DNA from: a virus
Taxonomy: Duplodnaviria > Heunggongvirae > Uroviricota > Caudoviricetes
Strand: one strand, 5' to 3'
DNA length: 64,000 nucleotides
IMG/VR virus record: IMGVR_UViG_3300032893_000003
Span: 78,633-142,632 of that record
The notes beneath the pieces are model-generated. The model saw only the letters and a list, made by a program, of their open reading frames with translations, made no database searches and was not told the DNA's origin. A program made the translations under genes and the position numbers. Numbering within the stretch: position 1 is the stretch's first letter; every line of letters starts with the position of its first letter. Below, one piece after another: positions 1 to 64,000 of the stretch.

Positions 1-839
1 TTGCTGAAGTCAGCGAGCTTATAATTGACATCGACCGCCGAAACAGCAAGAACGCCAGGATAGGCTGCAGGGTAGATCACAGCCCCGCCGTCATTGCCAG
101 CCGCGGCTACGACAATTAAACCAGCTCTCTGCGCGTCAGCCACAGCTTCTTTCATGATGGAACTGTCCCCGCCCCCTAAACTCATACTGATAATCGAGGC
201 GTGTCCAATGCAGGCTTTAATCCCATCAGCCACATTCGCGTCGGTCCCGCTTCCTTGAGAATCAAGGACTTTGACAGGAAATATTTTAGCCTTAGGTGCG
301 ACACCCTGGACACCATTTTGAGAATCGGCTTTGGCTGCAATAGTTCCGGAGACGTGTGTCCCGTGGCCCATATCGTCGTACCAATCCTCTTTCCCAGTAG
401 CTGTCGTTTTGATAATAGCAACGCCAGGCAGATAGACGCCGGCTAAGTCCGGATGATCAGTTCCAGCCCCCGTATCAACAACACAGATTGTAACGCCCTC
501 TCCACTCCCGTTTGGTAGCTTATTAGCTTGAGGGGCATTGACCGCAGTCGTTCCCCACGGAACTGGCGTTACGGTGTCGCTAGCCGCGACGCGCGGACGG
601 CCCATGATATGGACTGTGCCATTCTTCTCCACCATAAATCCTTGGTTCTTGAAGTTTGCTACTTGGCGATCGCTGAGATCAGCCACAAAACCTTCGAAGT
701 ACCGGAGATGCCTTTTGATTGGAACGCTAGCCGCAGCCGCATTAAGACTTAATGCCTGAGGATCCGACGGAAGGCGCACGATATATTCTGTGGCCATCGC
801 CTGACAACTTACTAACACGATCACTAACAGCTTTAACAT
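1..839 (-). CDS. subtilisin-like serine protease (peptidase S8), secreted; partial, C-terminus with catalytic Ser lies beyond the window start
   Basis: Own translation of the minus strand from the ATG at 839 (RBS AAGGAGAGG) is stop-free to position 1. It begins MLKLLVIVLVSCQAMA (signal peptide) and contains VCVVDTGAGTDHPDL (Asp motif), HGTHVSGTIAA (His motif) and AAAGNDG (oxyanion Asn). It is absent from the ORF track because it runs off the window edge. Confidence 0.8.
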   Translation of the reverse strand, partial: MLKLLVIVLVSCQAMATEYIVRLPSDPQALSLNAAAASVPIKRHLRYFEGFVADLSDRQVANFKNQGFMVEKNGTVHIMGRPRVAASDTVTPVPWGTTAVNAPQANKLPNGSGEGVTICVVDTGAGTDHPDLAGVYLPGVAIIKTTATGKEDWYDDMGHGTHVSGTIAAKADSQNGVQGVAPKAKIFPVKVLDSQGSGTDANVADGIKACIGHASIISMSLGGGDSSIMKEAVADAQRAGLIVVAAAGNDGGAVIYPAAYPGVLAVSAVDVNYKLADFS

Positions 840-857
840 AACCTCTCCTTTGGTTTG

Positions 858-931
858 TGGCGCTCGGGATGGGAATCGAACCCACCTAACTACTTTTAGA
901 GAGCAGCGCCTGACCGATCGGCCACCCGAGC
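858..931 (-). tRNA. tRNA with anticodon CUA (amber suppressor-type, reads UAG)
   Basis: The reverse complement reads GCTCGGGTGGCCGATCGGTCAGGCGCTGCTCTCTAAAAGTAGTTAGGTGGGTTCGATTCCCATCCCGAGCGCCA. It has a 7-bp acceptor stem GCTCGGG/CCCGAGC, a GGTTCGATTCC T-loop and an encoded CCA. The anticodon stem is CTGCT/AGTAG with a 7-nt loop CUCUAAA, placing CUA at positions 34-36. Confidence 0.7.
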
Positions 932-937
932 AGACCA

Positions 938-1258
938 TTATACCAGCTTAAGGAAATCAAACCAATCAGGAGGCGAAAGTGTCGCAAATGCTGTCATTTC
1001 GTTACCAATGTCTGGTTCGTAGAAGGGGTATGCTTCCTCGCAGTCAGTATAGGCTTCTTTAAACGAGACTGGGTCTGTCTTTAGATACACAAGTGTCTCA
1101 CCGTCCCAACGTGCTGGAACTACTTCCATTTCCCGTCCATTCCAGTGATGTCGCCTAAATTCGCGAGAGCAGAAGGCCGCCACGGCATGGCCGGCCTGCA
1201 CCGCTTGCTGACTACGCGACAGGTCGGATCTGACTAGCACGAAAAGCCGCCTGCTCAT
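938..1258 (-). CDS. peptidyl-tRNA hydrolase PTH2-like protein
   Basis: The 106-aa N-terminus LVRSDLSRSQQAVQAGHAVAAF matches the PTH2-family motif (vvRtDL..gkgaAQ..HA). The gene sits next to the tRNA/tmRNA genes. Confidence 0.45.
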   Translation of the reverse strand: MSRRLFVLVRSDLSRSQQAVQAGHAVAAFCSREFRRHHWNGREMEVVPARWDGETLVYLKTDPVSFKEAYTDCEEAYPFYEPDIGNEMTAFATLSPPDWFDFLKLV

Positions 1259-1535
1259 CTTGCACCTTCTTTAATAATGCGTTGATGATATCCCACTTAG
1301 GTTCGTTACCTTCGTGGACCTTTGACTCAATCTGCTCGTAGGATCTTCCGCGAGCCAGGCAGTAAGCGATGTGCTTATGCCTGAACTCCGGAACTGATTT
1401 CCAGAGCGGTTTAGAGTCGGGCGGGAAATTACTGACTCCGCGGCTTCGTTGAAATTCCTTAACTGCGGCGCGCGTAAGACTGATGTTTTTAGCGAGGGCT
1501 TTTAGCTCCTCTTTCATTTGTTTTAAGGGTGACAT
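1212..1535 (-). CDS. hypothetical protein (ends with a TAG stop)
   Basis: 107-aa ORF overlapping its neighbour by 47 nt in another frame. No recognisable domain. Its stop codon is TAG. Confidence 0.45.
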   Translation of the reverse strand: MSPLKQMKEELKALAKNISLTRAAVKEFQRSRGVSNFPPDSKPLWKSVPEFRHKHIAYCLARGRSYEQIESKVHEGNEPKWDIINALLKKVQDEQAAFRASQIRPVA

Positions 1536-1638
1536 TTATTCCTCCGTAATTTTTAGATTTTTGTGAAAGTTGCTAGCAAAAACGCAAATTCACACAATCA
1601 CGGAGGTTTTTTAGGTATCTAACGTTCCATGCCTATTA

Positions 1639-1860
1639 CTATGCCTTTGGCTTTTCTTTTTGTCCAGGCTTTTTTATCTCTGCAATAAGTGCGCGGAAAA
1701 ACAATAATAAAGTCGGGACGGCTACCGCCACGACTACAGTCGGCATAAGTCCTATTTGGGTCCGCAGGGTATTTAGGATGAATGATACCAGAAACCAACC
1801 GACGGCCAGGACGATAAGGTCAATAATGGTCATAAATAAAGCTCGTTTAATCTTGTCCAA
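1639..1860 (-). CDS. small membrane protein (2 predicted TM helices)
   Basis: 73 aa with two long hydrophobic stretches (IIDLIVLAVGWFLVSFIL and VVVAVAVPTLLLFF). The stop codon is TAG. Confidence 0.5.
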   Translation of the reverse strand: MDKIKRALFMTIIDLIVLAVGWFLVSFILNTLRTQIGLMPTVVVAVAVPTLLLFFRALIAEIKKPGQKEKPKA

Positions 1861-2095
1861 GATGTTCCTCCAATAAATTAAAAAATTCCTCTCTTATGGC
1901 TTCATACTCTTCGTAGGCGTCATTGTTCTTGGGATCCGTGTGTTTGTAGCGCCTACGAAGTTTTTCACCGAATTCGTGAATAAAAAAATCCATAGCCCCT
2001 GCTTTGCAAGCTATCTTAAATTCTTCATTCTCCTCGGGAAGTTTAAAATAAAGAGCCGCTTTTGGCATTTTACTCTCCGTGTGTGGTGGTTTCAC
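1847..2095 (-). CDS. hypothetical protein
   Basis: 82-aa acidic ORF whose start overlaps the downstream gene; co-directional with its neighbours. Confidence 0.45.
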   Translation of the reverse strand: MKPPHTESKMPKAALYFKLPEENEEFKIACKAGAMDFFIHEFGEKLRRRYKHTDPKNNDAYEEYEAIREEFFNLLEEHLGQD

Positions 2096-2495
2096 CCTTA
2101 TGAACAGTCTGTTTACTGTAGATGTTGTTCGGATCGATCTTCTCTTCCCACATGGAGCGCTGAATAGCTGGGCTCTTAAACGCCGCCCGTATGAGATCGT
2201 TTTGCATAGATGCCGTCATTTTGTGCGACTCGACATCTTTCTTTAAAAGCTCAACTTCAAAGCGTTGTTCGCGTTTTGCAATGTCAGCCAGCTTAGCATC
2301 TATCTCTTCTTGTTTTTTAACCCTATTCTCTAGCGCCAGAAGTTTTTGATTGCAGGCGTCGTATCGCTCTCGAAGATCAGCATTGGCTTTCTCAAGTTCG
2401 GGAACGCGGGCGGCTTTTGCAAGCTCCGAGCGAAGAGCCTCTACTTGCATCGCAGGCAAGCTCTTAGTTACTAGATCCATAATTTCTTTTGTCAT
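2070..2495 (-). CDS. coiled-coil protein
   Basis: 141 aa with a heptad-like E/K/L/A-rich sequence; an RBS lies upstream. Confidence 0.5.
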   Translation of the reverse strand: MTKEIMDLVTKSLPAMQVEALRSELAKAARVPELEKANADLRERYDACNQKLLALENRVKKQEEIDAKLADIAKREQRFEVELLKKDVESHKMTASMQNDLIRAAFKSPAIQRSMWEEKIDPNNIYSKQTVHKGETTTHGE

Positions 2496-2648
2496 TTGCG
2501 TCTCCTTTGTAAGGCACGCCCGCGGGCAGCCTTGAAGTGGTGGATGATGTAGTCCGTCCTTTAGTAAAGGGTCTTCAATACGGCTAAAACGCCTGTACCT
2601 AGCTATATTATCTTACCACCTCAAGGACTGCCTCGCAGACAGCCAATT

Positions 2649-4133
2649 TTAAAACGGAACGCCTGTGCATTCCGCAAGTCTATTCCTAATCTCTGAGAAC
2701 GTTTGGAAGTTTTGAATCTTCCCGTCTAAGAACACCGTCCGAAGCAGATCATTCGGGTACTCTTCAAGAAGACTCAGACCATCCTGACATTTCAAAACGC
2801 CTGTATCAAGATCGCGATAAACAACGATGCGGCCTTTGGGCGACTTCTTAACACCACTGTCAGTTACAGGATCTTTGAACATTTGGCGCTCCTGTCCGTC
2901 TACAATACAAGCTGTTGCTTTAAGTGCTTGGCCGAGGTTATCGCGCGTATTGTGTTGATACGTGAAAGAACCAATACCGAACACAACATTCGTAGACGCA
3001 AATCCCTTTGCTTCAAGACCAGAGAGGATCTTGTCAGCAATAATAGTTGTAATCGAGTCACCATAGATAGCTCCAATATGCGGATCGAGTTGCTTATAGC
3101 CTTTTAGCGTCATAGTTCCACCAAATATCTCCCACAAGATCTCAATTGTGCCTTTCCGCTCAGCTTCAGTCTTGCCATTTGGATCGCCACAGATGATCTT
3201 TACTGGGTCGCCAGAATCAGGTCGAATGACGACCTTGCCGTCGCGATTCACGATGACATTTCTAAGATCATAGACAACTTTAGTCAGCACATCCCAGTAG
3301 TTCCATGTGTCCGACACGATTGAAACAAAACCCTTTGGGTAAAGCTCCGTGATCAAGAACTTGAAGGTTGCGTGTTCATCTTTTCCGTGAGCACACATAA
3401 CTGAGTGCTCGGTTGCGGGGATAGATGTACCAATGAGCTCCTTTTCAATGTCAGCGCCGTAGAAATGCTCAGTGTACTCGATGCTCGGTGCTGTATCAGT
3501 ACCAACAAACGAGAGAAGATGTGCCGATCCTGATCTTGTGGCTGCGTAAAGTCCCGCCATTCCGCGCATCGAAAAGTCATGCCCTTGGAATTTCACAAAG
3601 CTCGCATCACCTACGGTCTTCATTGCGTAATTGTGAAGAAGCTTTTTATAGACCTGCGCAATAGTTGCGTTATTGATCGATTGCCAGATTTCACAAGACA
3701 TGAGCGTTTCAACCCAGTTTGTGAACCAAAAGAAATCCTTTTCAGTGTTTTGAGATGTGAACATCGGCACTCGAATCGGGACCATTGTTCCTTCAGGTAG
3801 AGCACGAATGTGTAGCGGAACATAACCTAGATCGTGAAGGTCTGCTATGTGCTTAACCTCAGGGTTTTGGTCACCGAGTGTGTACTTCACAAAACGGGTA
3901 TACTTTTTTAGCACGTCATCAATAGGCTGCTTAAAGAAATGCTCGTTAAAGAAGTCAATGAGCCACTCCTGATTGAAGGCCTGAAGATTGTACATAACAG
4001 CCCCGTCAGCTCCGCCGATACGACAAGTGCGCGGTGTCCAAATGGAACTAACAACTTCAGTGTTCTTTGGATATTGTGGCCTATGGGAAAATTTGTAGAA
4101 ATCACATAGAGCCATGGCTTGCGGTGTAAACAT
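2649..4133 (-). CDS. nicotinamide phosphoribosyltransferase-family protein (NAMPT/NadV-like; candidate NARP1 Namat)
   Basis: 494 aa carrying NAMPT signature motifs DFYKFSHRPQYP, IRALPEGTMVPIRVPMFT..FWFTNWVETL and VIRPDSGDP. ATG start with RBS AAAGGAG. Confidence 0.9.
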   Translation of the reverse strand: MFTPQAMALCDFYKFSHRPQYPKNTEVVSSIWTPRTCRIGGADGAVMYNLQAFNQEWLIDFFNEHFFKQPIDDVLKKYTRFVKYTLGDQNPEVKHIADLHDLGYVPLHIRALPEGTMVPIRVPMFTSQNTEKDFFWFTNWVETLMSCEIWQSINNATIAQVYKKLLHNYAMKTVGDASFVKFQGHDFSMRGMAGLYAATRSGSAHLLSFVGTDTAPSIEYTEHFYGADIEKELIGTSIPATEHSVMCAHGKDEHATFKFLITELYPKGFVSIVSDTWNYWDVLTKVVYDLRNVIVNRDGKVVIRPDSGDPVKIICGDPNGKTEAERKGTIEILWEIFGGTMTLKGYKQLDPHIGAIYGDSITTIIADKILSGLEAKGFASTNVVFGIGSFTYQHNTRDNLGQALKATACIVDGQERQMFKDPVTDSGVKKSPKGRIVVYRDLDTGVLKCQDGLSLLEEYPNDLLRTVFLDGKIQNFQTFSEIRNRLAECTGVPF

Positions 4134-4146
4134 TTAAATCTCCTTT

Positions 4147-4434
4147 TTAATAAGAACAATAAAACCTAATAGTCTTTGCTTCTTTGGGGATATCTTTCAC
4201 TTCAATTTCAAATCCGTCACGATGATCATCGCTCCACTCTTCATGGGGTATTTCGATTTCAGCAAACTGCTCTTTGATGTATTCATCTTTGCACTCAATC
4301 TCACTACCGAAATATTCCGTCACCTCTTTTGGATAGCTTAAGCCCTCCTTGTCGCAGTACTGTTTTGCCTTCATCATCTTTTTAAATTTACCGTCAAGGT
4401 CTCGAAATCCGGTTACGTGCATAGACATTCCCAT
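4147..4434 (-). CDS. hypothetical protein between the NAMPT-like and Prs-like genes
   Basis: 95-aa acidic ORF whose start/stop overlap its neighbours (ATGA-type coupling). Confidence 0.5.
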   Translation of the reverse strand: MGMSMHVTGFRDLDGKFKKMMKAKQYCDKEGLSYPKEVTEYFGSEIECKDEYIKEQFAEIEIPHEEWSDDHRDGFEIEVKDIPKEAKTIRFYCSY

Positions 4435-5225
4435 TACTTAATCTCCCCGTCTTTTGTGAAAATACGACTAATCCCCGCATCTCTAAGTGGTTTAAGCCCC
4501 TTAGAGAAGATGCCGTGGCTGACGTATAGATAAAGTTCGCGCGCCCCGTAGGTTTTAAGCTCGTCCGCCGCTTTAATAAATGTCATGCCGCCATCACAAA
4601 TATCGTCCAGCATCAGAATATCGAGGTCACCGAGATTAGTGGCTGGCTTATCGTCACCCCACTTAACGCTAAGCCCTATGATCTCACCTGTTTGCTGATT
4701 CCTTACCTTGTTTCCTATAAGCACTTCATCCATCGGGCGCTCGATGAGCCCAGCATAGCGATTATTGGCACCCTTATCCGGAAAATAGATGCAGTGGGGC
4801 TCACACGCCGCAATAGTTTTACGAATTTCTGTCAAAGGCTGCCGGCTTCTAAGATTGTGGATAAGCTCCGAAGCCACGGGAGAATGGACATCTACGGACA
4901 TCACAAGATCGAACTTAAAAGCGTTAATCACGGTGGCAAAGGTATGTAAGGAAAAAGTGAGGCTATTATCGATCTCTTTGTCCTGTCTGGCGTAAGGTAA
5001 ATAAGGCATATCCAAGTGCTTACTTGCCCTCGGACATTCCTTGTCCAGAAGATTCTTTAGCTGAAGGACAGGCATGAGCTCGCGTTCGTAAGAAAAGTCC
5101 CATGTAATGGTATTGATCGTAATCGCCGAGTGTTTATTAAACCACTCGCCTGGAATTTTCCAAACTTGAGAAGTGCCGTCAGGAAATAGCGTCGGCGTGA
5201 CCTCGTGGTCGTTTAGCAGAATCAT
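4434..5225 (-). CDS. ribose-phosphate pyrophosphokinase (PRPP synthetase)-like protein (candidate NARP1 Adps, ADP-ribose pyrophosphokinase)
   Basis: 263 aa with the Prs-type motif SVDVHS (compare TVDLHA) and the PRPP-binding loop LMLDDICDGGMTF (compare VDDMIDTGGT). It lies immediately upstream of, and is co-transcribed with, the NAMPT-like gene. Confidence 0.8.
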   Translation of the reverse strand: MILLNDHEVTPTLFPDGTSQVWKIPGEWFNKHSAITINTITWDFSYERELMPVLQLKNLLDKECPRASKHLDMPYLPYARQDKEIDNSLTFSLHTFATVINAFKFDLVMSVDVHSPVASELIHNLRSRQPLTEIRKTIAACEPHCIYFPDKGANNRYAGLIERPMDEVLIGNKVRNQQTGEIIGLSVKWGDDKPATNLGDLDILMLDDICDGGMTFIKAADELKTYGARELYLYVSHGIFSKGLKPLRDAGISRIFTKDGEIK

Positions 5226-5517
5226 TGTGTCTCCTTATTTCTTCTAGCATTGCGAGCTTTTCATCTTCAAGCTTTTTTAAATCAATATCGTAGAACTCCG
5301 CGACAAGATCCGTGAGTTTGGCCCTGATTGGAAAGGCAAAGTCGTAATCCAACTCGCGCTTGGCATCAGCAAAGTCCTCGTTATTTTCATAGAACTCCTC
5401 TGAATAGTTTTCCATGAGGCGGATGTCTTTTGTGTCACTCAGCCATTCTATAAACTCATGAATTGCTTGGCTTTTATACTGTATATACTTTAGTTTTTCG
5501 TGCTCGGGTCGTTCCAT
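5179..5517 (-). CDS. hypothetical protein
   Basis: 112-aa acidic ORF overlapping the Prs-like start by 47 nt in another frame. Confidence 0.45.
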   Translation of the reverse strand: MERPEHEKLKYIQYKSQAIHEFIEWLSDTKDIRLMENYSEEFYENNEDFADAKRELDYDFAFPIRAKLTDLVAEFYDIDLKKLEDEKLAMLEEIRRHNDSAKRPRGHADAIS

Positions 5518-5529
5518 TGCAGATCTCCT

Positions 5530-5727
5530 TTAAGTAAAAATGGCCCAGGACTCAAATTCCTCTTCCCAGGACCAGCTAAGGGCTTCCAATCTTTTCTCAT
5601 CCTCGGCTGACATTTTTGTACCAGAAGGGGGACCGGCATAAAACACATCATGTTCTGCCGCAGTTTCGACTGTGCCGTATTTCTTCATAATTTGAAGCCC
5701 TTCGATGATTTCATCTACCGTTGCCAT
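5530..5727 (-). CDS. hypothetical protein
   Basis: 65-aa ORF with an ATG start and RBS. Confidence 0.45.
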   Translation of the reverse strand: MATVDEIIEGLQIMKKYGTVETAAEHDVFYAGPPSGTKMSAEDEKRLEALSWSWEEEFESWAIFT

Positions 5728-5752
5728 AAATCTCCTTTGTTAGCTACTTAGC

Positions 5753-6280
5753 CTATAACAGAGTTACAAGCTTTTGCGACCGGTTGAGCCAGCCATTTAA
5801 GAACTTAATTTGACCTGGATGATCAAGGACGATGTTAACGTAATATTGCTGAACCTGATGGATGAATAGGTAAAAAAAGTTAATTCTATCCATTTTGTTT
5901 ATAGCAAGTAACGACTCGCTCCCCAAATCTCCGTCAGCCGCTACGCCGGCCGCAGTTTGGGCGAAGATCGCAGCTTTGTAGTTACCGAGATTAACTGACA
6001 TATCTAAAATAGCTGTAGCAACTGAAATATCTGTAACATCATCAAGGCTCTGAGCTTTCCAGTAAAATTCCTGATAAATAGATATAGCTTCATCTTTCGT
6101 GAGATTTTGGACATCGTCTGCAGTTGGAACCGGCTGATTTTGAAGTTGTCGCCAGCGGGCTAAGTCATCAAGGGTAATGCCCCATTTCGTCGGGCCGCCA
6201 CCGTCTTCTGGATCGTCTGTGTATTCGGAACCTTCGTTTAGAAGAACGTACTCAATCGCTGTTTGAAAGTCTGCCACCAA
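5753..6280 (-). CDS. glycoside hydrolase family 108 lysozyme with a peptidoglycan-binding-like C-terminal part
   Basis: The N-terminus LNEGSEYTDDPEDGGGPTKWGIT matches the GH108 signature (EGGY.NDP.D.GG.T..GIT). The start is TTG/GTG with a GGGGGTG RBS. The stop codon is TAG. Confidence 0.8.
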   Translation of the reverse strand: MVADFQTAIEYVLLNEGSEYTDDPEDGGGPTKWGITLDDLARWRQLQNQPVPTADDVQNLTKDEAISIYQEFYWKAQSLDDVTDISVATAILDMSVNLGNYKAAIFAQTAAGVAADGDLGSESLLAINKMDRINFFYLFIHQVQQYYVNIVLDHPGQIKFLNGWLNRSQKLVTLL

Positions 6281-6918
6281 GACACCCCCGTGATAGTTCT
6301 ACTGTCCCAAACTATCTGAAAGTTCTCGCTATCGGTAGCGATATCATTCGGTGTCACGGTCGGAACTCCCAAACTCATTTTGGGAACAAAAGGGCTTTTC
6401 ACTTTGTATTTCTGACAAACCTGGTCATAGCACCACCAGACAAGCTCTGAGCAATAAAAAGCTTTCTGCCCCGAGCTGTTGTACAGAAAGTTAAAGTCGT
6501 AAGGTTTACCCACCTGAAGCTTTGCGATGTCTGAGGCTTCCTTCATAATCGTGTCTTTAAGGGCCCCAAGACCTTTTGGCTCAATGATGAGCATATAGTC
6601 CTTAGTCGTCTCGAATGTCACAAGATCCGTATCGAGCACCCCAGGAGCCTCAGCCTGACAAACGCGCTCATCGATCGCCTCCCCAGGCTGCGGCGCATAG
6701 ATCGCTGCATGCGTCCAGAAGCCAGGAATAAAAGCTGTTGTGAGGTCGCCACGGATCACCGTAATGAAGATCGACCCGGGCTTGAGGTAAGGATAGGACT
6801 GATAATAAAGAACGCCTGTGATGAGCTTGTGCGTAAAAGGTAGATGTACGCCGGATGCCCAGATGAGGAAAGGCCGGACTAGACTTAAGAACCAGCCTCG
6901 AATTGTCGCTAAATTCAT
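6238..6918 (-). CDS. putative cell-wall amidase/peptidase, permuted papain-like (NlpC/P60 superfamily, YaeF/YiiX-like)
   Basis: 226 aa with GKPYDFNFLYNSSGQKAFYCSELVWWCY resembling the permuted NlpC/P60 catalytic-Cys region. It overlaps the GH108 gene by 43 nt in a different frame. Confidence 0.45.
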   Translation of the reverse strand: MNLATIRGWFLSLVRPFLIWASGVHLPFTHKLITGVLYYQSYPYLKPGSIFITVIRGDLTTAFIPGFWTHAAIYAPQPGEAIDERVCQAEAPGVLDTDLVTFETTKDYMLIIEPKGLGALKDTIMKEASDIAKLQVGKPYDFNFLYNSSGQKAFYCSELVWWCYDQVCQKYKVKSPFVPKMSLGVPTVTPNDIATDSENFQIVWDSRTITGVSWWQTFKQRLSTFF

Positions 6919-6959
6919 AGAGTTACCTCGTTAATGTCAACTTCCACGCAATAAAAACT

Positions 6960-7220
6960 TCAGCAAATACGTTCTTTATCTATGACATTATCGATGGTTT
7001 TGATTGCCTTTTCAAGAGCGCGGAACTGAACTCGCGTTAAAGCTATGTCCGTGCGATCAAGCATATCTAATTGAGTCCTAATTTCAAGAAGTGCCTTGAC
7101 GATGGTCTCTGGCTTTTTCTTTTCAATCGTTGCGACATGATGTTTGAAGTTGGTGTCAGCTTTCCATCTGTTATATTCCATCTCTGAGGGAGAAATAAAT
7201 TTACACTCTCGACGTTGCAT
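6960..7220 (-). CDS. hypothetical protein
   Basis: 86-aa ORF overlapping the downstream gene start by 20 nt. Confidence 0.4.
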   Translation of the reverse strand: MQRRECKFISPSEMEYNRWKADTNFKHHVATIEKKKPETIVKALLEIRTQLDMLDRTDIALTRVQFRALEKAIKTIDNVIDKERIC

Positions 7221-7686
7221 AAGATCTGCTCACTTTCGCGATTGTCCATCCAATAAGTTGTTCTAAGTTTGCGGCCTGCTGGACTGCGTAGCGGCTGCAG
7301 ACAATGTCCACGTTCCCCTTGCGCCAAAATCCTTCTGGGCAGCATACGATAAGCTTTCCTGTTTTAGCATAAAGCCCAAGTTCTAGAAGAGATATGGGGG
7401 ACTTGGTTGTGGGGTCAAAGTACATCGCTATATGTGTTGCGCGCTCGAGACACGAAAGTTCCCAAGTGACCTGCTCGCGGAACTTATCATTTGATATCTT
7501 CTGTTCCCATGACGAATCCCAGTCATCGCGCCGCGGATTAAGTACGGTCACATCAAGAAACCTAAGCCTGTGTGTTATCTCTGTCTGCCAATCCACTGCC
7601 TTTCCCATCTCAATGCTGCCAGCGAGAAAGACAGAGACAATTGGCGCATCCATAGGGATTGGTTCTGGCGCTTTAACAACAATCAT
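7201..7686 (-). CDS. nucleoside 2-deoxyribosyltransferase-like protein (Rcl/DNPH1-like fold)
   Basis: 161 aa with SVFLAGSIEMGKAVDWQ...LNPRRDDW...ELGLYAKTGKLIV, matching the flavodoxin-like nucleoside deoxyribosyltransferase pattern. RBS GGAGAT. Confidence 0.55.
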   Translation of the reverse strand: MIVVKAPEPIPMDAPIVSVFLAGSIEMGKAVDWQTEITHRLRFLDVTVLNPRRDDWDSSWEQKISNDKFREQVTWELSCLERATHIAMYFDPTTKSPISLLELGLYAKTGKLIVCCPEGFWRKGNVDIVCSRYAVQQAANLEQLIGWTIAKVSRSYATSRV

Positions 7687-7700
7687 TCAAATCTCCTTTA

Positions 7701-7720
7701 TTCCATATTGGAATATGGAA
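7701..7720. promoter_or_regulatory. inverted repeat TTCCATATT-GG-AATATGGAA immediately upstream of the RBS of the 7201-7686 gene
   Basis: Perfect 9-bp arms with a 2-nt spacer. On the minus strand it lies directly 5' of AAAGGAGATTTGA-ATG. Confidence 0.4.
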
Positions 7721-7741
7721 TATACAAGTAAAATCATTTAG

Positions 7742-8044
7742 TTACCTTCTTTTTGGCTTTTTGTCCTCAAATTGAGCGGACAATTTCTTAGCAAAACTCT
7801 CAGTCGCTTTGTCTCCAAAGTGCTCGGCTACCTGATCAAGTGTAACCCAGCCTATAAGATGAAGTGCTTTTCGAGCAGCTTTGCCAGGAACGGCCAGACC
7901 CTCCTCGGTCGTCCCCAAAAGAACTGCATAAAACTCTTTACCTTTATGAGCTTTGTACATGGAGCGAACTGAGGTCTTCTCATCCACTGGTTCTTTTATT
8001 GTAATTGTTTTGGTATAGAAAATGTTGCCGGCGTTGATTTTCAT
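7742..8044 (-). CDS. hypothetical protein
   Basis: 100-aa ORF whose start is overlapped (ATGA) by the stop of the upstream gene. Confidence 0.5.
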   Translation of the reverse strand: MKINAGNIFYTKTITIKEPVDEKTSVRSMYKAHKGKEFYAVLLGTTEEGLAVPGKAARKALHLIGWVTLDQVAEHFGDKATESFAKKLSAQFEDKKPKRR

Positions 8045-8976
8045 AAATCTCCTTTATTTAAAATACCGTTAATGATGCCGCAAATAGCCTCGGGTGGCAA
8101 TGTACTTCCCGTTTCCCGCGGAGAGCCTCCGATAGTGTTGGATCCGCCCCAGCGATTTGCTTCCGTGATATTTTCATCTCGGTTGTTTAGTGCCTCATAG
8201 ATCTTATCAAGCGGAAAATTAATCCACGTTGATTTCCGACCTAGTACATAGATCCCGTGTCCACGATCAGATAGAAAAGCGTTGACCCCGCTTGCGAACA
8301 TGAACATTCGAGATGATGTGCTAGTTTCTTTTACAAAAGACCAGCCGTTAAAAGAATTTAGAACCTCGAAGTGTTTATTAATCGAGCATTGTCCAGCCTT
8401 TCCCATGCAATAATCGCAAATTCTACTACCAACAGAGGCTAGTATTGCCTCCATGAGGGATTGGTCGAATTGCCCGTAAGCAGCATTTTGACGAACAGAT
8501 CTATAGGGCTCAAAGATCCAGGCCATCGTTCGTAGAAACTCCGTATCTCCGAACGGATAAGTGCCGCCCGTGCAATCAAGCCTGTCGTTGCAATAAACAA
8601 GGCGGTTGATATTTGGATATGCGTGATGACCAATCTGCTCGTGATTCACAAGAAGCCAATAGGCAAGGCACGTATCTTCGTCAACGTCATTGACATAGAC
8701 ATTCGCCGTCGGAATTCCATCTTTTCTGAAAGTCTCAAAGAGTCCTAAGTTAATCTCCATATGGACCTGATCGGCTGTTGAACGTGTCGATATGCGATCG
8801 ACAAGAGAATGATGGTCGAAGTTTGCGTAAGGACCTTTAGAATCCCTGCGTGTGGGCCCATCAACAAAGCCATCAAGTGCTATCGAATAGGGCGGATAAT
8901 CTTTAGTGAATGTTTCCCAAGAAATAGTTTTCCGTGGTTCTATGTGTAAATTAATCATGTTAAATCTCCTCACCAA
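8041..8976 (-). CDS. hypothetical protein (311 aa)
   Basis: Long intact ORF with an ATG start and RBS. No confident domain assignment. Confidence 0.55.
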   Translation of the reverse strand: MVRRFNMINLHIEPRKTISWETFTKDYPPYSIALDGFVDGPTRRDSKGPYANFDHHSLVDRISTRSTADQVHMEINLGLFETFRKDGIPTANVYVNDVDEDTCLAYWLLVNHEQIGHHAYPNINRLVYCNDRLDCTGGTYPFGDTEFLRTMAWIFEPYRSVRQNAAYGQFDQSLMEAILASVGSRICDYCMGKAGQCSINKHFEVLNSFNGWSFVKETSTSSRMFMFASGVNAFLSDRGHGIYVLGRKSTWINFPLDKIYEALNNRDENITEANRWGGSNTIGGSPRETGSTLPPEAICGIINGILNKGDL

Positions 8977-9015
8977 ACTTATAACTTTTAAACGACGGTT
9001 TTGGTAAGAATAAAA

Positions 9016-9104
9016 TGGCGGAGGAGCCAGGATTCGAACCTGGACGGCTGTTACGCCTTGCTAGCTTAGCACGCTAGTGGTTTAACCAATTCACCCACTC
9101 TTCC
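9016..9104 (-). tRNA. tRNA-Ser (anticodon GCU), type II
   Basis: The reverse complement GGAAGAGTGGGTGAATTGGT...GGTTCGAATCCTGGCTCCTCCGCCA has anticodon stem CTAGC/GCTAG with loop GUGCUAA and a long variable arm. There is one A-C mismatch in the acceptor stem. Confidence 0.65.
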
Positions 9105-9114
9105 ATAATAAAGT

Positions 9115-9206
9115 TGGCGGAGGACCCGAGATTCGAACTCGGACGGCCTTTTCGAGCCTCGCCGGTTTTCAAGACCGGTGGTTTCGTCCATTTCACCCAA
9201 TCCTCC
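9115..9206 (-). tRNA. tRNA-Ser (anticodon UGA), type II
   Basis: The reverse complement GGAGGATTGGGTGAAATGG...CCGGTCTTGAAAACCGG...GAGTTCGAATCTCGGGTCCTCCGCCA has loop CUUGAAA and a long variable arm. Confidence 0.75.
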
Positions 9207-9212
9207 AACAAC

Positions 9213-9300
9213 TGGTGGAGAGAGGTAGATTTGAACTACCGCGGCCCCGAAGGACACCGGTTTTACAGACCGGCCGTTTCAGCCTCTCACGCATCTCTCC
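9213..9300 (-). tRNA. tRNA-Tyr (anticodon GUA), bacterial type with long variable arm
   Basis: The reverse complement GGAGAGATGCGTG...CCGGTCTGTAAAACCGG...GGTAGTTCAAATCTACCTCTCTCCACCA has loop CUGUAAA. Confidence 0.75.
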
Positions 9301-9307
9301 ACAAAAA

Positions 9308-9384
9308 TGGTCTGGGTGGCAGGATTTGAACCTGCGACTTCCTGGTTCCAGGCCAGGATCTCTACCGGACTGAGTTACACCCAG
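9308..9384 (-). tRNA. tRNA-Pro (anticodon UGG) candidate
   Basis: The reverse complement CTGGGTGTAACTCAGTCCGGTAGAGATCCTGGCCTGGAACCAGGAAGTCGCAGGTTCAAATCCTGCCACCCAGACCA has a perfect acceptor stem CTGGGTG/CACCCAG and anticodon stem CCTGG/CCAGG with loop CCUGGAA. Position 33 is an unusual C, which lowers confidence. Confidence 0.55.
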
Positions 9385-9406
9385 ATATCTAAAACAAAAC
9401 CTCCTT

Positions 9407-9484
9407 TGGTGTCGGGGGTGGGATTTGAACCCACAGCTTTACGGCTCTTAAGGCCGTTGCGTATGCCAATTCCGCCACCCCGAC
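9407..9484 (-). tRNA. tRNA-Leu-like (anticodon UAA) with an atypically short variable arm
   Basis: The reverse complement GTCGGGGTGGCGGAATTGGCATACGCAACGGCCTTAAGAGCCGTAAAGCTGTGGGTTCAAATCCCACCCCCGACACCA has a Leu-type D-arm (TGGCGGAATTGG) and an A73 discriminator. The loop is CUUAAGA. The variable region is only about 5 nt, so it is not the type II arm expected for Leu. Confidence 0.5.
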
Positions 9485-9485
9485 A

Positions 9486-9568
9486 TGGTGCCCTCAGGGA
9501 GAGTCGAACTCCCACGCTTGCGCGATCGCTTCTAAGGCGATTGTGTCTGCCAGTTCCACCACAAGGGC
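9486..9568 (-). tRNA. tRNA-Leu (anticodon UAG), type II
   Basis: The reverse complement GCCCTTGTGGTGGAACTGGCAGACACAATCGCCTTAGAAGCGATCGCGCAAGCGTGGGAGTTCGACTCTCCCTGAGGGCACCA has loop CUUAGAA and a 12-nt variable arm. Confidence 0.75.
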
Positions 9569-9573
9569 ACAAT

Positions 9574-9609
9574 AAATAAAAAAACCCTGAGGTATTAGCC
9601 CAGGGTTTT
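9574..9609 (-). terminator. rho-independent terminator-like hairpin followed by a T-run on the minus strand, directly 5' of the tRNA cluster
   Basis: The 8-bp stem AAACCCTG/CAGGGTTT with its loop is followed on the minus strand by TTTTTTTTATTTATT. Confidence 0.5.
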
Positions 9610-9851
9610 AAGTATCTAACTCTAAATTTTAACTGAAGTTAGACGATATCCCCCCTGAGCTCAGTGCTCAAATATGACGGTAGACTTGGGGAGAGTCGTA
9701 AAAACTTCATGAAAAGAGTTTAGATGAAAAAATGGAGCCCGTCCACCACTAAAGGTGAAGATAAATATCCTCTCTGGAGGCGTAAGCGGCCATGTCACGC
9801 TTCTTTGGACTCGCTGGTCCAGGATTGATATCTATCAACGGGCATAAGGTT

Positions 9852-10418
9852 TCACAGATATTCTTTCCTACCACCTGATTTTATTAAATAAAACTGTTTG
9901 TTATCTTTTTCAAAATATTTATCTGGATTCTGGTAACAGGGATTAAACTCCCCAAAATTTTGTTTAATCTGCGCCGCGTACTTCTTACCCCAACTGCGCC
10001 TAACCGACCATTTCCACGACGGATCCCTGAGCTTTAAATCATATCCATCATTATTTAGTTTGGTGAAGAGTCGGTAAAAGTAGTAAGGATCATTTTCCAA
10101 AATGCCAATGCGAAATAATTTTACAGATCTTTTTTCACAGAGATACTTTTTGATATCGTCGCGATCTATTTGATTTTTATCGGTTATGTGATGCGGCCCT
10201 TGCACTTCAAATGCGATTTTATTGTTAGGTAAATAAAGATCGAGCTCTAACCTGCATCCTGTCTTGGGATTCACTAACCATTTTGGCCAGGCCCCTATAA
10301 CTATATTTTCCTCCGCTAAAAGTACGGCGGTAAGGGTGCGAAAAACTTGAACTTCGGCCTGAGATCTGCCCATAAATAGATTCTTAAAAATTGTAGCGCG
10401 GATGTCAATGCCCGGCAT
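9852..10418 (-). CDS. DUF559/Vsr-like (PD-(D/E)xK) endonuclease-domain protein, possible homing endonuclease
   Basis: The motif ELDLYLPNNKIAFEVQGPHH matches the E-D...EvDG..H pattern of DUF559/Vsr-like nucleases. The tool start at 10472 is TTG and overlaps the tmRNA, so I used the in-frame ATG at 10418. Confidence 0.55.
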   Translation of the reverse strand: MPGIDIRATIFKNLFMGRSQAEVQVFRTLTAVLLAEENIVIGAWPKWLVNPKTGCRLELDLYLPNNKIAFEVQGPHHITDKNQIDRDDIKKYLCEKRSVKLFRIGILENDPYYFYRLFTKLNNDGYDLKLRDPSWKWSVRRSWGKKYAAQIKQNFGEFNPCYQNPDKYFEKDNKQFYLIKSGGRKEYL

Positions 10419-10436
10419 CCGCGCTACAAACAAAAA

Positions 10437-10861
10437 TGGTGTAGGTAGCGGGAATCGAACCCGCGTCCACAAAAACTTTCAAACGCTCTCTACATACTTA
10501 GCCGTCTTCTGGTCAGGCTGACCCGCTTGCAGTTAAACTCGGCAAGCTCACGATTGGGGGCGGACTACACCGCCAGATCCACCAGCCCGTATTTTGCGCT
10601 ACGACGGGACCGCGCAGGATTTGCCGCGTGTTTTTATCCAGGTCACTTCAGCCAGCTCCTGGTTTTGGTGGTCTTTAGTTTCAAGGCTTCCACCGGCCCC
10701 GCGCGCTACGGATTAGGCAGCGCGAGCGACTGCAGCCTTGCGGCCGAAGTCAACGTGTACGACATTGTCGCCACTTAATAAGTTGCATCATTGATGATCC
10801 GTTCATGCTCCGGGGTATGCAAACGCTTGTCTGTATTCCGTGTCGAAACCATGTTACCCAC
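10437..10861 (-). ncRNA. ssrA: tmRNA (transfer-messenger RNA, SsrA)
   Basis: The reverse complement begins GTGGGTAACATGGTTTCGACACGG (compare the E. coli 5' end GGGGCUGAUUCUGGAUUCGACGGG). It ends ...CTAAGTATGTAGAGAGCGTTTGAAAGTTTTTGTGGACGCGGGTTCGATTCCCGCTACCTACACCA, with a tRNA-like T-arm, acceptor pairing GTGGGTA/TACCTAC and CCA. An internal ORF ends ...GCT GCA GTC GCT CGC GCT GCC TAA (AAVARAA*), consistent with a tag reading frame. Confidence 0.85.
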
Positions 10862-10869
10862 ATTAAATT

Positions 10870-11181
10870 TCAATAACTTTGAAGACGCATTTTACGCTTT
10901 TCTCTAGCCTTCTGGCAACGGCTAGGAGCCGTATGATGCTGCTGATAACGCCGAACTTTAGTCTTAAGCCGCGGCTCAAAGTACGTTTTTCGTACCCAAA
11001 GCTCGCGCTCATGCTCGATGTTCTTAAGCCTCGCTAATGCCTTCTCGTCGATCGTTGGCTTTGGGGGCTCATAGCTCCTGGCAGGCTCCCAGACATCGTT
11101 CCAGTTCACAGCCGTACCGTCGTAGACCAGGTTGTAGCTTGCAGTCGTCTGGTGGGGCCAGTTGTAGGTTACAGTCACCAT
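10870..11181 (-). CDS. hypothetical protein
   Basis: 103-aa ORF co-directional with its neighbours and starting with ATG. Confidence 0.45.
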   Translation of the reverse strand: MVTVTYNWPHQTTASYNLVYDGTAVNWNDVWEPARSYEPPKPTIDEKALARLKNIEHERELWVRKTYFEPRLKTKVRRYQQHHTAPSRCQKAREKRKMRLQSY

Positions 11182-11318
11182 GTTCAGCCTCGCTTAAATG
11201 TTCAATGAACGTGAACTTTTAGGAAAGTTTCATGTAATAGTTTTATAAGATAACGTAAACACTAGCATTTTAAAGCTATATCGGAATTCCGATAAATGGT
11301 ACGCCGCAGCTTTCCTAT

Positions 11319-11660
11319 TTAGAAAAACTCTTCATGATGGCTGATGCAGTATCCTTTGGGATCCATAAATTCGGATTGAGGATTTCCAAGTACCCTTCCG
11401 TCCTGGCCTTTTTCGACCACCTCGCAGAACTCATCAAACGGAATGTTCCTTTCGTACTCGTCAAAGATCCTAAGATTCCATGTCCAGATGAACTTCTTCC
11501 ACTCGTCCCATGATTTAAAGCGCGGGTTAAAGATAAACTTCCAGCCCCCGCTTTTTTTACCGATGTGAATCTCTTCTTCGGGAGTTATGTCAGCGCGGCC
11601 GCAGTGTTCGCACTTGTTCTTCTCTTCACGGAACGTTTTTATATAGTAATTTGTGCCCAT
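11319..11660 (-). CDS. hypothetical protein with a CxxC zinc-ribbon-like N-terminus
   Basis: 113 aa containing CEHCGR. Confidence 0.5.
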   Translation of the reverse strand: MGTNYYIKTFREEKNKCEHCGRADITPEEEIHIGKKSGGWKFIFNPRFKSWDEWKKFIWTWNLRIFDEYERNIPFDEFCEVVEKGQDGRVLGNPQSEFMDPKGYCISHHEEFF

Positions 11661-11929
11661 TAGCTTTTCTCCAAGAATTTCATCATATCGAGTTGTACAC
11701 CGATCGCCTCAACATTTTGATGCTCATATACTGGCTTTCCGTCTTGTACAATGAGGCGCGTTTTATTGCCGCTAGGTTCAGCCACAAAGAAAACCTGAAC
11801 GGTTTTCGGAAGTCCTTTGGCTAATGCATATCGCGTGGTGCTTCGATCAAGCCACATCTTAATCCCCGAGTCTGTTATATGATCTGGCTTTCGATCTGTG
11901 TCCCATGGTAGTTTCATCTCTTCCATCAA
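11660..11929 (-). CDS. hypothetical protein
   Basis: 89-aa ORF with start/stop coupling to its neighbours. Confidence 0.45.
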   Translation of the reverse strand: MMEEMKLPWDTDRKPDHITDSGIKMWLDRSTTRYALAKGLPKTVQVFFVAEPSGNKTRLIVQDGKPVYEHQNVEAIGVQLDMMKFLEKS

Positions 11930-12276
11930 TCCATCCTCCCATACTCAAACCAGCAATGAATCCCCTGATCACGCAAAAGCTTTACCATATTCTGAGCACT
12001 GTGTTCCCAGACAAAGCAGCCTTGCGCAGGGGTCACGTCGAAAGCGCTAATCAATCTGTGTTTAACAGGTTTTCTTTTCTTTTTAGGTAAGTAGTGTATA
12101 TAGATTCCCGCACCTAAAACGCAAGGACCGCGGTCGCCGTTATTTTTGTAATAATCATCACAGCAGCGTCTCCAGACGCGTTTAGCGTCATCAACAATCT
12201 GCTTAAAGCCAATGTCTTCGATATCTTGTGGTTGATAAATTTGAATGGTCTCATCGCCATAGGTCATTAATTTCAT
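11926..12276 (-). CDS. hypothetical protein
   Basis: 116-aa ORF whose stop overlaps the downstream start. Confidence 0.45.
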   Translation of the reverse strand: MKLMTYGDETIQIYQPQDIEDIGFKQIVDDAKRVWRRCCDDYYKNNGDRGPCVLGAGIYIHYLPKKKRKPVKHRLISAFDVTPAQGCFVWEHSAQNMVKLLRDQGIHCWFEYGRMD

Positions 12277-12286
12277 TTAAATCTCC

Positions 12287-13423
12287 TTACTTAATTTTAA
12301 TTCCAACACCGCCTTTACCCACACGATACTTATTCCCGCGCCATTCGATTTTTTGACCCACAAGCGTATGCGCCCACAGGGGCAAACTTAAGAGCTCACG
12401 AAGAAGCCACGCACCGATATCCTTGAAATTAAAGAATCTATCTTGCGTGGCGGATAGTGAAACCATGTCGGCCATGAACCAAAGGGTGAAATGATACGCA
12501 AGCACCTGCAGCGTATGAGCCGGATCAATGTGCTGCATAGCCACATAGGCTATAGCGCCTGAGCTAAAAAGCCCGTAAAAGGGCTCAAACAGGAAAACAA
12601 AAACATTGTGTCCTTTACGCATCCGGCCCCAGCGCACATGGCGCGTCCAGAACTTTTTAAAGCTGTAGTTTTCAAGCGTTTGTTTAATCGGGGCTGACAT
12701 TACATGCGTCTTATGACCAAGCGCCTTCATCTTCTGACCAATCATATAATCTTCAGCAAGATAGTTTCCAATCGAGTTAAGTCCACGGAATTTGCGAGCC
12801 GTAGACTTTCTAAACAGCATCGATGCCCCTATGATGATGGGGAAACCTAAAAGGTTCGCTAGGAAAATAAACCGCACATAGAACGTGCTTAAGTAAGCCA
12901 TTTCTAAATATTGACCTAGCCCTGAAGGATTTACGACCGTAGACGCAGCTGTAAGAATGCCCATTGTTTTTGTGAACCCATTACGGAGTGACCACAAGTA
13001 CTCCTTATGAGCAATTGAGTTGCTGTCGCTGATAAGAACAAGATCGTTTTTCGCTGCTTCGTAAGCCCAATAAATATTTTGAATCTTCGGATTTGTAAAA
13101 AAGCGACACGGTTTAACGATAAGCTTAGCTGGCACTCTGTAGTAATGGGCTATGAGTTTTCGAATCACATCACAAGCGGTATCTCCATAGCTTTCAACAC
13201 AGAACAGAAGCTCATCGCCTACAATGAACTCCTGTTTAAAAAACGTCTCAAGCTTTTTTTCTAAGCCTTCGCTAAAGCCCTTAACCGGTTTTAAGATGGT
13301 AATTGGTTCCATTCGGGTGAGCGATTTTGGCGGTTTAAAGTAATAATTATAAAGCACAAGCCACGCTCCGAAGACCGTGAAAAAGAGAGCTATCATCCAT
13401 GACAGCAATAGCAGCTCGTACAC
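12287..13423 (-). CDS. membrane glycosyltransferase, family 2 (GT21/ceramide-glucosyltransferase/HpnI-like)
   Basis: 378 aa with an N-terminal TM helix, ILKPVKG, the AEDYMIG (D/ED) motif and the WTRHVRWGRMRK (QxxRW-like) motif. The start is GTG with a GAGG RBS. Confidence 0.7.
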   Translation of the reverse strand: MYELLLLSWMIALFFTVFGAWLVLYNYYFKPPKSLTRMEPITILKPVKGFSEGLEKKLETFFKQEFIVGDELLFCVESYGDTACDVIRKLIAHYYRVPAKLIVKPCRFFTNPKIQNIYWAYEAAKNDLVLISDSNSIAHKEYLWSLRNGFTKTMGILTAASTVVNPSGLGQYLEMAYLSTFYVRFIFLANLLGFPIIIGASMLFRKSTARKFRGLNSIGNYLAEDYMIGQKMKALGHKTHVMSAPIKQTLENYSFKKFWTRHVRWGRMRKGHNVFVFLFEPFYGLFSSGAIAYVAMQHIDPAHTLQVLAYHFTLWFMADMVSLSATQDRFFNFKDIGAWLLRELLSLPLWAHTLVGQKIEWRGNKYRVGKGGVGIKIK

Positions 13424-13434
13424 GCTTTAAACCT

Positions 13435-13731
13435 CTACATTAGATTTAAAAGAACCCTCCGCGCCCCTAGTAAGTATACCATATCCGCTGAGCCTGCTGT
13501 TATCTGCCTGCCATCTGCTAGATGAACGTAAGGCACACCTGCTTTATCAAAACCAAACTCCTCGACTTCCCAAACACTGAAATCCCATCTCTTCTCGATA
13601 TGATCGGCAAAGAACTCGACAAGCGCGCTAACGGGAACTTCGATACTTACAGTGAGTGGCTTTCCCTCACTCATAATTTCTCCCACAGCTCCAAAGCTTT
13701 TGCTTGTTGTTTTTGTGTTAGACTGTCCCAT
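13435..13731 (-). CDS. hypothetical protein
   Basis: 98-aa ORF. Confidence 0.45.
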   Translation of the reverse strand: MGQSNTKTTSKSFGAVGEIMSEGKPLTVSIEVPVSALVEFFADHIEKRWDFSVWEVEEFGFDKAGVPYVHLADGRQITAGSADMVYLLGARRVLLNLM

Positions 13732-13822
13732 TCAGCATCCCTGTCCTGAAGGGACTCGATAAATTCAAGCTCCCAGGAATTCCAGGGTGAGTTGCTAATG
13801 CTTAGGCTTTCGATGAGGTCTT

Positions 13823-14419
13823 TTATGACACTGCTTCGTTCGTCTGACATGGCGGCACCCTCACTTTCCTTTTACAATCTGGAAACCAACTAACAAGCGT
13901 TTGTTTAGCAGCCCAAGCTCTGCAAAACTCATCAAGTTCTTGTAAACCTATTAGATGGTCAGACGCATCTTCGTGGTAGTTATCGTCTACATGATCGACA
14001 ATCCAGTCGCTCATCTTAAAACGAAGATCATCTTTTGCGATTCTCTCATCACAACAAAAGACAAATTCAGGACGCTCTTCAGTCTCGTCCTGATCGTCGT
14101 ACCACTCAGTAGCCTCATCCATATCACCGAAATATCTATCACGAAACGGATCATAAACGGGGCCATCGTACTCCGTAAGGAGCTCTGCATTTGCGAGTCT
14201 GAACTTGTCACTACAGGGGGAGCACCTTGTCCAGTGCTGATGTGTTTCTTTACCGCAGTCCTGGCAAAACCACTTCTTGCAGCAATTTTTAGCGATGTCT
14301 TTAGCGTTCTCGCTATAGACAATGCCACAGTGAGCGCAAGCCCAGCATCTAATGGTCGCTGGGTCCTCGGTGAAAATTAAAGCCTTGGGCTCAAGAGTCT
14401 CTTTAAATGTCTCTTTCAT
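13823..14419 (-). CDS. Cys-rich (multi CxxC) acidic protein
   Basis: 198 aa with CWACAHCG, CCKKWFCQDCG, CSPCS and FVFCCDE. Confidence 0.5.
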   Translation of the reverse strand: MKETFKETLEPKALIFTEDPATIRCWACAHCGIVYSENAKDIAKNCCKKWFCQDCGKETHQHWTRCSPCSDKFRLANAELLTEYDGPVYDPFRDRYFGDMDEATEWYDDQDETEERPEFVFCCDERIAKDDLRFKMSDWIVDHVDDNYHEDASDHLIGLQELDEFCRAWAAKQTLVSWFPDCKRKVRVPPCQTNEAVS

Positions 14420-14769
14420 AACATCGACCTCTTCATTCGTTCCTTTTGTTTAGCTTCAGCCTCTTTGGGGTATAAGTACTGGCACGGCAGGTCTGGCACA
14501 ACCCCGTAATCCTTACACACCTTGGGCCTCATTGAATAGATCGAGCACTTGCCCTCTTTTAAGTACGGACACGTGCCATCTGCGAGCGCAATCATATATC
14601 CGCTCGCACCGCGGTCCACGTTTTTATCGTAATTCTCGACGTGCTGAAACGGTGTCACAGTCGCGTTAAACGGAATGCCCACGGCAAGCCTTACCACTAA
14701 AAATTCTTGCGGGGTAAATGTTGGGTAAGTACAACATTTGCCTTTGCATTCAGCGCACGGTAATAACAT
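14416..14769 (-). CDS. YkgJ-family-like putative Zn/Fe-chelating protein (CxxCxxxCC)
   Basis: 117 aa with the N-terminal CAECKGKCC plus downstream Cys residues. Confidence 0.45.
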   Translation of the reverse strand: MLLPCAECKGKCCTYPTFTPQEFLVVRLAVGIPFNATVTPFQHVENYDKNVDRGASGYMIALADGTCPYLKEGKCSIYSMRPKVCKDYGVVPDLPCQYLYPKEAEAKQKERMKRSML

Positions 14770-14777
14770 AAAACCTC

Positions 14778-14969
14778 CTAATCTTTTTCATAGCCCCACT
14801 CAAGGTCTGGTGGCGGCCCCATTGCTTTTAACTCTTTCCTTTTTCGCTCAATCCACTCTTTCGCTTCATCTGGTATCACAAATCCACCGACAAGATCAGC
14901 GTGACCTTCACCGTTCCACTCGGGATTTGATTCGCTTTTGACCCACCATGTTCCTGGTTTTAAAGCCAT
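14778..14969 (-). CDS. hypothetical protein
   Basis: 63-aa Trp-rich ORF. Confidence 0.4.
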   Translation of the reverse strand: MALKPGTWWVKSESNPEWNGEGHADLVGGFVIPDEAKEWIERKRKELKAMGPPPDLEWGYEKD

Positions 14970-14998
14970 AGAATTCTCCTTTATGTAAAAAAGAGCGC

Positions 14999-16048
14999 TT
15001 ATGGAGAAGCGCTCGTAGATATATCTGGTGTCACGTTTTTAAAGTGACGCTCGTGCTCTTGAATCATAATAAGCTTTGTCTGCCCTCTTCCAGGACCGCA
15101 GGGTTGCCATCTGAAGTGTGTTCTGACCATCGTACTATCCTTGGAGTAAACAACTCCTTTGCCGTAATTCCAGCTGACATAAACCAAAGGATAGATAGAG
15201 TTGTTAAGTTCTAGTCCATTTTTAACGGTCTCCTTACGCTCTCTAGATGTTTGTTGACTGACCGGCTTCAAGTGAGTCACATCTGGATTTAGAGAGTGGA
15301 GGTACATCACAGCATTGATAAGAGTTCTAAAAACTTTTTCGTCAAGCAGACCATTATTCCTAGGAAGCTGTTTTTCAAAATCGGATAATCCAGACGTGTC
15401 GACAGGTACTTTAAAATAGGAATCTGAAAACGTGGCCCCCAGATGTATTCCTGCGATTAGAGTTGTGGGATTTCCAAAAGTCAAAATATGCAACCCAGAA
15501 GACGGTCCGTGAGGAAACACTGAGGCGGAAAACACAAAATCAGCCCCCTCAGTCATCTTGTCATATCCCTCGACGGGTTTTCGTAAAAAAACATAAGCCC
15601 CGATCAATCTTTCTCCGTCCGCATCTGCCAAGACATCGTCTTCAAAAGAAAAGTAAGCGCTAAATTCGCTTTGCGGTAAAAGTTCCGACCGCAACTCTAC
15701 ATCCATACGACTTAGTGCCATTAGAAACTTAGAATTAAAGCGGTATATCTTTTTTTCTGAAAGCTGTTTAAATTTCTCCGCAAACATGGCTGATCGCATA
15801 AGGTTGACATCGTATGTAAGCGCATTAAAAGCCCTCCTAAAAACATCAGTTCTAAAACTTTCAGCAGCCTTTTTTAAAAGTTCAGCACCAAGTTTTAAAG
15901 ATTCGGGGTCCGATCCTCCGTTTCTCACAAACATATCCACTTCGTAACTGCACCTTCCGGCAGCTGCGAAAACCTCCATAACCCCTTTCTCTCCTTCGTT
16001 GTTTGATCTTAATCCGGAATAGTATTCCGGGTGTAATGGAATTTTCAT
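14999..16048 (-). CDS. hypothetical protein (349 aa)
   Basis: Long intact ORF with an ATG start. No confident domain. Confidence 0.55.
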   Translation of the reverse strand: MKIPLHPEYYSGLRSNNEGEKGVMEVFAAAGRCSYEVDMFVRNGGSDPESLKLGAELLKKAAESFRTDVFRRAFNALTYDVNLMRSAMFAEKFKQLSEKKIYRFNSKFLMALSRMDVELRSELLPQSEFSAYFSFEDDVLADADGERLIGAYVFLRKPVEGYDKMTEGADFVFSASVFPHGPSSGLHILTFGNPTTLIAGIHLGATFSDSYFKVPVDTSGLSDFEKQLPRNNGLLDEKVFRTLINAVMYLHSLNPDVTHLKPVSQQTSRERKETVKNGLELNNSIYPLVYVSWNYGKGVVYSKDSTMVRTHFRWQPCGPGRGQTKLIMIQEHERHFKNVTPDISTSASP

Positions 16049-16140
16049 AACTCTCCCTGTAGCTGATTTTACGTCTGAGGGCGAAATTGCCCTTTAAGAA
16101 CTTATACCAGGATATAAACTTTACTTGTTTATATTCAGAG

Positions 16141-16169
16141 ATAAAAAGCGCCTTGTAAGGCGCTTTTTT
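16141..16169. terminator. bidirectional intrinsic terminator-like hairpin
   Basis: A-run, then stem AGCGCC/GGCGCT, then TTTTTT. It lies 3 nt downstream of the stop of the 16172-16945 gene. Confidence 0.6.
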
Positions 16170-16171
16170 CC

Positions 16172-16945
16172 TTATGGTGTAGGTTGGGGATTTTCGTCGC
16201 TTTTGTGCCGGTTAATCTGAGACAAATCATCTGAGGTTACTGGGGCCATGTTGTCCACGAAGTCGTCGTAAGTTTCGACTACAACGTCTATATCACCTTT
16301 AGAAATGAGCTCATCAGACAGGTTAGTCACAAAGTTTCTAAAAGTCTGCACGTATTTAGGGACTGTCGCCTGACCTTTTAGAAATTTTAACCCTTTAGTT
16401 GTAGGTCCCCACGTCCCCTTTTCCTCGCCGTGCTGTAGCAGTTTGAAGTACCTAAGCTTTTGAAAATTGCGGTCCTCGGAATAACCAAGAGCTTTGTGAA
16501 TAGTCTGGACGTGTTCGACATTCGTTGTCCATCCAACTAGATCGGTAATTTTGTGCAAAGCGCTTGCGAGGACCAAACTCATATGATGCTTATGCTTCAT
16601 AAGCCGGGCGTGGCAGTATTTGCAGTATGGAACTGATCCGTGATAGTAAACGTCATGATATTCATCTATATCGAAAAAGTTTAGATAAGAGGGTTTAGCA
16701 TCTCCGACCCAGCTACCAACGACCAAGTCCTCTTCCGTCAAATCGGCTGGCAATACCAACTCCTCCTTGAGTTTTACTCTAGATTCCGCACTGTCTATTT
16801 TCTGCGACACATATTCGAAAAATTTTAAAAGCGCTTCTTTCGATCCTGCGTTCTCATCCCCTTTTAAAAATTCTTGCCCAAGATAGACCAGATCATCCAC
16901 TCTCAGCGCTGTTCGATTTGTATCGATATTTAATTCTAGATCCAT
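16172..16945 (-). CDS. hypothetical protein (257 aa) with a His/Cys cluster
   Basis: Intact ORF containing CKYCHARLMKHKHH. Confidence 0.5.
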   Translation of the reverse strand: MDLELNIDTNRTALRVDDLVYLGQEFLKGDENAGSKEALLKFFEYVSQKIDSAESRVKLKEELVLPADLTEEDLVVGSWVGDAKPSYLNFFDIDEYHDVYYHGSVPYCKYCHARLMKHKHHMSLVLASALHKITDLVGWTTNVEHVQTIHKALGYSEDRNFQKLRYFKLLQHGEEKGTWGPTTKGLKFLKGQATVPKYVQTFRNFVTNLSDELISKGDIDVVVETYDDFVDNMAPVTSDDLSQINRHKSDENPQPTP

Positions 16946-16960
16946 TTGTTGTCTCCTTTG

Positions 16961-17269
16961 TTATTTCGTCTCCCACTGTTCCAAAAACCTCTTAATCTCC
17001 TCAAGCTGCTCGATGTCCCGCCGCGTATCAATGTCAAACCACAGGAATATGAAAAACGCGAGAGCGTGGATCGGGATGACCGAGTAAAACTCAGCTATTG
17101 CTGCATGAGCCGCAAACAGCACTTGGATAAGCCCAAAGCCCTTCATTAGCCAACTATGGCGGCGCATTTGCTTGATCAATGCTACTACGTCTTGGTATTG
17201 TTCTTTTCGGGCCATTTCATCTCCTCTCTCAATCCGCATCTTTCTATGTGATAATAATTTTCCCACCAC
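16961..17269 (-). CDS. small membrane protein
   Basis: 102 aa with a hydrophobic C-terminal half. Confidence 0.45.
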   Translation of the reverse strand: MVGKLLSHRKMRIERGDEMARKEQYQDVVALIKQMRRHSWLMKGFGLIQVLFAAHAAIAEFYSVIPIHALAFFIFLWFDIDTRRDIEQLEEIKRFLEQWETK

Positions 17270-17568
17270 GTAAGTCGATCGCGAACTGGATTATCGTGCC
17301 AACAGCGAACTTCACACTTGCGCTCGCTGTCCCACCAGGACACGTTATCAAAACCTCTGTCGGTTCCTACTAGAAATCCGTCGATCAGCTTCTCTTCTAT
17401 CAGCCTCAGAGTTGGTCTCCACAGATATGTGTTAACGATCAGAATTCGCTTAATCGGGATAACTTCTCCAAATCCGTATTCGCGCATGACAGAGTCGCGG
17501 CACAGTTCTTCCACTTTTTGGAAAAACTTCTGATCTTCCTCTTTTTCAATTTCGTCTACGGTCCCCAC
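17185..17568 (-). CDS. hypothetical protein
   Basis: 127-aa Trp-rich ORF in a different frame from the overlapping 16961-17269 gene. Confidence 0.4.
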   Translation of the reverse strand: MGTVDEIEKEEDQKFFQKVEELCRDSVMREYGFGEVIPIKRILIVNTYLWRPTLRLIEEKLIDGFLVGTDRGFDNVSWWDSERKCEVRCWHDNPVRDRLTWWENYYHIERCGLREEMKWPEKNNTKT

Positions 17569-17768
17569 TGGGCTACTCCTTTAGCGAGATAGGCTTCAGC
17601 TTCTTCTTTTGTGCTTTTCACACAAAACGGAATATCAGAGCAAAAAACCTTGTGTTCTTTGCTACATTCAGGGCACCTAAATTCTTCCATTTCATTGTGG
17701 CCTGACTGCTTCCCATACGAAACCCTAAGCCACTGCTCGCACTCACATTTAAAGTAATCTCTCGGCAT
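17556..17768 (-). CDS. zinc-ribbon protein
   Basis: 70 aa with CECEQ...CPECSKEH. Confidence 0.45.
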   Translation of the reverse strand: MPRDYFKCECEQWLRVSYGKQSGHNEMEEFRCPECSKEHKVFCSDIPFCVKSTKEEAEAYLAKGVAQWGP

Positions 17769-17950
17769 TAGCCTAACCTCCTTTTTTGTTTTTCTAGAAA
17801 CCTTTTCCTGTCTTCATCAGCCCTCAGCATCGCCCCATTTCCAGTCAAGTCCGCAGGCTTTGGCGAAACATAGCTGGCGTAGTAGTCCTTGTCGGAAATG
17901 AAGCCCGCGAGGTGCGCGATGCATTTGCTGTTACGTCTGCACACAGTCAT
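17768..17950 (-). CDS. hypothetical protein
   Basis: 60-aa ORF. Confidence 0.35.
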   Translation of the reverse strand: MTVCRRNSKCIAHLAGFISDKDYYASYVSPKPADLTGNGAMLRADEDRKRFLEKQKRRLG

Positions 17951-17953
17951 GGC

Positions 17954-18211
17954 TCACTTCCAGATTCGCTGCTTGATGAACGTTTTGACCGCCTCGTACG
18001 CCTCGATAACGGCCTTTTGGTCGGCGGGTGGTGCGTGTCTATATGCCTGCATCAGCTCATAAAATTCGCGTTCTTCCTCTTCTGTCATTTCCGTCATCTC
18101 CGGCGTCTCCGTCATTTGGTCCTCCATATCATGTTTATGTTGCAAAGGGCGTATAGCCGCCCGGTAAGGTACCGAGACAATAACTGTTGTTGAGTTAAGG
18201 ATTATGCCCAT
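17954..18211 (-). CDS. hypothetical acidic protein
   Basis: 85-aa ORF. Confidence 0.4.
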   Translation of the reverse strand: MGIILNSTTVIVSVPYRAAIRPLQHKHDMEDQMTETPEMTEMTEEEEREFYELMQAYRHAPPADQKAVIEAYEAVKTFIKQRIWK

Positions 18212-18265
18212 TTATATCCCAACACCGGCAGCGCAGTTTTCCACACCGCGGGCACAGTTTTAAAA

Positions 18266-18607
18266 TTAAGCGTCGCATACGAGAACCTTGTTATGATGCA
18301 GGTATTTGCCCACTCTCTTGAGTTTATCTGCGCGAAACTTGGTGACGTTTCGTATTGTCACATCACCAGCCTGAATGAGCAGCGCGAGGGCTGCCGATAC
18401 GTCGCCAAGCTCTTTTTCCAGATTCTCTTTATTGGTTGTCGGGTCTTTCTTACGATCAAACGGATGGCAAGATTCGTATCCATGTCGTAAGATCTTTCCA
18501 ATAATTTGTTGGACCTCAGCACACTCCTCCATTAAGAGTGCCAGCCTCTCGGCTTCGGCCGGTGTCAGTTTGTTGAAATGTACGTTATTCATATAGTCTC
18601 CTTTCAA
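18266..18607 (-). CDS. MazG-like nucleotide pyrophosphohydrolase (paralog 1)
   Basis: Contains the EExxE motif (ERLALLMEECAE), the E..D motif (ELGDV) and the shared block GKILRHGY. It is a paralog of the 44906-45238 gene. Confidence 0.65.
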   Translation of the reverse strand: MKGDYMNNVHFNKLTPAEAERLALLMEECAEVQQIIGKILRHGYESCHPFDRKKDPTTNKENLEKELGDVSAALALLIQAGDVTIRNVTKFRADKLKRVGKYLHHNKVLVCDA

Positions 18608-19134
18608 TTTCGACCAACGATGAGCTTTCTAAGCTCCTGCTGGCTATAGTCAAATTGCATATAAATCTCGGTTGTCGTTAGCCACCTATGCCCGAGCGCC
18701 CGTTGGACGAGTCTGATGTCCTTTGTGCGTTTATAAAGCCTAATAGCAAAGGTATGTCTCAGGCAATGAAGTCCTTTGTGCGCCGGACGGTATTCAACCC
18801 AAATCTGCCGAAACCTGTTGTACGTAATTGGAAAAATGAACTTCGATGCAGGCTGCACTTCAGTCATCACCCGACGAAATAGCCACTTAGGTATCGGGAT
18901 ATCCCGATCGCAACCCTCTTTCAAACCACTAACGTAAACAGATAGGTTTTTGTTATCAAGATCCTGGGGCTTAAGGTTTAAGAGTTCCTGTGCCCGAGCG
19001 CCTGTGTGCATGGCTAGCCACAGCAGCGTACAGTTCCTAGGATCTTTGTGTTTAAACTTTTCTAGGATCTGCTCGAGGTGGGCATACTCCTCGTCTGAGA
19101 GGAACTTGTGCTTTGTTAGTTTATAGCGCGCCAC
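18604..19134 (-). CDS. tyrosine recombinase (phage integrase family), catalytic domain only
   Basis: 176 aa containing the full catalytic set: TGARAQEL (Arg), HCLRHTFA (H-x-x-R), LGHRW (His) and TTTEIYMQF (Tyr). There is no N-terminal DNA-binding domain. Confidence 0.7.
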   Translation of the reverse strand: MARYKLTKHKFLSDEEYAHLEQILEKFKHKDPRNCTLLWLAMHTGARAQELLNLKPQDLDNKNLSVYVSGLKEGCDRDIPIPKWLFRRVMTEVQPASKFIFPITYNRFRQIWVEYRPAHKGLHCLRHTFAIRLYKRTKDIRLVQRALGHRWLTTTEIYMQFDYSQQELRKLIVGRN

Positions 19135-19190
19135 AAATCCTCCTTTTTATTAGACTTACAACTGTGGCTTCTCCTGAAGAAGTCACAGTG

Positions 19191-19445
19191 TTAAGTAGCG
19201 GTATCTATTTGAATAGTTGATCCGTCTTCGAGCACTGCTTCGATTACGGTAAAACGCCCTTCGCCACATGGGGCGTCTCCAGTCTCGTCCTCGTTGCCAG
19301 CGCGCCAAAACTCCAATTGGCGGTTGCAGTCACAGCCAAAATTGCCGTCTGTCCACCAAAAATGGCTAAACTCAAAATCGTAAGGTCTGGACTGCCGAAT
19401 TTCTCCGGTCTGGTTATTGCGAATCCGCACTGTATAAGCCATCAC
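19191..19445 (-). CDS. hypothetical protein
   Basis: 84-aa ORF. Confidence 0.4.
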   Translation of the reverse strand: MMAYTVRIRNNQTGEIRQSRPYDFEFSHFWWTDGNFGCDCNRQLEFWRAGNEDETGDAPCGEGRFTVIEAVLEDGSTIQIDTAT

Positions 19446-19906
19446 TTAGCGCCTTTCTTAGCCAGGAATTCCTTTGCCCACTCATCCATGAAATTCCCCT
19501 CTGGTAAACCGCTCGCGAGCTCCACAACCCCGTCCAGCATTTCTTTTGCTTTGCGACGAAGCTCGTTGTGCGCGTCCTTTCCAAAGTCCGGATCTCTTGC
19601 CATTGCCCATTGGCACGGACACCCTTCGGCACCGTTGACTGTGTAATCACATTTAAAGCCCGCCTGCGCGCAATCGGCTGTGGCTTTAAAATCGCTCAAG
19701 AGAAGATCAAATTTTGCTTGCAGCTCTTTATTGACTGAGCTCTTAGGCACAACAAGAGTCGGCTTAATGGGCCACGTAGTATATCCATTGTCTGAAGGCT
19801 CTGCTGCCCACCATGTCCAAAACTCAGGCGGCGGCTCTGTTTCAAATTTCGGCAAGTTCTTTTCATTTCCCTGTCGTTGATTATCGAGTTCTTTCCCTGG
19901 ATTCAT
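19442..19906 (-). CDS. hypothetical Cys-containing protein
   Basis: 154-aa ORF. Confidence 0.5.
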   Translation of the reverse strand: MNPGKELDNQRQGNEKNLPKFETEPPPEFWTWWAAEPSDNGYTTWPIKPTLVVPKSSVNKELQAKFDLLLSDFKATADCAQAGFKCDYTVNGAEGCPCQWAMARDPDFGKDAHNELRRKAKEMLDGVVELASGLPEGNFMDEWAKEFLAKKGAK

Positions 19907-20175
19907 ACAATCCTCGCCTTCCCATCTTTAAGTTCTGTCTCGTTAGCTCTAACGCCCTTGCGGTATTGATTCATACCGCCTCGCATCTTCACGTAGCCTT
20001 GATACCAGATGCGCCGGCTCTTACCCCATACCTCGAAGTAGGCGTTCATGGGAAAATGCTTCTCAGCCCATTCTATTGCGTCCTGGATGGTCTTAAAATC
20101 AGGCGGCGGGTTACGTTCCAGTTCAAGCTCAATCTCTTCTCTGGCTGAGCCAGAGCAGTCGACGAATAGTGTCAT
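19903..20175 (-). CDS. hypothetical protein
   Basis: 90-aa ORF with ATGA coupling. Confidence 0.45.
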   Translation of the reverse strand: MTLFVDCSGSAREEIELELERNPPPDFKTIQDAIEWAEKHFPMNAYFEVWGKSRRIWYQGYVKMRGGMNQYRKGVRANETELKDGKARIV

Positions 20176-20390
20176 AAATTCTCCTCAACTTTCGTACCCC
20201 TCACTGAGATACAGCAATCAAATATCACAACTCTCCAACGCGTTTTACAGTTCACACACGTCATGATAAAGGGCTCTTCCATCTCTTCATGCTCATCGCT
20301 ATCGTAGATACCTGTGGTAGGCTCTCCGCACGTACCACAAGTACCTACGAGATGCGCTTTGTGAATAGCGACGAGATCACTTGCGTTCAC
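20172..20390 (-). CDS. zinc-ribbon protein
   Basis: 72 aa with CGTCG...CVNC. Confidence 0.45.
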   Translation of the reverse strand: MNASDLVAIHKAHLVGTCGTCGEPTTGIYDSDEHEEMEEPFIMTCVNCKTRWRVVIFDCCISVRGTKVEENL

Positions 20391-20653
20391 AAATACTCCT
20401 TAATCTCTTTCATCTGCTCTTCAGTCATCGGCGCAAGTACTACCTTCCTGTCAGGCGGCAGACTTTCAAGCCGCTTCATAAAGCACTCAAAGCAAATGAA
20501 CTGAGCATTATTTTTCTTAGCCAGATCAAGGCTTGCGTGAGAGATCCAGATCTCATGAGCACACTTCGTGCACATTCTGATGACGCTTGGAACGTGTATT
20601 TCTTCAGTTGTGCGTACGCACATGATAAATGGTTGTTCTTTTTCGTCACTCAT
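20387..20653 (-). CDS. zinc-ribbon protein
   Basis: 88 aa with CTKCAH...CFEC. Confidence 0.45.
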   Translation of the reverse strand: MSDEKEQPFIMCVRTTEEIHVPSVIRMCTKCAHEIWISHASLDLAKKNNAQFICFECFMKRLESLPPDRKVVLAPMTEEQMKEIKEYL

Positions 20654-20856
20654 GGGCTCTCCTCTATAAAATAATCTTCATTACAATCAGGACAATAACC
20701 CACATAGGTATTACATGTAGCCTGATCATACAAATATCCCCGTGGATGAGCGCACAGCTGCTTGCGCACTAATCTTTTCAGCGCGATTCTGCGCCTTCTG
20801 GACGCTAAAGCAGGAAATAAAAAATTTCTTAAGCGGTAGTAAAGGGTCTTATTCAT
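20650..20856 (-). CDS. hypothetical Cys-containing protein
   Basis: 68-aa ORF. Confidence 0.4.
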   Translation of the reverse strand: MNKTLYYRLRNFLFPALASRRRRIALKRLVRKQLCAHPRGYLYDQATCNTYVGYCPDCNEDYFIEESP

Positions 20857-21125
20857 TATTCGTCCTTGCTCCGTTCCTCTTCATAGATCTGACGAAGGCG
20901 CGAAATGCCTGGAGAGATAACTTCTTCAGGGTCTATCTTACCGCCCCATTTATCGACGAGATGTTTAAAAGTCGCTGCGAGCTTATGGTCCAAGATAATG
21001 ACCACTCCGTCTTGAGCGAGATAGACACCATCGGGCATTTCTACCTTGTCGCCAACTTTATAATTAATGAGCTTACAGGGTCCGGTCTTTAACTGAATCT
21101 TTCCGTACCAGTCAAACATTCCCAT
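20856..21125 (-). CDS. hypothetical protein
   Basis: 89-aa ORF. Confidence 0.45.
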   Translation of the reverse strand: MGMFDWYGKIQLKTGPCKLINYKVGDKVEMPDGVYLAQDGVVIILDHKLAATFKHLVDKWGGKIDPEEVISPGISRLRQIYEEERSKDE

Positions 21126-22120
21126 TATTCATCCTTCCATTCCACTTTGGGGCAGTAATTGTTTTTCGCAGCTTTCACGTATTCCGTGAGAAGCTCAGTA
21201 CAGTTAAAAACCGCTTCCAGAAAATCGTTCTCTAACCACCGACCTGTCGCTTTAAATGGTCGTCTTATCTGCCGCCATAGAAACTGAAACGGCACAGGCA
21301 CAAACCAGCACTTGCCAAAAAGCTTTTTCATGATCTTAAAAGCAAGAGTGCCAACGATCCATCCCACAAGAGCGCAGATACCTACAGCTCCTGTCCAACA
21401 AAGCCCTTTGACAACGTAATGCCCAACAATAGCCCAAGGGATGACAGCCCAGAGTGCTGCAAAGATCTTATAAAAGCCATAGACCACACCTGACACAAGC
21501 GGCAGACCCACTAAAATGAGAAGGAACGGCGCAAACTTCTGCGTCGTTGTCGCAAGCTTCATAAGATTTTCCTTCCGCTCACGCTTTGACCGCAGGTACT
21601 CTTGATAAGCCTTTTCCTTTTCTTCAGCACGTTGCTTACGCATTTTGGCGACTTCGTCTTCGTACTCACGAAGTCTAGCGAACCATTCGTCCCCGTAGGC
21701 TTTCCGCCAGCGCTCAAAGAGGCGTTTAGACTTGTTATCTCTAAAGCTGCCCCACTTATAATTCGAGCCGCTGAGATCGCGTAGCCGCACCACTTCTTCA
21801 GGCGATAACCCTTTTAGATAAGTCTCAACATACCAAGTCTCGAGCGGTCCGCAGATGAACTTCTTAAAAGGGTAGGAAATAAGATCTGAGATGGCGTCAA
21901 AAATTGTTACCATCGTGCGCAAAATTACAGCAAGTCCGAAAACTGTGTAGGTAATCGGCACACGCCACAAAAAGACAAACGGCACAGTAAGTAAACAAAA
22001 TACCGTGAGCCAAAAGTATGGGCAAAGATTTGCAAAGTCATCTTCACGGTTTGTCTTGATATCAAGCACATATCTTTGAAGTCTTCGATGCCAACTATTT
22101 CGTTTGAGCGTTAGAGCCAT
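21125..22120 (-). CDS. multi-pass membrane protein with a central coiled-coil
   Basis: 331 aa with several hydrophobic helices flanking a charged K/E/R-rich segment. Confidence 0.55.
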   Translation of the reverse strand: MALTLKRNSWHRRLQRYVLDIKTNREDDFANLCPYFWLTVFCLLTVPFVFLWRVPITYTVFGLAVILRTMVTIFDAISDLISYPFKKFICGPLETWYVETYLKGLSPEEVVRLRDLSGSNYKWGSFRDNKSKRLFERWRKAYGDEWFARLREYEDEVAKMRKQRAEEKEKAYQEYLRSKRERKENLMKLATTTQKFAPFLLILVGLPLVSGVVYGFYKIFAALWAVIPWAIVGHYVVKGLCWTGAVGICALVGWIVGTLAFKIMKKLFGKCWFVPVPFQFLWRQIRRPFKATGRWLENDFLEAVFNCTELLTEYVKAAKNNYCPKVEWKDE

Positions 22121-22379
22121 TTTTTACTCCTGTTCTTTTGTGATAATTAAGTATTGCGAGCTGAAGATTAGACTGGGCTGCTGCGAAAAACTTAGCTGCC
22201 GCCGCTACGTGAGGGTCAAACTTACATTCGGCTACAACGCAAAGCCACGGCATCGCATCTATCATCTTTCTAAGCACGGTGTGCTCGCGGCCTTTTAACG
22301 GTCCGAAAGGTAATTCAAAAACTCGGCGTTCATACATTGAAAATTCGATGCCTTTATCCTTCTTTTTCTTTTTTGCCAT
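22095..22379 (-). CDS. hypothetical protein
   Basis: 94-aa ORF. Confidence 0.4.
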   Translation of the reverse strand: MAKKKKKDKGIEFSMYERRVFELPFGPLKGREHTVLRKMIDAMPWLCVVAECKFDPHVAAAAKFFAAAQSNLQLAILNYHKRTGVKNGSNAQTK

Positions 22380-22653
22380 GAGTCTCTCCTTTAATACGTT
22401 TTGCTTCTAATCCAACAAGCGATACCTGCACAGGAACCCCAGCCCACCAGGATTTGTGATAGGCATGACTCACGGGCATTGTATAGTCATGCCCATGATC
22501 GTTATAACTCTGACTGTAGCTTTCAACAGCCGCTTTTAGCTTTATGACTTTCCCATTAGGAAATGTGACTTCAAGAGTCTCGCCATCTTTGATGGTTTCG
22601 CCATCTAGCTGATCAAGCTCGCACCAATTGCTGTAGCGTTCAATTTTTCCCAT
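22354..22653 (-). CDS. hypothetical protein
   Basis: 99-aa ORF. Confidence 0.45.
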   Translation of the reverse strand: MGKIERYSNWCELDQLDGETIKDGETLEVTFPNGKVIKLKAAVESYSQSYNDHGHDYTMPVSHAYHKSWWAGVPVQVSLVGLEAKRIKGETHGKKEKEG

Positions 22654-22661
22654 TTAAAACC

Positions 22662-23039
22662 TCAGAAGAAATAAAAGATTATTGGAACTAAAATGGCGAG
22701 AATGAGAAGCATTAAGAGCGCGTGTTTTACCCACAGACTTTCAAACCGGCTAAAGATGGGCTCTTTTGGCGGCTTGTAGTTTGGAAGAACATCGCTTGCA
22801 ATGTGGTAAGAGACGTCCGCTCTGATGGGCGCGCACTCGTAAAATTTCTTAGCTACTGCCGCGTTAGCCGCGCCAAAGATAGCAGGAGGCTGAGGAAGTT
22901 TAGGGTCAAGAAAAAGCACAAAAGGGGGAGTAGCCCACCTAACTGGATAGTCCTTTAGATAGTTCGCTGGATATGTCCCAAGGAATTTATCAAACTCCTC
23001 TTTTGTTACTTTCACCCATTCGAATTCGCGCGTATCCAT
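22662..23039 (-). CDS. hypothetical protein with a C-terminal TM helix
   Basis: 125-aa ORF. Confidence 0.45.
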   Translation of the reverse strand: MDTREFEWVKVTKEEFDKFLGTYPANYLKDYPVRWATPPFVLFLDPKLPQPPAIFGAANAAVAKKFYECAPIRADVSYHIASDVLPNYKPPKEPIFSRFESLWVKHALLMLLILAILVPIIFYFF

Positions 23040-23293
23040 TCCTGAACCTCCTCTGCGACCTTCAGATAATCTTCCGAAGGTGTCATCGTCTCTTCCTGCC
23101 CGGGATCATAGGACCTCCAGATTTTGCTGCGTAACGTGGCCGGGAGCCTAAACCAGTGCGCGGAACATCCCCAAAGAGCAGGTTTTACCTGCTTACCACA
23201 ACCTGGCCAATGACAGGTGTGCGGTCTTGTCTGCGCTGCGTTTCGTACGTAGTCAGCTTTGCTCATGGTAAGTACCATCCGATCGCTAAACAT
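23012..23293 (-). CDS. hypothetical Cys/His-containing protein
   Basis: 93-aa ORF. Confidence 0.4.
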   Translation of the reverse strand: MFSDRMVLTMSKADYVRNAAQTRPHTCHWPGCGKQVKPALWGCSAHWFRLPATLRSKIWRSYDPGQEETMTPSEDYLKVAEEVQEWIRANSNG

Positions 23294-23350
23294 ATAGCAG
23301 CGACTAGCATTAAAAGACCGTAGTTGTGTTTGAAATAATCTCTGTAGAAA

Positions 23351-24331
23351 TCATGTCGATGTGCCATTGTTCTCCCTATACCATTTAATTGTTTCAGCCA
23401 ACCCAGTCCCGACACTTACCCTCGGCGTATATCCGAGGGAGGCCTTAGCACGTTCGATGTCCGCACGAGAACATGGAATGTCTCCCTTACGCCAGTCTGC
23501 GCACTGCATATACTTTGTCGGAAGTGGAAGCCCCTGGTTACAAAATTCCTTAAGAATTTTTAGAGAAAGCTCATCAAGCGTCATATCGCTGCCCATACCG
23601 ATGTTATAGACCTTACCTCCGACAACATCTTTATCAGCGGTAGCCGCCGCAAGAATGGCATCAACAGCATTGTCTACGTAACAAAAATCTCTGGTTATTC
23701 CGGCACTTCCATACAGAATGCAGGGCTTTAGCTCCAAAAGAGATGTTATCCAGTTAGGGATAACAGCCGCATAGCCGCCCGTTGATTGCTGCCTCGGACC
23801 AAAAATATTAAAAAACCTTAAGCCCACCGCCGAAAGTCCAAGCGAGTGATGATACGACTCAGCTACGATCTCGTTTATTCTCTTAGAAGTTGCGTAAGGC
23901 GACAGGGGCTTGCCAATGATGCTCTCGGTTTTAGACGCGGACAGGTCATCGCCGTAAACAGCACTTGAAGAGGCATAGATAAATTTCTTTACGCTAGTGC
24001 CTCGTGCAGCATCGATGACGTTGTTAAAGCCGGTCACATTGTTCTCAAAGGTATCGCCGGGTTCCTCTATAGAGCGAACTACGCTGCATTTGGCAGCCAA
24101 GTGAACAACGACATCTACCTCTTTTGACAGATAGTTGCAAAGCAGCCGATCGCGAATGTCTCCGGCGTGAAGACTGAAATCTTTGCTTTTAAGCGCCCCA
24201 TAAAGGTTCCGACAGTTTCCGTTAGCCGAATGGTTGTCGAGTCCAATTACGCGCTTGCCCGCGGCCAAAAGACGATCCACCAGATGAGAGCCTATGAAGC
24301 CCGCGGCACCAGTGACAAGCCAACGATCCAT
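23351..24331 (-). CDS. NAD-dependent sugar-nucleotide epimerase/dehydratase (extended SDR)
   Basis: 326 aa with GAAGFIGSHLVDRLL (Rossmann fold), YASSSAVYGD and YATSKRINE (YxxxK). Confidence 0.85.
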   Translation of the reverse strand: MDRWLVTGAAGFIGSHLVDRLLAAGKRVIGLDNHSANGNCRNLYGALKSKDFSLHAGDIRDRLLCNYLSKEVDVVVHLAAKCSVVRSIEEPGDTFENNVTGFNNVIDAARGTSVKKFIYASSSAVYGDDLSASKTESIIGKPLSPYATSKRINEIVAESYHHSLGLSAVGLRFFNIFGPRQQSTGGYAAVIPNWITSLLELKPCILYGSAGITRDFCYVDNAVDAILAAATADKDVVGGKVYNIGMGSDMTLDELSLKILKEFCNQGLPLPTKYMQCADWRKGDIPCSRADIERAKASLGYTPRVSVGTGLAETIKWYRENNGTST

Positions 24332-24363
24332 ATTAAATCTCCTTTTATTTACCTTAAATATTC

Positions 24364-24678
24364 TTAAGCCTCATCGCTACGATCAAGCGCCTGCGCTCGG
24401 TAGCGACTGCTCTGCTCCCTCGTACAAGCAAGGTCAATTAAAAGACAAAGTAACTGATGTTGATTTACCTCTACATGGCAGCGTAAGTGATTACATTCCA
24501 GCTGATGGGGATCTGTTAAAACTTTGAAATCAAGGCGCTCTAAAAGCTCACGCTCGCGGATACTAAGGTTCTCTCGCACAACGTGCATCGGTTGCGCCAT
24601 GTGAATAATGTCTGTCATTGGTTGCTGCATGTGGACTCCTTTGTTGTTTCCTCGGTGTATTTCCAATCTTTCAGCCAC
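24364..24678 (-). CDS. hypothetical protein
   Basis: 104-aa ORF. Confidence 0.4.
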   Translation of the reverse strand: MAERLEIHRGNNKGVHMQQPMTDIIHMAQPMHVVRENLSIRERELLERLDFKVLTDPHQLECNHLRCHVEVNQHQLLCLLIDLACTREQSSRYRAQALDRSDEA

Positions 24679-24956
24679 CGGCTGATCCGAAAAGCTATGC
24701 CGGCTTCTTTGTGCTCGTGCTTAGGATCCCACGAACAGGCGTGAGCTCCGAACCACCGATAAAACTTCTTCGGGTCGACTCCCTCATTAAAGTCCATCGC
24801 AACACCTTTTCCACCGCGGTAAAATATGTGGCTAAAAAACTTATTCCAAGTGGTCTTGCCAGCTTTAAATTCATCTGGAATATCTTCCCACTTGGGAAGA
24901 CCTTTAGTAGTTCCAAAGGCGATCTCAACATCAGTTACATCTTCCATTTCGAGCAT
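24615..24956 (-). CDS. hypothetical protein
   Basis: 113-aa ORF. Confidence 0.45.
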   Translation of the reverse strand: MLEMEDVTDVEIAFGTTKGLPKWEDIPDEFKAGKTTWNKFFSHIFYRGGKGVAMDFNEGVDPKKFYRWFGAHACSWDPKHEHKEAGIAFRISRWLKDWKYTEETTKESTCSNQ

Positions 24957-24966
24957 AAAATCTCCT

Positions 24967-25416
24967 TTATTTACTTATACCGGCTTTCTCGATCTTTTTA
25001 AGCATCGCGTGCGCTATTTCAGACCCTCTACTGTCCTGGATATCTTTGAAAGCCTTAGCAGACTCCCGCAATAGATCCATAAGTTGCGCCCTGTCGGCCT
25101 GGACGTCTCTAAAGTTAGCCTCGATGGTTGATCGGCCGGCAAGAGCTTTTCGCAGTAGAGAATTTTCTTCCTCAAGCGCATTAAAGGAGTCTTGATCCAC
25201 TAGATAGATCTCAGCTCCGTCTTTTATAGCGTCAATCTGCCACCATTCAGGACTATCGGGCGAGAGCTCGCCCGTTGTCCATTCGTGTATTTCAACAGGG
25301 TTGCCACACATTAAAAATTTTCTCATTTCACCTTCCTCCTCATAAAGATCACAAGCCGGACAAGTGTTTGAAAGCCCCATTTTCTGCCAATCTAGGCAGC
25401 GGTCGCATTCTGTCAT
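24967..25416 (-). CDS. zinc-ribbon protein
   Basis: 149 aa with CDRC...CPAC. Confidence 0.45.
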   Translation of the reverse strand: MTECDRCLDWQKMGLSNTCPACDLYEEEGEMRKFLMCGNPVEIHEWTTGELSPDSPEWWQIDAIKDGAEIYLVDQDSFNALEEENSLLRKALAGRSTIEANFRDVQADRAQLMDLLRESAKAFKDIQDSRGSEIAHAMLKKIEKAGISK

Positions 25417-25712
25417 GCTTTAACTCCTAGCTTGCGCTCAAACGCAACCATGGCATTTCGCAAAGACAGATCTATACCGTCTTCATCATATATTTTCAGC
25501 GATCTATAGAGCGCTGTCACTTCGGGAGGAGGATTCCTCCGAACCCAGTTGATATAATCAACTGCCTGGTATTCGTGCTTGATGTTAGGAAACGTATCCC
25601 TCAGCTTTTGCTGCCATTTATCTTCAGTTATCGTCTCACACGTCGGCTCGTGTGCATTCAGCTCTATAGGCTCGTCAGAGAATTTTCCACAATAAAGACA
25701 CTGATATTTCAC
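25413..25712 (-). CDS. small protein, paralog family member 1 (C2H2-like finger plus the RRNPPPE and FERK.G motifs)
   Basis: 99 aa with CLYCGKFSDEPIELNAHEPTC ... WVRRNPPPE ... FERKLGV. Confidence 0.5.
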   Translation of the reverse strand: MKYQCLYCGKFSDEPIELNAHEPTCETITEDKWQQKLRDTFPNIKHEYQAVDYINWVRRNPPPEVTALYRSLKIYDEDGIDLSLRNAMVAFERKLGVKA

Positions 25713-25972
25713 GGGGCACCTCTGCCGCTTTTACGCTCGAATTCGGCGAGGGCTTCCATTGCCCATTTAGCGTTATGGGTTGGATATATATCCGATCCGT
25801 GCACTTTGTGTTCTTTTGCAACAATACGAAGCGCCTCAACCAGCGCCAGCGTCTCCGGCGGCGGGTTCTTGCGGACCCATTCCGCCATATCCTTGCAATA
25901 TGGAGCATGGGCCCCACAGATTAAATGAGCCTTTGCATTCATAGCCTTCTGCCATTCTTCTTCAGAAATCAT
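25709..25972 (-). CDS. small protein, paralog family member 2
   Basis: 87 aa with WVRKNPPPE ... FERKSG; ATGA coupling with both neighbours. Confidence 0.5.
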   Translation of the reverse strand: MISEEEWQKAMNAKAHLICGAHAPYCKDMAEWVRKNPPPETLALVEALRIVAKEHKVHGSDIYPTHNAKWAMEALAEFERKSGRGAP

Positions 25973-26304
25973 ACTTTTACTCCCGTCTTGCGCTCGAATT
26001 CCGCAAGCTTCGCAATTAACAGATCCCAGTTCTCGTACGATTCGTGATCTCTGTACTTTTTCAGTGCTTCCACTAGCTCCTTTATTTCAGGAGGTGGATT
26101 CCTCCGCATCCAGGCAATGATCTTACTAGGGGTAGTGAAGTGCCCTTCAAATTTACCGTTCTCATCATACGGGCTATTGCAGTATTCGTAGATCTTTTTC
26201 TGATATGCCTCTTCAACCCCGCACATAACATCGCAAGTCGCCATGTGCGCAATCCGCGCCATAGGCTCATCAAACTCTTTTCCGCAGTTGCATAAGTAGC
26301 TCAT
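25969..26304 (-). CDS. small protein, paralog family member 3
   Basis: 111 aa with CNCGKEFDEPMARIAHMATC ... WMRRNPPPE ... FERKTGV. Confidence 0.5.
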   Translation of the reverse strand: MSYLCNCGKEFDEPMARIAHMATCDVMCGVEEAYQKKIYEYCNSPYDENGKFEGHFTTPSKIIAWMRRNPPPEIKELVEALKKYRDHESYENWDLLIAKLAEFERKTGVKV

Positions 26305-26445
26305 GGCTTCACTTCCTTTTCTACAAAACAGCCGCTAACAAACCTGATCTGACACCAACGGCAAAACACAAACCGGTGCTCGTGCCCATCTGGTGCCTGA
26401 TCATACCCATGCCAATATTCGTGGAATCCGAAATGGCATTTAATC

Positions 26446-26793
26446 CTACGTAACAGCTTTTTCACTACTCGCCTCCTTAAGAACCTGCTCTCCTAACTTG
26501 ACCGTGTGCCTAGCCATATCGAGTTCATATTGCTGTGTACGGTGTAGCTTCGACACGGACTCAATAGCTTCAAGTTTTGCTACAAGCTTACGCGCAGCTT
26601 CTAAGGCATACCTGATAGCAGCTAATTTCTCTTCACGTGTGCTCATCTTTTTCCCCTCGTAAAATTTTCCGTATTCGTTTAGCCTCTCGCCTCGCCCAAT
26701 CGAAATCCTCTTGGGTCCAATATTCACGGCGCTCAGCTTTCTTTTGCTTTCGCTCAAGTTCTTCAGTAGATTGCTTGTCGACAAGGCGGTCAT
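26446..26793 (-). CDS. hypothetical coiled-coil protein
   Basis: 115-aa ORF. Confidence 0.4.
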   Translation of the reverse strand: MTALSTSNLLKNLSESKRKLSAVNIGPKRISIGRGERLNEYGKFYEGKKMSTREEKLAAIRYALEAARKLVAKLEAIESVSKLHRTQQYELDMARHTVKLGEQVLKEASSEKAVT

Positions 26794-27005
26794 GAAGTGA
26801 TTTCATGTCCAGGACATCCCGTCTCATAGCTAAAACCCTCGCACTCGCCAATGGGAATTAGCCGCTTACCTTCCCTTACATATTGTCGGAAAATCGACTT
26901 GCATTCCTCAACTGAAATCCCATTCTCTTTGGCAACGGATTTCCATTCTCGCGATTTCCAGTTTTTTAAAGCTCTCTCAACGGATTGGCAGAGATGATAT
27001 TTCAT
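26790..27005 (-). CDS. hypothetical protein
   Basis: 71-aa ORF. Confidence 0.4.
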   Translation of the reverse strand: MKYHLCQSVERALKNWKSREWKSVAKENGISVEECKSIFRQYVREGKRLIPIGECEGFSYETGCPGHEITS

Positions 27006-27253
27006 TCCGCCTCCTCCGCAAATTTAAGAAGTGCCCTCGCCAGTCTCCGTGCTTGTGCCTTCGATAAATGAGCCGTAGCGCTTATGTATTGCCCAGTCGC
27101 TTTATCAAACACGCCGTCGTTGCCGTCTTTGTCTTTTACAAACACCCAGCAGCGCGGAGCGCAGGCGCTAGAAGACATCTGCACTCGAATCGTGTTTTTA
27201 TACGTATCCTTAAACTCCGAGTAGATCGGAAAACCTCTGTTTGTCTTCTTCAT
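27002..27253 (-). CDS. hypothetical protein
   Basis: 83-aa ORF. Confidence 0.4.
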   Translation of the reverse strand: MKKTNRGFPIYSEFKDTYKNTIRVQMSSSACAPRCWVFVKDKDGNDGVFDKATGQYISATAHLSKAQARRLARALLKFAEEAE

Positions 27254-27486
27254 AGATACCCAAGCCTTTCAGCGCCTTTTTCCTTAAGCTCTTGTCGTAC
27301 AATCCTAGTCGGCGTGACGATGTGGAAACAACAAGTGTCTTCGCCTTTACCACGAACCATAAAGCCCATCTTTCTAAGTACTCTCTTAGGCACGTTCATC
27401 TCGATCTCGGTACGAAGTCCAACTTCAGTAATGGGGCGCATAACCATAAGATCTTCGCAAAATAACCAAACTTCAGGGCGCATCAT
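27250..27486 (-). CDS. hypothetical protein
   Basis: 78-aa ORF. Confidence 0.4.
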   Translation of the reverse strand: MMRPEVWLFCEDLMVMRPITEVGLRTEIEMNVPKRVLRKMGFMVRGKGEDTCCFHIVTPTRIVRQELKEKGAERLGYL

Positions 27487-27718
27487 TAATTACCTCCTCA
27501 GCGGGTTTTCTTTGCAGCGTATCAGTAAGTTTCTTATGTAAAGTCACTTCGAGAACTTCTTTCAAGTACGAAAGATCCTCGACAGCGCCGGCATTTAAAA
27601 AGATTCCCTGCCCTGTCTTATCAATGCCCAAGATGATGACGGCTGTCCCGCCCTCTAAGCGATCTACGTATCCGTGAAGGGTCTTTATGGATTCTGGTCC
27701 TATAATTGTTTGGCTCAT
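27473..27718 (-). CDS. hypothetical protein
   Basis: 81-aa ORF. Confidence 0.4.
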   Translation of the reverse strand: MSQTIIGPESIKTLHGYVDRLEGGTAVIILGIDKTGQGIFLNAGAVEDLSYLKEVLEVTLHKKLTDTLQRKPAEEVINDAP

Positions 27719-27735
27719 TTTTTCTCCTTTATGGT

Positions 27736-28506
27736 TTATAGTTTTAAATAACTCAAAGTCATCCCCGCATCTCGCTTTGACCTGTTGTAGTACCTAAAAC
27801 AGCTATCGTGCCAATGAGTACTCGGGTCTGTAACCTTCATCGGAATGTAGTTGTCAAAATACTCAGGCGGCGCTTGCATCAATACTTTCTTAGTTTGAAC
27901 GCGCGGATAACATGCAGCAATCCATGACGGACCGCTGTCCGGACCGATAAAAACACTTGCCTGTGCAATGAGTCCAACTAGACGCCAGACGTCGTCAGTT
28001 TTCCCCCTAAGATCCGCAGCACCAGGGACTGGAACATCGTCTTTTCCGCCAACTTGGATCATGGCATAGCCGTGATATTTTAGCTTAATGTGACGAATGA
28101 TTTCTTCGTTTAGAATCATCGCCTGATCGTACCCGCGCCAAGTATGAACAGCTTGAGTACCTGTCGTGTGCACGATGACGGTGCCGGATGATTCGCACTC
28201 CTCAAACTTATAAAGCCGCGGGTGCGCAAGGCTCACAGGCACACTAAGCATTAAGGCGTTTCGTTCAGCCAGGCTCGTGTAGATAGGACGACCTGGGTAC
28301 TTGATCTTATCTAGCGGGAACTTCCATAGATTTATAATCTCCTTAGGCTGTTCATTGCGAACAACATAAGGGTTGTGATCAAAGACCCACGCTTTATCTA
28401 CGTCGATCAGTTTTTTACCCGTTGCTTTAAAATAGTTCTCGGGCATTGATGTGAACTGGATCATGTCGCCGATGCCCGGGGCACCTTCAAGGGAAATTCC
28501 TAACAT
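27736..28506 (-). CDS. glycosyltransferase family 9 (heptosyltransferase)-like protein
   Basis: 256 aa. The C-terminal GGKDDVPVPGAADLRGKTDDVWRLVGLIAQASVFIGPDSGPSWIAA matches the GT9 motif (DL.GKT.L..L..LI..A.L.IGNDSGP.HLAAA). The N-terminus carries GIGDMIQF. Confidence 0.6.
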   Translation of the reverse strand: MLGISLEGAPGIGDMIQFTSMPENYFKATGKKLIDVDKAWVFDHNPYVVRNEQPKEIINLWKFPLDKIKYPGRPIYTSLAERNALMLSVPVSLAHPRLYKFEECESSGTVIVHTTGTQAVHTWRGYDQAMILNEEIIRHIKLKYHGYAMIQVGGKDDVPVPGAADLRGKTDDVWRLVGLIAQASVFIGPDSGPSWIAACYPRVQTKKVLMQAPPEYFDNYIPMKVTDPSTHWHDSCFRYYNRSKRDAGMTLSYLKL

Positions 28507-28509
28507 AAG

Positions 28510-28746
28510 CTACTCCAGACGCTTGCCGTCTTCGGGATTAACTTTTGCGGTTCCGATGGCTTTAGTTAGCCTAGCTAACCCCAATAAACGGGGATCATTA
28601 AAGTCCTCTAAGAGACCTACAGCTAGGTCTTTCATTGTGTTGAAGCCTACTAAATAGGCTTCTTCAACAGCTATTGTCTCGGTACCTTTAGGAATTACCG
28701 TCCAATTCTGGGCGTACTTGCGGGCTAAGTATTCGCAGGCTTTCAT
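28510..28746 (-). CDS. hypothetical protein
   Basis: 78-aa ORF lying between the nucleotidyltransferase-like and GT9-like genes. Confidence 0.45.
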   Translation of the reverse strand: MKACEYLARKYAQNWTVIPKGTETIAVEEAYLVGFNTMKDLAVGLLEDFNDPRLLGLARLTKAIGTAKVNPEDGKRLE

Positions 28747-28765
28747 ATAAATCTCCCTTATTTAC

Positions 28766-29203
28766 TTATACCTGAGTTTTCGGACCAATGGTCTTGGTCT
28801 CGAAGTCGCGGATAATAAGCTGTCTGAGGCGACTCGACGATACCGGATGCAGCCGCTCACAGTAGTGAATCTGAATGTCCTCTATATCCTTGCCGGTAAA
28901 AGGCTTATCTTCGTAATCAGATCCCAAGAAGCGGACAGCTGGCATGATGAGTAAAAGTAAATTTTTCAAGTCTTCTTCCGTTTCGTAAGGGATAACTTCG
29001 TCAACATAGCGACAAGCTTTAAGAGACAAATATCTTTCAGCCGCTGATTGAACGGGCTTATTCTTGCTAGGGCGCTCACGGCTAGGATCCACATGAAGAG
29101 CTGCGATTAAGTAGTCGCAATTTTCCTTGGCTTCTTTGAGCATTACGATGTGGCCGGCGTGTGGTCCTAGATCAAAGCATGAGGCGACAAATCCGATTTT
29201 CAT
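28766..29203 (-). CDS. cytidylyltransferase-like (H/T)xGH nucleotidyltransferase (TagD/HldE-domain-II-like; an NMN adenylyltransferase function is not excluded)
   Basis: 145 aa with the N-terminal GFVASCFDLGPHAGHIVMLKEA (FD...H.GH) and RYVDEVIP (compare TagD IRYVDEVIPE). Confidence 0.7.
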   Translation of the reverse strand: MKIGFVASCFDLGPHAGHIVMLKEAKENCDYLIAALHVDPSRERPSKNKPVQSAAERYLSLKACRYVDEVIPYETEEDLKNLLLLIMPAVRFLGSDYEDKPFTGKDIEDIQIHYCERLHPVSSSRLRQLIIRDFETKTIGPKTQV

Positions 29204-29379
29204 TTCGTAGCCTCCTTAACTTTTAAAGCCTCTTCAAGCTCCTGTATGCGAAGTTTTTGCTCCGTTCCTTTGCGGATAAGATGCTCGACTAAGTCTGCTA
29301 TAACGTGAAGCTGTTTGTCTGCCTGAGCGCGCAAGTAATCTGGCGCATAATATATCTGTGGTTGTGTCTCTGTTTCCAT
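29200..29379 (-). CDS. hypothetical coiled-coil protein
   Basis: The tool ORF 29200-29481 overlaps the TerC gene and a terminator. The in-frame ATG at 29379 (METETQ...) has a GGAG RBS and lies downstream of the terminator. Confidence 0.45.
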   Translation of the reverse strand: METETQPQIYYAPDYLRAQADKQLHVIADLVEHLIRKGTEQKLRIQELEEALKVKEATK

Positions 29380-29392
29380 AAATCTCCAAAAT

Positions 29393-29421
29393 AAAAAAAG
29401 GCGCGCCGTATTAGGGCGCGC
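29393..29421 (-). terminator. rho-independent terminator downstream of the TerC-like gene
   Basis: The stem GCGCGCC/GGCGCGC (7 bp) with a 7-nt loop is followed on the minus strand by TTTTTTT. Confidence 0.6.
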
Positions 29422-29426
29422 ATGGT

Positions 29427-30080
29427 TTAGGTAGAAACCTTTGCACTTACTTTTTTTGTAAATCCGTATCCAAAGCAGCATAAAAGAAAGGCATAAAAAG
29501 CTATCTCTGGAACTTTAAAATCAGTCAGACCTTCAATAAAGATCCGAACACCCGCGATAGTGATGAGCAAATAAGCCGCATCCTCAAGTCGCGGAAACGT
29601 CTGCATAAGGGTTGCAAAAAACCCTGCCGCAAGACGCATGGCGATGATACCGACGCAACCGCCTGCCACCATGATCCAATACACATCTGTTACAGTAACA
29701 GATGCGAGAACTGAATCAGCACTAAAAGCAATGTCAGTGATCTCAACCATGAAGACGATCTTCCAGAAATGAGCCGATACCGCTTTGGTATCGGCTTCAT
29801 CCCCCTCTGAGTCATCTCCCCAGACAAAATACTTAACTGCTAAATAAAGTAGGTAGGCAGCGCCGGCAAATCTCAGCCATTGATAGGTCAAAATTTGTTG
29901 CAGGAAGAAAAGAGCAATGATCCTAAAACCAACCGCTCCCCAAATACCATAGGTCAACGCCTTGCCGCGCCGACCACTTGGCAGATGTTTTACAATGCCC
30001 GCAATTGCAAGTGCGTTGTCCATCGACAAAGCCACTTCCAAGAACACAAGTAGTAACACCATAAAAAGCTGAGATGCCAT
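29427..30080 (-). CDS. TerC-family integral membrane protein
   Basis: 217 aa, multi-TM, with LEVALSMDNALAIAGIV matching the TerC family motif. ATG start with RBS AAGGAG. Confidence 0.7.
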   Translation of the reverse strand: MASQLFMVLLLVFLEVALSMDNALAIAGIVKHLPSGRRGKALTYGIWGAVGFRIIALFFLQQILTYQWLRFAGAAYLLYLAVKYFVWGDDSEGDEADTKAVSAHFWKIVFMVEITDIAFSADSVLASVTVTDVYWIMVAGGCVGIIAMRLAAGFFATLMQTFPRLEDAAYLLITIAGVRIFIEGLTDFKVPEIAFYAFLLCCFGYGFTKKVSAKVST

Positions 30081-30212
30081 TTGCTATTCTCCTTTTAAAC
30101 TTGTTTCGATGTCCTTCTCAACGCGCTTCTTCCAAAAAAGAAGCGCGTCTTTGAACCGGACAACGAACAGGGTACCAACGACCCCAACCGCTAATCCGAA
30201 AGTAAACATGAC

Positions 30213-30890
30213 TTATTCGTCCAGCGCTGCGATCATCGCGTCAATGAGAGTGACGTTTTCCAGATCATCGACGGTTTTAGCGTTCACGATGTCGAACTTC
30301 GCCCCTTCTTTTTCCAGATGGTCGTCAAGGCGCTTTAAATAAGCAGCGGCCTTGGCGCACTTGCCAACCTGAAGGAAAGAAATCCCAGCCTCATCGTCAT
30401 GGTCAAGTTGCTTTGTGAACTTAACGATTGACGATGCTACTGCATCTTCATTATCCGGCTCACCATCGGTGACACAGACAATCATGATGCCGTTTGGCTT
30501 GGCATTCTTGGCTTTTTTGTTAGCGACATAATCGTCGAAGCAGACTTGAAGCGCTGCTGCGAGATTCGTGCTTCCTGCTGGCCAGTTTTCCGCAAACACA
30601 TCCTTCACCTTGTCGGGTGTGGTGTTCGGGTACATTTTAGCCTGGCTAGAGAAGGGAACTACGGTGATGCCGTCGGGATCGAATTCGTTCAGCTTTTTAG
30701 CCAAAGCGATCGTCGATTCCTGGCAGTAGTCCCAACGAGACTTCCCGTTAGCCGTATCGGCCTCCTCCATCGAGCCCGACTTATCGATAACTACATAGTA
30801 GTCACGATTTTGCAGACGCGCGACGGCAGCTGCCTTTGCTGCGGCAGCTGCGCTTACCGGCGCTGTCGGCTGTTGTTGTGTTGTGTCCAT
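30213..30890 (-). CDS. von Willebrand factor A (vWA) domain protein, TerY-like
   Basis: Contains the MIDAS motif VVIDKSGSM followed by a vWA-like topology (VCVTDGEPD). The tool start at 30929 is TTG; the ATG at 30890 has a GGAG RBS. Confidence 0.7.
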   Translation of the reverse strand: MDTTQQQPTAPVSAAAAAKAAAVARLQNRDYYVVIDKSGSMEEADTANGKSRWDYCQESTIALAKKLNEFDPDGITVVPFSSQAKMYPNTTPDKVKDVFAENWPAGSTNLAAALQVCFDDYVANKKAKNAKPNGIMIVCVTDGEPDNEDAVASSIVKFTKQLDHDDEAGISFLQVGKCAKAAAYLKRLDDHLEKEGAKFDIVNAKTVDDLENVTLIDAMIAALDE

Positions 30891-31077
30891 TTGTGTCTCC
30901 TTTGTTATGGGTTGATGGACTTCGTTCAAATCTCTTCGTAAATATTTTCAAAACCGTGTGGTTCTCTTGTTATCTCAATAAAGACATCGCCGTACTTTGT
31001 CTTTATCTTCCACATATCCCACTGATCAAGCTCCTTCGTCACGTACCAACGAAGGAGCTTTTTAAATAACCAGAACT

Positions 31078-31572
31078 TCATTTGGTGTTCTCGTGAGGAC
31101 TGGGATCGACTACATTTAACTTAGCAAAATCACCAAATCTCTCTTTAGCGATTTTGTTATAAGCTAGTGCGGCCTCCTCTTCTGTATGGAAGCGGCCAAT
31201 AGTCGTATTTTTTCCAGATTCTTCGATGCCAGCTAGCCACCGCTTCCTGCGTTTGCCGTTACGGTCAAAACGAACGCCTTTGTATTTGCTTACAGTACCG
31301 GGCTGCTTCCTACTGTTTCTGACATTCTCTCTAGCGGTGCATATCCGTAGGTTAATACGTCGGTTGTCTAAAGGATTTCCGTTTATGTGGTCGACAGTCA
31401 TGCCTTTAGGACATTTAGTAATAATCCTGTGAAGAAACTCCCGAACACCATCAATCGTAACTCTAACGTAGCCGTCGTGTCGAACGTACAGGGACAATTC
31501 TTTAAATCTTTCGTAAAACTCAGCATCTACTATGACATAAGACGCTGAGTTTGCTGCTTTTAGTTTTCTCAT
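31078..31572 (-). CDS. HNH homing endonuclease with an AP2 DNA-binding domain
   Basis: Contains VDHINGNPLDNRRINLRICTARENVRN (HNH) and YKGVRFDRNGKRRKRWLAGIEESGKNTTIGRFHTEEEAALAYN (AP2). Confidence 0.75.
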   Translation of the reverse strand: MRKLKAANSASYVIVDAEFYERFKELSLYVRHDGYVRVTIDGVREFLHRIITKCPKGMTVDHINGNPLDNRRINLRICTARENVRNSRKQPGTVSKYKGVRFDRNGKRRKRWLAGIEESGKNTTIGRFHTEEEAALAYNKIAKERFGDFAKLNVVDPSPHENTK

Positions 31573-32393
31573 TTTGCCACTTTATCTAAGTTAAACAGAA
31601 ATCCATTCCCGCTACCGCCCACCACAGCAGGGGTGTGACCGTCCCACTTCTGCAGTGCTTCGTACTGCAGAAGTTGGGGCGTGATGCTGTTATTCTTCAG
31701 TCTGTTAGCCTCTGCTTCACCGCGAGCGACCGCAATCGCTTTCTCAGCCTGAGCTCTAGCTTGTGCTACCTCGTTTTCAAGTTGCAAAGCTTTCTGCGTT
31801 GCTTGGATCTTGGCGTTTAAAGAATCTTGCACAGCCTCGGGCAGGCGCATAGCGCCGACACTTGCGATGCTGATAACATGGATGCCGATCGGGTCTATTT
31901 GTGCGTTAACCGCTGCCGTTACTTTTGATAACAAATCACCCTTCTGCGATCCATAGATGTCTTCAACCTTCATCGTTCCGCCAATCGCGCTAAAAGCATT
32001 CCTCACCATATTGCGTAAAACAACGTTAGTGATTTCATCGATGCCTTTGCGATAAGTTGTAAAGATGTGCGCAACCTTCGCAGGGTCAATAATGTAGGAA
32101 ATGGCGATGTCAGTGTTTATCTGAAGACCGTCCTTATCCTGAAACGTCATGGATTCATCATGAGGAGAACCTTCATGAGGCGAAGCAGTCCAGACCCAGT
32201 TCTGCTGAAACGTTGGAAAGGTATAGAGGTCCACCGTCGGGGGAAGCCAGTAGTAGCCAACGCCCACAACCTCGCTATCAACCCCTTTTGAGCCACCCAT
32301 TGTATGGACCTTGACTCCCACATAACCTGCCGGAACTTTTGAGCATCCACAGGTACTAAGCAGCAGGCCTAGTAGGACCATTATCTTTTTCAT
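31569..32393 (-). CDS. SPFH/Band-7 (stomatin/flotillin-like) lipoprotein
   Basis: A lipobox signal MKKIMVLLGLLLSTCGCS is followed by the SPFH core and a coiled-coil tail (AQARAQAEKAIAVARGEAEANRL). Confidence 0.75.
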   Translation of the reverse strand: MKKIMVLLGLLLSTCGCSKVPAGYVGVKVHTMGGSKGVDSEVVGVGYYWLPPTVDLYTFPTFQQNWVWTASPHEGSPHDESMTFQDKDGLQINTDIAISYIIDPAKVAHIFTTYRKGIDEITNVVLRNMVRNAFSAIGGTMKVEDIYGSQKGDLLSKVTAAVNAQIDPIGIHVISIASVGAMRLPEAVQDSLNAKIQATQKALQLENEVAQARAQAEKAIAVARGEAEANRLKNNSITPQLLQYEALQKWDGHTPAVVGGSGNGFLFNLDKVAK

Positions 32394-32607
32394 TTGAATC
32401 TCCTTTGTTGTTTGGCTTATCGCAGCCAGTTATCTTTTTAACCATGAATCGCGTCATGAAATAAAATGTCGCGATAAAAATGGCATAGACAAGAATCAGG
32501 GCAATGTCGCTATCTTCGTCGAAGACAGCTGGCACTACCCACGCATAGAGAACCCAAGCGCCGACCGCGCTTAGGAAAATTGTGTCGAATATTTTTAACG
32601 CTTTCAT
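32356..32607 (-). CDS. small 2-TM membrane protein, NfeD-like partner candidate of the SPFH protein
   Basis: 83 aa with an ATG start and GGAGG RBS. It overlaps the SPFH start by 38 nt, a gene order typical of NfeD-SPFH operons. Confidence 0.4.
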   Translation of the reverse strand: MKALKIFDTIFLSAVGAWVLYAWVVPAVFDEDSDIALILVYAIFIATFYFMTRFMVKKITGCDKPNNKGDSNEKDNGPTRPAA

Positions 32608-32615
32608 CAGTCCTC

Positions 32616-34376
32616 CTAAATACTATTAATCACAAGTTCACTCAACGAACTATCAACCTTAGCCACAAAAATCTGTACGTCTTTCGGAAGCAGATCCACA
32701 TATTTGTCTACGAGGTCAGCATTATCAAAAAACATCCAGCTTGGCGGCTGCTTTGAAGCTTTACGCAAACTTTGGCAGAAAGCTAGGTCTACCTTCATGC
32801 GTCGACCGGAAGATAAACTTGGATAGAGGATGCCGCTACTTTTAACAGTTAACTCCCCGTCCTGAAATTCGACAACAACGCCAGGGACTTGTAAGGTCTC
32901 AAGCAGTGTCTTAGTTTCGATTTCTGGTAGCTTACGCAAAGCATTTTCAAGCTGTGCGCAGGAATCAACGTAGTGCTTCAACTCTAAATTAGACTTGGTT
33001 AGTAGCGCCTCTTGTGCCTTAAGATGCTCGAGCTGAGTTTCATGCCTTTTAACAGCATTGATATCGGTACTAAGCTCTAACTGTTCTTTTTGGAGTTCAG
33101 AGCGGTCGGTTGTAGGTTTTGATGGAGCCTGGGGCTTACTCGGGTTCATGGCTTTAAGCTTCTCATCGAACTCGTCCATTAGCTTATAAGTCCGCTCGTT
33201 CTCGCGTTCAATCTCGTTGATGCGCGCAACAGCTTTCCGATGGCTTTCCTCAAGCTTACTGATGGCCTCTTTTTGCGCTAAGATGTTTTCGTTAAGGGAG
33301 CGATTGTGCTTCTCAACAGCGCTTGCCTCTTTGTTGTATTCTGTAAGCATACGCTCGTATGCCTCCATGATCCGATTCAGATGGCTGCCGTCGATTTTCT
33401 GTCCACACTTGTCGCACTCAGCGCCTTCCTGAAGAGAAGCACCAGTTGGCTTCTTTGGAGCATTCGGAGGTGTCCTGAACTTTTGCTCAAGGGCGGCGAT
33501 CGTCTTGTTGAGATCAGCGATCTCCGTGTCAATAGTTTGAGTGTGCGTCTCCAGCTTATCCACTTCGTCAGTGGGTAGTATCTTCAGCTTTTGACGTTCT
33601 TTGCGATATTCCGCAAGCCTAGCTTCCTGACTTTCCCATCGCGCCAAGTCCCCGTTATATTTAGCAAGTATCTTGTCGTAGGTCGTATGCTCCTCAAGAG
33701 CCGCGTTAACTTCGTTAAGGCGAGCCTGGAAAGATTCTACATCTGCCACCGCAGCGCCAGCTAGTTGCTGTAACTGAGTGACAACGACCTTTAAAGCGCC
33801 CTCATTACTCGCCATCTTGTTTTGGGCTTGTCTTCTATCGCCCGCTATAGCGTCTGCATCAATCCTTGGATTTGTGAGCTTCACTTTAGCTGGAACCTGA
33901 AAACCCTGCGGCAATTGACCCATAAGAAGCGCGCGCCTATCTAATTGCGCAAGCTCTGCCATAACGGCTAATTTCTTCTCAGTCTTAAGTTCCATGAAGT
34001 AGCCAACATTCCAGCAGCTCATAAAGGCTTCAAGACTTGATTTCAAAAGGTTTTGCAGATCTGTCTGAGACATCGGAACCGGAGGCAAGTTCTGGCGGGC
34101 GAGCTTTAAAGCGCTCGTGGCTCCGCGGCGTTTCTTACGCATAATGGTAGACTTAGGTGTCGCGATTGCGACTTCCATCTCTTCGGCACCCTCAGTAATC
34201 AAATGATCTGGATTCTTTGTGCCCACTGCGTCTGTACCAAACCATGCAAAGGCTATCGCTTCTTTAATCGTGCTCTTACCGCATTCATTAGGACCGCGAA
34301 GGATGTTGATCCCAGGGAAGAATGAAAGTTCCCTTGTATGCCCTCTAAAGTTCACTAAACTGATTTTTCCGATCAT
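32616..34376 (-). CDS. Rad50/SbcC/T4-gp46-like SMC-type ATPase
   Basis: Carries Walker A GPNECGKSTIKEAIAFAWFG (compare T4 gp46 GRNGGGKSTMLEAITFGLFG), a long coiled-coil, the signature-like SSGRRMKVDLAFC and the Walker B MFFDNAD. The tool start at 34484 is GTG; I used the ATG at 34376 with a GGAGA RBS. Confidence 0.75.
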   Translation of the reverse strand: MIGKISLVNFRGHTRELSFFPGINILRGPNECGKSTIKEAIAFAWFGTDAVGTKNPDHLITEGAEEMEVAIATPKSTIMRKKRRGATSALKLARQNLPPVPMSQTDLQNLLKSSLEAFMSCWNVGYFMELKTEKKLAVMAELAQLDRRALLMGQLPQGFQVPAKVKLTNPRIDADAIAGDRRQAQNKMASNEGALKVVVTQLQQLAGAAVADVESFQARLNEVNAALEEHTTYDKILAKYNGDLARWESQEARLAEYRKERQKLKILPTDEVDKLETHTQTIDTEIADLNKTIAALEQKFRTPPNAPKKPTGASLQEGAECDKCGQKIDGSHLNRIMEAYERMLTEYNKEASAVEKHNRSLNENILAQKEAISKLEESHRKAVARINEIERENERTYKLMDEFDEKLKAMNPSKPQAPSKPTTDRSELQKEQLELSTDINAVKRHETQLEHLKAQEALLTKSNLELKHYVDSCAQLENALRKLPEIETKTLLETLQVPGVVVEFQDGELTVKSSGILYPSLSSGRRMKVDLAFCQSLRKASKQPPSWMFFDNADLVDKYVDLLPKDVQIFVAKVDSSLSELVINSI

Positions 34377-34839
34377 AGGTGAGTCTCCATTTGTTAAATA
34401 AATCTTTAGCGTTTGTCGCAACACAGAGTGGGCACTTTGGACTATCAAATGAATGCCATTCTTTGCCGACCATAAACTCTGCACCGCAATTATTGCACTT
34501 ATATCCTAGACCAGCCCATTTATGCCTCCAGCCCGCCGCCTGCCAATAGAGCAGTCTAAAGCCAGTAAGAAGGAGCCGAACCGCATGAACTAGCTGCGAG
34601 TTCTCGTGTCTTAAAGTTCCAATTTCATCTGTCATACGTTTTTGCACATGATGAAGTTTTTTAGTCTTCATAATACGCGCTTCAAGGTCAGCCACGCCCT
34701 GTTCCCGATCCAGTAAGTTTAGGACAAACTCGAAGTCATCCAACATTGGATTGGGAATAGGGACCGCTCTGACCCTTTGAAATTCAACCTTAATGGCATC
34801 AAGCCTGTCGCGCTCCTCTTTGGTCATTAATGGACCCAC
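34345..34839 (-). CDS. hypothetical protein with a C-terminal zinc-ribbon
   Basis: 164 aa with CNNCG...CPLC. Confidence 0.5.
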   Translation of the reverse strand: MGPLMTKEERDRLDAIKVEFQRVRAVPIPNPMLDDFEFVLNLLDREQGVADLEARIMKTKKLHHVQKRMTDEIGTLRHENSQLVHAVRLLLTGFRLLYWQAAGWRHKWAGLGYKCNNCGAEFMVGKEWHSFDSPKCPLCVATNAKDLFNKWRLTYDRKNQFSEL

Positions 34840-35438
34840 CGCCCCAAATAATCAAACATACTTTTTTGCTTCTCAGCAAAGTTGTGCTGTAAGAGAGCTA
34901 CAGAGTGATGAAGGGCGTCAGGAATCCCCATCGTCGTATTTTCGACATTTGCTATAGAGCAGCCGCGATCCGCGATGAGAGCTGTGCATGCGTCAAAAAT
35001 AACATAAGTCTGTTCGGAAAACTTCAGGTCCTTGTATTTAAGATCAGAAAAAAAGATATCGCGCGCTTGAGAGAAAACCTCCTGCAAATTTTTAGATGCT
35101 TCGAGTATTTCTTTATGCCGCTTTTCTGTCATCTCTTCGCTTTTAATGGGACCCGCGGGTGCCGCGGCACCTAAGACTTCCATAACGCTTTCTTTAGGCT
35201 TTTCCATGTTAGACCCCCCAGTCTGTGCCCCAGCTGTTTCTTGTAACGAAAGCCTGGATTGCATCTCTTTCACGTGTTGAATGGCACGTGCATAGTTGTG
35301 ACTCAGGTATCGAACCTGTGCTTTCAGGTCTTCGATCTCTTTGTCGGTTGCAGCTTCCGATGAAGCTGGTAAAGATCTCGTTTTTGCGGGCTGGGGAAGA
35401 AGCCATTGCATAAGCCATTGCTTGATCCGATTCATCAT
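34827..35438 (-). CDS. hypothetical protein
   Basis: 203-aa ORF. Confidence 0.5.
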   Translation of the reverse strand: MMNRIKQWLMQWLLPQPAKTRSLPASSEAATDKEIEDLKAQVRYLSHNYARAIQHVKEMQSRLSLQETAGAQTGGSNMEKPKESVMEVLGAAAPAGPIKSEEMTEKRHKEILEASKNLQEVFSQARDIFFSDLKYKDLKFSEQTYVIFDACTALIADRGCSIANVENTTMGIPDALHHSVALLQHNFAEKQKSMFDYLGRWVH

Positions 35439-35482
35439 ATGTCACCTCATTAATGGGGAATCCTAAAACTTCTGCAAGTTCT

Positions 35483-35860
35483 TCAAGGTTTCTTATCCGC
35501 GTCGCTCTTATCATGTTGATCCTCCATTTGCTTAACAATACTCTTAATCGTGATGTCGTACCAGTAGCTCCAGTTTGCCTTAATTTTTTCAAAGACAAAC
35601 TCTTTTGAAGCGGCCTTATCTTTTAAAAGCGATGCCATATATGTAGCCAAAAGCCCCACAGAGACTCCGGTAAAAATGTAGCCCGCGTCTTCAACTAAAG
35701 CCTCGTCTGGAATTTCGTTTGAAACACGGCACACGCATTCCTCGACCAAAGAACTTACTATCTTTTGTAGATTTTGAATGTGCTCTTGATGTTTCTTAGC
35801 AGCTGCCTTTAAACCCGTATTCATTAGGTTTTCTTTTTCCCAAAGTGCTTTTTCATCCAT
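35483..35860 (-). CDS. hypothetical protein
   Basis: 125-aa ORF. Confidence 0.5.
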   Translation of the reverse strand: MDEKALWEKENLMNTGLKAAAKKHQEHIQNLQKIVSSLVEECVCRVSNEIPDEALVEDAGYIFTGVSVGLLATYMASLLKDKAASKEFVFEKIKANWSYWYDITIKSIVKQMEDQHDKSDADKKP

Positions 35861-36182
35861 GAGGCATCTCCACGACTTGCTTCATAAGCTGTTCATAAGG
35901 GGCTAAATCTTTATGCAAATGCTCTGGCAGGTTTTTCCTCGCCAACTGAAATAGATCACAAAATGCGCGATAAAGTGTAGGAGCCGCAATCACGATGTTC
36001 CCGCGTGAACGGATAGTGCCGTAATTAAGGCCATGGATGTCGGCGACGCGCCCGCCTGTTTCGCGATCGATCACACAGGCCGATGTCCCACTCTTAACTT
36101 CCAGTCTCCAGTCAAATTCGATAGGCTTAGGTTTTGATGGCTGGTTTAGCAAAGGCTTCCAGTTTACGTTTGTCTCCGCCAT
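35853..36182 (-). CDS. hypothetical protein
   Basis: The tool ORF extends to 36257 through the promoter motif. The ATG at 36182 (MAETNVNW...) has a GAAGGAG RBS. Confidence 0.5.
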   Translation of the reverse strand: MAETNVNWKPLLNQPSKPKPIEFDWRLEVKSGTSACVIDRETGGRVADIHGLNYGTIRSRGNIVIAAPTLYRAFCDLFQLARKNLPEHLHKDLAPYEQLMKQVVEMPHG

Positions 36183-36207
36183 TTGTTGCTCCTTCGTTTT
36201 GTAAAAT

Positions 36208-36228
36208 AATAGGAAAAAATTTCCTATT
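36208..36228. promoter_or_regulatory. palindromic motif copy A (AATAGGAAA-AAA-TTTCCTATT) in the promoter region of the 35853-36182 gene
   Basis: Perfect 9-bp inverted arms. Read on the minus strand it gives TTTTTTCCTATTATTTTAC, containing a TATTAT -10-like hexamer. Confidence 0.55.
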
Positions 36229-36268
36229 TGTCTTTGACTATTACGCTTATGACGCAAATAAGCTAAAT

Positions 36269-37084
36269 TTAGCTTTCAAGTTTTGGCTGAAGTGCGTTGT
36301 AAATAAACTTCTGCTCCTTACAAAGCATCTCTTCGCTGACGTATGTCATAAATAAAAACGTAGCCCGCGCTTCTGGCTCCTTGATCTCTCTTAACGGCCC
36401 CTGCCCTTCAATATGGAAATTACCGCCATTAAAATCAAGCTCGGGCGGCAACATTTTGTAGGCATAGAATGACCCCAAGCACAGACCGCCCATGGCTGCC
36501 AGATAAGCCTGATTTGTTTTGTTAAAGGCGTAAAGGCAGCTGCCTGGCTGATCAAACCGTCGATCGAGAAACCGAAGGAGCCTGAAAACCCCAACCATCC
36601 TTGCCGCGTGGTCGTTATTTTTAAGACCCCTTTGCAGGAACCGATCAAAGAAATGGGCTGTAAAAATAAAAATAACCGGCCGCGGCACGGCTTGCCTGAC
36701 GATGTAGACATACCCTTTCGGAGTTTCAAAGTAGTTCGCCACGCTGTAACTAAACCCGATGCGCTTCCTGTTTGCCGCGTTGATCGTAATGAAAAGTGTC
36801 GTCTTCTTCAAAGCTGACTGATGAAGTATGGTTTTCCCATCAAGCTTAGCCAGTAACTTTTTAGAATAAATCTTCCGGTGACCGCCCCTTCTAAACTCTT
36901 TTTCTATCGTTTCGGCTGAAAGCTTTTCGATATCCGAAACTGGAATAAATTCATCCCGCTGAACGCGATCCCTGAAGTTCTCTAAAATCTCGTCAACCTC
37001 AGGACCGCGCTTTTCAACAGGCTGTCCTTCCAACCATTTAAAAATTTCGTCTGGCATCTTGTTCGTGACTTCGACCATAGCCAT
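36269..37084 (-). CDS. hypothetical protein (271 aa)
   Basis: Intact ORF with no confident domain. Confidence 0.5.
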   Translation of the reverse strand: MAMVEVTNKMPDEIFKWLEGQPVEKRGPEVDEILENFRDRVQRDEFIPVSDIEKLSAETIEKEFRRGGHRKIYSKKLLAKLDGKTILHQSALKKTTLFITINAANRKRIGFSYSVANYFETPKGYVYIVRQAVPRPVIFIFTAHFFDRFLQRGLKNNDHAARMVGVFRLLRFLDRRFDQPGSCLYAFNKTNQAYLAAMGGLCLGSFYAYKMLPPELDFNGGNFHIEGQGPLREIKEPEARATFLFMTYVSEEMLCKEQKFIYNALQPKLES

Positions 37085-37367
37085 CTAAATCCTCCGTTGT
37101 TGCAGGCACGAGCTTAAATAGCGGCGTGACCCCTGCCTCTACACACATCCTCTTAGCTTGCTCATTGAGATAGAGATAAACAAGCATCTCCGGTTGTATC
37201 CGCACAGCATCAGCCCAGGCTACTAAAAATTTCCCAGGAATTGGTTTAATACTTAGCTCCACCGCATCCACTGTGCGCACATCACATCCCACAACTCTCG
37301 CTAAACTTTCATTTGTATGCCCAACACTCTGGCGCAGTTGGCGCGCGACAAGTCCGAACCCTTTCAT
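37038..37367 (-). CDS. XRE-family helix-turn-helix transcriptional regulator
   Basis: The N-terminal LRQSVGHTNESLARVVGCDVRTVDAVE fits an HTH_XRE domain. A palindromic operator lies immediately upstream. Confidence 0.6.
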   Translation of the reverse strand: MKGFGLVARQLRQSVGHTNESLARVVGCDVRTVDAVELSIKPIPGKFLVAWADAVRIQPEMLVYLYLNEQAKRMCVEAGVTPLFKLVPATTEDLDGYGRSHEQDARRNF

Positions 37368-37381
37368 AAGTACCTCCCAAA

Positions 37382-37417
37382 TACTAATTGCTACTAATTA
37401 CTACTAACGTTAGTAGT
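37382..37417. promoter_or_regulatory. operator-like array: two direct TACTAATT repeats followed by the perfect 18-bp palindrome ACTACTAACGTTAGTAGT
   Basis: The sequence TACTAATTgcTACTAATTACTACTAACGTTAGTAGT sits 15-35 nt upstream of the XRE regulator start. A GTGGCAC-N5-GTGGCAC direct repeat lies further upstream near 37466-37485. Confidence 0.55.
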
Positions 37418-37535
37418 TACTGAACTTATGACAGGATTTAAAAGATTTAAGAATGGATGGGCGGTGGCACCTTCCGTGGCACAATCCAACCGCGCCCGAA
37501 ACTATTTTAGCTACGTTCACGTAAATCACAAAGAT

Positions 37536-38000
37536 TTAATTTAGTAACCGCTTTTCAAAGTTACTTTCGACGACCTGGTTTGTTTCTGTGTTGACTCGAC
37601 ACGTGAAGTAGTACGTGTCTGTACTCACCGCAAACACAAAACGCTTGATTTTTAGAACGCAGTCCCAAAAGTTATCGATGATTTCTTTATCAGCCGCGAG
37701 CTCGTACGAAAAGGTTTCCGTATCCTCATAAGAGGACTGCTCATCACTTGGAGGCAAGAACAAATAAAGCTGAAGCCTCGCTTCCGCTAGCTCGTCGCGA
37801 TCAAGGACCCCTCCATCGATCTTGATGAGATCTTCTTCTGGGGGATAGTCCTCGCAGCCAATATAAACGGCCGTGACGGTAGGAGATTGGTTCTTAAAGT
37901 TTCCGTCTTCGACAGGCGAGAGGACGAAATATTTGGGCTTAGGAAGCGCCTGCTCCCCTTCATTAGGGTCATTTGGCTTATTCCCCTCGTCTGTGCTCAT
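37536..38000 (-). CDS. hypothetical acidic protein
   Basis: The N-terminal 33 codons of the tool ORF (37536-38099) are Arg-rich read-through. I used the ATG at 38000 (MSTDEGNK...). Confidence 0.45.
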   Translation of the reverse strand: MSTDEGNKPNDPNEGEQALPKPKYFVLSPVEDGNFKNQSPTVTAVYIGCEDYPPEEDLIKIDGGVLDRDELAEARLQLYLFLPPSDEQSSYEDTETFSYELAADKEIIDNFWDCVLKIKRFVFAVSTDTYYFTCRVNTETNQVVESNFEKRLLN

Positions 38001-38734
38001 GCCCCTCCTGACGCGGCGCTCACGCCCGTTTTTGACATCGAGAACACCGTTCCTGTCACCTGATCGAAGTTTACGTAAACTAGGTCTCCTTCTTTCCATG
38101 GATCCGCCTGTCTCTGGGAACTAATAAGCCATGTGTAGAGAACGCCGCTGCGGCACATGGCTACAAGGCGGCCAGGGAGTTTGAAAATAAGGGTTGCCTC
38201 AACCGTTGCCGGCTCGGCCTGCCCACCGCCATCACGATTAAAAGGTTTTCTCAAAAATAATTCCCCATGTCTAATTTTCAGGGGGCTGCCGATTTTACGT
38301 CAAACTATGAAAGGTCTGGGAAGACTTTATAAAAGCGCTATCCATAAGCAAAAGTTTTTAAGCCGCGGAGTGACGTGTAAATGTCAATACTTCCTAAAAC
38401 ATAAAGGAACCCATGGAAAAAATTAATTTCACAAGAATGGGGGTAGATATATATTTGTGTTTTTAATTTCATTACGCACACAGTATATTATATAAAAATG
38501 GTATGACATTGATGACACTCACCGCGTTATTTGTATACACGAGCTTTATCAACATCTTGACGCAATAGGTGCCACTTTTATCAGCATAAAAAACGTCTAC
38601 TTTGTAAGCTATTCAGTGCGTCAATTTCTAGTGATTTTGTTTAGACGCGCCATAGTTAAATTGACGCGTTAGGTTACGGTGACAAAAATTGTCACTTTTT
38701 ATACGGAGCATTACGTGCTAGACTAGGTGCATCC

Positions 38735-38773
38735 AAAAAATGTCAGCGGTTTGTGTAAGCCAAACCGCTGACA
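38735..38773 (-). terminator. rho-independent terminator in the AT-rich strand-switch region
   Basis: The 13-bp perfect stem TGTCAGCGGTTTG/CAAACCGCTGACA with a 7-nt loop is followed on the minus strand by TTTTTTGG. Confidence 0.6.
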
Positions 38774-38936
38774 GAATAGATAACGTCTGCTTATACATCG
38801 GCGCGTTAAACGACATATTAAAATTCGGCAAAATTTTCGTTATATCGGCTCGACATATCGAAAATGCGCGACTGTTTCAACCGTTGCGCCATGTCGCAAT
38901 TTTAATGTAAAATGATAATTGCGGAGGTGTATCGAA

Positions 38937-39173
38937 ATGATGACTAACTCTATTCAATACAAGAAGCCTTTGTTGAAGCAGGGCGGCATTATATCCACCC
39001 AAGCAGATGGCGTAGTGTGTCTAGATATGTCTGGGACAATGTCCTACATGATCGACACGTCGGACGACAACGGGCAAGTTTGCTACTTCCAAAATCCCGG
39101 GGTCGGCGAAGACACAACTATGACCACGCTGTATGCCCAAGCAAAGGCGGCTTATCCAGCGTTATTTATTTAA
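38937..39173 (+). CDS. hypothetical small protein
   Basis: The RBS GCGGAGGTG sits 6 nt before ATGATG. The tool ORF 38919-39173 is in the same frame. Confidence 0.45.
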   Translation: MMTNSIQYKKPLLKQGGIISTQADGVVCLDMSGTMSYMIDTSDDNGQVCYFQNPGVGEDTTMTTLYAQAKAAYPALFI

Positions 39174-40148
39174 TAACGAATTGGGGTAAATGCTAAGATC
39201 CCTAACGCGGTTATCCGCTTCGCGCCTTATTCCCTTAAAAATTTTATTCAGATAACTGTCAGTCGCCTGTTTAAGAGAATAATAGGTACGGTGAGTTCTG
39301 TCTGAATAAAGCTGCCAGTTATTAAAAACAAGTGAGAGCTTTGCGTAAAGCTCTCTGGCATCAATCCCGCATCCAAGACGTAAGAGCTCAAGCCCGTATT
39401 TATCGTTGTCGTCCATGAGAGGGTTTGCGCGTACCAGCCCATCATTAGCGGGAGAGTAGATCGCAGGAATCCCCCGGGCCCAGGCTTCTTGAATGGTGTT
39501 TGAATAGCACTCAATATGTGAGAGGTGGATAACGACTGAGCAACGCCCCAGAATCTGTAAGAAGTCTTTGTGCTCTTGATTTGTAAAGGCAGGTGCTATG
39601 ATCTCGCAGTTTTTATGCGAAGCCGCAAAATCTCTAGCTACCTCAATAGCGCCATAAGTATTTTTAAAGACATTGTTTGTCCCGCCAAAAATCCCAATTA
39701 CAAATTTATCATCCTTTTTCTTCTGCGGCTGGACGGCAAAAGCGTGGGGAACAAAGATAGCCGGAATTTTCTTAATGTCGTTAAAATATCTCACAGTCGG
39801 CGGGTGCACAAAGCCTATGAGATCCGTTCCGCCAAGCGATTTTGTATCTAAAAATTGTTGCCAATAAATCTCATCGCAGAACATATTCCCATGAAAAGCA
39901 GTACTATGGTAAACGCTTAAGACAGGGAATTTTCGTTCGATTTTTAATTTAAGTAAAAGCTCTTTATAGCCCTTACTCCAGCCCCCAACAACGAGGATGT
40001 CGGGGTCGAGCGCCAAAAGAGTACGAACGTACTGAATAGTAGCCCCAGGATGCTCGATGTGAGGAAGGGGATAATACTCCGTGCACGTTGCCCGCGTGGC
40101 AATGGAAACGCCTTTAAAATTGGGGTTGGAAATGCCGAGAACCTTCAC
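39162..40148 (-). CDS. glycosyltransferase family 4 (GT-B fold)
   Basis: 328 aa with a C-terminal EX7E-type motif (ECYSNTIQEAWARGIPAIYS). The start is GTG with an AGGAG RBS. Confidence 0.7.
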   Translation of the reverse strand: MKVLGISNPNFKGVSIATRATCTEYYPLPHIEHPGATIQYVRTLLALDPDILVVGGWSKGYKELLLKLKIERKFPVLSVYHSTAFHGNMFCDEIYWQQFLDTKSLGGTDLIGFVHPPTVRYFNDIKKIPAIFVPHAFAVQPQKKKDDKFVIGIFGGTNNVFKNTYGAIEVARDFAASHKNCEIIAPAFTNQEHKDFLQILGRCSVVIHLSHIECYSNTIQEAWARGIPAIYSPANDGLVRANPLMDDNDKYGLELLRLGCGIDARELYAKLSLVFNNWQLYSDRTHRTYYSLKQATDSYLNKIFKGIRREADNRVRDLSIYPNSLLNK

Positions 40149-40160
40149 ACTCTATATCTC

Positions 40161-41123
40161 CTAAAGCGTCTGATAAATATCCAAAAACTTCTGTGTAGTG
40201 ATTGTAGGATGCCAATACTTTTCCATCCACTTCCTACTTCCGTCAGCGACTAACTTAACTCCGTAAGGGTCATGGATGCAAGAGATTAGGAGTCTTCTTA
40301 GTCCATACTTGTCGGCTATTCGCCACGGCAAAACGTCAGCTCCGGTTAGATCTTTAAGGGTTTTAACCTGGAGTTCATCAAGGCCGGCAATGGTCAATAG
40401 ACCCTGGCTTAGCGCTTCAAGCGAACAGAGATGGTATGAACCCGTAATGATCTCGTCGATCGCTATGTGTCCGCGGCCCCTATGTTCCAGGCACTCGGCA
40501 TGAGGCTTATCGAAGATAACTTCTGCCGTGATAAATTTCTTATTTACGAATTCTTGTAAGACAGGCACTGTCTCGTCATAGCCTTTGTCATCCCAGCCAG
40601 GTAATCTGATCCGCGAAGGGGAAAAGATGACTCGAAGCGGGATAGTCCAGTCTCTTTCTATCGGCGTAAGTTCGGGAAGGGTAATATCGATGACATTTGG
40701 GACGACTGTACATTCGGGCCACTGCCTTGGATGATACTGCCCAATAACGAGATGTTTTGCTTTAGCGTCCTTAAGTCCTTCCTCAATGTCCATCCACGTA
40801 GTGGATCTTTGCGAGTGGACTTGCCATACTCTGGCTTTCGCTTTTCCAATCTCCCAGAGATCGGGGTATCTTTTGAATAAGTCTTGTCTTGAATAGAAGT
40901 TATGGAAGTGCCAGATGTCGGCCCACCGCAAGGTATCTCTGATCTCTTCATACGTATTTTTAGTAGTTAACATATCTGATTTGAAAACTCTATTTTCATT
41001 TCTGTCAGATGCCGCGATGTGCCTGGACTGGACCTTGCCCGCTTGGAATTTATTAAGCGCCAGATTTAAGTTCATCGGCGCGCCGGCAATGGGGTTCTCG
41101 GTGATGTGGATGACTTTAATCAT
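40161..41123 (-). CDS. glycosyltransferase, GT-B fold (GT4-like)
   Basis: 320 aa with IAIDEIITGSYHLCSLEALSQGLLTIAG resembling the GT4 sugar-donor-binding region. Confidence 0.6.
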   Translation of the reverse strand: MIKVIHITENPIAGAPMNLNLALNKFQAGKVQSRHIAASDRNENRVFKSDMLTTKNTYEEIRDTLRWADIWHFHNFYSRQDLFKRYPDLWEIGKAKARVWQVHSQRSTTWMDIEEGLKDAKAKHLVIGQYHPRQWPECTVVPNVIDITLPELTPIERDWTIPLRVIFSPSRIRLPGWDDKGYDETVPVLQEFVNKKFITAEVIFDKPHAECLEHRGRGHIAIDEIITGSYHLCSLEALSQGLLTIAGLDELQVKTLKDLTGADVLPWRIADKYGLRRLLISCIHDPYGVKLVADGSRKWMEKYWHPTITTQKFLDIYQTL

Positions 41124-41142
41124 ACGACGCTTCTCTTAAGGG

Positions 41143-41172
41143 TTGACGAGCTAGGAAATTATTTCCTATTAT
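41143..41172 (+). promoter_or_regulatory. sigma70-like promoter (-35 TTGACG, 18-nt spacer, -10 TATTAT) with palindromic motif copy B (AGGAAAT-T-ATTTCCT) in the spacer
   Basis: It lies 38 nt upstream of the first plus-strand gene (the Fis-type HTH at 41210), in a divergent intergenic region. Confidence 0.6.
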
Positions 41173-41209
41173 AAATTCAGTTGTTTAGGAAGATCAAGGA
41201 TATTTAAAA

Positions 41210-41410
41210 ATGGGCTCGACTTTACCACAAGGTACTTTGACACTATCGTCTCCAAAGTCTTTACAGGACGTGGAAAGAGCCTACATTCTTGAGGTATTAG
41301 TTCATTGTAGATGGCGCATCACAGCCACCTGCCGGATACTAAAAATTTCACGAGCAACTCTGTACCGCAAAATTAAACGGTATGGATTTAAAAAGGAAAC
41401 TAACACATGA
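41210..41410 (+). CDS. Fis-type (HTH_8) small DNA-binding protein, paralog 1
   Basis: The C-terminal ILEVLVHCRWRITATCRILKISRATLYRKIKRYGF matches the Fis/NtrC C-terminal HTH (compare [25 protein letters not shown]). Confidence 0.65.
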   Translation: MGSTLPQGTLTLSSPKSLQDVERAYILEVLVHCRWRITATCRILKISRATLYRKIKRYGFKKETNT

Positions 41411-42018
41411 GACACTTTTCGTCAGACTTTCACATTTGGCATACCAATGTTGTCGTAAAATACGGCCGCGGTCATTTCGGCACGATCGAGAACATGAACG
41501 AGTCCTTAATTAAAAACTGGAATGAGCGCGTGAAGCCAGAGGACACAGCCTATATGCTTGGCGACTTCGCTTTAGCCTGGCAGCCCGTGGGGCGCTACAC
41601 TCGCCGCTTAAACGGGAATAAAGAGCTTGTTGCGGGTAATCATGACTATTGTCATCCGGCCTGTAAACAGGCTCGGAAAAAGAATCCTGATCGCCAGTAC
41701 TGGATCAACCGCTACAAAGATCTTGGCTGGTCTAACGTATTTCTAGTCGGCGATATTACGTTAAAAAACGGTATGAGGTTTAAGATGTGTCACTTGCCCT
41801 ACGTTACGGGCGACTCGCATGACGTAAAGCACTTTGAGCACCGCATTGATGATCAGGGGATACCACTTTTATGTGGTCATGTGCACACTGCGTGGAAACA
41901 TCGGTATACGCCGAAAGGAACACTCATGATCAACGTTGGCGTAGATCAATGGAATTATGCGCCGGTATCAGAAGACGAGCTTTGCGAGTACATTAAAACT
42001 TTAGGAGGGCCCAAATGA
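41407..42018 (+). CDS. calcineurin-like metallophosphoesterase
   Basis: Contains SDFHIWH, GDF, VAGNHDY and CGHVHTAW motifs. Confidence 0.7.
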   Translation: MRHFSSDFHIWHTNVVVKYGRGHFGTIENMNESLIKNWNERVKPEDTAYMLGDFALAWQPVGRYTRRLNGNKELVAGNHDYCHPACKQARKKNPDRQYWINRYKDLGWSNVFLVGDITLKNGMRFKMCHLPYVTGDSHDVKHFEHRIDDQGIPLLCGHVHTAWKHRYTPKGTLMINVGVDQWNYAPVSEDELCEYIKTLGGPK

Positions 42019-42362
42019 GCACTGAAAGAGAAGTGTTTAAAAAGATAGATGACTTGGTTAAAAATCATCAGTTCGAAAAGGACAAATACGCTATAGCCGC
42101 CTTCTCTTTAGCGAAGGCAGCGCTGAAGGAAGTAATGCTCGAGCATCCTGAGATCGAGGTGCTTAAAAGTACGGAGAATGGCTTCTACCTCAGGGTTTAT
42201 GTTGATGGTGAATTTAATGGCCCTGCTGGTCTGCACATGACTGGCAAACATGAAAAGCTCGCAAAGTGTTTGGAAGTTTTAGAAGAAAAGCTAAGGATCC
42301 TCGATTATTTACCGAGAAAGATTTTTATCACTCAAGCTGACGCAAGAAGGGAGACCGCATGA
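42015..42362 (+). CDS. hypothetical protein
   Basis: 115 aa with ATGA coupling. Confidence 0.5.
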   Translation: MSTEREVFKKIDDLVKNHQFEKDKYAIAAFSLAKAALKEVMLEHPEIEVLKSTENGFYLRVYVDGEFNGPAGLHMTGKHEKLAKCLEVLEEKLRILDYLPRKIFITQADARRETA

Positions 42363-42446
42363 TTTTAGATTTTATAAGTAACCACTCAGACGAAGTGTGC
42401 GGAATGTTTATCATTATTGTCATCTTAATCTTTATGAGGAACTAAA

Positions 42447-42884
42447 ATGAAAATAGAACAGGTTTACCCAGGAGTCTTTAGAAGTGCCCAACCTGAAGTG
42501 CAAGCCGACTTCGAAGCTGTGTTAAAACTCGGCCAGAGGGTTGTAGTCATAGATCTAGAAAATGAAAGCGGAGAAAGCCCGTGGGAGCAGGCCCAGTGGG
42601 CACAGTTTGCAGCCCGGATAAACTTCCAAAGTTTTCCGATGTCGAGCTTTTGGCCACCATCAGAAGATAAGGTAAAGCAGATATTAGCCACTATTGCTTC
42701 GGCTGTCGCGCAAGGCTTTGTGGTTCTTGTCCACTGTAAGCATGGCCAAGACCGCACTGGACTTATTATAGGAGAGCTTAGGCTCTCGAAAGGCTGGGAC
42801 AAAGACGATGCTTGGGGCGAGATGCTTGATAAGGGATTTCACCCAATTCTTTTGGGGCTTACGATTTATTTCTGGTTACACTAA
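42447..42884 (+). CDS. protein tyrosine/dual-specificity phosphatase (CX5R)
   Basis: Contains VVLVHCKHGQDRTGLIIG, matching the HCxxGxxRT P-loop. Confidence 0.7.
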   Translation: MKIEQVYPGVFRSAQPEVQADFEAVLKLGQRVVVIDLENESGESPWEQAQWAQFAARINFQSFPMSSFWPPSEDKVKQILATIASAVAQGFVVLVHCKHGQDRTGLIIGELRLSKGWDKDDAWGEMLDKGFHPILLGLTIYFWLH

Positions 42885-42899
42885 ATAAAGGAGATTTAT

Positions 42900-43076
42900 A
42901 TGGCTAAAGAAGAAACAACAAAAAGTACGGGGAAGGGTGATACTAAAATCATCACTTGCTCGTGCCATCACGACTATCAGGACGAAAAGTACGGCAAAGG
43001 TCGAAGGCTCTATAACCCTTGTAAAGACGGTAAGGCTCATCGCTGTACCGTATGCGGTACTGAGCGGCTGAATTAA
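42900..43076 (+). CDS. small zinc-ribbon protein (58 aa; below the ORF-track cutoff)
   Basis: RBS AAAGGAG. The translation is MAKEETTKSTGKGDTKIITCSCHHDYQDEKYGKGRRLYNPCKDGKAHRCTVCGTERLN. Confidence 0.45.
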   Translation: MAKEETTKSTGKGDTKIITCSCHHDYQDEKYGKGRRLYNPCKDGKAHRCTVCGTERLN

Positions 43077-43134
43077 TTTTTATTTAGTTTGCTGTATTCG
43101 CTTAGCTGGCGAGTATAGTGAAGAGGAGATTTAA

Positions 43135-43374
43135 ATGGAATCACAATTTGAAGTACCTGTAATGAGGCTGATTCTGGTCATAGGAGCCGTTATCACAGGC
43201 CTCTGGTATCTCTGGCCGGACCCAACTCGCGATATGTGCCACCAAATGGCTGAAGATATGACGCGGTCTATGTATCCGGTGTGTCACGACACTGCAAAAA
43301 TTGTGGATGAACTGACCACGACCTGCGTTGATTATGTCAACGCCAGTCCATTAGGTCATTCGAGGGCGTTCTAA
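43135..43374 (+). CDS. small membrane protein
   Basis: 79 aa with the hydrophobic segment LILVIGAVITGLWYLW. Confidence 0.45.
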   Translation: MESQFEVPVMRLILVIGAVITGLWYLWPDPTRDMCHQMAEDMTRSMYPVCHDTAKIVDELTTTCVDYVNASPLGHSRAF

Positions 43375-43613
43375 TGAGTGATGAAGAATTTTGGAATGCT
43401 ACAGAGCTCGGTCACCTTGAAGAACGGTGCAATGAGCTTAGGACGCTTATGATGAGCCAGCGGCCGTTACGATTTACCATCTGGGGCGATAACGGCGCTG
43501 TTGAAGGAAATTTCTTACCCCACGAAGTTGTTCGGGACTGCATCAGGGTTGAGTTACAGAAGGTCACCGCAAAGATTGTTCGCCTTCGAAAGGAGATAGA
43601 ATGCTCGAAATAA
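43374..43613 (+). CDS. hypothetical protein
   Basis: 79-aa ORF with ATGA coupling. Confidence 0.45.
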   Translation: MSDEEFWNATELGHLEERCNELRTLMMSQRPLRFTIWGDNGAVEGNFLPHEVVRDCIRVELQKVTAKIVRLRKEIECSK

Positions 43614-43716
43614 ATTTTAAACAATTTTCAGTATGGCAACGGATCGCGATTGCTTGGCACATTTTGCTTGGTAGAACGTGCCAGTTCAATGAATCGACAA
43701 CTGCGAACGTTGAATA

Positions 43717-44010
43717 TTGCAAGAGGGACGCATGATAACGGTTCAAGAGATGGAGCCAGAGCGCTGTCCGCGGTGCTCAGGTAAAACGATAGCCGTAGCC
43801 CGTAATATGAAAGGCACAAGGAGCTGTGCTGACTGTCATCTTACTTGGAATCCGTATGTTCGCGTGGAGGACCGTAGTTGGCAGAGAGCCCGCGAGATAA
43901 TATCCCAAATACTTGTGGCCCATGGCAGCAGTATCCCTATTGGGTACATAAACGAACTTAAAACTATATTTGGATTGCCTGGAGGAAATTATGAACATGC
44001 TACCGATTGA
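43717..44010 (+). CDS. zinc-ribbon protein
   Basis: 97 aa with CPRCSGK...CADCH. Confidence 0.45.
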   Translation: MQEGRMITVQEMEPERCPRCSGKTIAVARNMKGTRSCADCHLTWNPYVRVEDRSWQRAREIISQILVAHGSSIPIGYINELKTIFGLPGGNYEHATD

Positions 44011-44242
44011 GTTTGTCCAGGGGGACCAAGGTCCTCACTATACGGACACAATTGAGCTCGCTCTTGAGCGATGTGTGGTTACAGAAAAGGGCACACAAGG
44101 CGGACTTCCCATCGTGGACTTTGTGATGAAAGGTCCTGCTGGTCAGAAGTATATGTTTTGCGTGACAGGCCGAATGATGACAATGCTTGCGGCTGCTATC
44201 AAAGGCGTTAACGTACGTAACCACGGAGTGGCTGAGCCATGA
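43970..44242 (+). CDS. hypothetical protein
   Basis: 90-aa ORF. Confidence 0.45.
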   Translation: MDCLEEIMNMLPIEFVQGDQGPHYTDTIELALERCVVTEKGTQGGLPIVDFVMKGPAGQKYMFCVTGRMMTMLAAAIKGVNVRNHGVAEP

Positions 44243-44481
44243 AGGAGTCTAATATGAGAAAAAACAAAAAAGTTTCAAAAGGCGCTTACGAAAGAGGGTA
44301 CTTGAAAGCCGTTAAGGACTGCGCAATTCTTGCTCGCAGGTGGGCTAAGAACTATCCGATTGATGTGTTTCCTCCACCGAAGGCTGGCGACGAGTCTTCA
44401 TCAGTTAGGGCGGCAGCGCAGATGGCACGACATACGTGCGAAACTTTAGCCATGAAAATGTGGGAGGAGCTAAAACCATGA
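44239..44481 (+). CDS. hypothetical protein
   Basis: 80-aa ORF. Confidence 0.45.
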   Translation: MKESNMRKNKKVSKGAYERGYLKAVKDCAILARRWAKNYPIDVFPPPKAGDESSSVRAAAQMARHTCETLAMKMWEELKP

Positions 44482-44711
44482 GCTACAAAACAGAACTTGA
44501 GCCAGTTTACAGAACCTACACCATTAAAGCTCCGTCGAAGTTACTCCCAAGTGCAGAGCAGGTCCTTGGGAGAATCATCTTTAAAGACAAAGAGTTTTCT
44601 CACTGTGAATTTAAAGGCAAGAATCCTTATTCTCGGGAAGACTGGAAGATGCTTGCTTTTATCGAGAAGTCGATCGGTAAGATCGAAAAGGAGTTAGCAA
44701 ATGGAAAATGA
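44478..44711 (+). CDS. hypothetical protein
   Basis: I used the ATG start (MSYKTELEP...) with ATGA coupling. The tool start at 44436 lies upstream in the same frame. Confidence 0.4.
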   Translation: MSYKTELEPVYRTYTIKAPSKLLPSAEQVLGRIIFKDKEFSHCEFKGKNPYSREDWKMLAFIEKSIGKIEKELANGK

Positions 44712-44919
44712 TCCGGTAAACTCGCCAAAACACTATACGTCACATCCATCAGGGATTGAATGCATTCAAGTTACGAGGCACATGGGATTTAATCTCGGGA
44801 ATGCCTTCAAATACATCTGGCGTGCTGATCTTAAAAACGGAGTCGAAGATCTTAAGAAAGCTATTTGGTACATCAATGACGAGATTGAAAAAAGAGAAGG
44901 TAAGAATGGAGCCGTTTAA
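44701..44919 (+). CDS. hypothetical protein
   Basis: 72-aa ORF. Confidence 0.4.
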   Translation: MENDPVNSPKHYTSHPSGIECIQVTRHMGFNLGNAFKYIWRADLKNGVEDLKKAIWYINDEIEKREGKNGAV

Positions 44920-45238
44920 TGGTTTAACTCCTGCGCAAGTGGAACGTCTTGCGGTCCTTAGCGAGGAGCTAGGTGAGGCGCAACAGCGTGTTGGCAAGAT
45001 CTTAAGACATGGCTATACCCGTTCGAAAAAGGTCGTAAACAACCGCGAACAGCTGGAGATTGAACTTGGAGACGTAATGGCAGCCATTTCAGTTCTTGTG
45101 CGATATCAGGATCTGAGACTGGGCCGCATACGGGATCGTAAACATCACAAGCTTCAAACTGTTTGGGATTATTTGCATCACAACAAGAAAGAAGATGTCT
45201 ATGTATCAGAGGATGAAGGACGGCCTGATAACCTATAG
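44906..45238 (+). CDS. MazG-like nucleotide pyrophosphohydrolase (paralog 2)
   Basis: Starts MEPFNGLTPAQVERLAVLSEELGEAQQRVGKILRHGY and contains ELGDV. The tool ORF begins at 44756, but the ATG at 44906 has RBS GAAGGTAAG. It is a paralog of the 18266-18607 gene. Confidence 0.6.
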   Translation: MEPFNGLTPAQVERLAVLSEELGEAQQRVGKILRHGYTRSKKVVNNREQLEIELGDVMAAISVLVRYQDLRLGRIRDRKHHKLQTVWDYLHHNKKEDVYVSEDEGRPDNL

Positions 45239-45434
45239 CAATGGACGGCTATGGGGCGCTGCTGGCGGCCAGCTCGAATACGTCTCGCAAGAGATCGTGC
45301 TTGATCCTGTGCTTGGGCAATTTGTGATGCTCATCAAGTTTACTGATCATGATCACAGTTTTAACAATCCAGAAGATGCGCCCGACCTCGTTGAAGGGCG
45401 CTACTATGTTCTGGAAGTTCCACTTGCGGAGTAG
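45195..45434 (+). CDS. hypothetical protein
   Basis: 79-aa ORF. Confidence 0.4.
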   Translation: MSMYQRMKDGLITYSNGRLWGAAGGQLEYVSQEIVLDPVLGQFVMLIKFTDHDHSFNNPEDAPDLVEGRYYVLEVPLAE

Positions 45435-45438
45435 ATTT

Positions 45439-45717
45439 ATGAAAAAAGCTAAAAGAGAAGTGTGGCTAGAGGTGAGGCAAGATGGCACGTACGTCGAAGT
45501 TCACGACAAGCCAGAGAAGACTTATAAAGACAATGATTTGATTAAACTTGTGGACGCTGAGTCCTTTGATAAGTTGGCAGCCGAAAACTGGGTTCTACAC
45601 GACACGAATCTTCGGACATATGACGGCATGGCAAGGAGAGCAGACAAGTACGACAAAGTCATGAGGCTCTTAGTGAAACTTGCAGAAGACATCAACAAAA
45701 TTTCGGAGGAAAAATGA
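45439..45717 (+). CDS. hypothetical protein
   Basis: Starts at the ATG of MKKAKREVWLEV... The tool start at 45349 lies upstream in the same frame. Confidence 0.45.
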   Translation: MKKAKREVWLEVRQDGTYVEVHDKPEKTYKDNDLIKLVDAESFDKLAAENWVLHDTNLRTYDGMARRADKYDKVMRLLVKLAEDINKISEEK

Positions 45718-46166
45718 AGCAAAAGGCTATAATTTGCGATCTCGATGGGACGCTTTTTGACATCAGACACCGCGAACATTTGGCGCGAGAGAAGAAGTGG
45801 GATGAATTTCACGCTGCCATGATCAACGATACTCCGCATAACTGGTGTGCGCAGCTCATTAGAACTTTCTGTTTTTCCGATGTGGCTGGTATGTTTGATG
45901 TGCTCTATGTTACCGGTCGGCCAGAAAAATACCGCGAAACTTCTGCGGAAGTTCTCCGGCTTCATCGCCTAGACCTGCACGAAGCTCTTTTCATGCGCAA
46001 GGATAACGATTTTCGCAAAGACGCGGTTGTGAAGACAGAAATCTACAATGAGCACATCAAAGATAAATACGATATCTTATTTTGCCTTGAAGACCGCAAG
46101 CAGGCTGTCGATGCTTGGCGGGCGTTGGGGCTTACTTGCTTGCAATGTGCGGAAGGGGATTTTTAA
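45714..46166 (+). CDS. HAD-superfamily phosphatase
   Basis: The N-terminal AIICDLDGTLFD matches HAD motif I (DxDGT). Confidence 0.65.
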   Translation: MKQKAIICDLDGTLFDIRHREHLAREKKWDEFHAAMINDTPHNWCAQLIRTFCFSDVAGMFDVLYVTGRPEKYRETSAEVLRLHRLDLHEALFMRKDNDFRKDAVVKTEIYNEHIKDKYDILFCLEDRKQAVDAWRALGLTCLQCAEGDF

Positions 46167-47141
46167 GTGATTGCGCTAGCGGTCAGCTCGGCGTGGCCGC
46201 GGTACCACGCTTCATCACCGTTTCTAAATCTCTTCAATGCCATACACCCTAAGTTTTTGCCATGCCACGCCTTGCCGCACGAGGTGGCTAGCCCCGAGTA
46301 TCAGGCGAAGGTTAATTCTTGCAGTGCCTTGGTAGTTGACGATGTTCTTTCACAACATATGGGTTTTTACAAGAACGGCCCAAAGCTCATGATTGGCGGT
46401 GACCCGCATGCACATAGACCGGACCAGGTTGAAAGGCTTACCAAAGAATATAACTGTGTCGATTACGTTCTCACAGGGGCTGTATTTAGTAGGAAGCTTA
46501 AAGACAAGTATCTCTATCCGGCTGATGAGCTTTGGAATAAGCACGTTTATTTTCCGCACATGGTTCCGGACACATTGCCAAGTGGTCTAACAAACTGGAC
46601 TGCGCGCGCTGACAGAGTACTTCTCTCAGGGGACCTATCTGAAGCTGTATACCCTTACAGATATGCGTGTGCTCAGCTCGCGAAGACAGCGCATTCCCCG
46701 CTGGAAGTGCTGGGGCGAAACGACTTCCATCACACGAAGTACTTTGAAAAGCTTGCGCAATATAAGGCAGCGACGACGTGCACATCTATTTTTAGATATA
46801 TGGTGGCTAAGTACCTTGAGATCCCGTGGGTTGGTACAGTTCTAATGGCACCCAGACCCATCACCGATGAATGTGTGCTTATGGGCTTTGAGGATTGTGT
46901 CAATGTCATTTGGTGTGAAATGCCGGAGGAAGTGCCGCTTCATTTTAAAAAGATGCTTCCACTTCTCGAAGAGGTTGGGGAAGCAGGATCTAAGCTCATG
47001 CGCGAGCATCATACGACAACAAGAAGGCTTGACTACATTGTCCATCTCGTTGACCGTATAAATAAAGGCGGTTTTGTGCCAGAAGACGCAAAACAGCTTT
47101 TCTTAGACTTGCGCAAAGGAGCTGTGCATGCACTTCCCTGA
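46167..47141 (+). CDS. hypothetical protein (324 aa); a GT-B-like C-terminal half is possible
   Basis: The start is GTG. The C-terminal YMVAKYLEIPWVGTVLMAP weakly resembles the nucleotide-sugar-binding segment of GT-B glycosyltransferases. Weak evidence. Confidence 0.45.
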   Translation: MIALAVSSAWPRYHASSPFLNLFNAIHPKFLPCHALPHEVASPEYQAKVNSCSALVVDDVLSQHMGFYKNGPKLMIGGDPHAHRPDQVERLTKEYNCVDYVLTGAVFSRKLKDKYLYPADELWNKHVYFPHMVPDTLPSGLTNWTARADRVLLSGDLSEAVYPYRYACAQLAKTAHSPLEVLGRNDFHHTKYFEKLAQYKAATTCTSIFRYMVAKYLEIPWVGTVLMAPRPITDECVLMGFEDCVNVIWCEMPEEVPLHFKKMLPLLEEVGEAGSKLMREHHTTTRRLDYIVHLVDRINKGGFVPEDAKQLFLDLRKGAVHALP

Positions 47142-47763
47142 TGATTTTTTCCCAGGCAATCATATCCATGAAACGGCTGTTATCTCAACAGGTGCTCAGA
47201 TAGGGACTGGAAACATAATTGGTCCCTACTGCTACATTGGGTCTGAAGTTACGATCGGCAACAACAACCACTTTTTTGGTTATGTCTCAATCGGCATGAC
47301 GGCTGAACATAGAGATTATTTTAACAGTCCTGGTGAAGTTGTGATTGGAAATTCTAATGTGGTGCGGGAATTTGTGACAATTAATTCATCCACAAAGGGC
47401 GTTACAAAGATGGGGAATGGCTGCACCATGCTTCGGGGCAGCCATTTGAGCCATGATTCAGTTCTTGAAGATCGCGTGACAGTGTCATGTAACGTTTTAA
47501 TTGGCGGGGAGTCTTACATCATGGAAGGAGCTAATCTGGGATTAGGAGCGGTTCTTCATCAGTATCAGGTTATTGGCGCTTACGCGATGCTTGGGATGGG
47601 TGCTGTCGTTCCTAAAAAGACCGATATTCTGCCTGGTCAGATCTATGCTGGGAATCCCGCTAAATTTTTAAAACGAAACGAAATTGGGCTTGAACGAAAC
47701 AAGATATCAGCCCAGCTTCTGGCAGAACTAACTGATAAATATTGGAAACTCAGGAGAAAATAA
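47128..47763 (+). CDS. left-handed beta-helix hexapeptide-repeat acyltransferase, LpxA-like
   Basis: Contains IHETAVISTGAQIGTGNIIGPYCYIGSEVTIGNNNHFFGYVSIG as hexapeptide repeats, in a pattern like the LpxA N-terminus. Confidence 0.65.
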   Translation: MHFPDDFFPGNHIHETAVISTGAQIGTGNIIGPYCYIGSEVTIGNNNHFFGYVSIGMTAEHRDYFNSPGEVVIGNSNVVREFVTINSSTKGVTKMGNGCTMLRGSHLSHDSVLEDRVTVSCNVLIGGESYIMEGANLGLGAVLHQYQVIGAYAMLGMGAVVPKKTDILPGQIYAGNPAKFLKRNEIGLERNKISAQLLAELTDKYWKLRRK

Positions 47764-47764
47764 A

Positions 47765-48505
47765 ATGGAAGAATATTTTGTGGTCGCAGATATTGCGGGG
47801 CAGTTTGACGCCCTTCAAAGACTTGTAAAGCGTGTGCCAGAGACAACGCCCATCATTCTTGTTGGGGACCTTGTTGACCGCGGGCATGAATCTTACGAGG
47901 TTGTGGATTGGGCGATGAAGACCCCAAGGGTTACGAGTCTGCTGGGGAATCACGAACACATGATGTGGGACTATTACACTAATTACGGATCTAAAACCTT
48001 TTATGATGATATTGAGGGGCAACCGTGCTGGCTTTACTGTGGACAAAACGGCAATAACGGAGGGGGAGCTACGAGAGCCTCATATTCTAGGAATGGCTTT
48101 AAGCGCCCTCCCCAGGAACACCTTGATTGGATTATAAGCCGCCCACTTCATTTTCAAACGGAAGATAAGAAGATGGTTGTTACTCACGCGCCGATTCTAG
48201 CTGGCGAGACGTTGGAGTCAGCCCTTCAGAAGACGGCTGAGTTTGTAAAGAACGGCGGGTACCGCCACGCGGATGGATCCTTAATATGGAATAGGACCCC
48301 TCCTACACACAAACCATATTTACAGATTTTTGGTCACAACTCGTATTGGGGTTTGCAACCCTTCTACAGCAAGGATGACGAGGCTGTCGGGGATATCTAT
48401 GCTTTGTGCATAGATCAGTCAGGAAAGGGTATTTTAACAGGTTTTCACTGGCCAACCTACGAAATTCTAGAAGAGCACTACCTCGCAAGCGATAACCCAA
48501 AATAA
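47765..48505 (+). CDS. lambda-PPase-like Ser/Thr protein phosphatase (PPP-family metallophosphoesterase)
   Basis: Contains GDLVDRGHESYEVVDW, LLGNHEHMMWDYY and NGGG, closely paralleling lambda PPase (GDLVDRGAENVECLEL, RGNHEQMMIDG, LLNGGG). Confidence 0.75.
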   Translation: MEEYFVVADIAGQFDALQRLVKRVPETTPIILVGDLVDRGHESYEVVDWAMKTPRVTSLLGNHEHMMWDYYTNYGSKTFYDDIEGQPCWLYCGQNGNNGGGATRASYSRNGFKRPPQEHLDWIISRPLHFQTEDKKMVVTHAPILAGETLESALQKTAEFVKNGGYRHADGSLIWNRTPPTHKPYLQIFGHNSYWGLQPFYSKDDEAVGDIYALCIDQSGKGILTGFHWPTYEILEEHYLASDNPK

Positions 48506-48525
48506 TCTGGTCTTGTTTAGAAGAT

Positions 48526-48556
48526 AGAGACCTTTCATAATTTATGAAGGGTCTCT
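48526..48556. promoter_or_regulatory. 15-bp-arm inverted repeat (AGAGACCTTTCATAA-T-TTATGAAGGGTCTCT, 1 mismatch) ending 5 nt before the metalloprotease start codon
   Basis: The hairpin would sequester the region immediately 5' of ATG 48561. No T-run follows it, so it is not a classical terminator. Confidence 0.4.
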
Positions 48557-48560
48557 GAAA

Positions 48561-49115
48561 ATGAAGATTTTATTGTTCATTTTATTCTTCGCCTTGCCCG
48601 CCGAGGCTCAATGGAGCGTTGATCAAAACCTAAGATCTTACGCTGAAGACTTTATTGGAGACAGCCACGGTATGCTTCGTGATGGCGATCTTGATCACGT
48701 ACACTTTAAATTTGAAAAGCTAGGTTACGATGTGAAACTGGGTTCTGGCATTATCGGGATGTGCTATCGCACAATCTTTTCCGACAACTTTACGATCGGC
48801 ATTGACCCTGACTACTGGAACAACGCCTACACTTGGGAGGATGACAGATGGCAGCTTATGTATCACGAACTCGGGCACTGCATGTGCAATCTCGAACACC
48901 CCATCGATTCAGAGCCATTAAAGTTCATCGAATTTTTAGGAAGGTACGGCATAAAACATAACCGCTACAAAATGTTCTTCGACGGCTGTCCCATGACTCT
49001 CATGCACCCGATTAACGTCGAGCATTACTGCCTCAACAACCACAGGGAATATTACGTTAAGGAAATCTTCAAGCATTGCAGGGTCTTACGAACTTCTGAC
49101 TTCTCCACTGATTAG
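48561..49115 (+). CDS. secreted zinc metalloprotease-like protein (HExxH)
   Basis: The signal peptide MKILLFILFFALPAEAQ is followed by MYHELGHCM (HExxH) with downstream His and Cys residues. Confidence 0.6.
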   Translation: MKILLFILFFALPAEAQWSVDQNLRSYAEDFIGDSHGMLRDGDLDHVHFKFEKLGYDVKLGSGIIGMCYRTIFSDNFTIGIDPDYWNNAYTWEDDRWQLMYHELGHCMCNLEHPIDSEPLKFIEFLGRYGIKHNRYKMFFDGCPMTLMHPINVEHYCLNNHREYYVKEIFKHCRVLRTSDFSTD

Positions 49116-49209
49116 TGGGTGCCTTTTTTATTTAGCTATTATATGATGGCTCTAATTAGCTCTCTTAAAAACGCGGACCGAGAGCGCCGCATACAAAAAG
49201 GAGGCCACA

Positions 49210-50007
49210 ATGGCTGGATACGAACAACCTGGCTTTATTGCCACTATCATCGGACCTGATGGTAGACCAATCAGGGAACACAACGAAAACGGACGACGAG
49301 TCGCAAGACTCCCTTTTGGCAGCGAATATAAAGTTCGTCTGCAAAATAAAAGTCTGCTTCGTGCGCTTGTCGGAGTCGAGATCGACGGCACTAATGTCAC
49401 ATCTGCTGGCAAGATTATCTTGCATGCGGGGGAGTCGGTCGACCTTGAGCGGTTCTTAGAGAACCTAAACGGCGGATCTAAATTCAAATTTGTGGAAGCT
49501 TCAAACGGGGCGGTTCAGGATCCGACAGCTATGGAGAATGGTCGGATTCGCGTGACATTCGAAGGGGAGCTGCTAGTTACTACAGCTTGGTGCCCGCCGA
49601 TACAGCCAAGCTGCTCCGGTGTCTTGCGGGGTATGGGCTTTTACGGTGCCGTTAATAACACGGCCTATATCAGCAGCACTTCGGCTAAAGGGATGACCAG
49701 CAGTACGCAGGCTTGTGTGAATAGCTCTGCGCCTATCATGGACGCCTTCCCATCTGACGCGGGTGCCACAGTCGACGGCGGCCACAGCTCGCAGCAGTTT
49801 AACTCATCTAACGAGTACTTCCCTGTCAATGCCCCGATCTATATCGATCTCTGGCTCAAAGGGCTGCAGCCCGTACTGTATAATGTCTGCCGACAAGGAA
49901 GCGGCATTCAGGTGAACGGCCACTACTTCGAGCACGGGTCTGTGACGATTGAAGGCGGTAAAGTTCGCATTGAACTTCCGGCTGATAAGACGAGCGTCAG
50001 GCTCTAA
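49210..50007 (+). CDS. hypothetical protein (265 aa)
   Basis: RBS AAAGGAGG. Intact ORF; the last gene of the plus block. Confidence 0.55.
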   Translation: MAGYEQPGFIATIIGPDGRPIREHNENGRRVARLPFGSEYKVRLQNKSLLRALVGVEIDGTNVTSAGKIILHAGESVDLERFLENLNGGSKFKFVEASNGAVQDPTAMENGRIRVTFEGELLVTTAWCPPIQPSCSGVLRGMGFYGAVNNTAYISSTSAKGMTSSTQACVNSSAPIMDAFPSDAGATVDGGHSSQQFNSSNEYFPVNAPIYIDLWLKGLQPVLYNVCRQGSGIQVNGHYFEHGSVTIEGGKVRIELPADKTSVRL

Positions 50008-50012
50008 TAGTT

Positions 50013-50044
50013 AAAAAAAGGGAAGACCCCGCGATTAAGCGGGG
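50013..50044. terminator. terminator-like hairpin between convergent genes
   Basis: An A7 run precedes the stem CCCCGC/GCGGGG (loop GATTAA, which contains the stop of the minus-strand gene). On the minus strand this is followed by CTTCCCTTTTTTT. Confidence 0.5.
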
Positions 50045-50901
50045 GTTTCCTCAAGCAACAGCTTTTTATCATGATGGATACCAGTAACCTGACAGAAGAT
50101 CGCGTTTAAGCGATCGAGACGGCCAAGCCTCTTGGTGTCTTGAATCTTCGTCAGTTTGTGCGTTAAAACGTTTGTGAAGTTATTGTAGTAGCTCCAGAAC
50201 GTCTGCGGTTGGCAGCCTAAGTTTGGATCGAGGACATCGCTATGATCTTTGATCGTTTTCTTGGCCACAACTTGGAACTTAAGCGCGCTATCAAGGATCG
50301 CTTCTTTAGCTTCCTCGTTAACGTCCCTGTCAGCCCACGTGCGCCAGACATTGCCAGCTCCACGGAAAAGCTCAAGGACAGAGTCGGGATCTGGAAATTT
50401 AAGCTCTGAATTTTTAAGGTGTGGGAAACTCAGTTCAAGCTCGCCTCCTGGGATTGTCATGCCATTTAAGCAGCGTAAAACCATCCCGCCGATTTTTACA
50501 ATACGGGAGCTGGTGCCGTCATAGGTATTGATGAATGAAATGCGCAAGTTAACGATATCGCCAACCTTACGGTTTTCGACCTTTATCTTTTCTTTTGGAA
50601 AAGTGCTCGTCATAACAAAGCGCAGACCGTCACGCTCAATAGCTTTTGTTTGTGTCTGATCACCAAAGTGATGAAGAAAGTCATTAGCTGCGTCATACAT
50701 CTGGCTGTGAGTGAAAAGATCATAACGACTTTTGACCACCGATAAGGGTTGGTCATTGTCGGTGCGCACGACACTCTTAGCGCCTTTGATGAGCTTTCCA
50801 TGCTGAGTGTAGACATCCTGAAGTTCAACTGGAAAATCGAATTTTACTGCTTTTGCTGCTTCCATTTTTATATCTCCTTTATGGTTTAAAATTTTGTCCA
50901 A
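50035..50901 (-). CDS. DUF932-family protein (phage/plasmid-related)
   Basis: 288 aa with SFINTYDGTSSRIV matching the DUF932 motif (nSHDGSs-like). Confidence 0.6.
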   Translation of the reverse strand: MDKILNHKGDIKMEAAKAVKFDFPVELQDVYTQHGKLIKGAKSVVRTDNDQPLSVVKSRYDLFTHSQMYDAANDFLHHFGDQTQTKAIERDGLRFVMTSTFPKEKIKVENRKVGDIVNLRISFINTYDGTSSRIVKIGGMVLRCLNGMTIPGGELELSFPHLKNSELKFPDPDSVLELFRGAGNVWRTWADRDVNEEAKEAILDSALKFQVVAKKTIKDHSDVLDPNLGCQPQTFWSYYNNFTNVLTHKLTKIQDTKRLGRLDRLNAIFCQVTGIHHDKKLLLEETPA

Positions 50902-51118
50902 GTACTAATCTTGCTATGGCTTTCGCCCCTTCTTCATTCACGAAGAAGTGAAAGTCTTCACCAACGGCAGACTCAAAGGTGAGTCCCATCGGCGTCTTTG
51001 ATATTTTGGAATAATCTCTGCGCACTTTGATGTCACCCATCTGTACAAAAGGGATTGTTTCATCTAAGCCGTCGTTATTATCGTTTGCGTCGTTCATGTG
51101 TGTCCTTCCACTTTCCAA
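50879..51118 (-). CDS. hypothetical protein
   Basis: 79-aa ORF. Confidence 0.45.
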   Translation of the reverse strand: MESGRTHMNDANDNNDGLDETIPFVQMGDIKVRRDYSKISKTPMGLTFESAVGEDFHFFVNEEGAKAIARLVLGQNFKP

Positions 51119-51408
51119 TGCCCGTTATCCTTAAGCCATTTATTTAGCTCAAGATTATTTGCGCACCTAGAGCGGTGCTTTTCATCACGCTTATACTTTA
51201 AAAAATTTCTTGCCGTCTCTTCACTTCCAGTAGCGATCACCTCTTCGTAGCCTGCGATATCCGCTTCGAGATGGGCGCGTTCGTCTGGAGTTTTGTTCTG
51301 GTTGCGATACGATATTAATTGGAGTCGGAAGTGTTGAAACATCCCTAAAGTTCCGTCGTATTCTTTGCCAGCATCGCCGAAAGGGCTTTCTTCGATCTTT
51401 ATTTTCAT
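51094..51408 (-). CDS. hypothetical protein
   Basis: 104-aa ORF. Confidence 0.45.
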   Translation of the reverse strand: MKIKIEESPFGDAGKEYDGTLGMFQHFRLQLISYRNQNKTPDERAHLEADIAGYEEVIATGSEETARNFLKYKRDEKHRSRCANNLELNKWLKDNGHWKVEGHT

Positions 51409-51620
51409 TAGGACTCCTTTTTAGATAAGCACAATGAGCGTTTCACCAGACAGGTTGCGAACCCAAGTACTGGCTTTCGCTAGTGAGTTTTTCTGGTTCT
51501 CTCCGCTTAAAACGTAAGCGCTAAGAGTCAGCTTCACCACAGGACTTGCGAAGTCCCTGTGCGGATCGCATCCGCGTCAGCACTCCGGTTACTCCGCCCA
51601 CTGTGCCAAATAGTTTCATT

Positions 51621-51655
51621 TAAAAAAGGCCGGCCTCTTGGACGAGAGACCGGCC
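51621..51655 (-). terminator. rho-independent terminator
   Basis: The hairpin GGCCGG-C-CTCT-TGGACG-AGAG-A-CCGGCC is followed on the minus strand by TTTTTTAAATG. It lies 18 nt downstream of the 51673-51903 gene. Confidence 0.65.
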
Positions 51656-51672
51656 AACCTTTGAAGGGAAGT

Positions 51673-51903
51673 TTACGGAGCTTCGGAAGCAACTCGAAGT
51701 TCCGTTTTAGTACCGGGTAAATACCCTATACCAAACTCGGTTTCATTGATACCTATCTTAAGCCACGGGCCGCCGTCGCTTGAACCATAATCCACATAGA
51801 ATTGGATCTTATGGTGGCAAGGGACGCGGTTTTCAACCACACTAAACGTCGTCCTTGTGTTTCGGTTGATATGTTTTGTTTCTTGGGATGCTGCAGTAGA
51901 CAT
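51673..51903 (-). CDS. hypothetical protein
   Basis: 76-aa ORF. Confidence 0.45.
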   Translation of the reverse strand: MSTAASQETKHINRNTRTTFSVVENRVPCHHKIQFYVDYGSSDGGPWLKIGINETEFGIGYLPGTKTELRVASEAP

Positions 51904-51940
51904 AATGTCACCTCCTGCAGCCCTTATACGACTAAATGGG

Positions 51941-52138
51941 CTATTTTTGCCTACCCCTTTGATAGGGGAAGCGGGTGTTTAGCCCGAAGCGTTTTATCCA
52001 GTTTCTGACCGTTCTGACTGATACCCCTAAGATCTCAGCTGCGCGCGTCCGGTTGCCCCTTGTCTCGATCAGGGCCCGCTCCGCGGCCTTCTTTCTGATA
52101 TCCGCTATCTTAAGGTTTGTTGTCTTCTCCATGGTCAT
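51941..52138 (-). CDS. Fis-type (HTH_8) small DNA-binding protein, paralog 2
   Basis: The C-terminal ERALIETRGNRTRAAEILGVSVRTVRNWIKRFGLN is a Fis/NtrC-type HTH. The tool start at 52174 runs through motif copy C, so I used the ATGACCATG at about 52138. Confidence 0.6.
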   Translation of the reverse strand: MTMEKTTNLKIADIRKKAAERALIETRGNRTRAAEILGVSVRTVRNWIKRFGLNTRFPYQRGRQK

Positions 52139-52148
52139 AGGGAATAGC

Positions 52149-54158
52149 TTAATAGGAAATTTTTTCCCCGTCAACGCTAAGTTCCGTCGTAATCTTAAGT
52201 TTTCTCCAGTCTATTCGCTCACCTAGAAGAATAGCCTTATGGAACTCGGTCGGAAAGAGCGCTTGGCACTTCCGGATGAATCCGATAATGGCGTTATCTA
52301 ATAAGAACGTGACTGAGAAGTCTTTGTCGTTACGAGTACTGCGGCCGTACATTTGCCTGATAGCGGTTGCGGTCTTTGCATTATACCAAGGCCATCCACC
52401 AGGACCATTCACCTTCTTTTTTACAACAGCGTCCCCCAAGGATGGGTAAGGGCAGCGTGTAAAAATCTGAATGCGGCACAGATCGCCATCGAAGTCGTAA
52501 CCTTCGCGGCAAGCCGGCGTGATCAGGATGTAAGGCATATCGTCTTTAACGTCTGAATAATCTGCGATCATCTGTTTATTTTCCTCACCATTGTGAGGGC
52601 AGAGAACGCGGGTATTGCAGGGTTTGTAAGACAGATATTTGGAAAGCTCTTTCCCAAATGTGTAGCTATTGGTATGGACCAGAATTCGGTGATCGGGATA
52701 GGCGTCTGCAATCTCGCCGATAGAATCCGCAATTGGTTTATAAACAGCCACGGGATTTTCCTTAATGTTCTTGTGGCTTGCTGTCGCAACTCCCCACGGG
52801 ATGATGGGTCTATTCTGCACGGGGAATGTATCAGGAAGTGTGATAACTTTCGTTCGCGCGATATCGAGGCAAGTGCTTCTGCAAAAGACACTTATGTCTG
52901 CAATGGTCGCGGACATAAAAACATTGTGCTCGCCGTACACATCACGAAATGACTGTGGCAGATCGACGGGTGTTAGCTCAAGAAGAGGGTTTCTAAGTTC
53001 TAGTTTTTTCCCTTCTTCAGACTCAGGAAATGTCAGTGCTTTGGCGAAGTTTGCGCGGGGATCCATCGCGAGCTTAAAAATCTTATGATATTTAATAAGG
53101 CGGGCGGCACTTGAATCCTCGCCAAACTCTTCAGCAAATTCGGCGTACTCTTTAAACTTATCCTTAAGCCCAAAACTTTCCATGTTCTTTAACAAAGCAG
53201 TTTTGTTTATATCGTAAAGCTCTCTAAAGAAATCAGGTGACTCGACATTTTTACCACGAAATTCTACGTACTTCTTAGGAGACTTACCTAAGACTTTTTT
53301 GTAAAGCTCGTTAAGGCCAAAGTCAGTGATCGTTAACGCATAGAAATCCCTCGCATGGTCTTCGATATTGTGGCACTCATCAAAGATCATAAATGGGCGT
53401 GGCTTAAAAAACGGCGACTCCTTGGCGTGGGTATTCCACATGAAGTAACCTTTAAGGTTAAGTACGGCGATCGGAGACTCGGATGCTCTCTCCCTCGCTA
53501 CGCGATAAGGGCAGAGGCACTTATCGGTGCAAAGCCGCATTTGGTGCCCACCTGTCCATTCAGCCCGCGCATTTTTAGAGTACTGATACATCTCTCCATA
53601 AAGCGCACCCGTGGACAGTCCCATGTGGCTAGTTGCGTTATCCGTAACTTCCGCATCGAGATCGGCGTGGTCCGTTACGATAGGGTCGACTACAAGGCCG
53701 CTAGCGCCACGCATATTCTCTAAAGGCTTAAACTCAGTGTCGTAGCCTGTACAGGGCGCTGTATCGGCTCTAAGAGGCTTTCCGTTCTCTTCGTAAAGGG
53801 CGCAAGGATAGTTGGACTGTCCTTTAAAGGATCTAAGCTCACGGGTCTTTTTAAAGGAATCTACGACCTGTTTTTGAAGCTGCCTTGTCGGTGTAAGCAC
53901 CATTGAGGCAAAGCTTTGGTCTGCGACGGCGAGCCCCATTCCGACTGCAATACCTGACTTACCGCTACCCGTTGGTGCGACGACCAGGACATTGTCATAT
54001 TGACCAGAAGCGAAGGCAGTGAATATTTCAACTAGCGCATACCGCTGGTTTTCATAAAGTTCGTAGGGGAATCCAATTCTTTTACCGAGTTTATTTTTTA
54101 CAAATTCGATGGCGCGCTGATAATCAAATGAAGGTCCGAACAAGTTAGTGTCAGCCAT
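52149..54158 (-). CDS. XPD/Rad3/DinG-family (SF2, putative Fe-S) DNA helicase
   Basis: 669 aa with Walker A VVAPTGSGKSGIA, DEAH box MIFDECHNIED and a Cys cluster (CALYEE, APCTGYD, CTDKCLCPY) between motifs I and II. Confidence 0.7.
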   Translation of the reverse strand: MADTNLFGPSFDYQRAIEFVKNKLGKRIGFPYELYENQRYALVEIFTAFASGQYDNVLVVAPTGSGKSGIAVGMGLAVADQSFASMVLTPTRQLQKQVVDSFKKTRELRSFKGQSNYPCALYEENGKPLRADTAPCTGYDTEFKPLENMRGASGLVVDPIVTDHADLDAEVTDNATSHMGLSTGALYGEMYQYSKNARAEWTGGHQMRLCTDKCLCPYRVARERASESPIAVLNLKGYFMWNTHAKESPFFKPRPFMIFDECHNIEDHARDFYALTITDFGLNELYKKVLGKSPKKYVEFRGKNVESPDFFRELYDINKTALLKNMESFGLKDKFKEYAEFAEEFGEDSSAARLIKYHKIFKLAMDPRANFAKALTFPESEEGKKLELRNPLLELTPVDLPQSFRDVYGEHNVFMSATIADISVFCRSTCLDIARTKVITLPDTFPVQNRPIIPWGVATASHKNIKENPVAVYKPIADSIGEIADAYPDHRILVHTNSYTFGKELSKYLSYKPCNTRVLCPHNGEENKQMIADYSDVKDDMPYILITPACREGYDFDGDLCRIQIFTRCPYPSLGDAVVKKKVNGPGGWPWYNAKTATAIRQMYGRSTRNDKDFSVTFLLDNAIIGFIRKCQALFPTEFHKAILLGERIDWRKLKITTELSVDGEKISY
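52151..52169. promoter_or_regulatory. palindromic motif copy C (minus strand GGGAAAAAATTTCCTATTAAG) directly upstream of Fis-type paralog 2
   Basis: Same core as copies A, B and D. It is followed on the minus strand by a TATTAA -10-like hexamer. Confidence 0.5.
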
Positions 54159-54243
54159 GAGTTTCTCCGATGTTTGATTTACTAACTTATACCAGACTTC
54201 AGATAGGTAAAGAAAAAAGGGCCTCGTTAGAAGCCCTTTGTTT

Positions 54244-54459
54244 TTAGAGTTTGAAAACTCTCTTTGGATGAATGGTTTCAGAAGCGCGATAGACTTTCAC
54301 AAGCTGCGCCGTTTCGGGCAAAGCATTGACGAACTCCTCGGCCATGGGGCGGCTTGGACACTCCTCGATTTTAAGTCCATCTTGAGTGTCGTAGACGACC
54401 ACAAAGGTGTACGGATTTCGTGTGCGTTTTACTTCTTCGCTCGGGGCTGCTTGTTCCAT
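54244..54459 (-). CDS. hypothetical protein
   Basis: 71-aa ORF. Confidence 0.45.
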   Translation of the reverse strand: MEQAAPSEEVKRTRNPYTFVVVYDTQDGLKIEECPSRPMAEEFVNALPETAQLVKVYRASETIHPKRVFKL

Positions 54460-54470
54460 GTAAATCTCCT

Positions 54471-57400
54471 TTAGTTAGGTTTCTTGTTAGAACCTACATC
54501 AAAGGGGATTAGATTGTCATCCTCAACTCGCGCTTTTACCGTCTCTTTTTTATAGTCTATATCAAGCCCCAGGGCCTCAATACTGAGGGGCCAAACATTG
54601 ACTAAGTTCTTAGCCGGTCCGCGCACTTGGACTGAGTATTTGCCCGAATCACGCCTAATCTTCTCCTTAGCCATGAACCCATCATCATAGAGCTGTCTTG
54701 CGACGTGTCGTAGAGTCTGGGTATGGTTGCTATTCTTCCGTACCATCTCCGAGGCCATGCCGTGGGCGACCTGCGGGTAGATATAGATAATCCCAGGAGT
54801 TTTCTCGCGATAAAAGCCGATCTGGGTGGAGCTTGCACTGTCACGGATGTCGTTATAACCAGGCCATCCATAGACGATGCATTTGCTCGGGTTTTGGAGG
54901 AGCTCACGAAGAGCGTCCAAAAACACATTAGCTCCCGTGGCATGATCGATAGACTCAAAGATCGTGGTTCGCACAAGCTCCAAGTTTATCTTCTGCCGCC
55001 TGCAAAGCTCGTCGCGCTGAACTTCGGGGATTGCGCCTTCAGCCACCAGCATCTCCATACAGAGCCTAAAAGCCACCATGGCAAGAGTCAGGTTTTCACA
55101 AACCCGTTCCGGTCCAAGGTTTTTTTGCTTCTCTGTTACAGGTGCCATAAATTCGTTGTAGTAGGTGTCCCAGAGATCTTGAATCTCTTCAGACGACAAA
55201 TTTAAAACGAACTTGATGAAATAGGGTGTGAAGCCACAGTAGTCAGCCTTTCGCTTAACGACGCGGTTACCAGCCTCGTTGTTCCGGTTGTAGGGCACAT
55301 CAATGAGGAGCGTTCGAGAGATGACGCTTGCGTCACACTCGATAACATCTTCACCTGTGATTGCTACAAGCCCGCGGACACGGTCCGATCTTCGGCGAAG
55401 GTCACCCTGACGCTGGAGGGCTTGGCGACCATTTCGATCATAAGCGCCTTGGATGAACTGCGGGAATTCCTTACCCGTTGGGTCGGCCAAGTGCTTTTTA
55501 TAATCATCAATGAGCATCCAAGCGTGTCGGAAATTATAGCCATTTCCAAGCCGCGCTTTTGATGTCGTGTTAGCACTTTGGGTAAAGTCGAATTTACCAA
55601 AGAAGTTCTGCACAACACTTGCGACAAATGTTTTACCACCAGACTGACTTCCACCAAGCCACAAAACAGGCGCTTTGGTGTAACCGACAGAAGCTTGGAT
55701 CTGTGGAATGATGGCAGCGGCCATAGCATGGGCAAATGTCGTCATCGTAAGAACAGAGTTATTGCAGTTGAAAAAGTCAGTCACAATATGATTTGCTAAA
55801 TCTTTAAACTCCTCATGAGAGAGAAGCTTAAAGTCCAAACCTTTAGACAGATCGTCTTCAAACGGCACAACAACAAGCTCTTCGTTTTGACGAACAGCAT
55901 CTTTATCAATGACAACAGAAGGCATTACATAAACGAACTGACCGTTAAAGCGGTGGTGTCCGATCTGCCTAGAGGCTTGCCTTGTTACCATCTCTTTATT
56001 GAAGTTCTTAAGACACAGCCGAATGTGGTCGTAGTCACTCCTAAAATGCACAGCCGAAATTCCACCATGCTGCGAGATCCACTTGAAAAATGCGTCAGGG
56101 GTCCCAAGATCACGATGAGTTGCTGTTGCCGGACGTTTGTGACCATCGACATACGCTGTAATTTTATAGCGCCTATCTTCAGCCACAAGGCAATCGCTTA
56201 AATCGTCGGAATCATTGGCTCTGACTTCAATATGTTCCTCAAGGAACTGCAGATGGTAATTCGTAATGGGGGTCTCGCAAGGGCGTCCCTGAGAATCGCG
56301 CCAGATCATAATGTAATGACCATCTTTTAGCACGTAATCTCGACCGCCGTAGCTAAAACTTGGATTTGTGCTTTTAGCCTTCTCGGTTTTGGTGCTTGCC
56401 TTTGCGAGCTTAAAATTCTTTTCCTTTTGATTGAGTTCGCGCACACCCATCCACTTATTTAAAGTGACGTAGGACTTAACGCTCTCCCAATCCTTCGGAT
56501 CCTCAAAGCTTAAGGCACGGTCTAAAAGACCATCAATCCGTTCCTGTGGGTTTGTGTGAACAAATCCCGTTGGCGGTGGTGGTTTTTCTTTGTCGTCCTT
56601 TTTAATCTTGTGCTTCTTGGAGGATTCCTTAAGCGCCCTGAAGATTTCAGCTAGGCGCTCTTTAATGTCATCAATCGTTAGGTTTCTATCTGTTGCGTAT
56701 CGGATAGGGCTAGGTTCCGGCCACTGTTCCTCAGATAGACCATCTGGATTGACGACGCGCTGTCCATTTTCATAGACAACTGGCGGCAATTTTTTCATAC
56801 AATGATTGCCGCATTTTGGATGTTTGCCAACATGGCAAACCCTGTGATCTTGCATCCACTTACAGGTGACTGGGGTGTATCCCGTCGCCTTTGCATGCTC
56901 GATCTGTTGGTTTGTCTTTGACGACGGCCAGCGAGTTTTAAGAGCCTCTTCCCCATCGGTTGTGGAAAGAGCAATCATCATGCTTGCAACACGAGCGTCG
57001 TGAAACAAACCTTCAGGCCGTTCCTGATCCCAGAGAACTTTACCTTTTTCATCCTTTTGCCAGTATTCTTTAAGCGCAGGACACGCCTCGACCACGTTCC
57101 AAAAACTTCCAAAGGGCTTTGCTGGCTTTTCAGTTCCCTCCGCTTTGCCGGCAGCAACGCGAGCTTGCTTTGGGCTACGACTAGCAGGAGCAGCAAGGAT
57201 TTCAATGTTCTTATCCTTTAAGACCTGCTCAAAAGTCTCCCGGGCAATCGGCACGATGCTTTCAAGGTAAGGCCACTGTTTGTCTAAAGGCAGCGGTTCC
57301 CCGTCGTCATCGACCCAGCAGTTTCTTCCCTCGCGCATCTTTGTTTCCATCATTGGAACTTTGATGCCGTTTCCGGTCGAGCCGCTAAATACGGTTTGCT

Positions 57401-57986
57401 TTGGGAACACCTCCGGTAGCCCTACCGAAGGGTTTAGATTATATCGTTGATATAATCCAAGCTCTTCAAAGAGGTAACGGATATAGCTTGAAAATTCGTG
57501 AGGCTTTACAAAGTCAGAAAAGAACCAGTAAAGATGAAAGCCTTTCTGGGTTGACTTGGCAATATGGCACTGAATGCCGCAGCTAACGCTGAGATCACGC
57601 ACCATTTTTGCATCTTCAAAGGTATTGCCTTTGTCGAAGTCAGCCGCACCAAAGCGGATACCCTCTTCGCGAAGCATGAGCAGGATCATCTCTTGCTCGC
57701 CTGAGAGGTGCTTCCAAACCTCTTCATCAGTGACGGGCTTATACTTACGACTGTCGCAGGTGGCGCAGCCGCCACCTTTATTCTGGGTGAGTAGGCACAC
57801 AGATATGTCACCATAGTTACCACACGCCGGCATAGCGTGTGTTTTCTCCTGGAGCTTTACTTCTCCAGTGAGCTTATCTTCTTTAGTGACCATCTGGGGG
57901 CTTCGGATCAGGAATCGATCCTCGCGGGCAACGAACTTGCTTCTAAATAAATCTACTTTCTTCTTCCATGGAGGACTTACTGTCAT
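54471..57986 (-). CDS. DNA primase-helicase: N-terminal archaeo-eukaryotic primase (PrimPol-like) fused to a C-terminal D5/SF3-type helicase
   Basis: 1171 aa. AEP motifs are GAADFD (hhDhD) and STQKGFHLYWFF (sG.H). The Walker A GGSQSGGKTF lies in the C-terminal third. Confidence 0.8.
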   Translation of the reverse strand: MTVSPPWKKKVDLFRSKFVAREDRFLIRSPQMVTKEDKLTGEVKLQEKTHAMPACGNYGDISVCLLTQNKGGGCATCDSRKYKPVTDEEVWKHLSGEQEMILLMLREEGIRFGAADFDKGNTFEDAKMVRDLSVSCGIQCHIAKSTQKGFHLYWFFSDFVKPHEFSSYIRYLFEELGLYQRYNLNPSVGLPEVFPKQTVFSGSTGNGIKVPMMETKMREGRNCWVDDDGEPLPLDKQWPYLESIVPIARETFEQVLKDKNIEILAAPASRSPKQARVAAGKAEGTEKPAKPFGSFWNVVEACPALKEYWQKDEKGKVLWDQERPEGLFHDARVASMMIALSTTDGEEALKTRWPSSKTNQQIEHAKATGYTPVTCKWMQDHRVCHVGKHPKCGNHCMKKLPPVVYENGQRVVNPDGLSEEQWPEPSPIRYATDRNLTIDDIKERLAEIFRALKESSKKHKIKKDDKEKPPPPTGFVHTNPQERIDGLLDRALSFEDPKDWESVKSYVTLNKWMGVRELNQKEKNFKLAKASTKTEKAKSTNPSFSYGGRDYVLKDGHYIMIWRDSQGRPCETPITNYHLQFLEEHIEVRANDSDDLSDCLVAEDRRYKITAYVDGHKRPATATHRDLGTPDAFFKWISQHGGISAVHFRSDYDHIRLCLKNFNKEMVTRQASRQIGHHRFNGQFVYVMPSVVIDKDAVRQNEELVVVPFEDDLSKGLDFKLLSHEEFKDLANHIVTDFFNCNNSVLTMTTFAHAMAAAIIPQIQASVGYTKAPVLWLGGSQSGGKTFVASVVQNFFGKFDFTQSANTTSKARLGNGYNFRHAWMLIDDYKKHLADPTGKEFPQFIQGAYDRNGRQALQRQGDLRRRSDRVRGLVAITGEDVIECDASVISRTLLIDVPYNRNNEAGNRVVKRKADYCGFTPYFIKFVLNLSSEEIQDLWDTYYNEFMAPVTEKQKNLGPERVCENLTLAMVAFRLCMEMLVAEGAIPEVQRDELCRRQKINLELVRTTIFESIDHATGANVFLDALRELLQNPSKCIVYGWPGYNDIRDSASSTQIGFYREKTPGIIYIYPQVAHGMASEMVRKNSNHTQTLRHVARQLYDDGFMAKEKIRRDSGKYSVQVRGPAKNLVNVWPLSIEALGLDIDYKKETVKARVEDDNLIPFDVGSNKKPN

Positions 57987-58029
57987 GTGGCTCCCTTCGT
58001 CGAGAATAACAGACCTTAGGTTAAATCTC

Positions 58030-60084
58030 TCATAACCGAGATTTTCCCTTTTTTATCAATCGGTCTGTCAGGTCTTGAACCAAGCCAGGTACGTCGACCT
58101 CAGCCCTGAATAAGATATCCCTGCCTTTTTCTTTTTCTTTAACGACAGCAAATAGATCATGGTCGATTGTTTCACCACCATCGATAAGTGTCGCAAGACT
58201 ATGAATGACGAAGATATTATTTTTCTGGCCGAGTCGTTCGATCCTCTTGGCTACCTGATAATAGTATTCAAAGTTGTAATCGAACGAAAGGAAAAAAAGA
58301 TAACTGGACGCGGTGAGAGTTAGACCATGCGCTGCGGCTGCAGGTTGCAGTACCATGATCTTATATTTGTCGGTCCGCTGAAAATCAGTAACGCGTTCAT
58401 CGCGGTGCTCGACCTTGACGCGGCCGTCGATGTGCGTGATTCCATAATGCTTATAGCGTTCAAGCACTGTGTTGATCTCTTCAGTGAACTGGCAAGACAG
58501 CACTAATTTGTTGTCACCGAAATCTTCAAGGAAATCATCGAGGTCTTCAAGCTTTGGATTTGTTTTGAAAACACCTTTGATCCCTTCTTCACCCACCATG
58601 AATCCAGAGGTTATCTGCCTGAGCTTCATGAGTTTGGACAGCGTGTTAACAGCTTCAGCCCGGACTTGCTGAGCTGTCCTGGCATCTGTAAACTCCGCAA
58701 TCAATTCATGTTCCATTTCGAGGTAAGCATCCTGTTGCTCCTTTGTCATGCACACTTCGCGGATAAGATCCGTGCGCGGCGGAAGGTCGATACAATCCCG
58801 CTGATTTTTAAAGACTCCAGTACGCTTAACGCGCGCTAGAAGTCTATCCCTGTCAGCGTTTGAACGAATTTTCCACTCGATTGCGTCTTTTCCTCCAAAG
58901 TGCCCCACCCGTATGGGCGTGAAGTACTCAGATAAGAAGTCCTTCATCGAGGCTTCAAGGGTCAGCCCGCGGTCAAGGAAATAGAATTGCCCCCACAGAT
59001 CGATGAGACCGTTGGGATTCGGGGTGCCTGTCAAGATAGTGCGCTTCTTACATTTCCAACTGATGTCTACATGAGCACTAAAATTGTCGGAAGATGGATT
59101 TTTAACCTTCGTAGATTCATCAATCACGACCCAAGCAAATTCGTGTGCTTTTAAAAGCTCTCGATAATTTTTAACACCATCATGATTGATGATGAAAAGA
59201 TCGTATGCGGGATCTTGAAGCATCTCACGTATCTTGTTTTTCTTTGTCTCCTCTTTCCTCACCGTTCTACCCATCACTGGCCCAAAAGGCTTTTCTTCAC
59301 CGTTGAGGTTAATCCCTACTTGCACTTTGGCTTTAAACTTCGTCCAAGGGCCCAAGGCTTTAGTGATCGTATTTAGCTCGGTCGCGATGTCGCCGGCTGC
59401 GTTTCTAAAGAACACTTTAGTTTTCTTCTTAACGGTCACCGCGTCAGCAGGCTTAGGACCCAAGTCATGGAGCTGGACTTCCTCACTTCCTAAAATATCT
59501 TTGTTGCTCTCCTTTGCGCGCAGCACACACGGCTTTAAGTTTGTGAACTGTTCAATATCTTGAATCCAGCTCGTCTTGATAATTGAGAGCGGGACAGAAA
59601 CAAGAATCTTCCCGCGCATCACTTCACCGCGCTCGAGCGCGAGTTCGATAGCCCTAGCTGTGCTAGCAGTCTTTCCAGTTCCGCAATCAAGGATGATTGG
59701 GGAAAAGGGATTTTCCTTTAGAACACTGATAGCTAAAGTCTGGTGCGCCCGCGGGTTAAATTTTCCGTTAGGCTCGACTGGATGCCAATCTGTGCGATTA
59801 AGCTCCACTACACGAGCAGTTGCCCGATTATATGAAGCGAGATTCTCACGTTCTTTATCCATAAAAAAAGACCCGCCGCGAAGGATAGGTCTCTTTGGTC
59901 CCGTGAAGATGGAATAGATACGCTGAAAATTAAGCGCGCCCAAGGCGTACTCAAATACGCCTGGACGCTCACTTACCACACTACCAGTCAAATGCTCGGC
60001 TATTGGCCAATCAGCCGGATCATCAACCTGGAGAAATATTCTCAGTTTCCCCTGGCTGTTTTTCTTGATCTCCACTGTGTTCAT
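58030..60084 (-). CDS. SNF2/Rad54-family helicase
   Basis: 684 aa with motif I LDCGTGKT, motif II VVIDESTKVKNP and motif VI QVAKRIERLGQ. Confidence 0.8.
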   Translation of the reverse strand: MNTVEIKKNSQGKLRIFLQVDDPADWPIAEHLTGSVVSERPGVFEYALGALNFQRIYSIFTGPKRPILRGGSFFMDKERENLASYNRATARVVELNRTDWHPVEPNGKFNPRAHQTLAISVLKENPFSPIILDCGTGKTASTARAIELALERGEVMRGKILVSVPLSIIKTSWIQDIEQFTNLKPCVLRAKESNKDILGSEEVQLHDLGPKPADAVTVKKKTKVFFRNAAGDIATELNTITKALGPWTKFKAKVQVGINLNGEEKPFGPVMGRTVRKEETKKNKIREMLQDPAYDLFIINHDGVKNYRELLKAHEFAWVVIDESTKVKNPSSDNFSAHVDISWKCKKRTILTGTPNPNGLIDLWGQFYFLDRGLTLEASMKDFLSEYFTPIRVGHFGGKDAIEWKIRSNADRDRLLARVKRTGVFKNQRDCIDLPPRTDLIREVCMTKEQQDAYLEMEHELIAEFTDARTAQQVRAEAVNTLSKLMKLRQITSGFMVGEEGIKGVFKTNPKLEDLDDFLEDFGDNKLVLSCQFTEEINTVLERYKHYGITHIDGRVKVEHRDERVTDFQRTDKYKIMVLQPAAAAHGLTLTASSYLFFLSFDYNFEYYYQVAKRIERLGQKNNIFVIHSLATLIDGGETIDHDLFAVVKEKEKGRDILFRAEVDVPGLVQDLTDRLIKKGKSRL

Positions 60085-60445
60085 CGGTTCTCCTTAAAAA
60101 TTTTTTCATTTCCTCTTGTGCAGCTCTGTTGAGCTTATCGAGGTATGCTTGAGCTCTGTTACGAACAGCCACAGCATTTAGAAAAACTTGATCACTCGTC
60201 TTTCCTGGCACAGCCCCGTTGTGCAGAATAATCATCTCTTGAAGAGCTTGGATTAGACCTCTCATGAGAAGAGTTTTTTCGGCTTCGCTGCGAGCATTTT
60301 TAAACGCTTGCTGCACTATAGTAAAATTAGTCTCCTCTTGGGATTCTTCCAATATTTTTATAGTGTTTTCTAAAGAAGCAACCTGCTCTGGAAGTTGCGT
60401 GATTACGCGAAGCAGATTTGTAAACCTAAAGCCGCGTATATTCAT
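60023..60445 (-). CDS. hypothetical protein
   Basis: 140-aa ORF. Confidence 0.45.
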   Translation of the reverse strand: MNIRGFRFTNLLRVITQLPEQVASLENTIKILEESQEETNFTIVQQAFKNARSEAEKTLLMRGLIQALQEMIILHNGAVPGKTSDQVFLNAVAVRNRAQAYLDKLNRAAQEEMKKFLRRTDEHSGDQEKQPGETENISPG

Positions 60446-60672
60446 GACTTCACCAATCCCGTCGGCTTATAAGTTTTAAGATCAATCTTTTCTAAGCCAA
60501 CGCCTGTAACAAACTCAGCAAGCTTTTCAATCTCTCCGTACAAGGCTCGCTCGGTCATCTCTAGAGTCTCTGGATGACGTACGCGGAAACAAAACTCGTC
60601 ATTTTTAAATTCAGCGACCTCTAGAATTTCTCCTGTCCTCGCTCTGTAGACATCTCCAATGTTATAGCTCAT
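60442..60672 (-). CDS. hypothetical protein
   Basis: 76-aa ORF. Confidence 0.45.
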   Translation of the reverse strand: MSYNIGDVYRARTGEILEVAEFKNDEFCFRVRHPETLEMTERALYGEIEKLAEFVTGVGLEKIDLKTYKPTGLVKS

Positions 60673-60941
60673 TTTAACTCCCTATATTTAAAGCCTTTGC
60701 GATCGCCTATACGCCTTTTAAGACAGCGCTTGATATCAAGCTCATAAGCTTTTTGGATCGCGTTCCATTTTTTCTTGTCCGTGAATTGTAGGTCATAACC
60801 GAAGCTTAAATAGAGATCTAAAAGTCCCTTATCTATGCCCTGCTCGTGCATTAAATGAAGAGCGGCGTATTCTGCACGAATACCCCACTCAAAATTAACA
60901 CCCATAAATAGTTGGCTTCTTCGGCTTTGATTGAATATCAA
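60669..60941 (-). CDS. hypothetical protein
   Basis: 90-aa ORF. Confidence 0.45.
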   Translation of the reverse strand: MIFNQSRRSQLFMGVNFEWGIRAEYAALHLMHEQGIDKGLLDLYLSFGYDLQFTDKKKWNAIQKAYELDIKRCLKRRIGDRKGFKYRELK

Positions 60942-61080
60942 GCTTATATCCCAACTTAAAGGCTATAGCTGCAAGTTCAGTGAGCTTGATATTTTCATTA
61001 AGATGAACCGTTATTGGTACCATAAATGTAAATGCTTTTAACTGCGGTGCTTTTACTTTCTTTTTCTTTCCCTTTTTCAT
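60895..61080 (-). CDS. hypothetical basic protein
   Basis: 61-aa Lys-rich ORF. Confidence 0.35.
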   Translation of the reverse strand: MKKGKKKKVKAPQLKAFTFMVPITVHLNENIKLTELAAIAFKLGYKLDIQSKPKKPTIYGC

Positions 61081-61122
61081 TTTTGTCCACTCCCTCCGTG
61101 CCCAACCTTCTTAGGATTGGAT

Positions 61123-61425
61123 TTACCTGGCCTGCGCCATTTGCTCTGTTTTGCTTTTCTTCGGTCGCGTTTTGTTTGTCGTTTTCGGTTTTCCTTGCTC
61201 ATCTTTTCTCCTTTTCATTACAATTATGTGCCCTGAGTCAGCGATTTTGAGCTCAGGCTCTCCTGGAATGCCTTCAATAAAGTTTGCCCACACATACTGC
61301 GCCCAGACGGCGTCCTCTAATGAATCAAACTCTAGATCAAGATCTCCTCTTTCGCCTTCGTCCATCCAGTAGAGATCGCAACCATCAAAACAAAATATTC
61401 CTATTTCCATTAAATCCTCCCCCAT
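61123..61425 (-). CDS. hypothetical protein
   Basis: 100-aa ORF with an acidic N-terminus and a basic tail. Confidence 0.4.
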   Translation of the reverse strand: MGEDLMEIGIFCFDGCDLYWMDEGERGDLDLEFDSLEDAVWAQYVWANFIEGIPGEPELKIADSGHIIVMKRRKDEQGKPKTTNKTRPKKSKTEQMAQAR

Positions 61426-62084
61426 GCAGTTGGTATCGGTACATTTGGCATTTGTCTTTCAGCTTGCGCGGCCGGTAGCAGTGCTACGACCGATCCTGGT
61501 CTTGCAAGTTCAGAATGCCGCGGATGATAATCACACGTTATCTTTTCGCAAGACATACAACGTTGCCCGCTACCTGTCTCTCTGATCCGCGGCTGATCGC
61601 TGTGAGCTCTACAATAATTACATACAAAATCCATGCGGCTGTGACCAGACTTATCAAAAAGCTCGACCTGCTTAGTGCAATAGTCAGCAGGAAAGCGCCC
61701 GCCGCATGAAGCGCAGGTCTCTGTTTCCTCTTGATCGGTGACTTCAATCTTTTCGTTTGGCACAACGAGCTTATTTTTATATATCCAGCACTGAAGTTCG
61801 TGCAGCTCATTTGCTTTTATCCGCACAGAATCGTGTCGTCCCTGCCCTGCTTTAAAGTAAGTTTTTAAAATAGAAGCTGGCTTAGGTTCAACGCCGAGTA
61901 ATTTAAATAAGACTCTAAGACCTGCTTCTGTCTTAAAGAACGCTGTCGCGAGTCTCCCGATAAGCTTCATGTCCTCGATGGATAATCGCCCTCCGGCTTC
62001 CATTAAATTTCCATACACAAAATCGCAGAAATCTTTAGACGCTCCTGGGAGGGTCTTCTCTAACTCTATCCGACGACCGTTCAT
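61410..62084 (-). CDS. multi-zinc-ribbon protein
   Basis: 224 aa with CASCGG, CNYCRAH and CMSCEKITCDYH. Confidence 0.5.
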   Translation of the reverse strand: MNGRRIELEKTLPGASKDFCDFVYGNLMEAGGRLSIEDMKLIGRLATAFFKTEAGLRVLFKLLGVEPKPASILKTYFKAGQGRHDSVRIKANELHELQCWIYKNKLVVPNEKIEVTDQEETETCASCGGRFPADYCTKQVELFDKSGHSRMDFVCNYCRAHSDQPRIRETGSGQRCMSCEKITCDYHPRHSELARPGSVVALLPAAQAERQMPNVPIPTAWGRI

Positions 62085-62484
62085 TTTCTTCCCCTTCGGT
62101 TATAAAGAGCGATGGTACGTGTTTACCACCAGCTGCTAAAAATTCATGATATTGGCTGGCTATTTTTCCAATTTTGATAGCCATCATTACCACTGAACTT
62201 ATATCCGAAACGGGAACATTTTTGGCTGAGATTGTCTCAATAATGTTGAGAGCATCGTTCATTATAAAGTTAGCTTTAGTGATCGGCATATCGAGAATGG
62301 CTTGATAGAGCTGAGGTGCGTTTTGAATGCGCTCCATCTGCTCTGAAAGGGGCAGTGGATATTTAAACTCCATGATCGCTTCGCCGAAACTATAGCCACA
62401 AGCAGGACATTTATCTGGACGTTTGGGGGATGTGAGAGGTGCCTCGCAATGCGGGCATTCATAGACCGTTTTTACGGAAGCCAT
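62035..62484 (-). CDS. zinc-ribbon protein
   Basis: Contains CPHCEA...CPACG. The tool start at 62502 is TTG; I used the ATG at 62484 with a GGAGA RBS. Confidence 0.5.
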   Translation of the reverse strand: MASVKTVYECPHCEAPLTSPKRPDKCPACGYSFGEAIMEFKYPLPLSEQMERIQNAPQLYQAILDMPITKANFIMNDALNIIETISAKNVPVSDISSVVMMAIKIGKIASQYHEFLAAGGKHVPSLFITEGEENERSSDRVREDPPRSV

Positions 62485-62495
62485 TAAATCTCCAA

Positions 62496-62524
62496 TTGCC
62501 AATGAGGCAAAAATTTCCTATTAT
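62496..62524 (+). promoter_or_regulatory. sigma70-like promoter (-35 TTGCCA, 17-nt spacer, -10 TATTAT) carrying palindromic motif copy D (AGGCAAAAATTTCCTATTAT)
   Basis: It lies 26 nt upstream of the plus-strand gene 62550, at the divergent junction with the minus-strand block. Confidence 0.6.
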
Positions 62525-62549
62525 GAATTTTATCTTAAAGGAGATATAA

Positions 62550-63194
62550 ATGGAAGGTTTTAAAGCTCAAGGAAGTTTCGGAATACCATCGACTTTACAA
62601 AAGCAGATGGACGAGGCGCGGCGTGCTAATTTGAAAAAGAAGACTGAAGAAGCTCCGCAGAATGATGCGCCCCCTGTTGCAGCTGCTCAGCCAGCGCCCG
62701 CGAGTGCTGCGCCCGCGGAACAAGCGCCTGAAGTAGACCCCACCAAAGCTCAGCAGGAGAAATTCGAAAAGATTAAGTCAGCGCTTGAGCAGTCTCTTGA
62801 TACCAAAATTACCGAAGAAGATATCAAGGAATATATCTTTAAAGGGCGCATTGTAAAAGATGTCCAGATCATTCCTGGCATCTTAAAAGGCTCTTTCCAA
62901 ACACTCACCACGACGCAGTACATGGAAATTGATGAACGCGTGGCTGAGATGCGAAGCCGCGGGAAAAATACTCAAGAGGGTTACGACAACGACAAAGCCA
63001 TCATTAATCTATCGTTCTCGTGGATCGCGGCGGACGGTCGCCCACTTTCGTCAAAAGATGATCCCAAAATACGCGAGAAATATATCCGCAGTATGGGGGC
63101 TCATCTTGTTGATTGCGCGACAGCTGCGATGAATGATTTCAATACCCTCGTGCGACTCACCCTTCAAGAAAAGAACTTTGTAAAAAAGTCATAG
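62550..63194 (+). CDS. hypothetical protein with an Ala/Pro-rich low-complexity N-terminal region
   Basis: 214 aa. RBS AAAGGAG. It is the first gene of a new plus-strand block. Confidence 0.55.
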   Translation: MEGFKAQGSFGIPSTLQKQMDEARRANLKKKTEEAPQNDAPPVAAAQPAPASAAPAEQAPEVDPTKAQQEKFEKIKSALEQSLDTKITEEDIKEYIFKGRIVKDVQIIPGILKGSFQTLTTTQYMEIDERVAEMRSRGKNTQEGYDNDKAIINLSFSWIAADGRPLSSKDDPKIREKYIRSMGAHLVDCATAAMNDFNTLVRLTLQEKNFVKKS

Positions 63195-63211
63195 GCTCTT
63201 CGGAAGTCACG

Positions 63212-63562
63212 ATGTGGATGGATCTAAGACTTTCCGGTATCGAACCTGAAAGCATAGATCCAATCCAGAAGAGCCTGCTCATCGGCCACATGGCGAGAAA
63301 ACGTGACACTCGATTTTTAGAGGTCACGTTAATCATCAGGGCCATTTTGACTGCGGCGCACATTATTGCAAAAAGCAGCACTGACAATAAACTCAGCGAT
63401 GCGCTTAAAGAATATACCACGCACCTGTTTCCTGAGACCAAGTACGAGACCGAAGATATGGCTAAGCGCGCAGCCACTATCCTTGAAAAAGAACTAGCCA
63501 AAGGACCCCTTAAAATACAAGCTCAAGACTATGGGAAAAGGCGTAGGCGAAATAAACGCTAA
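63212..63562 (+). CDS. hypothetical protein
   Basis: 116-aa ORF. Confidence 0.45.
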   Translation: MWMDLRLSGIEPESIDPIQKSLLIGHMARKRDTRFLEVTLIIRAILTAAHIIAKSSTDNKLSDALKEYTTHLFPETKYETEDMAKRAATILEKELAKGPLKIQAQDYGKRRRRNKR

Positions 63563-63579
63563 ATGCTAAAATTACAAAA

Positions 63580-64000
63580 TGGCGTTTGACCAAAATATAA
63601 CGTATCGCGTTAATGTTGATGACTCCAACTTTCAAGCGCGTCTGACTCAGATGCGCGCTAGCATGGACAGTGCGTTCGGCGGCATGGGCGGAATGGGCAT
63701 GACCGGTATGTACGGCATGATGAACACCATCTACGGCGGCGCTGGTGGCATGGGCGGGATGGGCAACATCGCGGACTTTGGGACGCAGATACGGCCTGTG
63801 ACTTATACGCCCCCTGCCATAGCGATGCAGCCGCACTTCGGAATGTTTCAGGTTCAGCAGACTTTATCTCAGGCTGGCTTAGGTGCCATGGGACCAATAG
63901 GAATTGGGCTCAGCCAAACCATGACCAACTACAGAGCGGGCGGTCTTGGTGGAATTCTCCGCGGGCCTAGTGGACTGCCTGAAAACATTTCAATGACTGA
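63580..64000 (+). CDS. Gly/Met-rich low-complexity protein (partial; continues beyond the window end)
   Basis: Own translation from the ATG at 63580 is stop-free to the window end: MAFDQNITYRVNVDDSNFQARLTQMRASMDSAFGGMGGMGMTGMYGMMNTIYGGAGGMGGMGNIADFG... The two minus-strand track ORFs at this position are antisense artefacts. Confidence 0.5.

Follow-up and report, generated by a model that had tools for sequence, protein, structure and literature searches.

In the genome of a ~175-kb uncultured tailed phage, we found a plus-strand block of genes (positions 41,210–49,115 of the 64-kb window, i.e., the whole stretch of DNA that was analysed) that probably forms one transcription unit and one operon. 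The reading that best accounts for the whole, which we hold with slightly more belief than doubt, is that of a glycan-building operon with a conserved frame and fast-turning accessory slots in which unrelated phosphatases have gathered. By its predicted gene content, the conserved part of the block is a glycan module rather than a phosphatase module. The richness of the block in phosphatases is real, yet it reflects no conserved system, and the phosphatases, judged from the related loci, are not a cooperating phosphatase system.

Table 1 Predicted features of the block and its flanks
Feature	Coordinates	Strand	Basis or remark
m328, GT4/GT1-like glycosyltransferase, divergent from the block	39162-40148	-	weak Glycos_transf_1, E 0.0047
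m320, divergent upstream gene	40161-41123	-	most conserved protein of the module
σ70-like promoter candidate	41143-41172	+	TTGACG-18-TATTAT, 10/12; consensus match only
Mirror promoter candidate for minus-strand genes	41197-41168	-	consensus match only
Fis-type HTH_8 DNA-binding protein, 66 aa, opens the unit	41210-41410	+	PF02954 E 1.4e-14
MPE203, aq_1665-like binuclear metallophosphoesterase, frame	41407-42018	+	Metallophos_2, phrog_547
115-aa ORF, cargo	42015-42362	+	this phage only
PTP145, CX5R dual-specificity or tyrosine-type phosphatase, cargo (slot A)	42447-42884	+	motif HCKHGQDRTG
Eight small ORFs, 58-97 aa, cargo	42900-44711	+	ORFs with SD-like sequences
DUF3310 protein, cargo	44701-44919	+	PF11753 E 7.6e-15; within the lineage, window only
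MazG-like all-alpha NTP pyrophosphohydrolase, 110 aa, cargo	44906-45238	+	phrog_4856 E 6.5e-14
Two small ORFs, 77 and 92 aa, cargo	45201-45717	+	window only
HAD150, stand-alone PNKP-type 3'-phosphatase domain, cargo	45714-46166	+	PF25109 118 bits, full profile covered
GT324, GT-B fold glycosyltransferase, frame	46167-47141	+	GT-B fold assignment
LbH211, short LpxA-family left-handed beta-helix acyltransferase, frame	47128-47763	+	NF003657, TIGR01852
PPP246, lambda-PP-like metallophosphatase, cargo (slot B)	47765-48505	+	PF00149 E 3.7e-15; phrog_246 E 5e-29
MP184, exported Zn-metallopeptidase, frame	48561-49115	+	HELGHC-x6-H; export predicted from N-terminus
Terminator-like hairpin	49104-49119	+	TCCACTGATTAGTGGG then TGCCTTTTTT; consensus match only
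w265, 265-aa protein	49210-50007	+	behind the peptidase gene in every relative

A preliminary description of this DNA had named eight gene types in the block, and all are present where it had located them, on the plus strand and intact-looking. The concentration of phosphatases and phosphoesterases that it reported was borne out: five intact phosphohydrolases lie in a single co-directional unit, and five of the six phosphohydrolase genes recognisable in the window fall within the 7.9-kb block (post-hoc binomial P about 1.5e-4, a figure picked after the fact and not to be over-read). The 20 co-directional genes mostly overlap or abut at their ends and show SD-like sequences, and the terminator-like hairpin overlaps the MP184 stop codon. 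The promoter candidate of the block is the top-scoring plus-strand σ70-like site of the scan and sits in an 86-bp divergent intergenic region. It is plausible that this single promoter drives the block, as had been proposed; gaps of 55–103 nt inside the block give room for internal promoters.

The frame was recognised by comparing presence and absence across eight related loci, contigs of 56–176 kb included. What recurs is m328, m320, the HTH gene, and the genes for the metallophosphoesterase, the GT-B enzyme, the LbH acyltransferase, the peptidase and w265. The PTP and PPP genes are shared with the relative L001 alone, and the MazG, HAD and DUF3310 genes and about 11 small ORFs are confined to this phage. 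Cargo occupies two positions, slot A between the metallophosphoesterase and the GT-B gene, where most of the block phosphatases are located, and slot B between the LbH and MP184 genes. L002 and L005 have nothing in slot A, whereas L009 holds a Prs-like and NAMPT-like pair (NAD salvage) there; in slot B, L002 has two small ORFs beside a methyltransferase and a metallo-beta-lactamase-like protein. In L002, L004, L009 and L011 the metallophosphoesterase is the sole block phosphatase kept, and L005 has neither a metallophosphoesterase nor any other phosphatase. Because no phosphatase set is conserved across these loci, the richness of the block appears to be an accumulation of independent accessory genes. 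A point against this is MPE203, a phosphoesterase that belongs to the frame and is therefore conserved with the module. We infer that slots A and B in this lineage acquired unrelated accessory genes, including a TpbA-like PTP, a PNKP-type HAD and a His-less PPP. L002 and L005 also carry an epimerase/dehydratase and extra GT-B paralogues. The preliminary description had overlooked that the conserved part is made up of GT324, LbH211, the secreted peptidase and both divergently transcribed genes upstream. In the phage's own lineage, this module is surrounded by replication genes (AEP primase, helicases), away from capsid genes, a setting that counts against the glycan reading, as does the lack of a recognisable fold in m320.

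m320 is 61–78% identical across six relatives; it has no match in Pfam, PHROG or NCBIfam and no recognisable fold, and hhalign finds no similarity to GT324 or m328. The m328 protein shows 42–64% identity in L001, L002, L004 and L005, and its orthologues match Glyco_trans_1_4 (E 1e-5) and Glycos_transf_1. An HTH-related ORF was found in most relatives. MPE203, the first enzyme of the unit, is the protein described earlier as a calcineurin-like metallophosphoesterase; all five motifs are kept, and it scores just over the Metallophos_2 cut-off (27.3 vs 27 bits; phrog_547 E 4e-37). At the other end, MP184 matches the signal-peptide-bearing HExxH protease of that description: its N-terminal signal-like segment, MKILLFILFFALPAEA, is kept in five orthologues, all six orthologues start with a hydrophobic N-terminus, and the HELGHC-x6-H motif and several Cys residues are conserved as well. 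The window protein has no Pfam match of its own, and orthologues pass PF18894 PhageMetallopep (28.8 and 26.2 vs a cut-off of 23.7). The w265 protein (39–68% identity in L001, L002, L004, L005 and L009) has no family match; across its orthologues the N-terminal and the C-terminal domain are conserved, and the Ser/Thr/Gly-rich linker between them varies.

The 324-aa product listed before as an unknown turned out to be the GT-B glycosyltransferase, and its gene is predicted to be translationally coupled to that of LbH211. The latter, seen earlier as an LpxA-like hexapeptide acyltransferase, is a shortened LpxA-family member (NF003657 152.9 bits, cut-off 226; TIGR01852 135 bits) that matches PDB 8e62 at E 8e-32 and LpxA structures at E 1e-25 to 1e-21. 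Compared with LpxA, it is short of one coil and of some 35 residues at the C-terminus, and it keeps equivalents of His122, His125, Asp126, His160, Gln161, Asn198 and Arg204. In contrast to E. coli LpxA, which has Gly173 at the acyl-chain ruler position, LbH211 has a Met there.

Among uncultured phages this short LpxA-like family is common, with >2000 metagenomic members of 190–237 aa and occurrences on 222 IMG/VR contigs. Of 65 members, 64 have the catalytic His125 equivalent, and 63 have Met where the E. coli enzyme has Gly173. A recognisable glycosyltransferase lies at most two genes away in 63 of 80 IMG/VR loci, and virion genes lie within 5 kb in 43 of them, often with the LbH gene between capsid and tail genes. 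Such adjacency is circumstantial evidence, since structural modules can also house morons that change the host surface. The common order, seen in at least 37 loci, is portal, protease-capsid, c183, c78, glycosyltransferase (phrog_1962), LbH, head-tail attachment, tail terminator, tail tube and tape measure. Other loci have an NAD-dependent epimerase/dehydratase upstream, or a GFO/IDH/MocA oxidoreductase and a DegT aminotransferase downstream, a pair that we take to be an enzyme set for 3-amino sugars.

From these data, we suspect that LbH211 would transfer an acyl group, probably a short one or acetyl, to the 3-position of a UDP-GlcNAc-type sugar, and that glycosyltransferases would then link this and further sugars to an acceptor in the cytoplasm, for which a virion protein is the likeliest candidate. 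A very doubtful variant places the same core on another acceptor, either phage DNA (anti-restriction hypermodification) or the host envelope, where a lipid-A-like or LPS product, made with an LpxH-like MPE and an LpxB-like GT-B, would lead to superinfection exclusion. The gene order in L011 (MPE, LbH, GT, GT and a Lipid_desat-family gene) and the exported peptidase in the frame are consistent with such an acceptor, and in metagenomes lpxA/lpxD-like genes have been annotated as auxiliary genes of viruses (PMC9529941). However, the window listings show no hydroxymethylase or thymidylate-synthase-like gene, NCBIfam gives no LpxH or LpxB match, and the block proteins include no membrane glycosyltransferase, flippase or transporter. 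The missing end of the LpxA C-terminal domain, the Met at the ruler position and the location of the LbH cassette between capsid and tail genes in many phages also argue against it. Furthermore, the MPE family occurs in 721 cultured phage records and LbH in only 9 (≤37% identity, several being bacterial lpxA), so that the two are no general pair.

The cargo of slot A begins with a 115-aa ORF that has no family match and no counterpart in any relative. Among the small ORFs that follow PTP145 are a predicted membrane protein with a hydrophobic segment (43135-43374) and a Zn-ribbon ORF (43717-44010), and a 58-aa ORF alone recurs, in L001. The MazG-like gene, within the lineage found in the window only, probably starts at 44906 and encodes 110 aa; gene calls for it and the 77- and 92-aa ORFs come from a near-identical contig. 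Its identification as a MazG-like NTP pyrophosphohydrolase held, though its Pfam MazG score is below threshold (18.3, cut-off 22; YpjD 2gta E 6e-5). HAD150, called simply a HAD phosphatase before, is specifically a PNKP-type 3'-phosphatase domain with no kinase domain in the protein; it too is found only in the window within the lineage, and 3354 cultured phage records contain its family. PPP246 (74% identity in L001, its only occurrence among the relatives) is lambda-PP-like, as the earlier assignment to lambda-PPase-like Ser/Thr phosphatases had it, and keeps GDLVDRG, GNHE, THAP and GHN; that assignment needs correction at motif I, which reads ADIAG in place of GDxHG and thus lacks the metal-binding His, a trait throughout its subfamily.

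These proteins could also serve nucleic-acid and nucleotide housekeeping. HAD150 and PPP246 would then heal broken RNA or DNA ends, PPP246 in the manner of the metallophosphatase domain in bacterial Pnkp; MazG would clean the nucleotide pool, and MPE203 would be a nuclease or phosphodiesterase. The alignments of HAD150 with the phosphatase domains of Pnkp1 (4xrp, E 5e-19) and T4 PNKP (1ltq, E 1e-12) run from end to end, and PPP246 matches phrog_8238, annotated 'RNA ligase' (E 5.5e-8, profile positions 175–346 of 737), and weakly bacterial Pnkp TIGR04075 (E 0.0012). In the IMG/VR locus L195, a 323-aa HAD150-like protein is encoded two genes from a PPP relative, and MazG and MPE carry standard phage nucleotide-metabolism annotations. 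We nevertheless find this quite improbable: the Pfam listings over most of the window show no polynucleotide kinase or RNA ligase, PPP246 is without its motif-I His, the neighbours of PPP relatives are inconsistent with no recurrent RNA ligase, and the genes concerned are not conserved together.

The preliminary description had suggested take-over or counter-defence, with the phosphatases and phosphoesterases dephosphorylating host signalling or defence proteins or hydrolysing nucleotide second messengers. Taken as a dedicated arsenal, to which the rest of the block is incidental, we consider this unlikely, even with five intact phosphohydrolases in one co-directional unit and the following points in its favour. 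PTP145, the CX5R phosphatase of that description with its motif intact, is found among the relatives in L001 only (72% identity) and has no match in 50,697 GenBank phage records; its nearest solved structure is TpbA (4r0s, E 2.4e-7), and its best Pfam matches include PTP-SAK (37.1 bits), Y_phosphatase2 (34.6 bits) and the polymorphic-toxin family Tc-R-P, PTP-SAK and Tc-R-P being, we assume, conflict-system families. The slot A pair of L009 presumably resembles NARP1, an anti-defence NAD-reconstitution pathway, and an Acb5-family gene and a weak AcrVA2-like gene lie elsewhere in the same phage genome. Against a dedicated arsenal, the phosphatase set is not kept among the relatives, and no PTP, PPP, HAD or MazG gene lies near the LbH cassette in any of the 80 other loci, where the block metallophosphoesterase occurs once, in a re-sampling of an already counted relative. 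The families are mutually unrelated and all but PTP are common in phages, the Pfam scan of 17 block proteins gave no family named for an anti-defence protein, and nothing in the analysis suggests that cyclic oligonucleotides or (p)ppGpp are hydrolysed, as had been proposed. With a glycan frame carrying independent cargo, a counter-defence role of that cargo is plausible, and each cargo gene probably has a separate target in take-over or counter-defence.

The part of the earlier proposal that stands draws on the L009 pair, on the place of MPE203 as first enzyme of the unit and on a mycobacteriophage precedent: the metallophosphoesterase Gp48 works early in counter-defence, as a phosphodiesterase by which host DNA is damaged and anti-phage genes are silenced (PMC12287305). 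MPE203 may be comparable to Gp48, in that its family is present in cultured mycobacteriophages.

The island at 41210-50007 comprises ~21 co-directional genes on the plus strand, while the rest of the window is read on the minus strand, and the GC skew switches sign over the island. Every gene type that the preliminary description had listed for the phosphatase-rich block at 41210-49115 was confirmed by domain searches.

Principal genes of the plus-strand island with their coordinates in the window
Feature	Coordinates	Strand	Basis
Fis-type HTH_8 protein	41210-41410	+	domain search
MPE203, aq_1665/phrog_547 metallophosphoesterase	41407-42018	+	domain search
PTP145, CX5R phosphatase, motif HCKHGQDRTG, closest solved structure TpbA	42447-42884	+	
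DUF3310 protein	44701-44919	+	domain search
MazG-like protein, best gene call	44906-45238	+	
HAD150, PNKP-type HAD 3'-phosphatase domain	45714-46166	+	
GT-B glycosyltransferase, 324 aa	46167-47141	+	
LbH211, LpxA-family acyltransferase, 211 aa	47128-47763	+	
PPP246, lambda-PP-like metallophosphatase	47765-48505	+	
MP184, 184-aa HExxH protein, signal-like N-terminus	48561-49115	+	
w265, conserved 265-aa protein	49210-50007	+	

Most of the block genes are equipped with an SD-like sequence, and their ends overlap or abut those of the neighbouring genes. In a consensus scan of 40900-50300, the best plus-strand sigma70-like site (41143-41172) lay inside an 86-bp divergent intergenic region (41124-41209), where it overlaps a sigma70-like site on the minus strand (41197-41168), and a terminator-like hairpin, also from a consensus scan, overlaps the MP184 stop codon. 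Because of these features, a single transcription unit is plausible for the block; four intergenic gaps of 55-103 nt inside it leave room for internal promoters. The HTH_8 protein, encoded just downstream of the divergent region, may regulate both sites. A sigma54-type promoter in the gap at 43614-43716 was dropped upon reading the sequence, as its GG-to-GC spacing is wrong. The Rfam scan of the window returned only tRNAs and a tmRNA, and no RNA family within the block.

We gathered eight related loci via the GT-B protein and scored all window genes against them. A frame of genes recurs in these loci: m328, m320, the HTH gene, MPE203, GT-B, LbH211, MP184 and the 265-aa protein. The first two, m328 (GT4-like) and m320, are divergent minus-strand genes, m320 being 61-78% identical across loci. 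MPE203 is present in six of the eight related loci, and LbH211 always adjoins or lies near GT-B. The remaining genes are cargo and occupy two slots. In slot A, between MPE203 and GT-B, L002 and L005 have no gene, L004 has one small gene, and L009 has a small ORF and a Prs-like/NAMPT-like pair (3853-6059). Slot B, between LbH211 and MP184, contains PPP246 in the window and in L001 and elsewhere one small ORF; in L002 its genes encode a methyltransferase and a metallo-beta-lactamase-like protein, alongside two small ORFs. The two slots differ in content even among phages whose frame genes are 56-78% identical at the protein level. The window has its own NAMPT-like protein (phrog_448, E 7e-188) at 2649-4133 (-), adjoining a Prs-like 263-aa protein at 4434-5225 (-). 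We take the Prs-like and NAMPT-like pair, in slot A of L009 as well as at 2649-5225 of the window, to resemble the NARP1 NAD-reconstitution anti-defence pathway.

Of the six phosphohydrolase genes recognisable in the window, five fall within the block, which makes up 12% of the window's length (post-hoc P ~1.5e-4), so the phosphatase concentration noticed earlier is real in this genome. Because PTP145 and PPP246 recur, together with one 58-aa ORF, in L001 only, and because HAD150 and the MazG-like gene are restricted to the window phage, as are a 115-aa ORF, ten small ORFs and the DUF3310 gene, the phosphatase richness is, on the gene content of these loci, the outcome of genes coming and going in the two cargo slots rather than a conserved system.

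MPE203, the phosphoesterase of the frame, has all five metallophosphoesterase motifs and resembles the phrog_547/aq_1665 (1xm7) family in these motifs and in size. The mycobacteriophage homologues are annotated 'metallophosphoesterase' and are only ~27-33% identical to MPE203, which, as in that family, sits early in its own unit. Gp48 of phage A10ZJ24, a functionally tested mycobacteriophage MPE, can be likened to MPE203 at the level of the family name and not by direct sequence comparison. MPE203 does not combine a match to the LpxH family model with a lipid-binding cap; its assignment as LpxH, and with it a 'mini Raetz pathway', was unsupported.

PTP145 is the unusual one of the block phosphatases. 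It has an HCx5R(S/T) P-loop and exceeds the cut-off of 27 for PTP-SAK (37.1), Y_phosphatase2 (34.6) and PTP-NADK (32.8). The HCxxGxxRTG form of the P-loop and a similar catalytic-domain length are common to PTP145, the Y_phosphatase2/PTP-SAK families and TpbA of Pseudomonas aeruginosa (E 2.4e-7 to TpbA), and acidic residues of PTP145 (PPSEDK) fall where the general-acid Asp loop of TpbA aligns, in a gapped part of the alignment. TpbA is periplasmic, whereas PTP145 is phage-encoded and has no signal peptide. PTP145 belongs to no PHROG, and nothing among 50,697 GenBank phage records matches it; nor was a match found in IMG/VR, with search patterns poor enough to make this a weak negative.

The label 'lambda-PPase-like' holds for PPP246 with respect to PF00149 (57 bits, cut-off 21.5) and most of the motifs. 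PPP246 agrees with the lambda PP/NinI-like PPP family (phrog_246, PF00149) in overall length and in the GDxVDRG, GNHE, NGGG, HAP, IWNR and GH motifs, reading GDLVDRG, GNHE, THAP and GHN at four of them. The label does not hold at motif I, which is ADIAG in PPP246 and in its L001 orthologue where the PPP family has GDxHG. Since motif I is of the form (G/A)D(I/V)AG, one metal ligand is missing. This change indicates a distinct subfamily and not decay, because (G/A/S)D(I/V)(A/G)G is kept in ~140 of the best 150 50%-identity PPP246 representatives (P0259-P0408); the subfamily has 397 representatives at E<=1e-10. Relatives of PPP246 on IMG/VR viral contigs of 160-230 kb (L174-L191) have genes for a helicase, sigma factor, dUTPase or chaperonin as neighbours. 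The relatives are located outside the structural gene regions of large phages, and no constant neighbour or partner was found for them.

HAD150 matches the 3'-phosphatase domain of T4 polynucleotide kinase-phosphatase and bacterial Pnkp1 over its full length (PF25109 118 bits, profile positions 2-143 of 143; 4xrp E 5e-19) and has a CDLDGT motif (DxDGT). The N-terminal P-loop 5'-kinase domain of T4 PNKP is absent from this 150-aa protein, which aligns only to T4 PNKP residues 158-301. No ligase was seen near HAD150, whose family is represented in 3354 records of cultured phages. The MazG-like protein scores 18.3 on PF03819 (cut-off 22), matches phrog_4856 (E 6.5e-14) and contains SEELGE and EIELGD, aligned to YpjD. 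MazG is a common phage gene, and a second copy (108 aa) is present in the window at ~18266-18592 (-); it adjoins a 176-aa Phage_integrase-family ORF (18604-19134, -), which is short for an integrase. Seen as a phosphatase system, the block is unremarkable, because these are independent accessory genes, mostly of common phage families.

The phage has no close cultured relative, since its 1171-aa primase has no tblastn match in GenBank phages and the block DNA is nearly unmatched there, ~100 bases of the DUF3310 gene being the sole match. Near-identical contigs of 175,152-175,168 bp are present in public assemblies, and IMG/VR holds a relative as a 175,117-bp viral genome. The 'moraphage' treated in PMC12619734 is a different lineage of up to 307 kb. 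The window also encodes endolysin-like genes, an AEP primase and helicases, as well as a six-tRNA cluster (Ser x2, Tyr, Pro, Leu x2) at 9016-9568 (-), a tmRNA (Rfam 106 bits) at 10437-10861 (-) with the tag GDNVVHVDFGRKAAVARAA, and a CUA-anticodon tRNA (amber suppressor; 'Pyl' per ARAGORN) at 858-931 (-). TAG recoding is not evident, because TAG is the ordinary stop of the MazG-like gene, a 77-aa ORF and MP184 in the block.

Recognisable anti-defence genes of the phage lie outside the block: an Acb5-family (PF26761) gene at 11028-11264 of L013, which is from the same phage genome just beyond the window, and a weak AcrVA2-like (PF26125) gene at 14999-16048 (-) of the window. Among the hits of 17 scanned block proteins (four small ORFs left out), there were no Pfam families named for anti-defence proteins. 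The take-over or counter-defence role first proposed for the block is reasonable as an accessory role of the cargo and MPE203; the phosphatases form no coherent module, and we found no evidence for hydrolysis of signal nucleotides. Since slot content varies and one relative carries the NAD-salvage pair, the slots are a practical hunting ground for new counter-defence genes, with the TpbA-like PTP145 and the His-less lambda-PP subfamily as candidate effectors.

The 324-aa protein, previously called unknown, is a GT-B glycosyltransferase. PF13524 is carried by many of its 17 homologues, its AlphaFold model built with homologues has a pLDDT of 91.6, and the two Rossmann-like GT-B domains looked for in a GT4-like test are present. 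Neither the 324-aa nor the 246-aa protein had an exact-sequence match. A single-protein scan of IMG/VR with GT-B gave zero matches, and alignment scans of IMG/VR and metagenomes gained only an already-known contig and two short fragments. We do not call m320 a glycosyltransferase, because m320, m328 and GT-B showed no significant similarity when compared profile to profile. L002 and L005 contain an additional epimerase/dehydratase, adjoining divergent GT genes, and GT-B paralogues. Far from the block, the window encodes a GT2-family glycosyltransferase (Glyco_transf_21/Glyco_tranf_2_3) at 12287-13423 (-) and an NAD-dependent epimerase/dehydratase at 23351-24331 (-).

LbH211 is, as judged from its sequence, a true LpxA-family protein: it forms a left-handed beta-helix of hexapeptide repeats (PF00132 E 1e-12) and aligns to 17 LpxA structures. 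The curated equivalog cut-offs are not reached (NF003657 152.9, cut-off 226; TIGR01852 135.3, cut-off 231). Its motifs GSHLSHD, LHQY and RNEIG align with the catalytic residues of E. coli LpxA, and the equivalents of His122, His125, Asp126, His160, Gln161, Asn198 and Arg204 are kept, while Gln73 and Lys76 are not conserved and His144 is replaced by Glu. The E. coli sequence used here was checked only against the expected residue identities at those positions. LpxA and LbH211 have in common the beta-helix fold, the catalytic residues and the beginning of the C-terminal helical domain. Whereas LpxA (262 aa) has a complete C-terminal helical domain and all coils over ~260 aa, LbH211 with its 211 aa aligns only with E. 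coli LpxA residues 37-220 and lacks one coil (~ residues 47-64) and the last ~35 residues.

The same short architecture is found in PDB 8e62 (189 aa, unpublished; E 8e-32, 40% identity in the alignment), which has no close relative among cultured phages. The short form has >2000 metagenomic members of 190-237 aa and is found on 222 IMG/VR contigs, and cultured phages have essentially no such protein. In a scan of bacterial and archaeal genomes, all matches among those listed were <=37% identical and mostly from Bacteroidota, with no close cellular source. In 80 IMG/VR loci with 65 distinct phage sequences of the family, the equivalents of LpxA His125, Asp126, His160, Gln161 and Asn198 are retained in 64-65 of the 65, that of the catalytic His125 in 64. 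The ruler position (E. coli Gly173) is Met in 63 of the 65 and also in LbH211. A residue change at this 'hydrocarbon ruler' of LpxA, known from the 1998 work of Wyckoff et al., reportedly predicts a shorter acyl chain, and the Met of LbH211 is predicted to have this effect. For the use of R-3-hydroxyacyl-ACP and UDP-GlcNAc by LbH211, this Met and the changed Gln73, Lys76 and His144 give indirect hints only. In the related locus L011 (662-5301), the LbH has Tyr at the His125 and Leu at the His122 equivalent, and the gene order is MPE, LbH, 107-aa ORF, GT-B, second GT-B, 125-aa ORF and finally a gene of the Lipid_desat family (PF10520).

Phages carry the short LpxA-like gene beside glycosyltransferases and not beside fabZ, lpxB or lpxD. 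A recognisable glycosyltransferase lies within two genes of it in 63 of the 80 IMG/VR loci, and virion genes lie within 5 kb in 43. At least 37 of the 80 have the series portal, protease-capsid, c183, c78, glycosyltransferase (phrog_1962), LbH, head-tail attachment, tail terminator, tail tube and tape measure. L112-L144 (e.g. L139 9336-10588) represent a widespread uncultured siphovirus-like lineage, in which c183, c78, the phrog_1962 glycosyltransferase and the short LpxA-like gene stand after the protease-capsid fusion gene and before the gene for head-tail attachment; c183 gave only non-significant matches to GT42 sialyltransferases. In another lineage, GT-B, LbH and GT2 are immediately upstream of the terminase. 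In five loci, L152-L156 (e.g. L152 9917-12522), the genes after LbH encode a GFO/IDH/MocA oxidoreductase and a DegT/DnrJ/EryC1 aminotransferase. Such oxidoreductases and DegT aminotransferases make UDP-3-amino sugars for LpxA or WbpD-type acyltransferases, and the trio is the set expected to build and N-acylate a UDP-3-amino sugar. In one further locus, an epimerase/dehydratase precedes LbH. Relatives of PTP, PPP, HAD and MazG were found in none of the 80 loci, and the MPE occurs in one, which is the same contig as L004. By the predicted identities of its genes, the frame is a sugar-tailoring and glycosyl-transfer cassette, with glycan synthesis as the function that the block is predicted to conserve.

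In such a cassette, LbH211 would transfer an acetyl or other short acyl group to position 3 of a UDP-GlcNAc-type sugar, and soluble glycosyltransferases would put the sugars onto a cytoplasmic acceptor. Genes for a membrane glycosyltransferase, a flippase or a transporter are absent from the block, whose only hydrophobic segments are in a 79-aa cargo protein and the signal segment of MP184. The acceptor might be DNA or the host envelope, in that T4 AGT is a near-top structural match of GT-B and the frame is located among replication genes in this lineage. We favour virion proteins as the probable acceptor, because LbH-family genes recur in the stretch from capsid to tail genes and because export machinery is missing from the cassette. 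Virion glycosylation in mycobacteriophages (Freeman et al. 2023) offers the same logic, and viral DNA-glycosylating GTs are also known (Pyle et al. 2024); both are cited in PMC12619734. The 265-aa protein has two conserved domains with a hypervariable Ser/Thr/Gly-rich linker between them and matched no family or structure at the sequence level; it is a possible substrate for glycosylation. MP184 itself has no Pfam match; its L002 and L004 orthologues score 28.8 and 26.2 on PF18894 PhageMetallopep (cut-off 23.7), and HELGHC-x6-H is invariant across six orthologues.

A tentative and, as a whole, rather unlikely extension is that the conserved core is a widespread phage pathway, in which the truncated LpxA-family enzyme adds a short acyl group to a UDP-amino-sugar at C3 and neighbouring glycosyltransferases load the product onto capsid or tail proteins, giving an acylated virion glycan made wholly in the cytoplasm. 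In this lineage, the operon would also be a landing pad where new counter-defence effectors settle, among them a CX5R phosphatase not known from cultured phages and a His-less lambda-PP subfamily. If such a glycan is made, it would extend phage virion glycosylation past the mycobacteriophage cases and add new chemistry. The short LpxA-family acyltransferase with glycosyltransferases, on 222 viral contigs, has no characterised phage member. The interest of the block rests on this cassette, the hypervariable slots and the two phosphatases PTP145 and PPP246.

The block is a variant of known things, a phage glycosylation cassette plus an accessory-gene hot spot. As in the phage glycosylation cassettes described in PMC12619734, soluble glycosyltransferases are clustered with sugar-tailoring enzymes and there is no membrane or transport part. 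An LpxA-family acyltransferase is not mentioned among the cassette components in the passages of that paper covered here. Many LbH-family relatives also resemble the published cassettes in their position beside capsid and tail genes, whereas here the cassette lies in the replication region.
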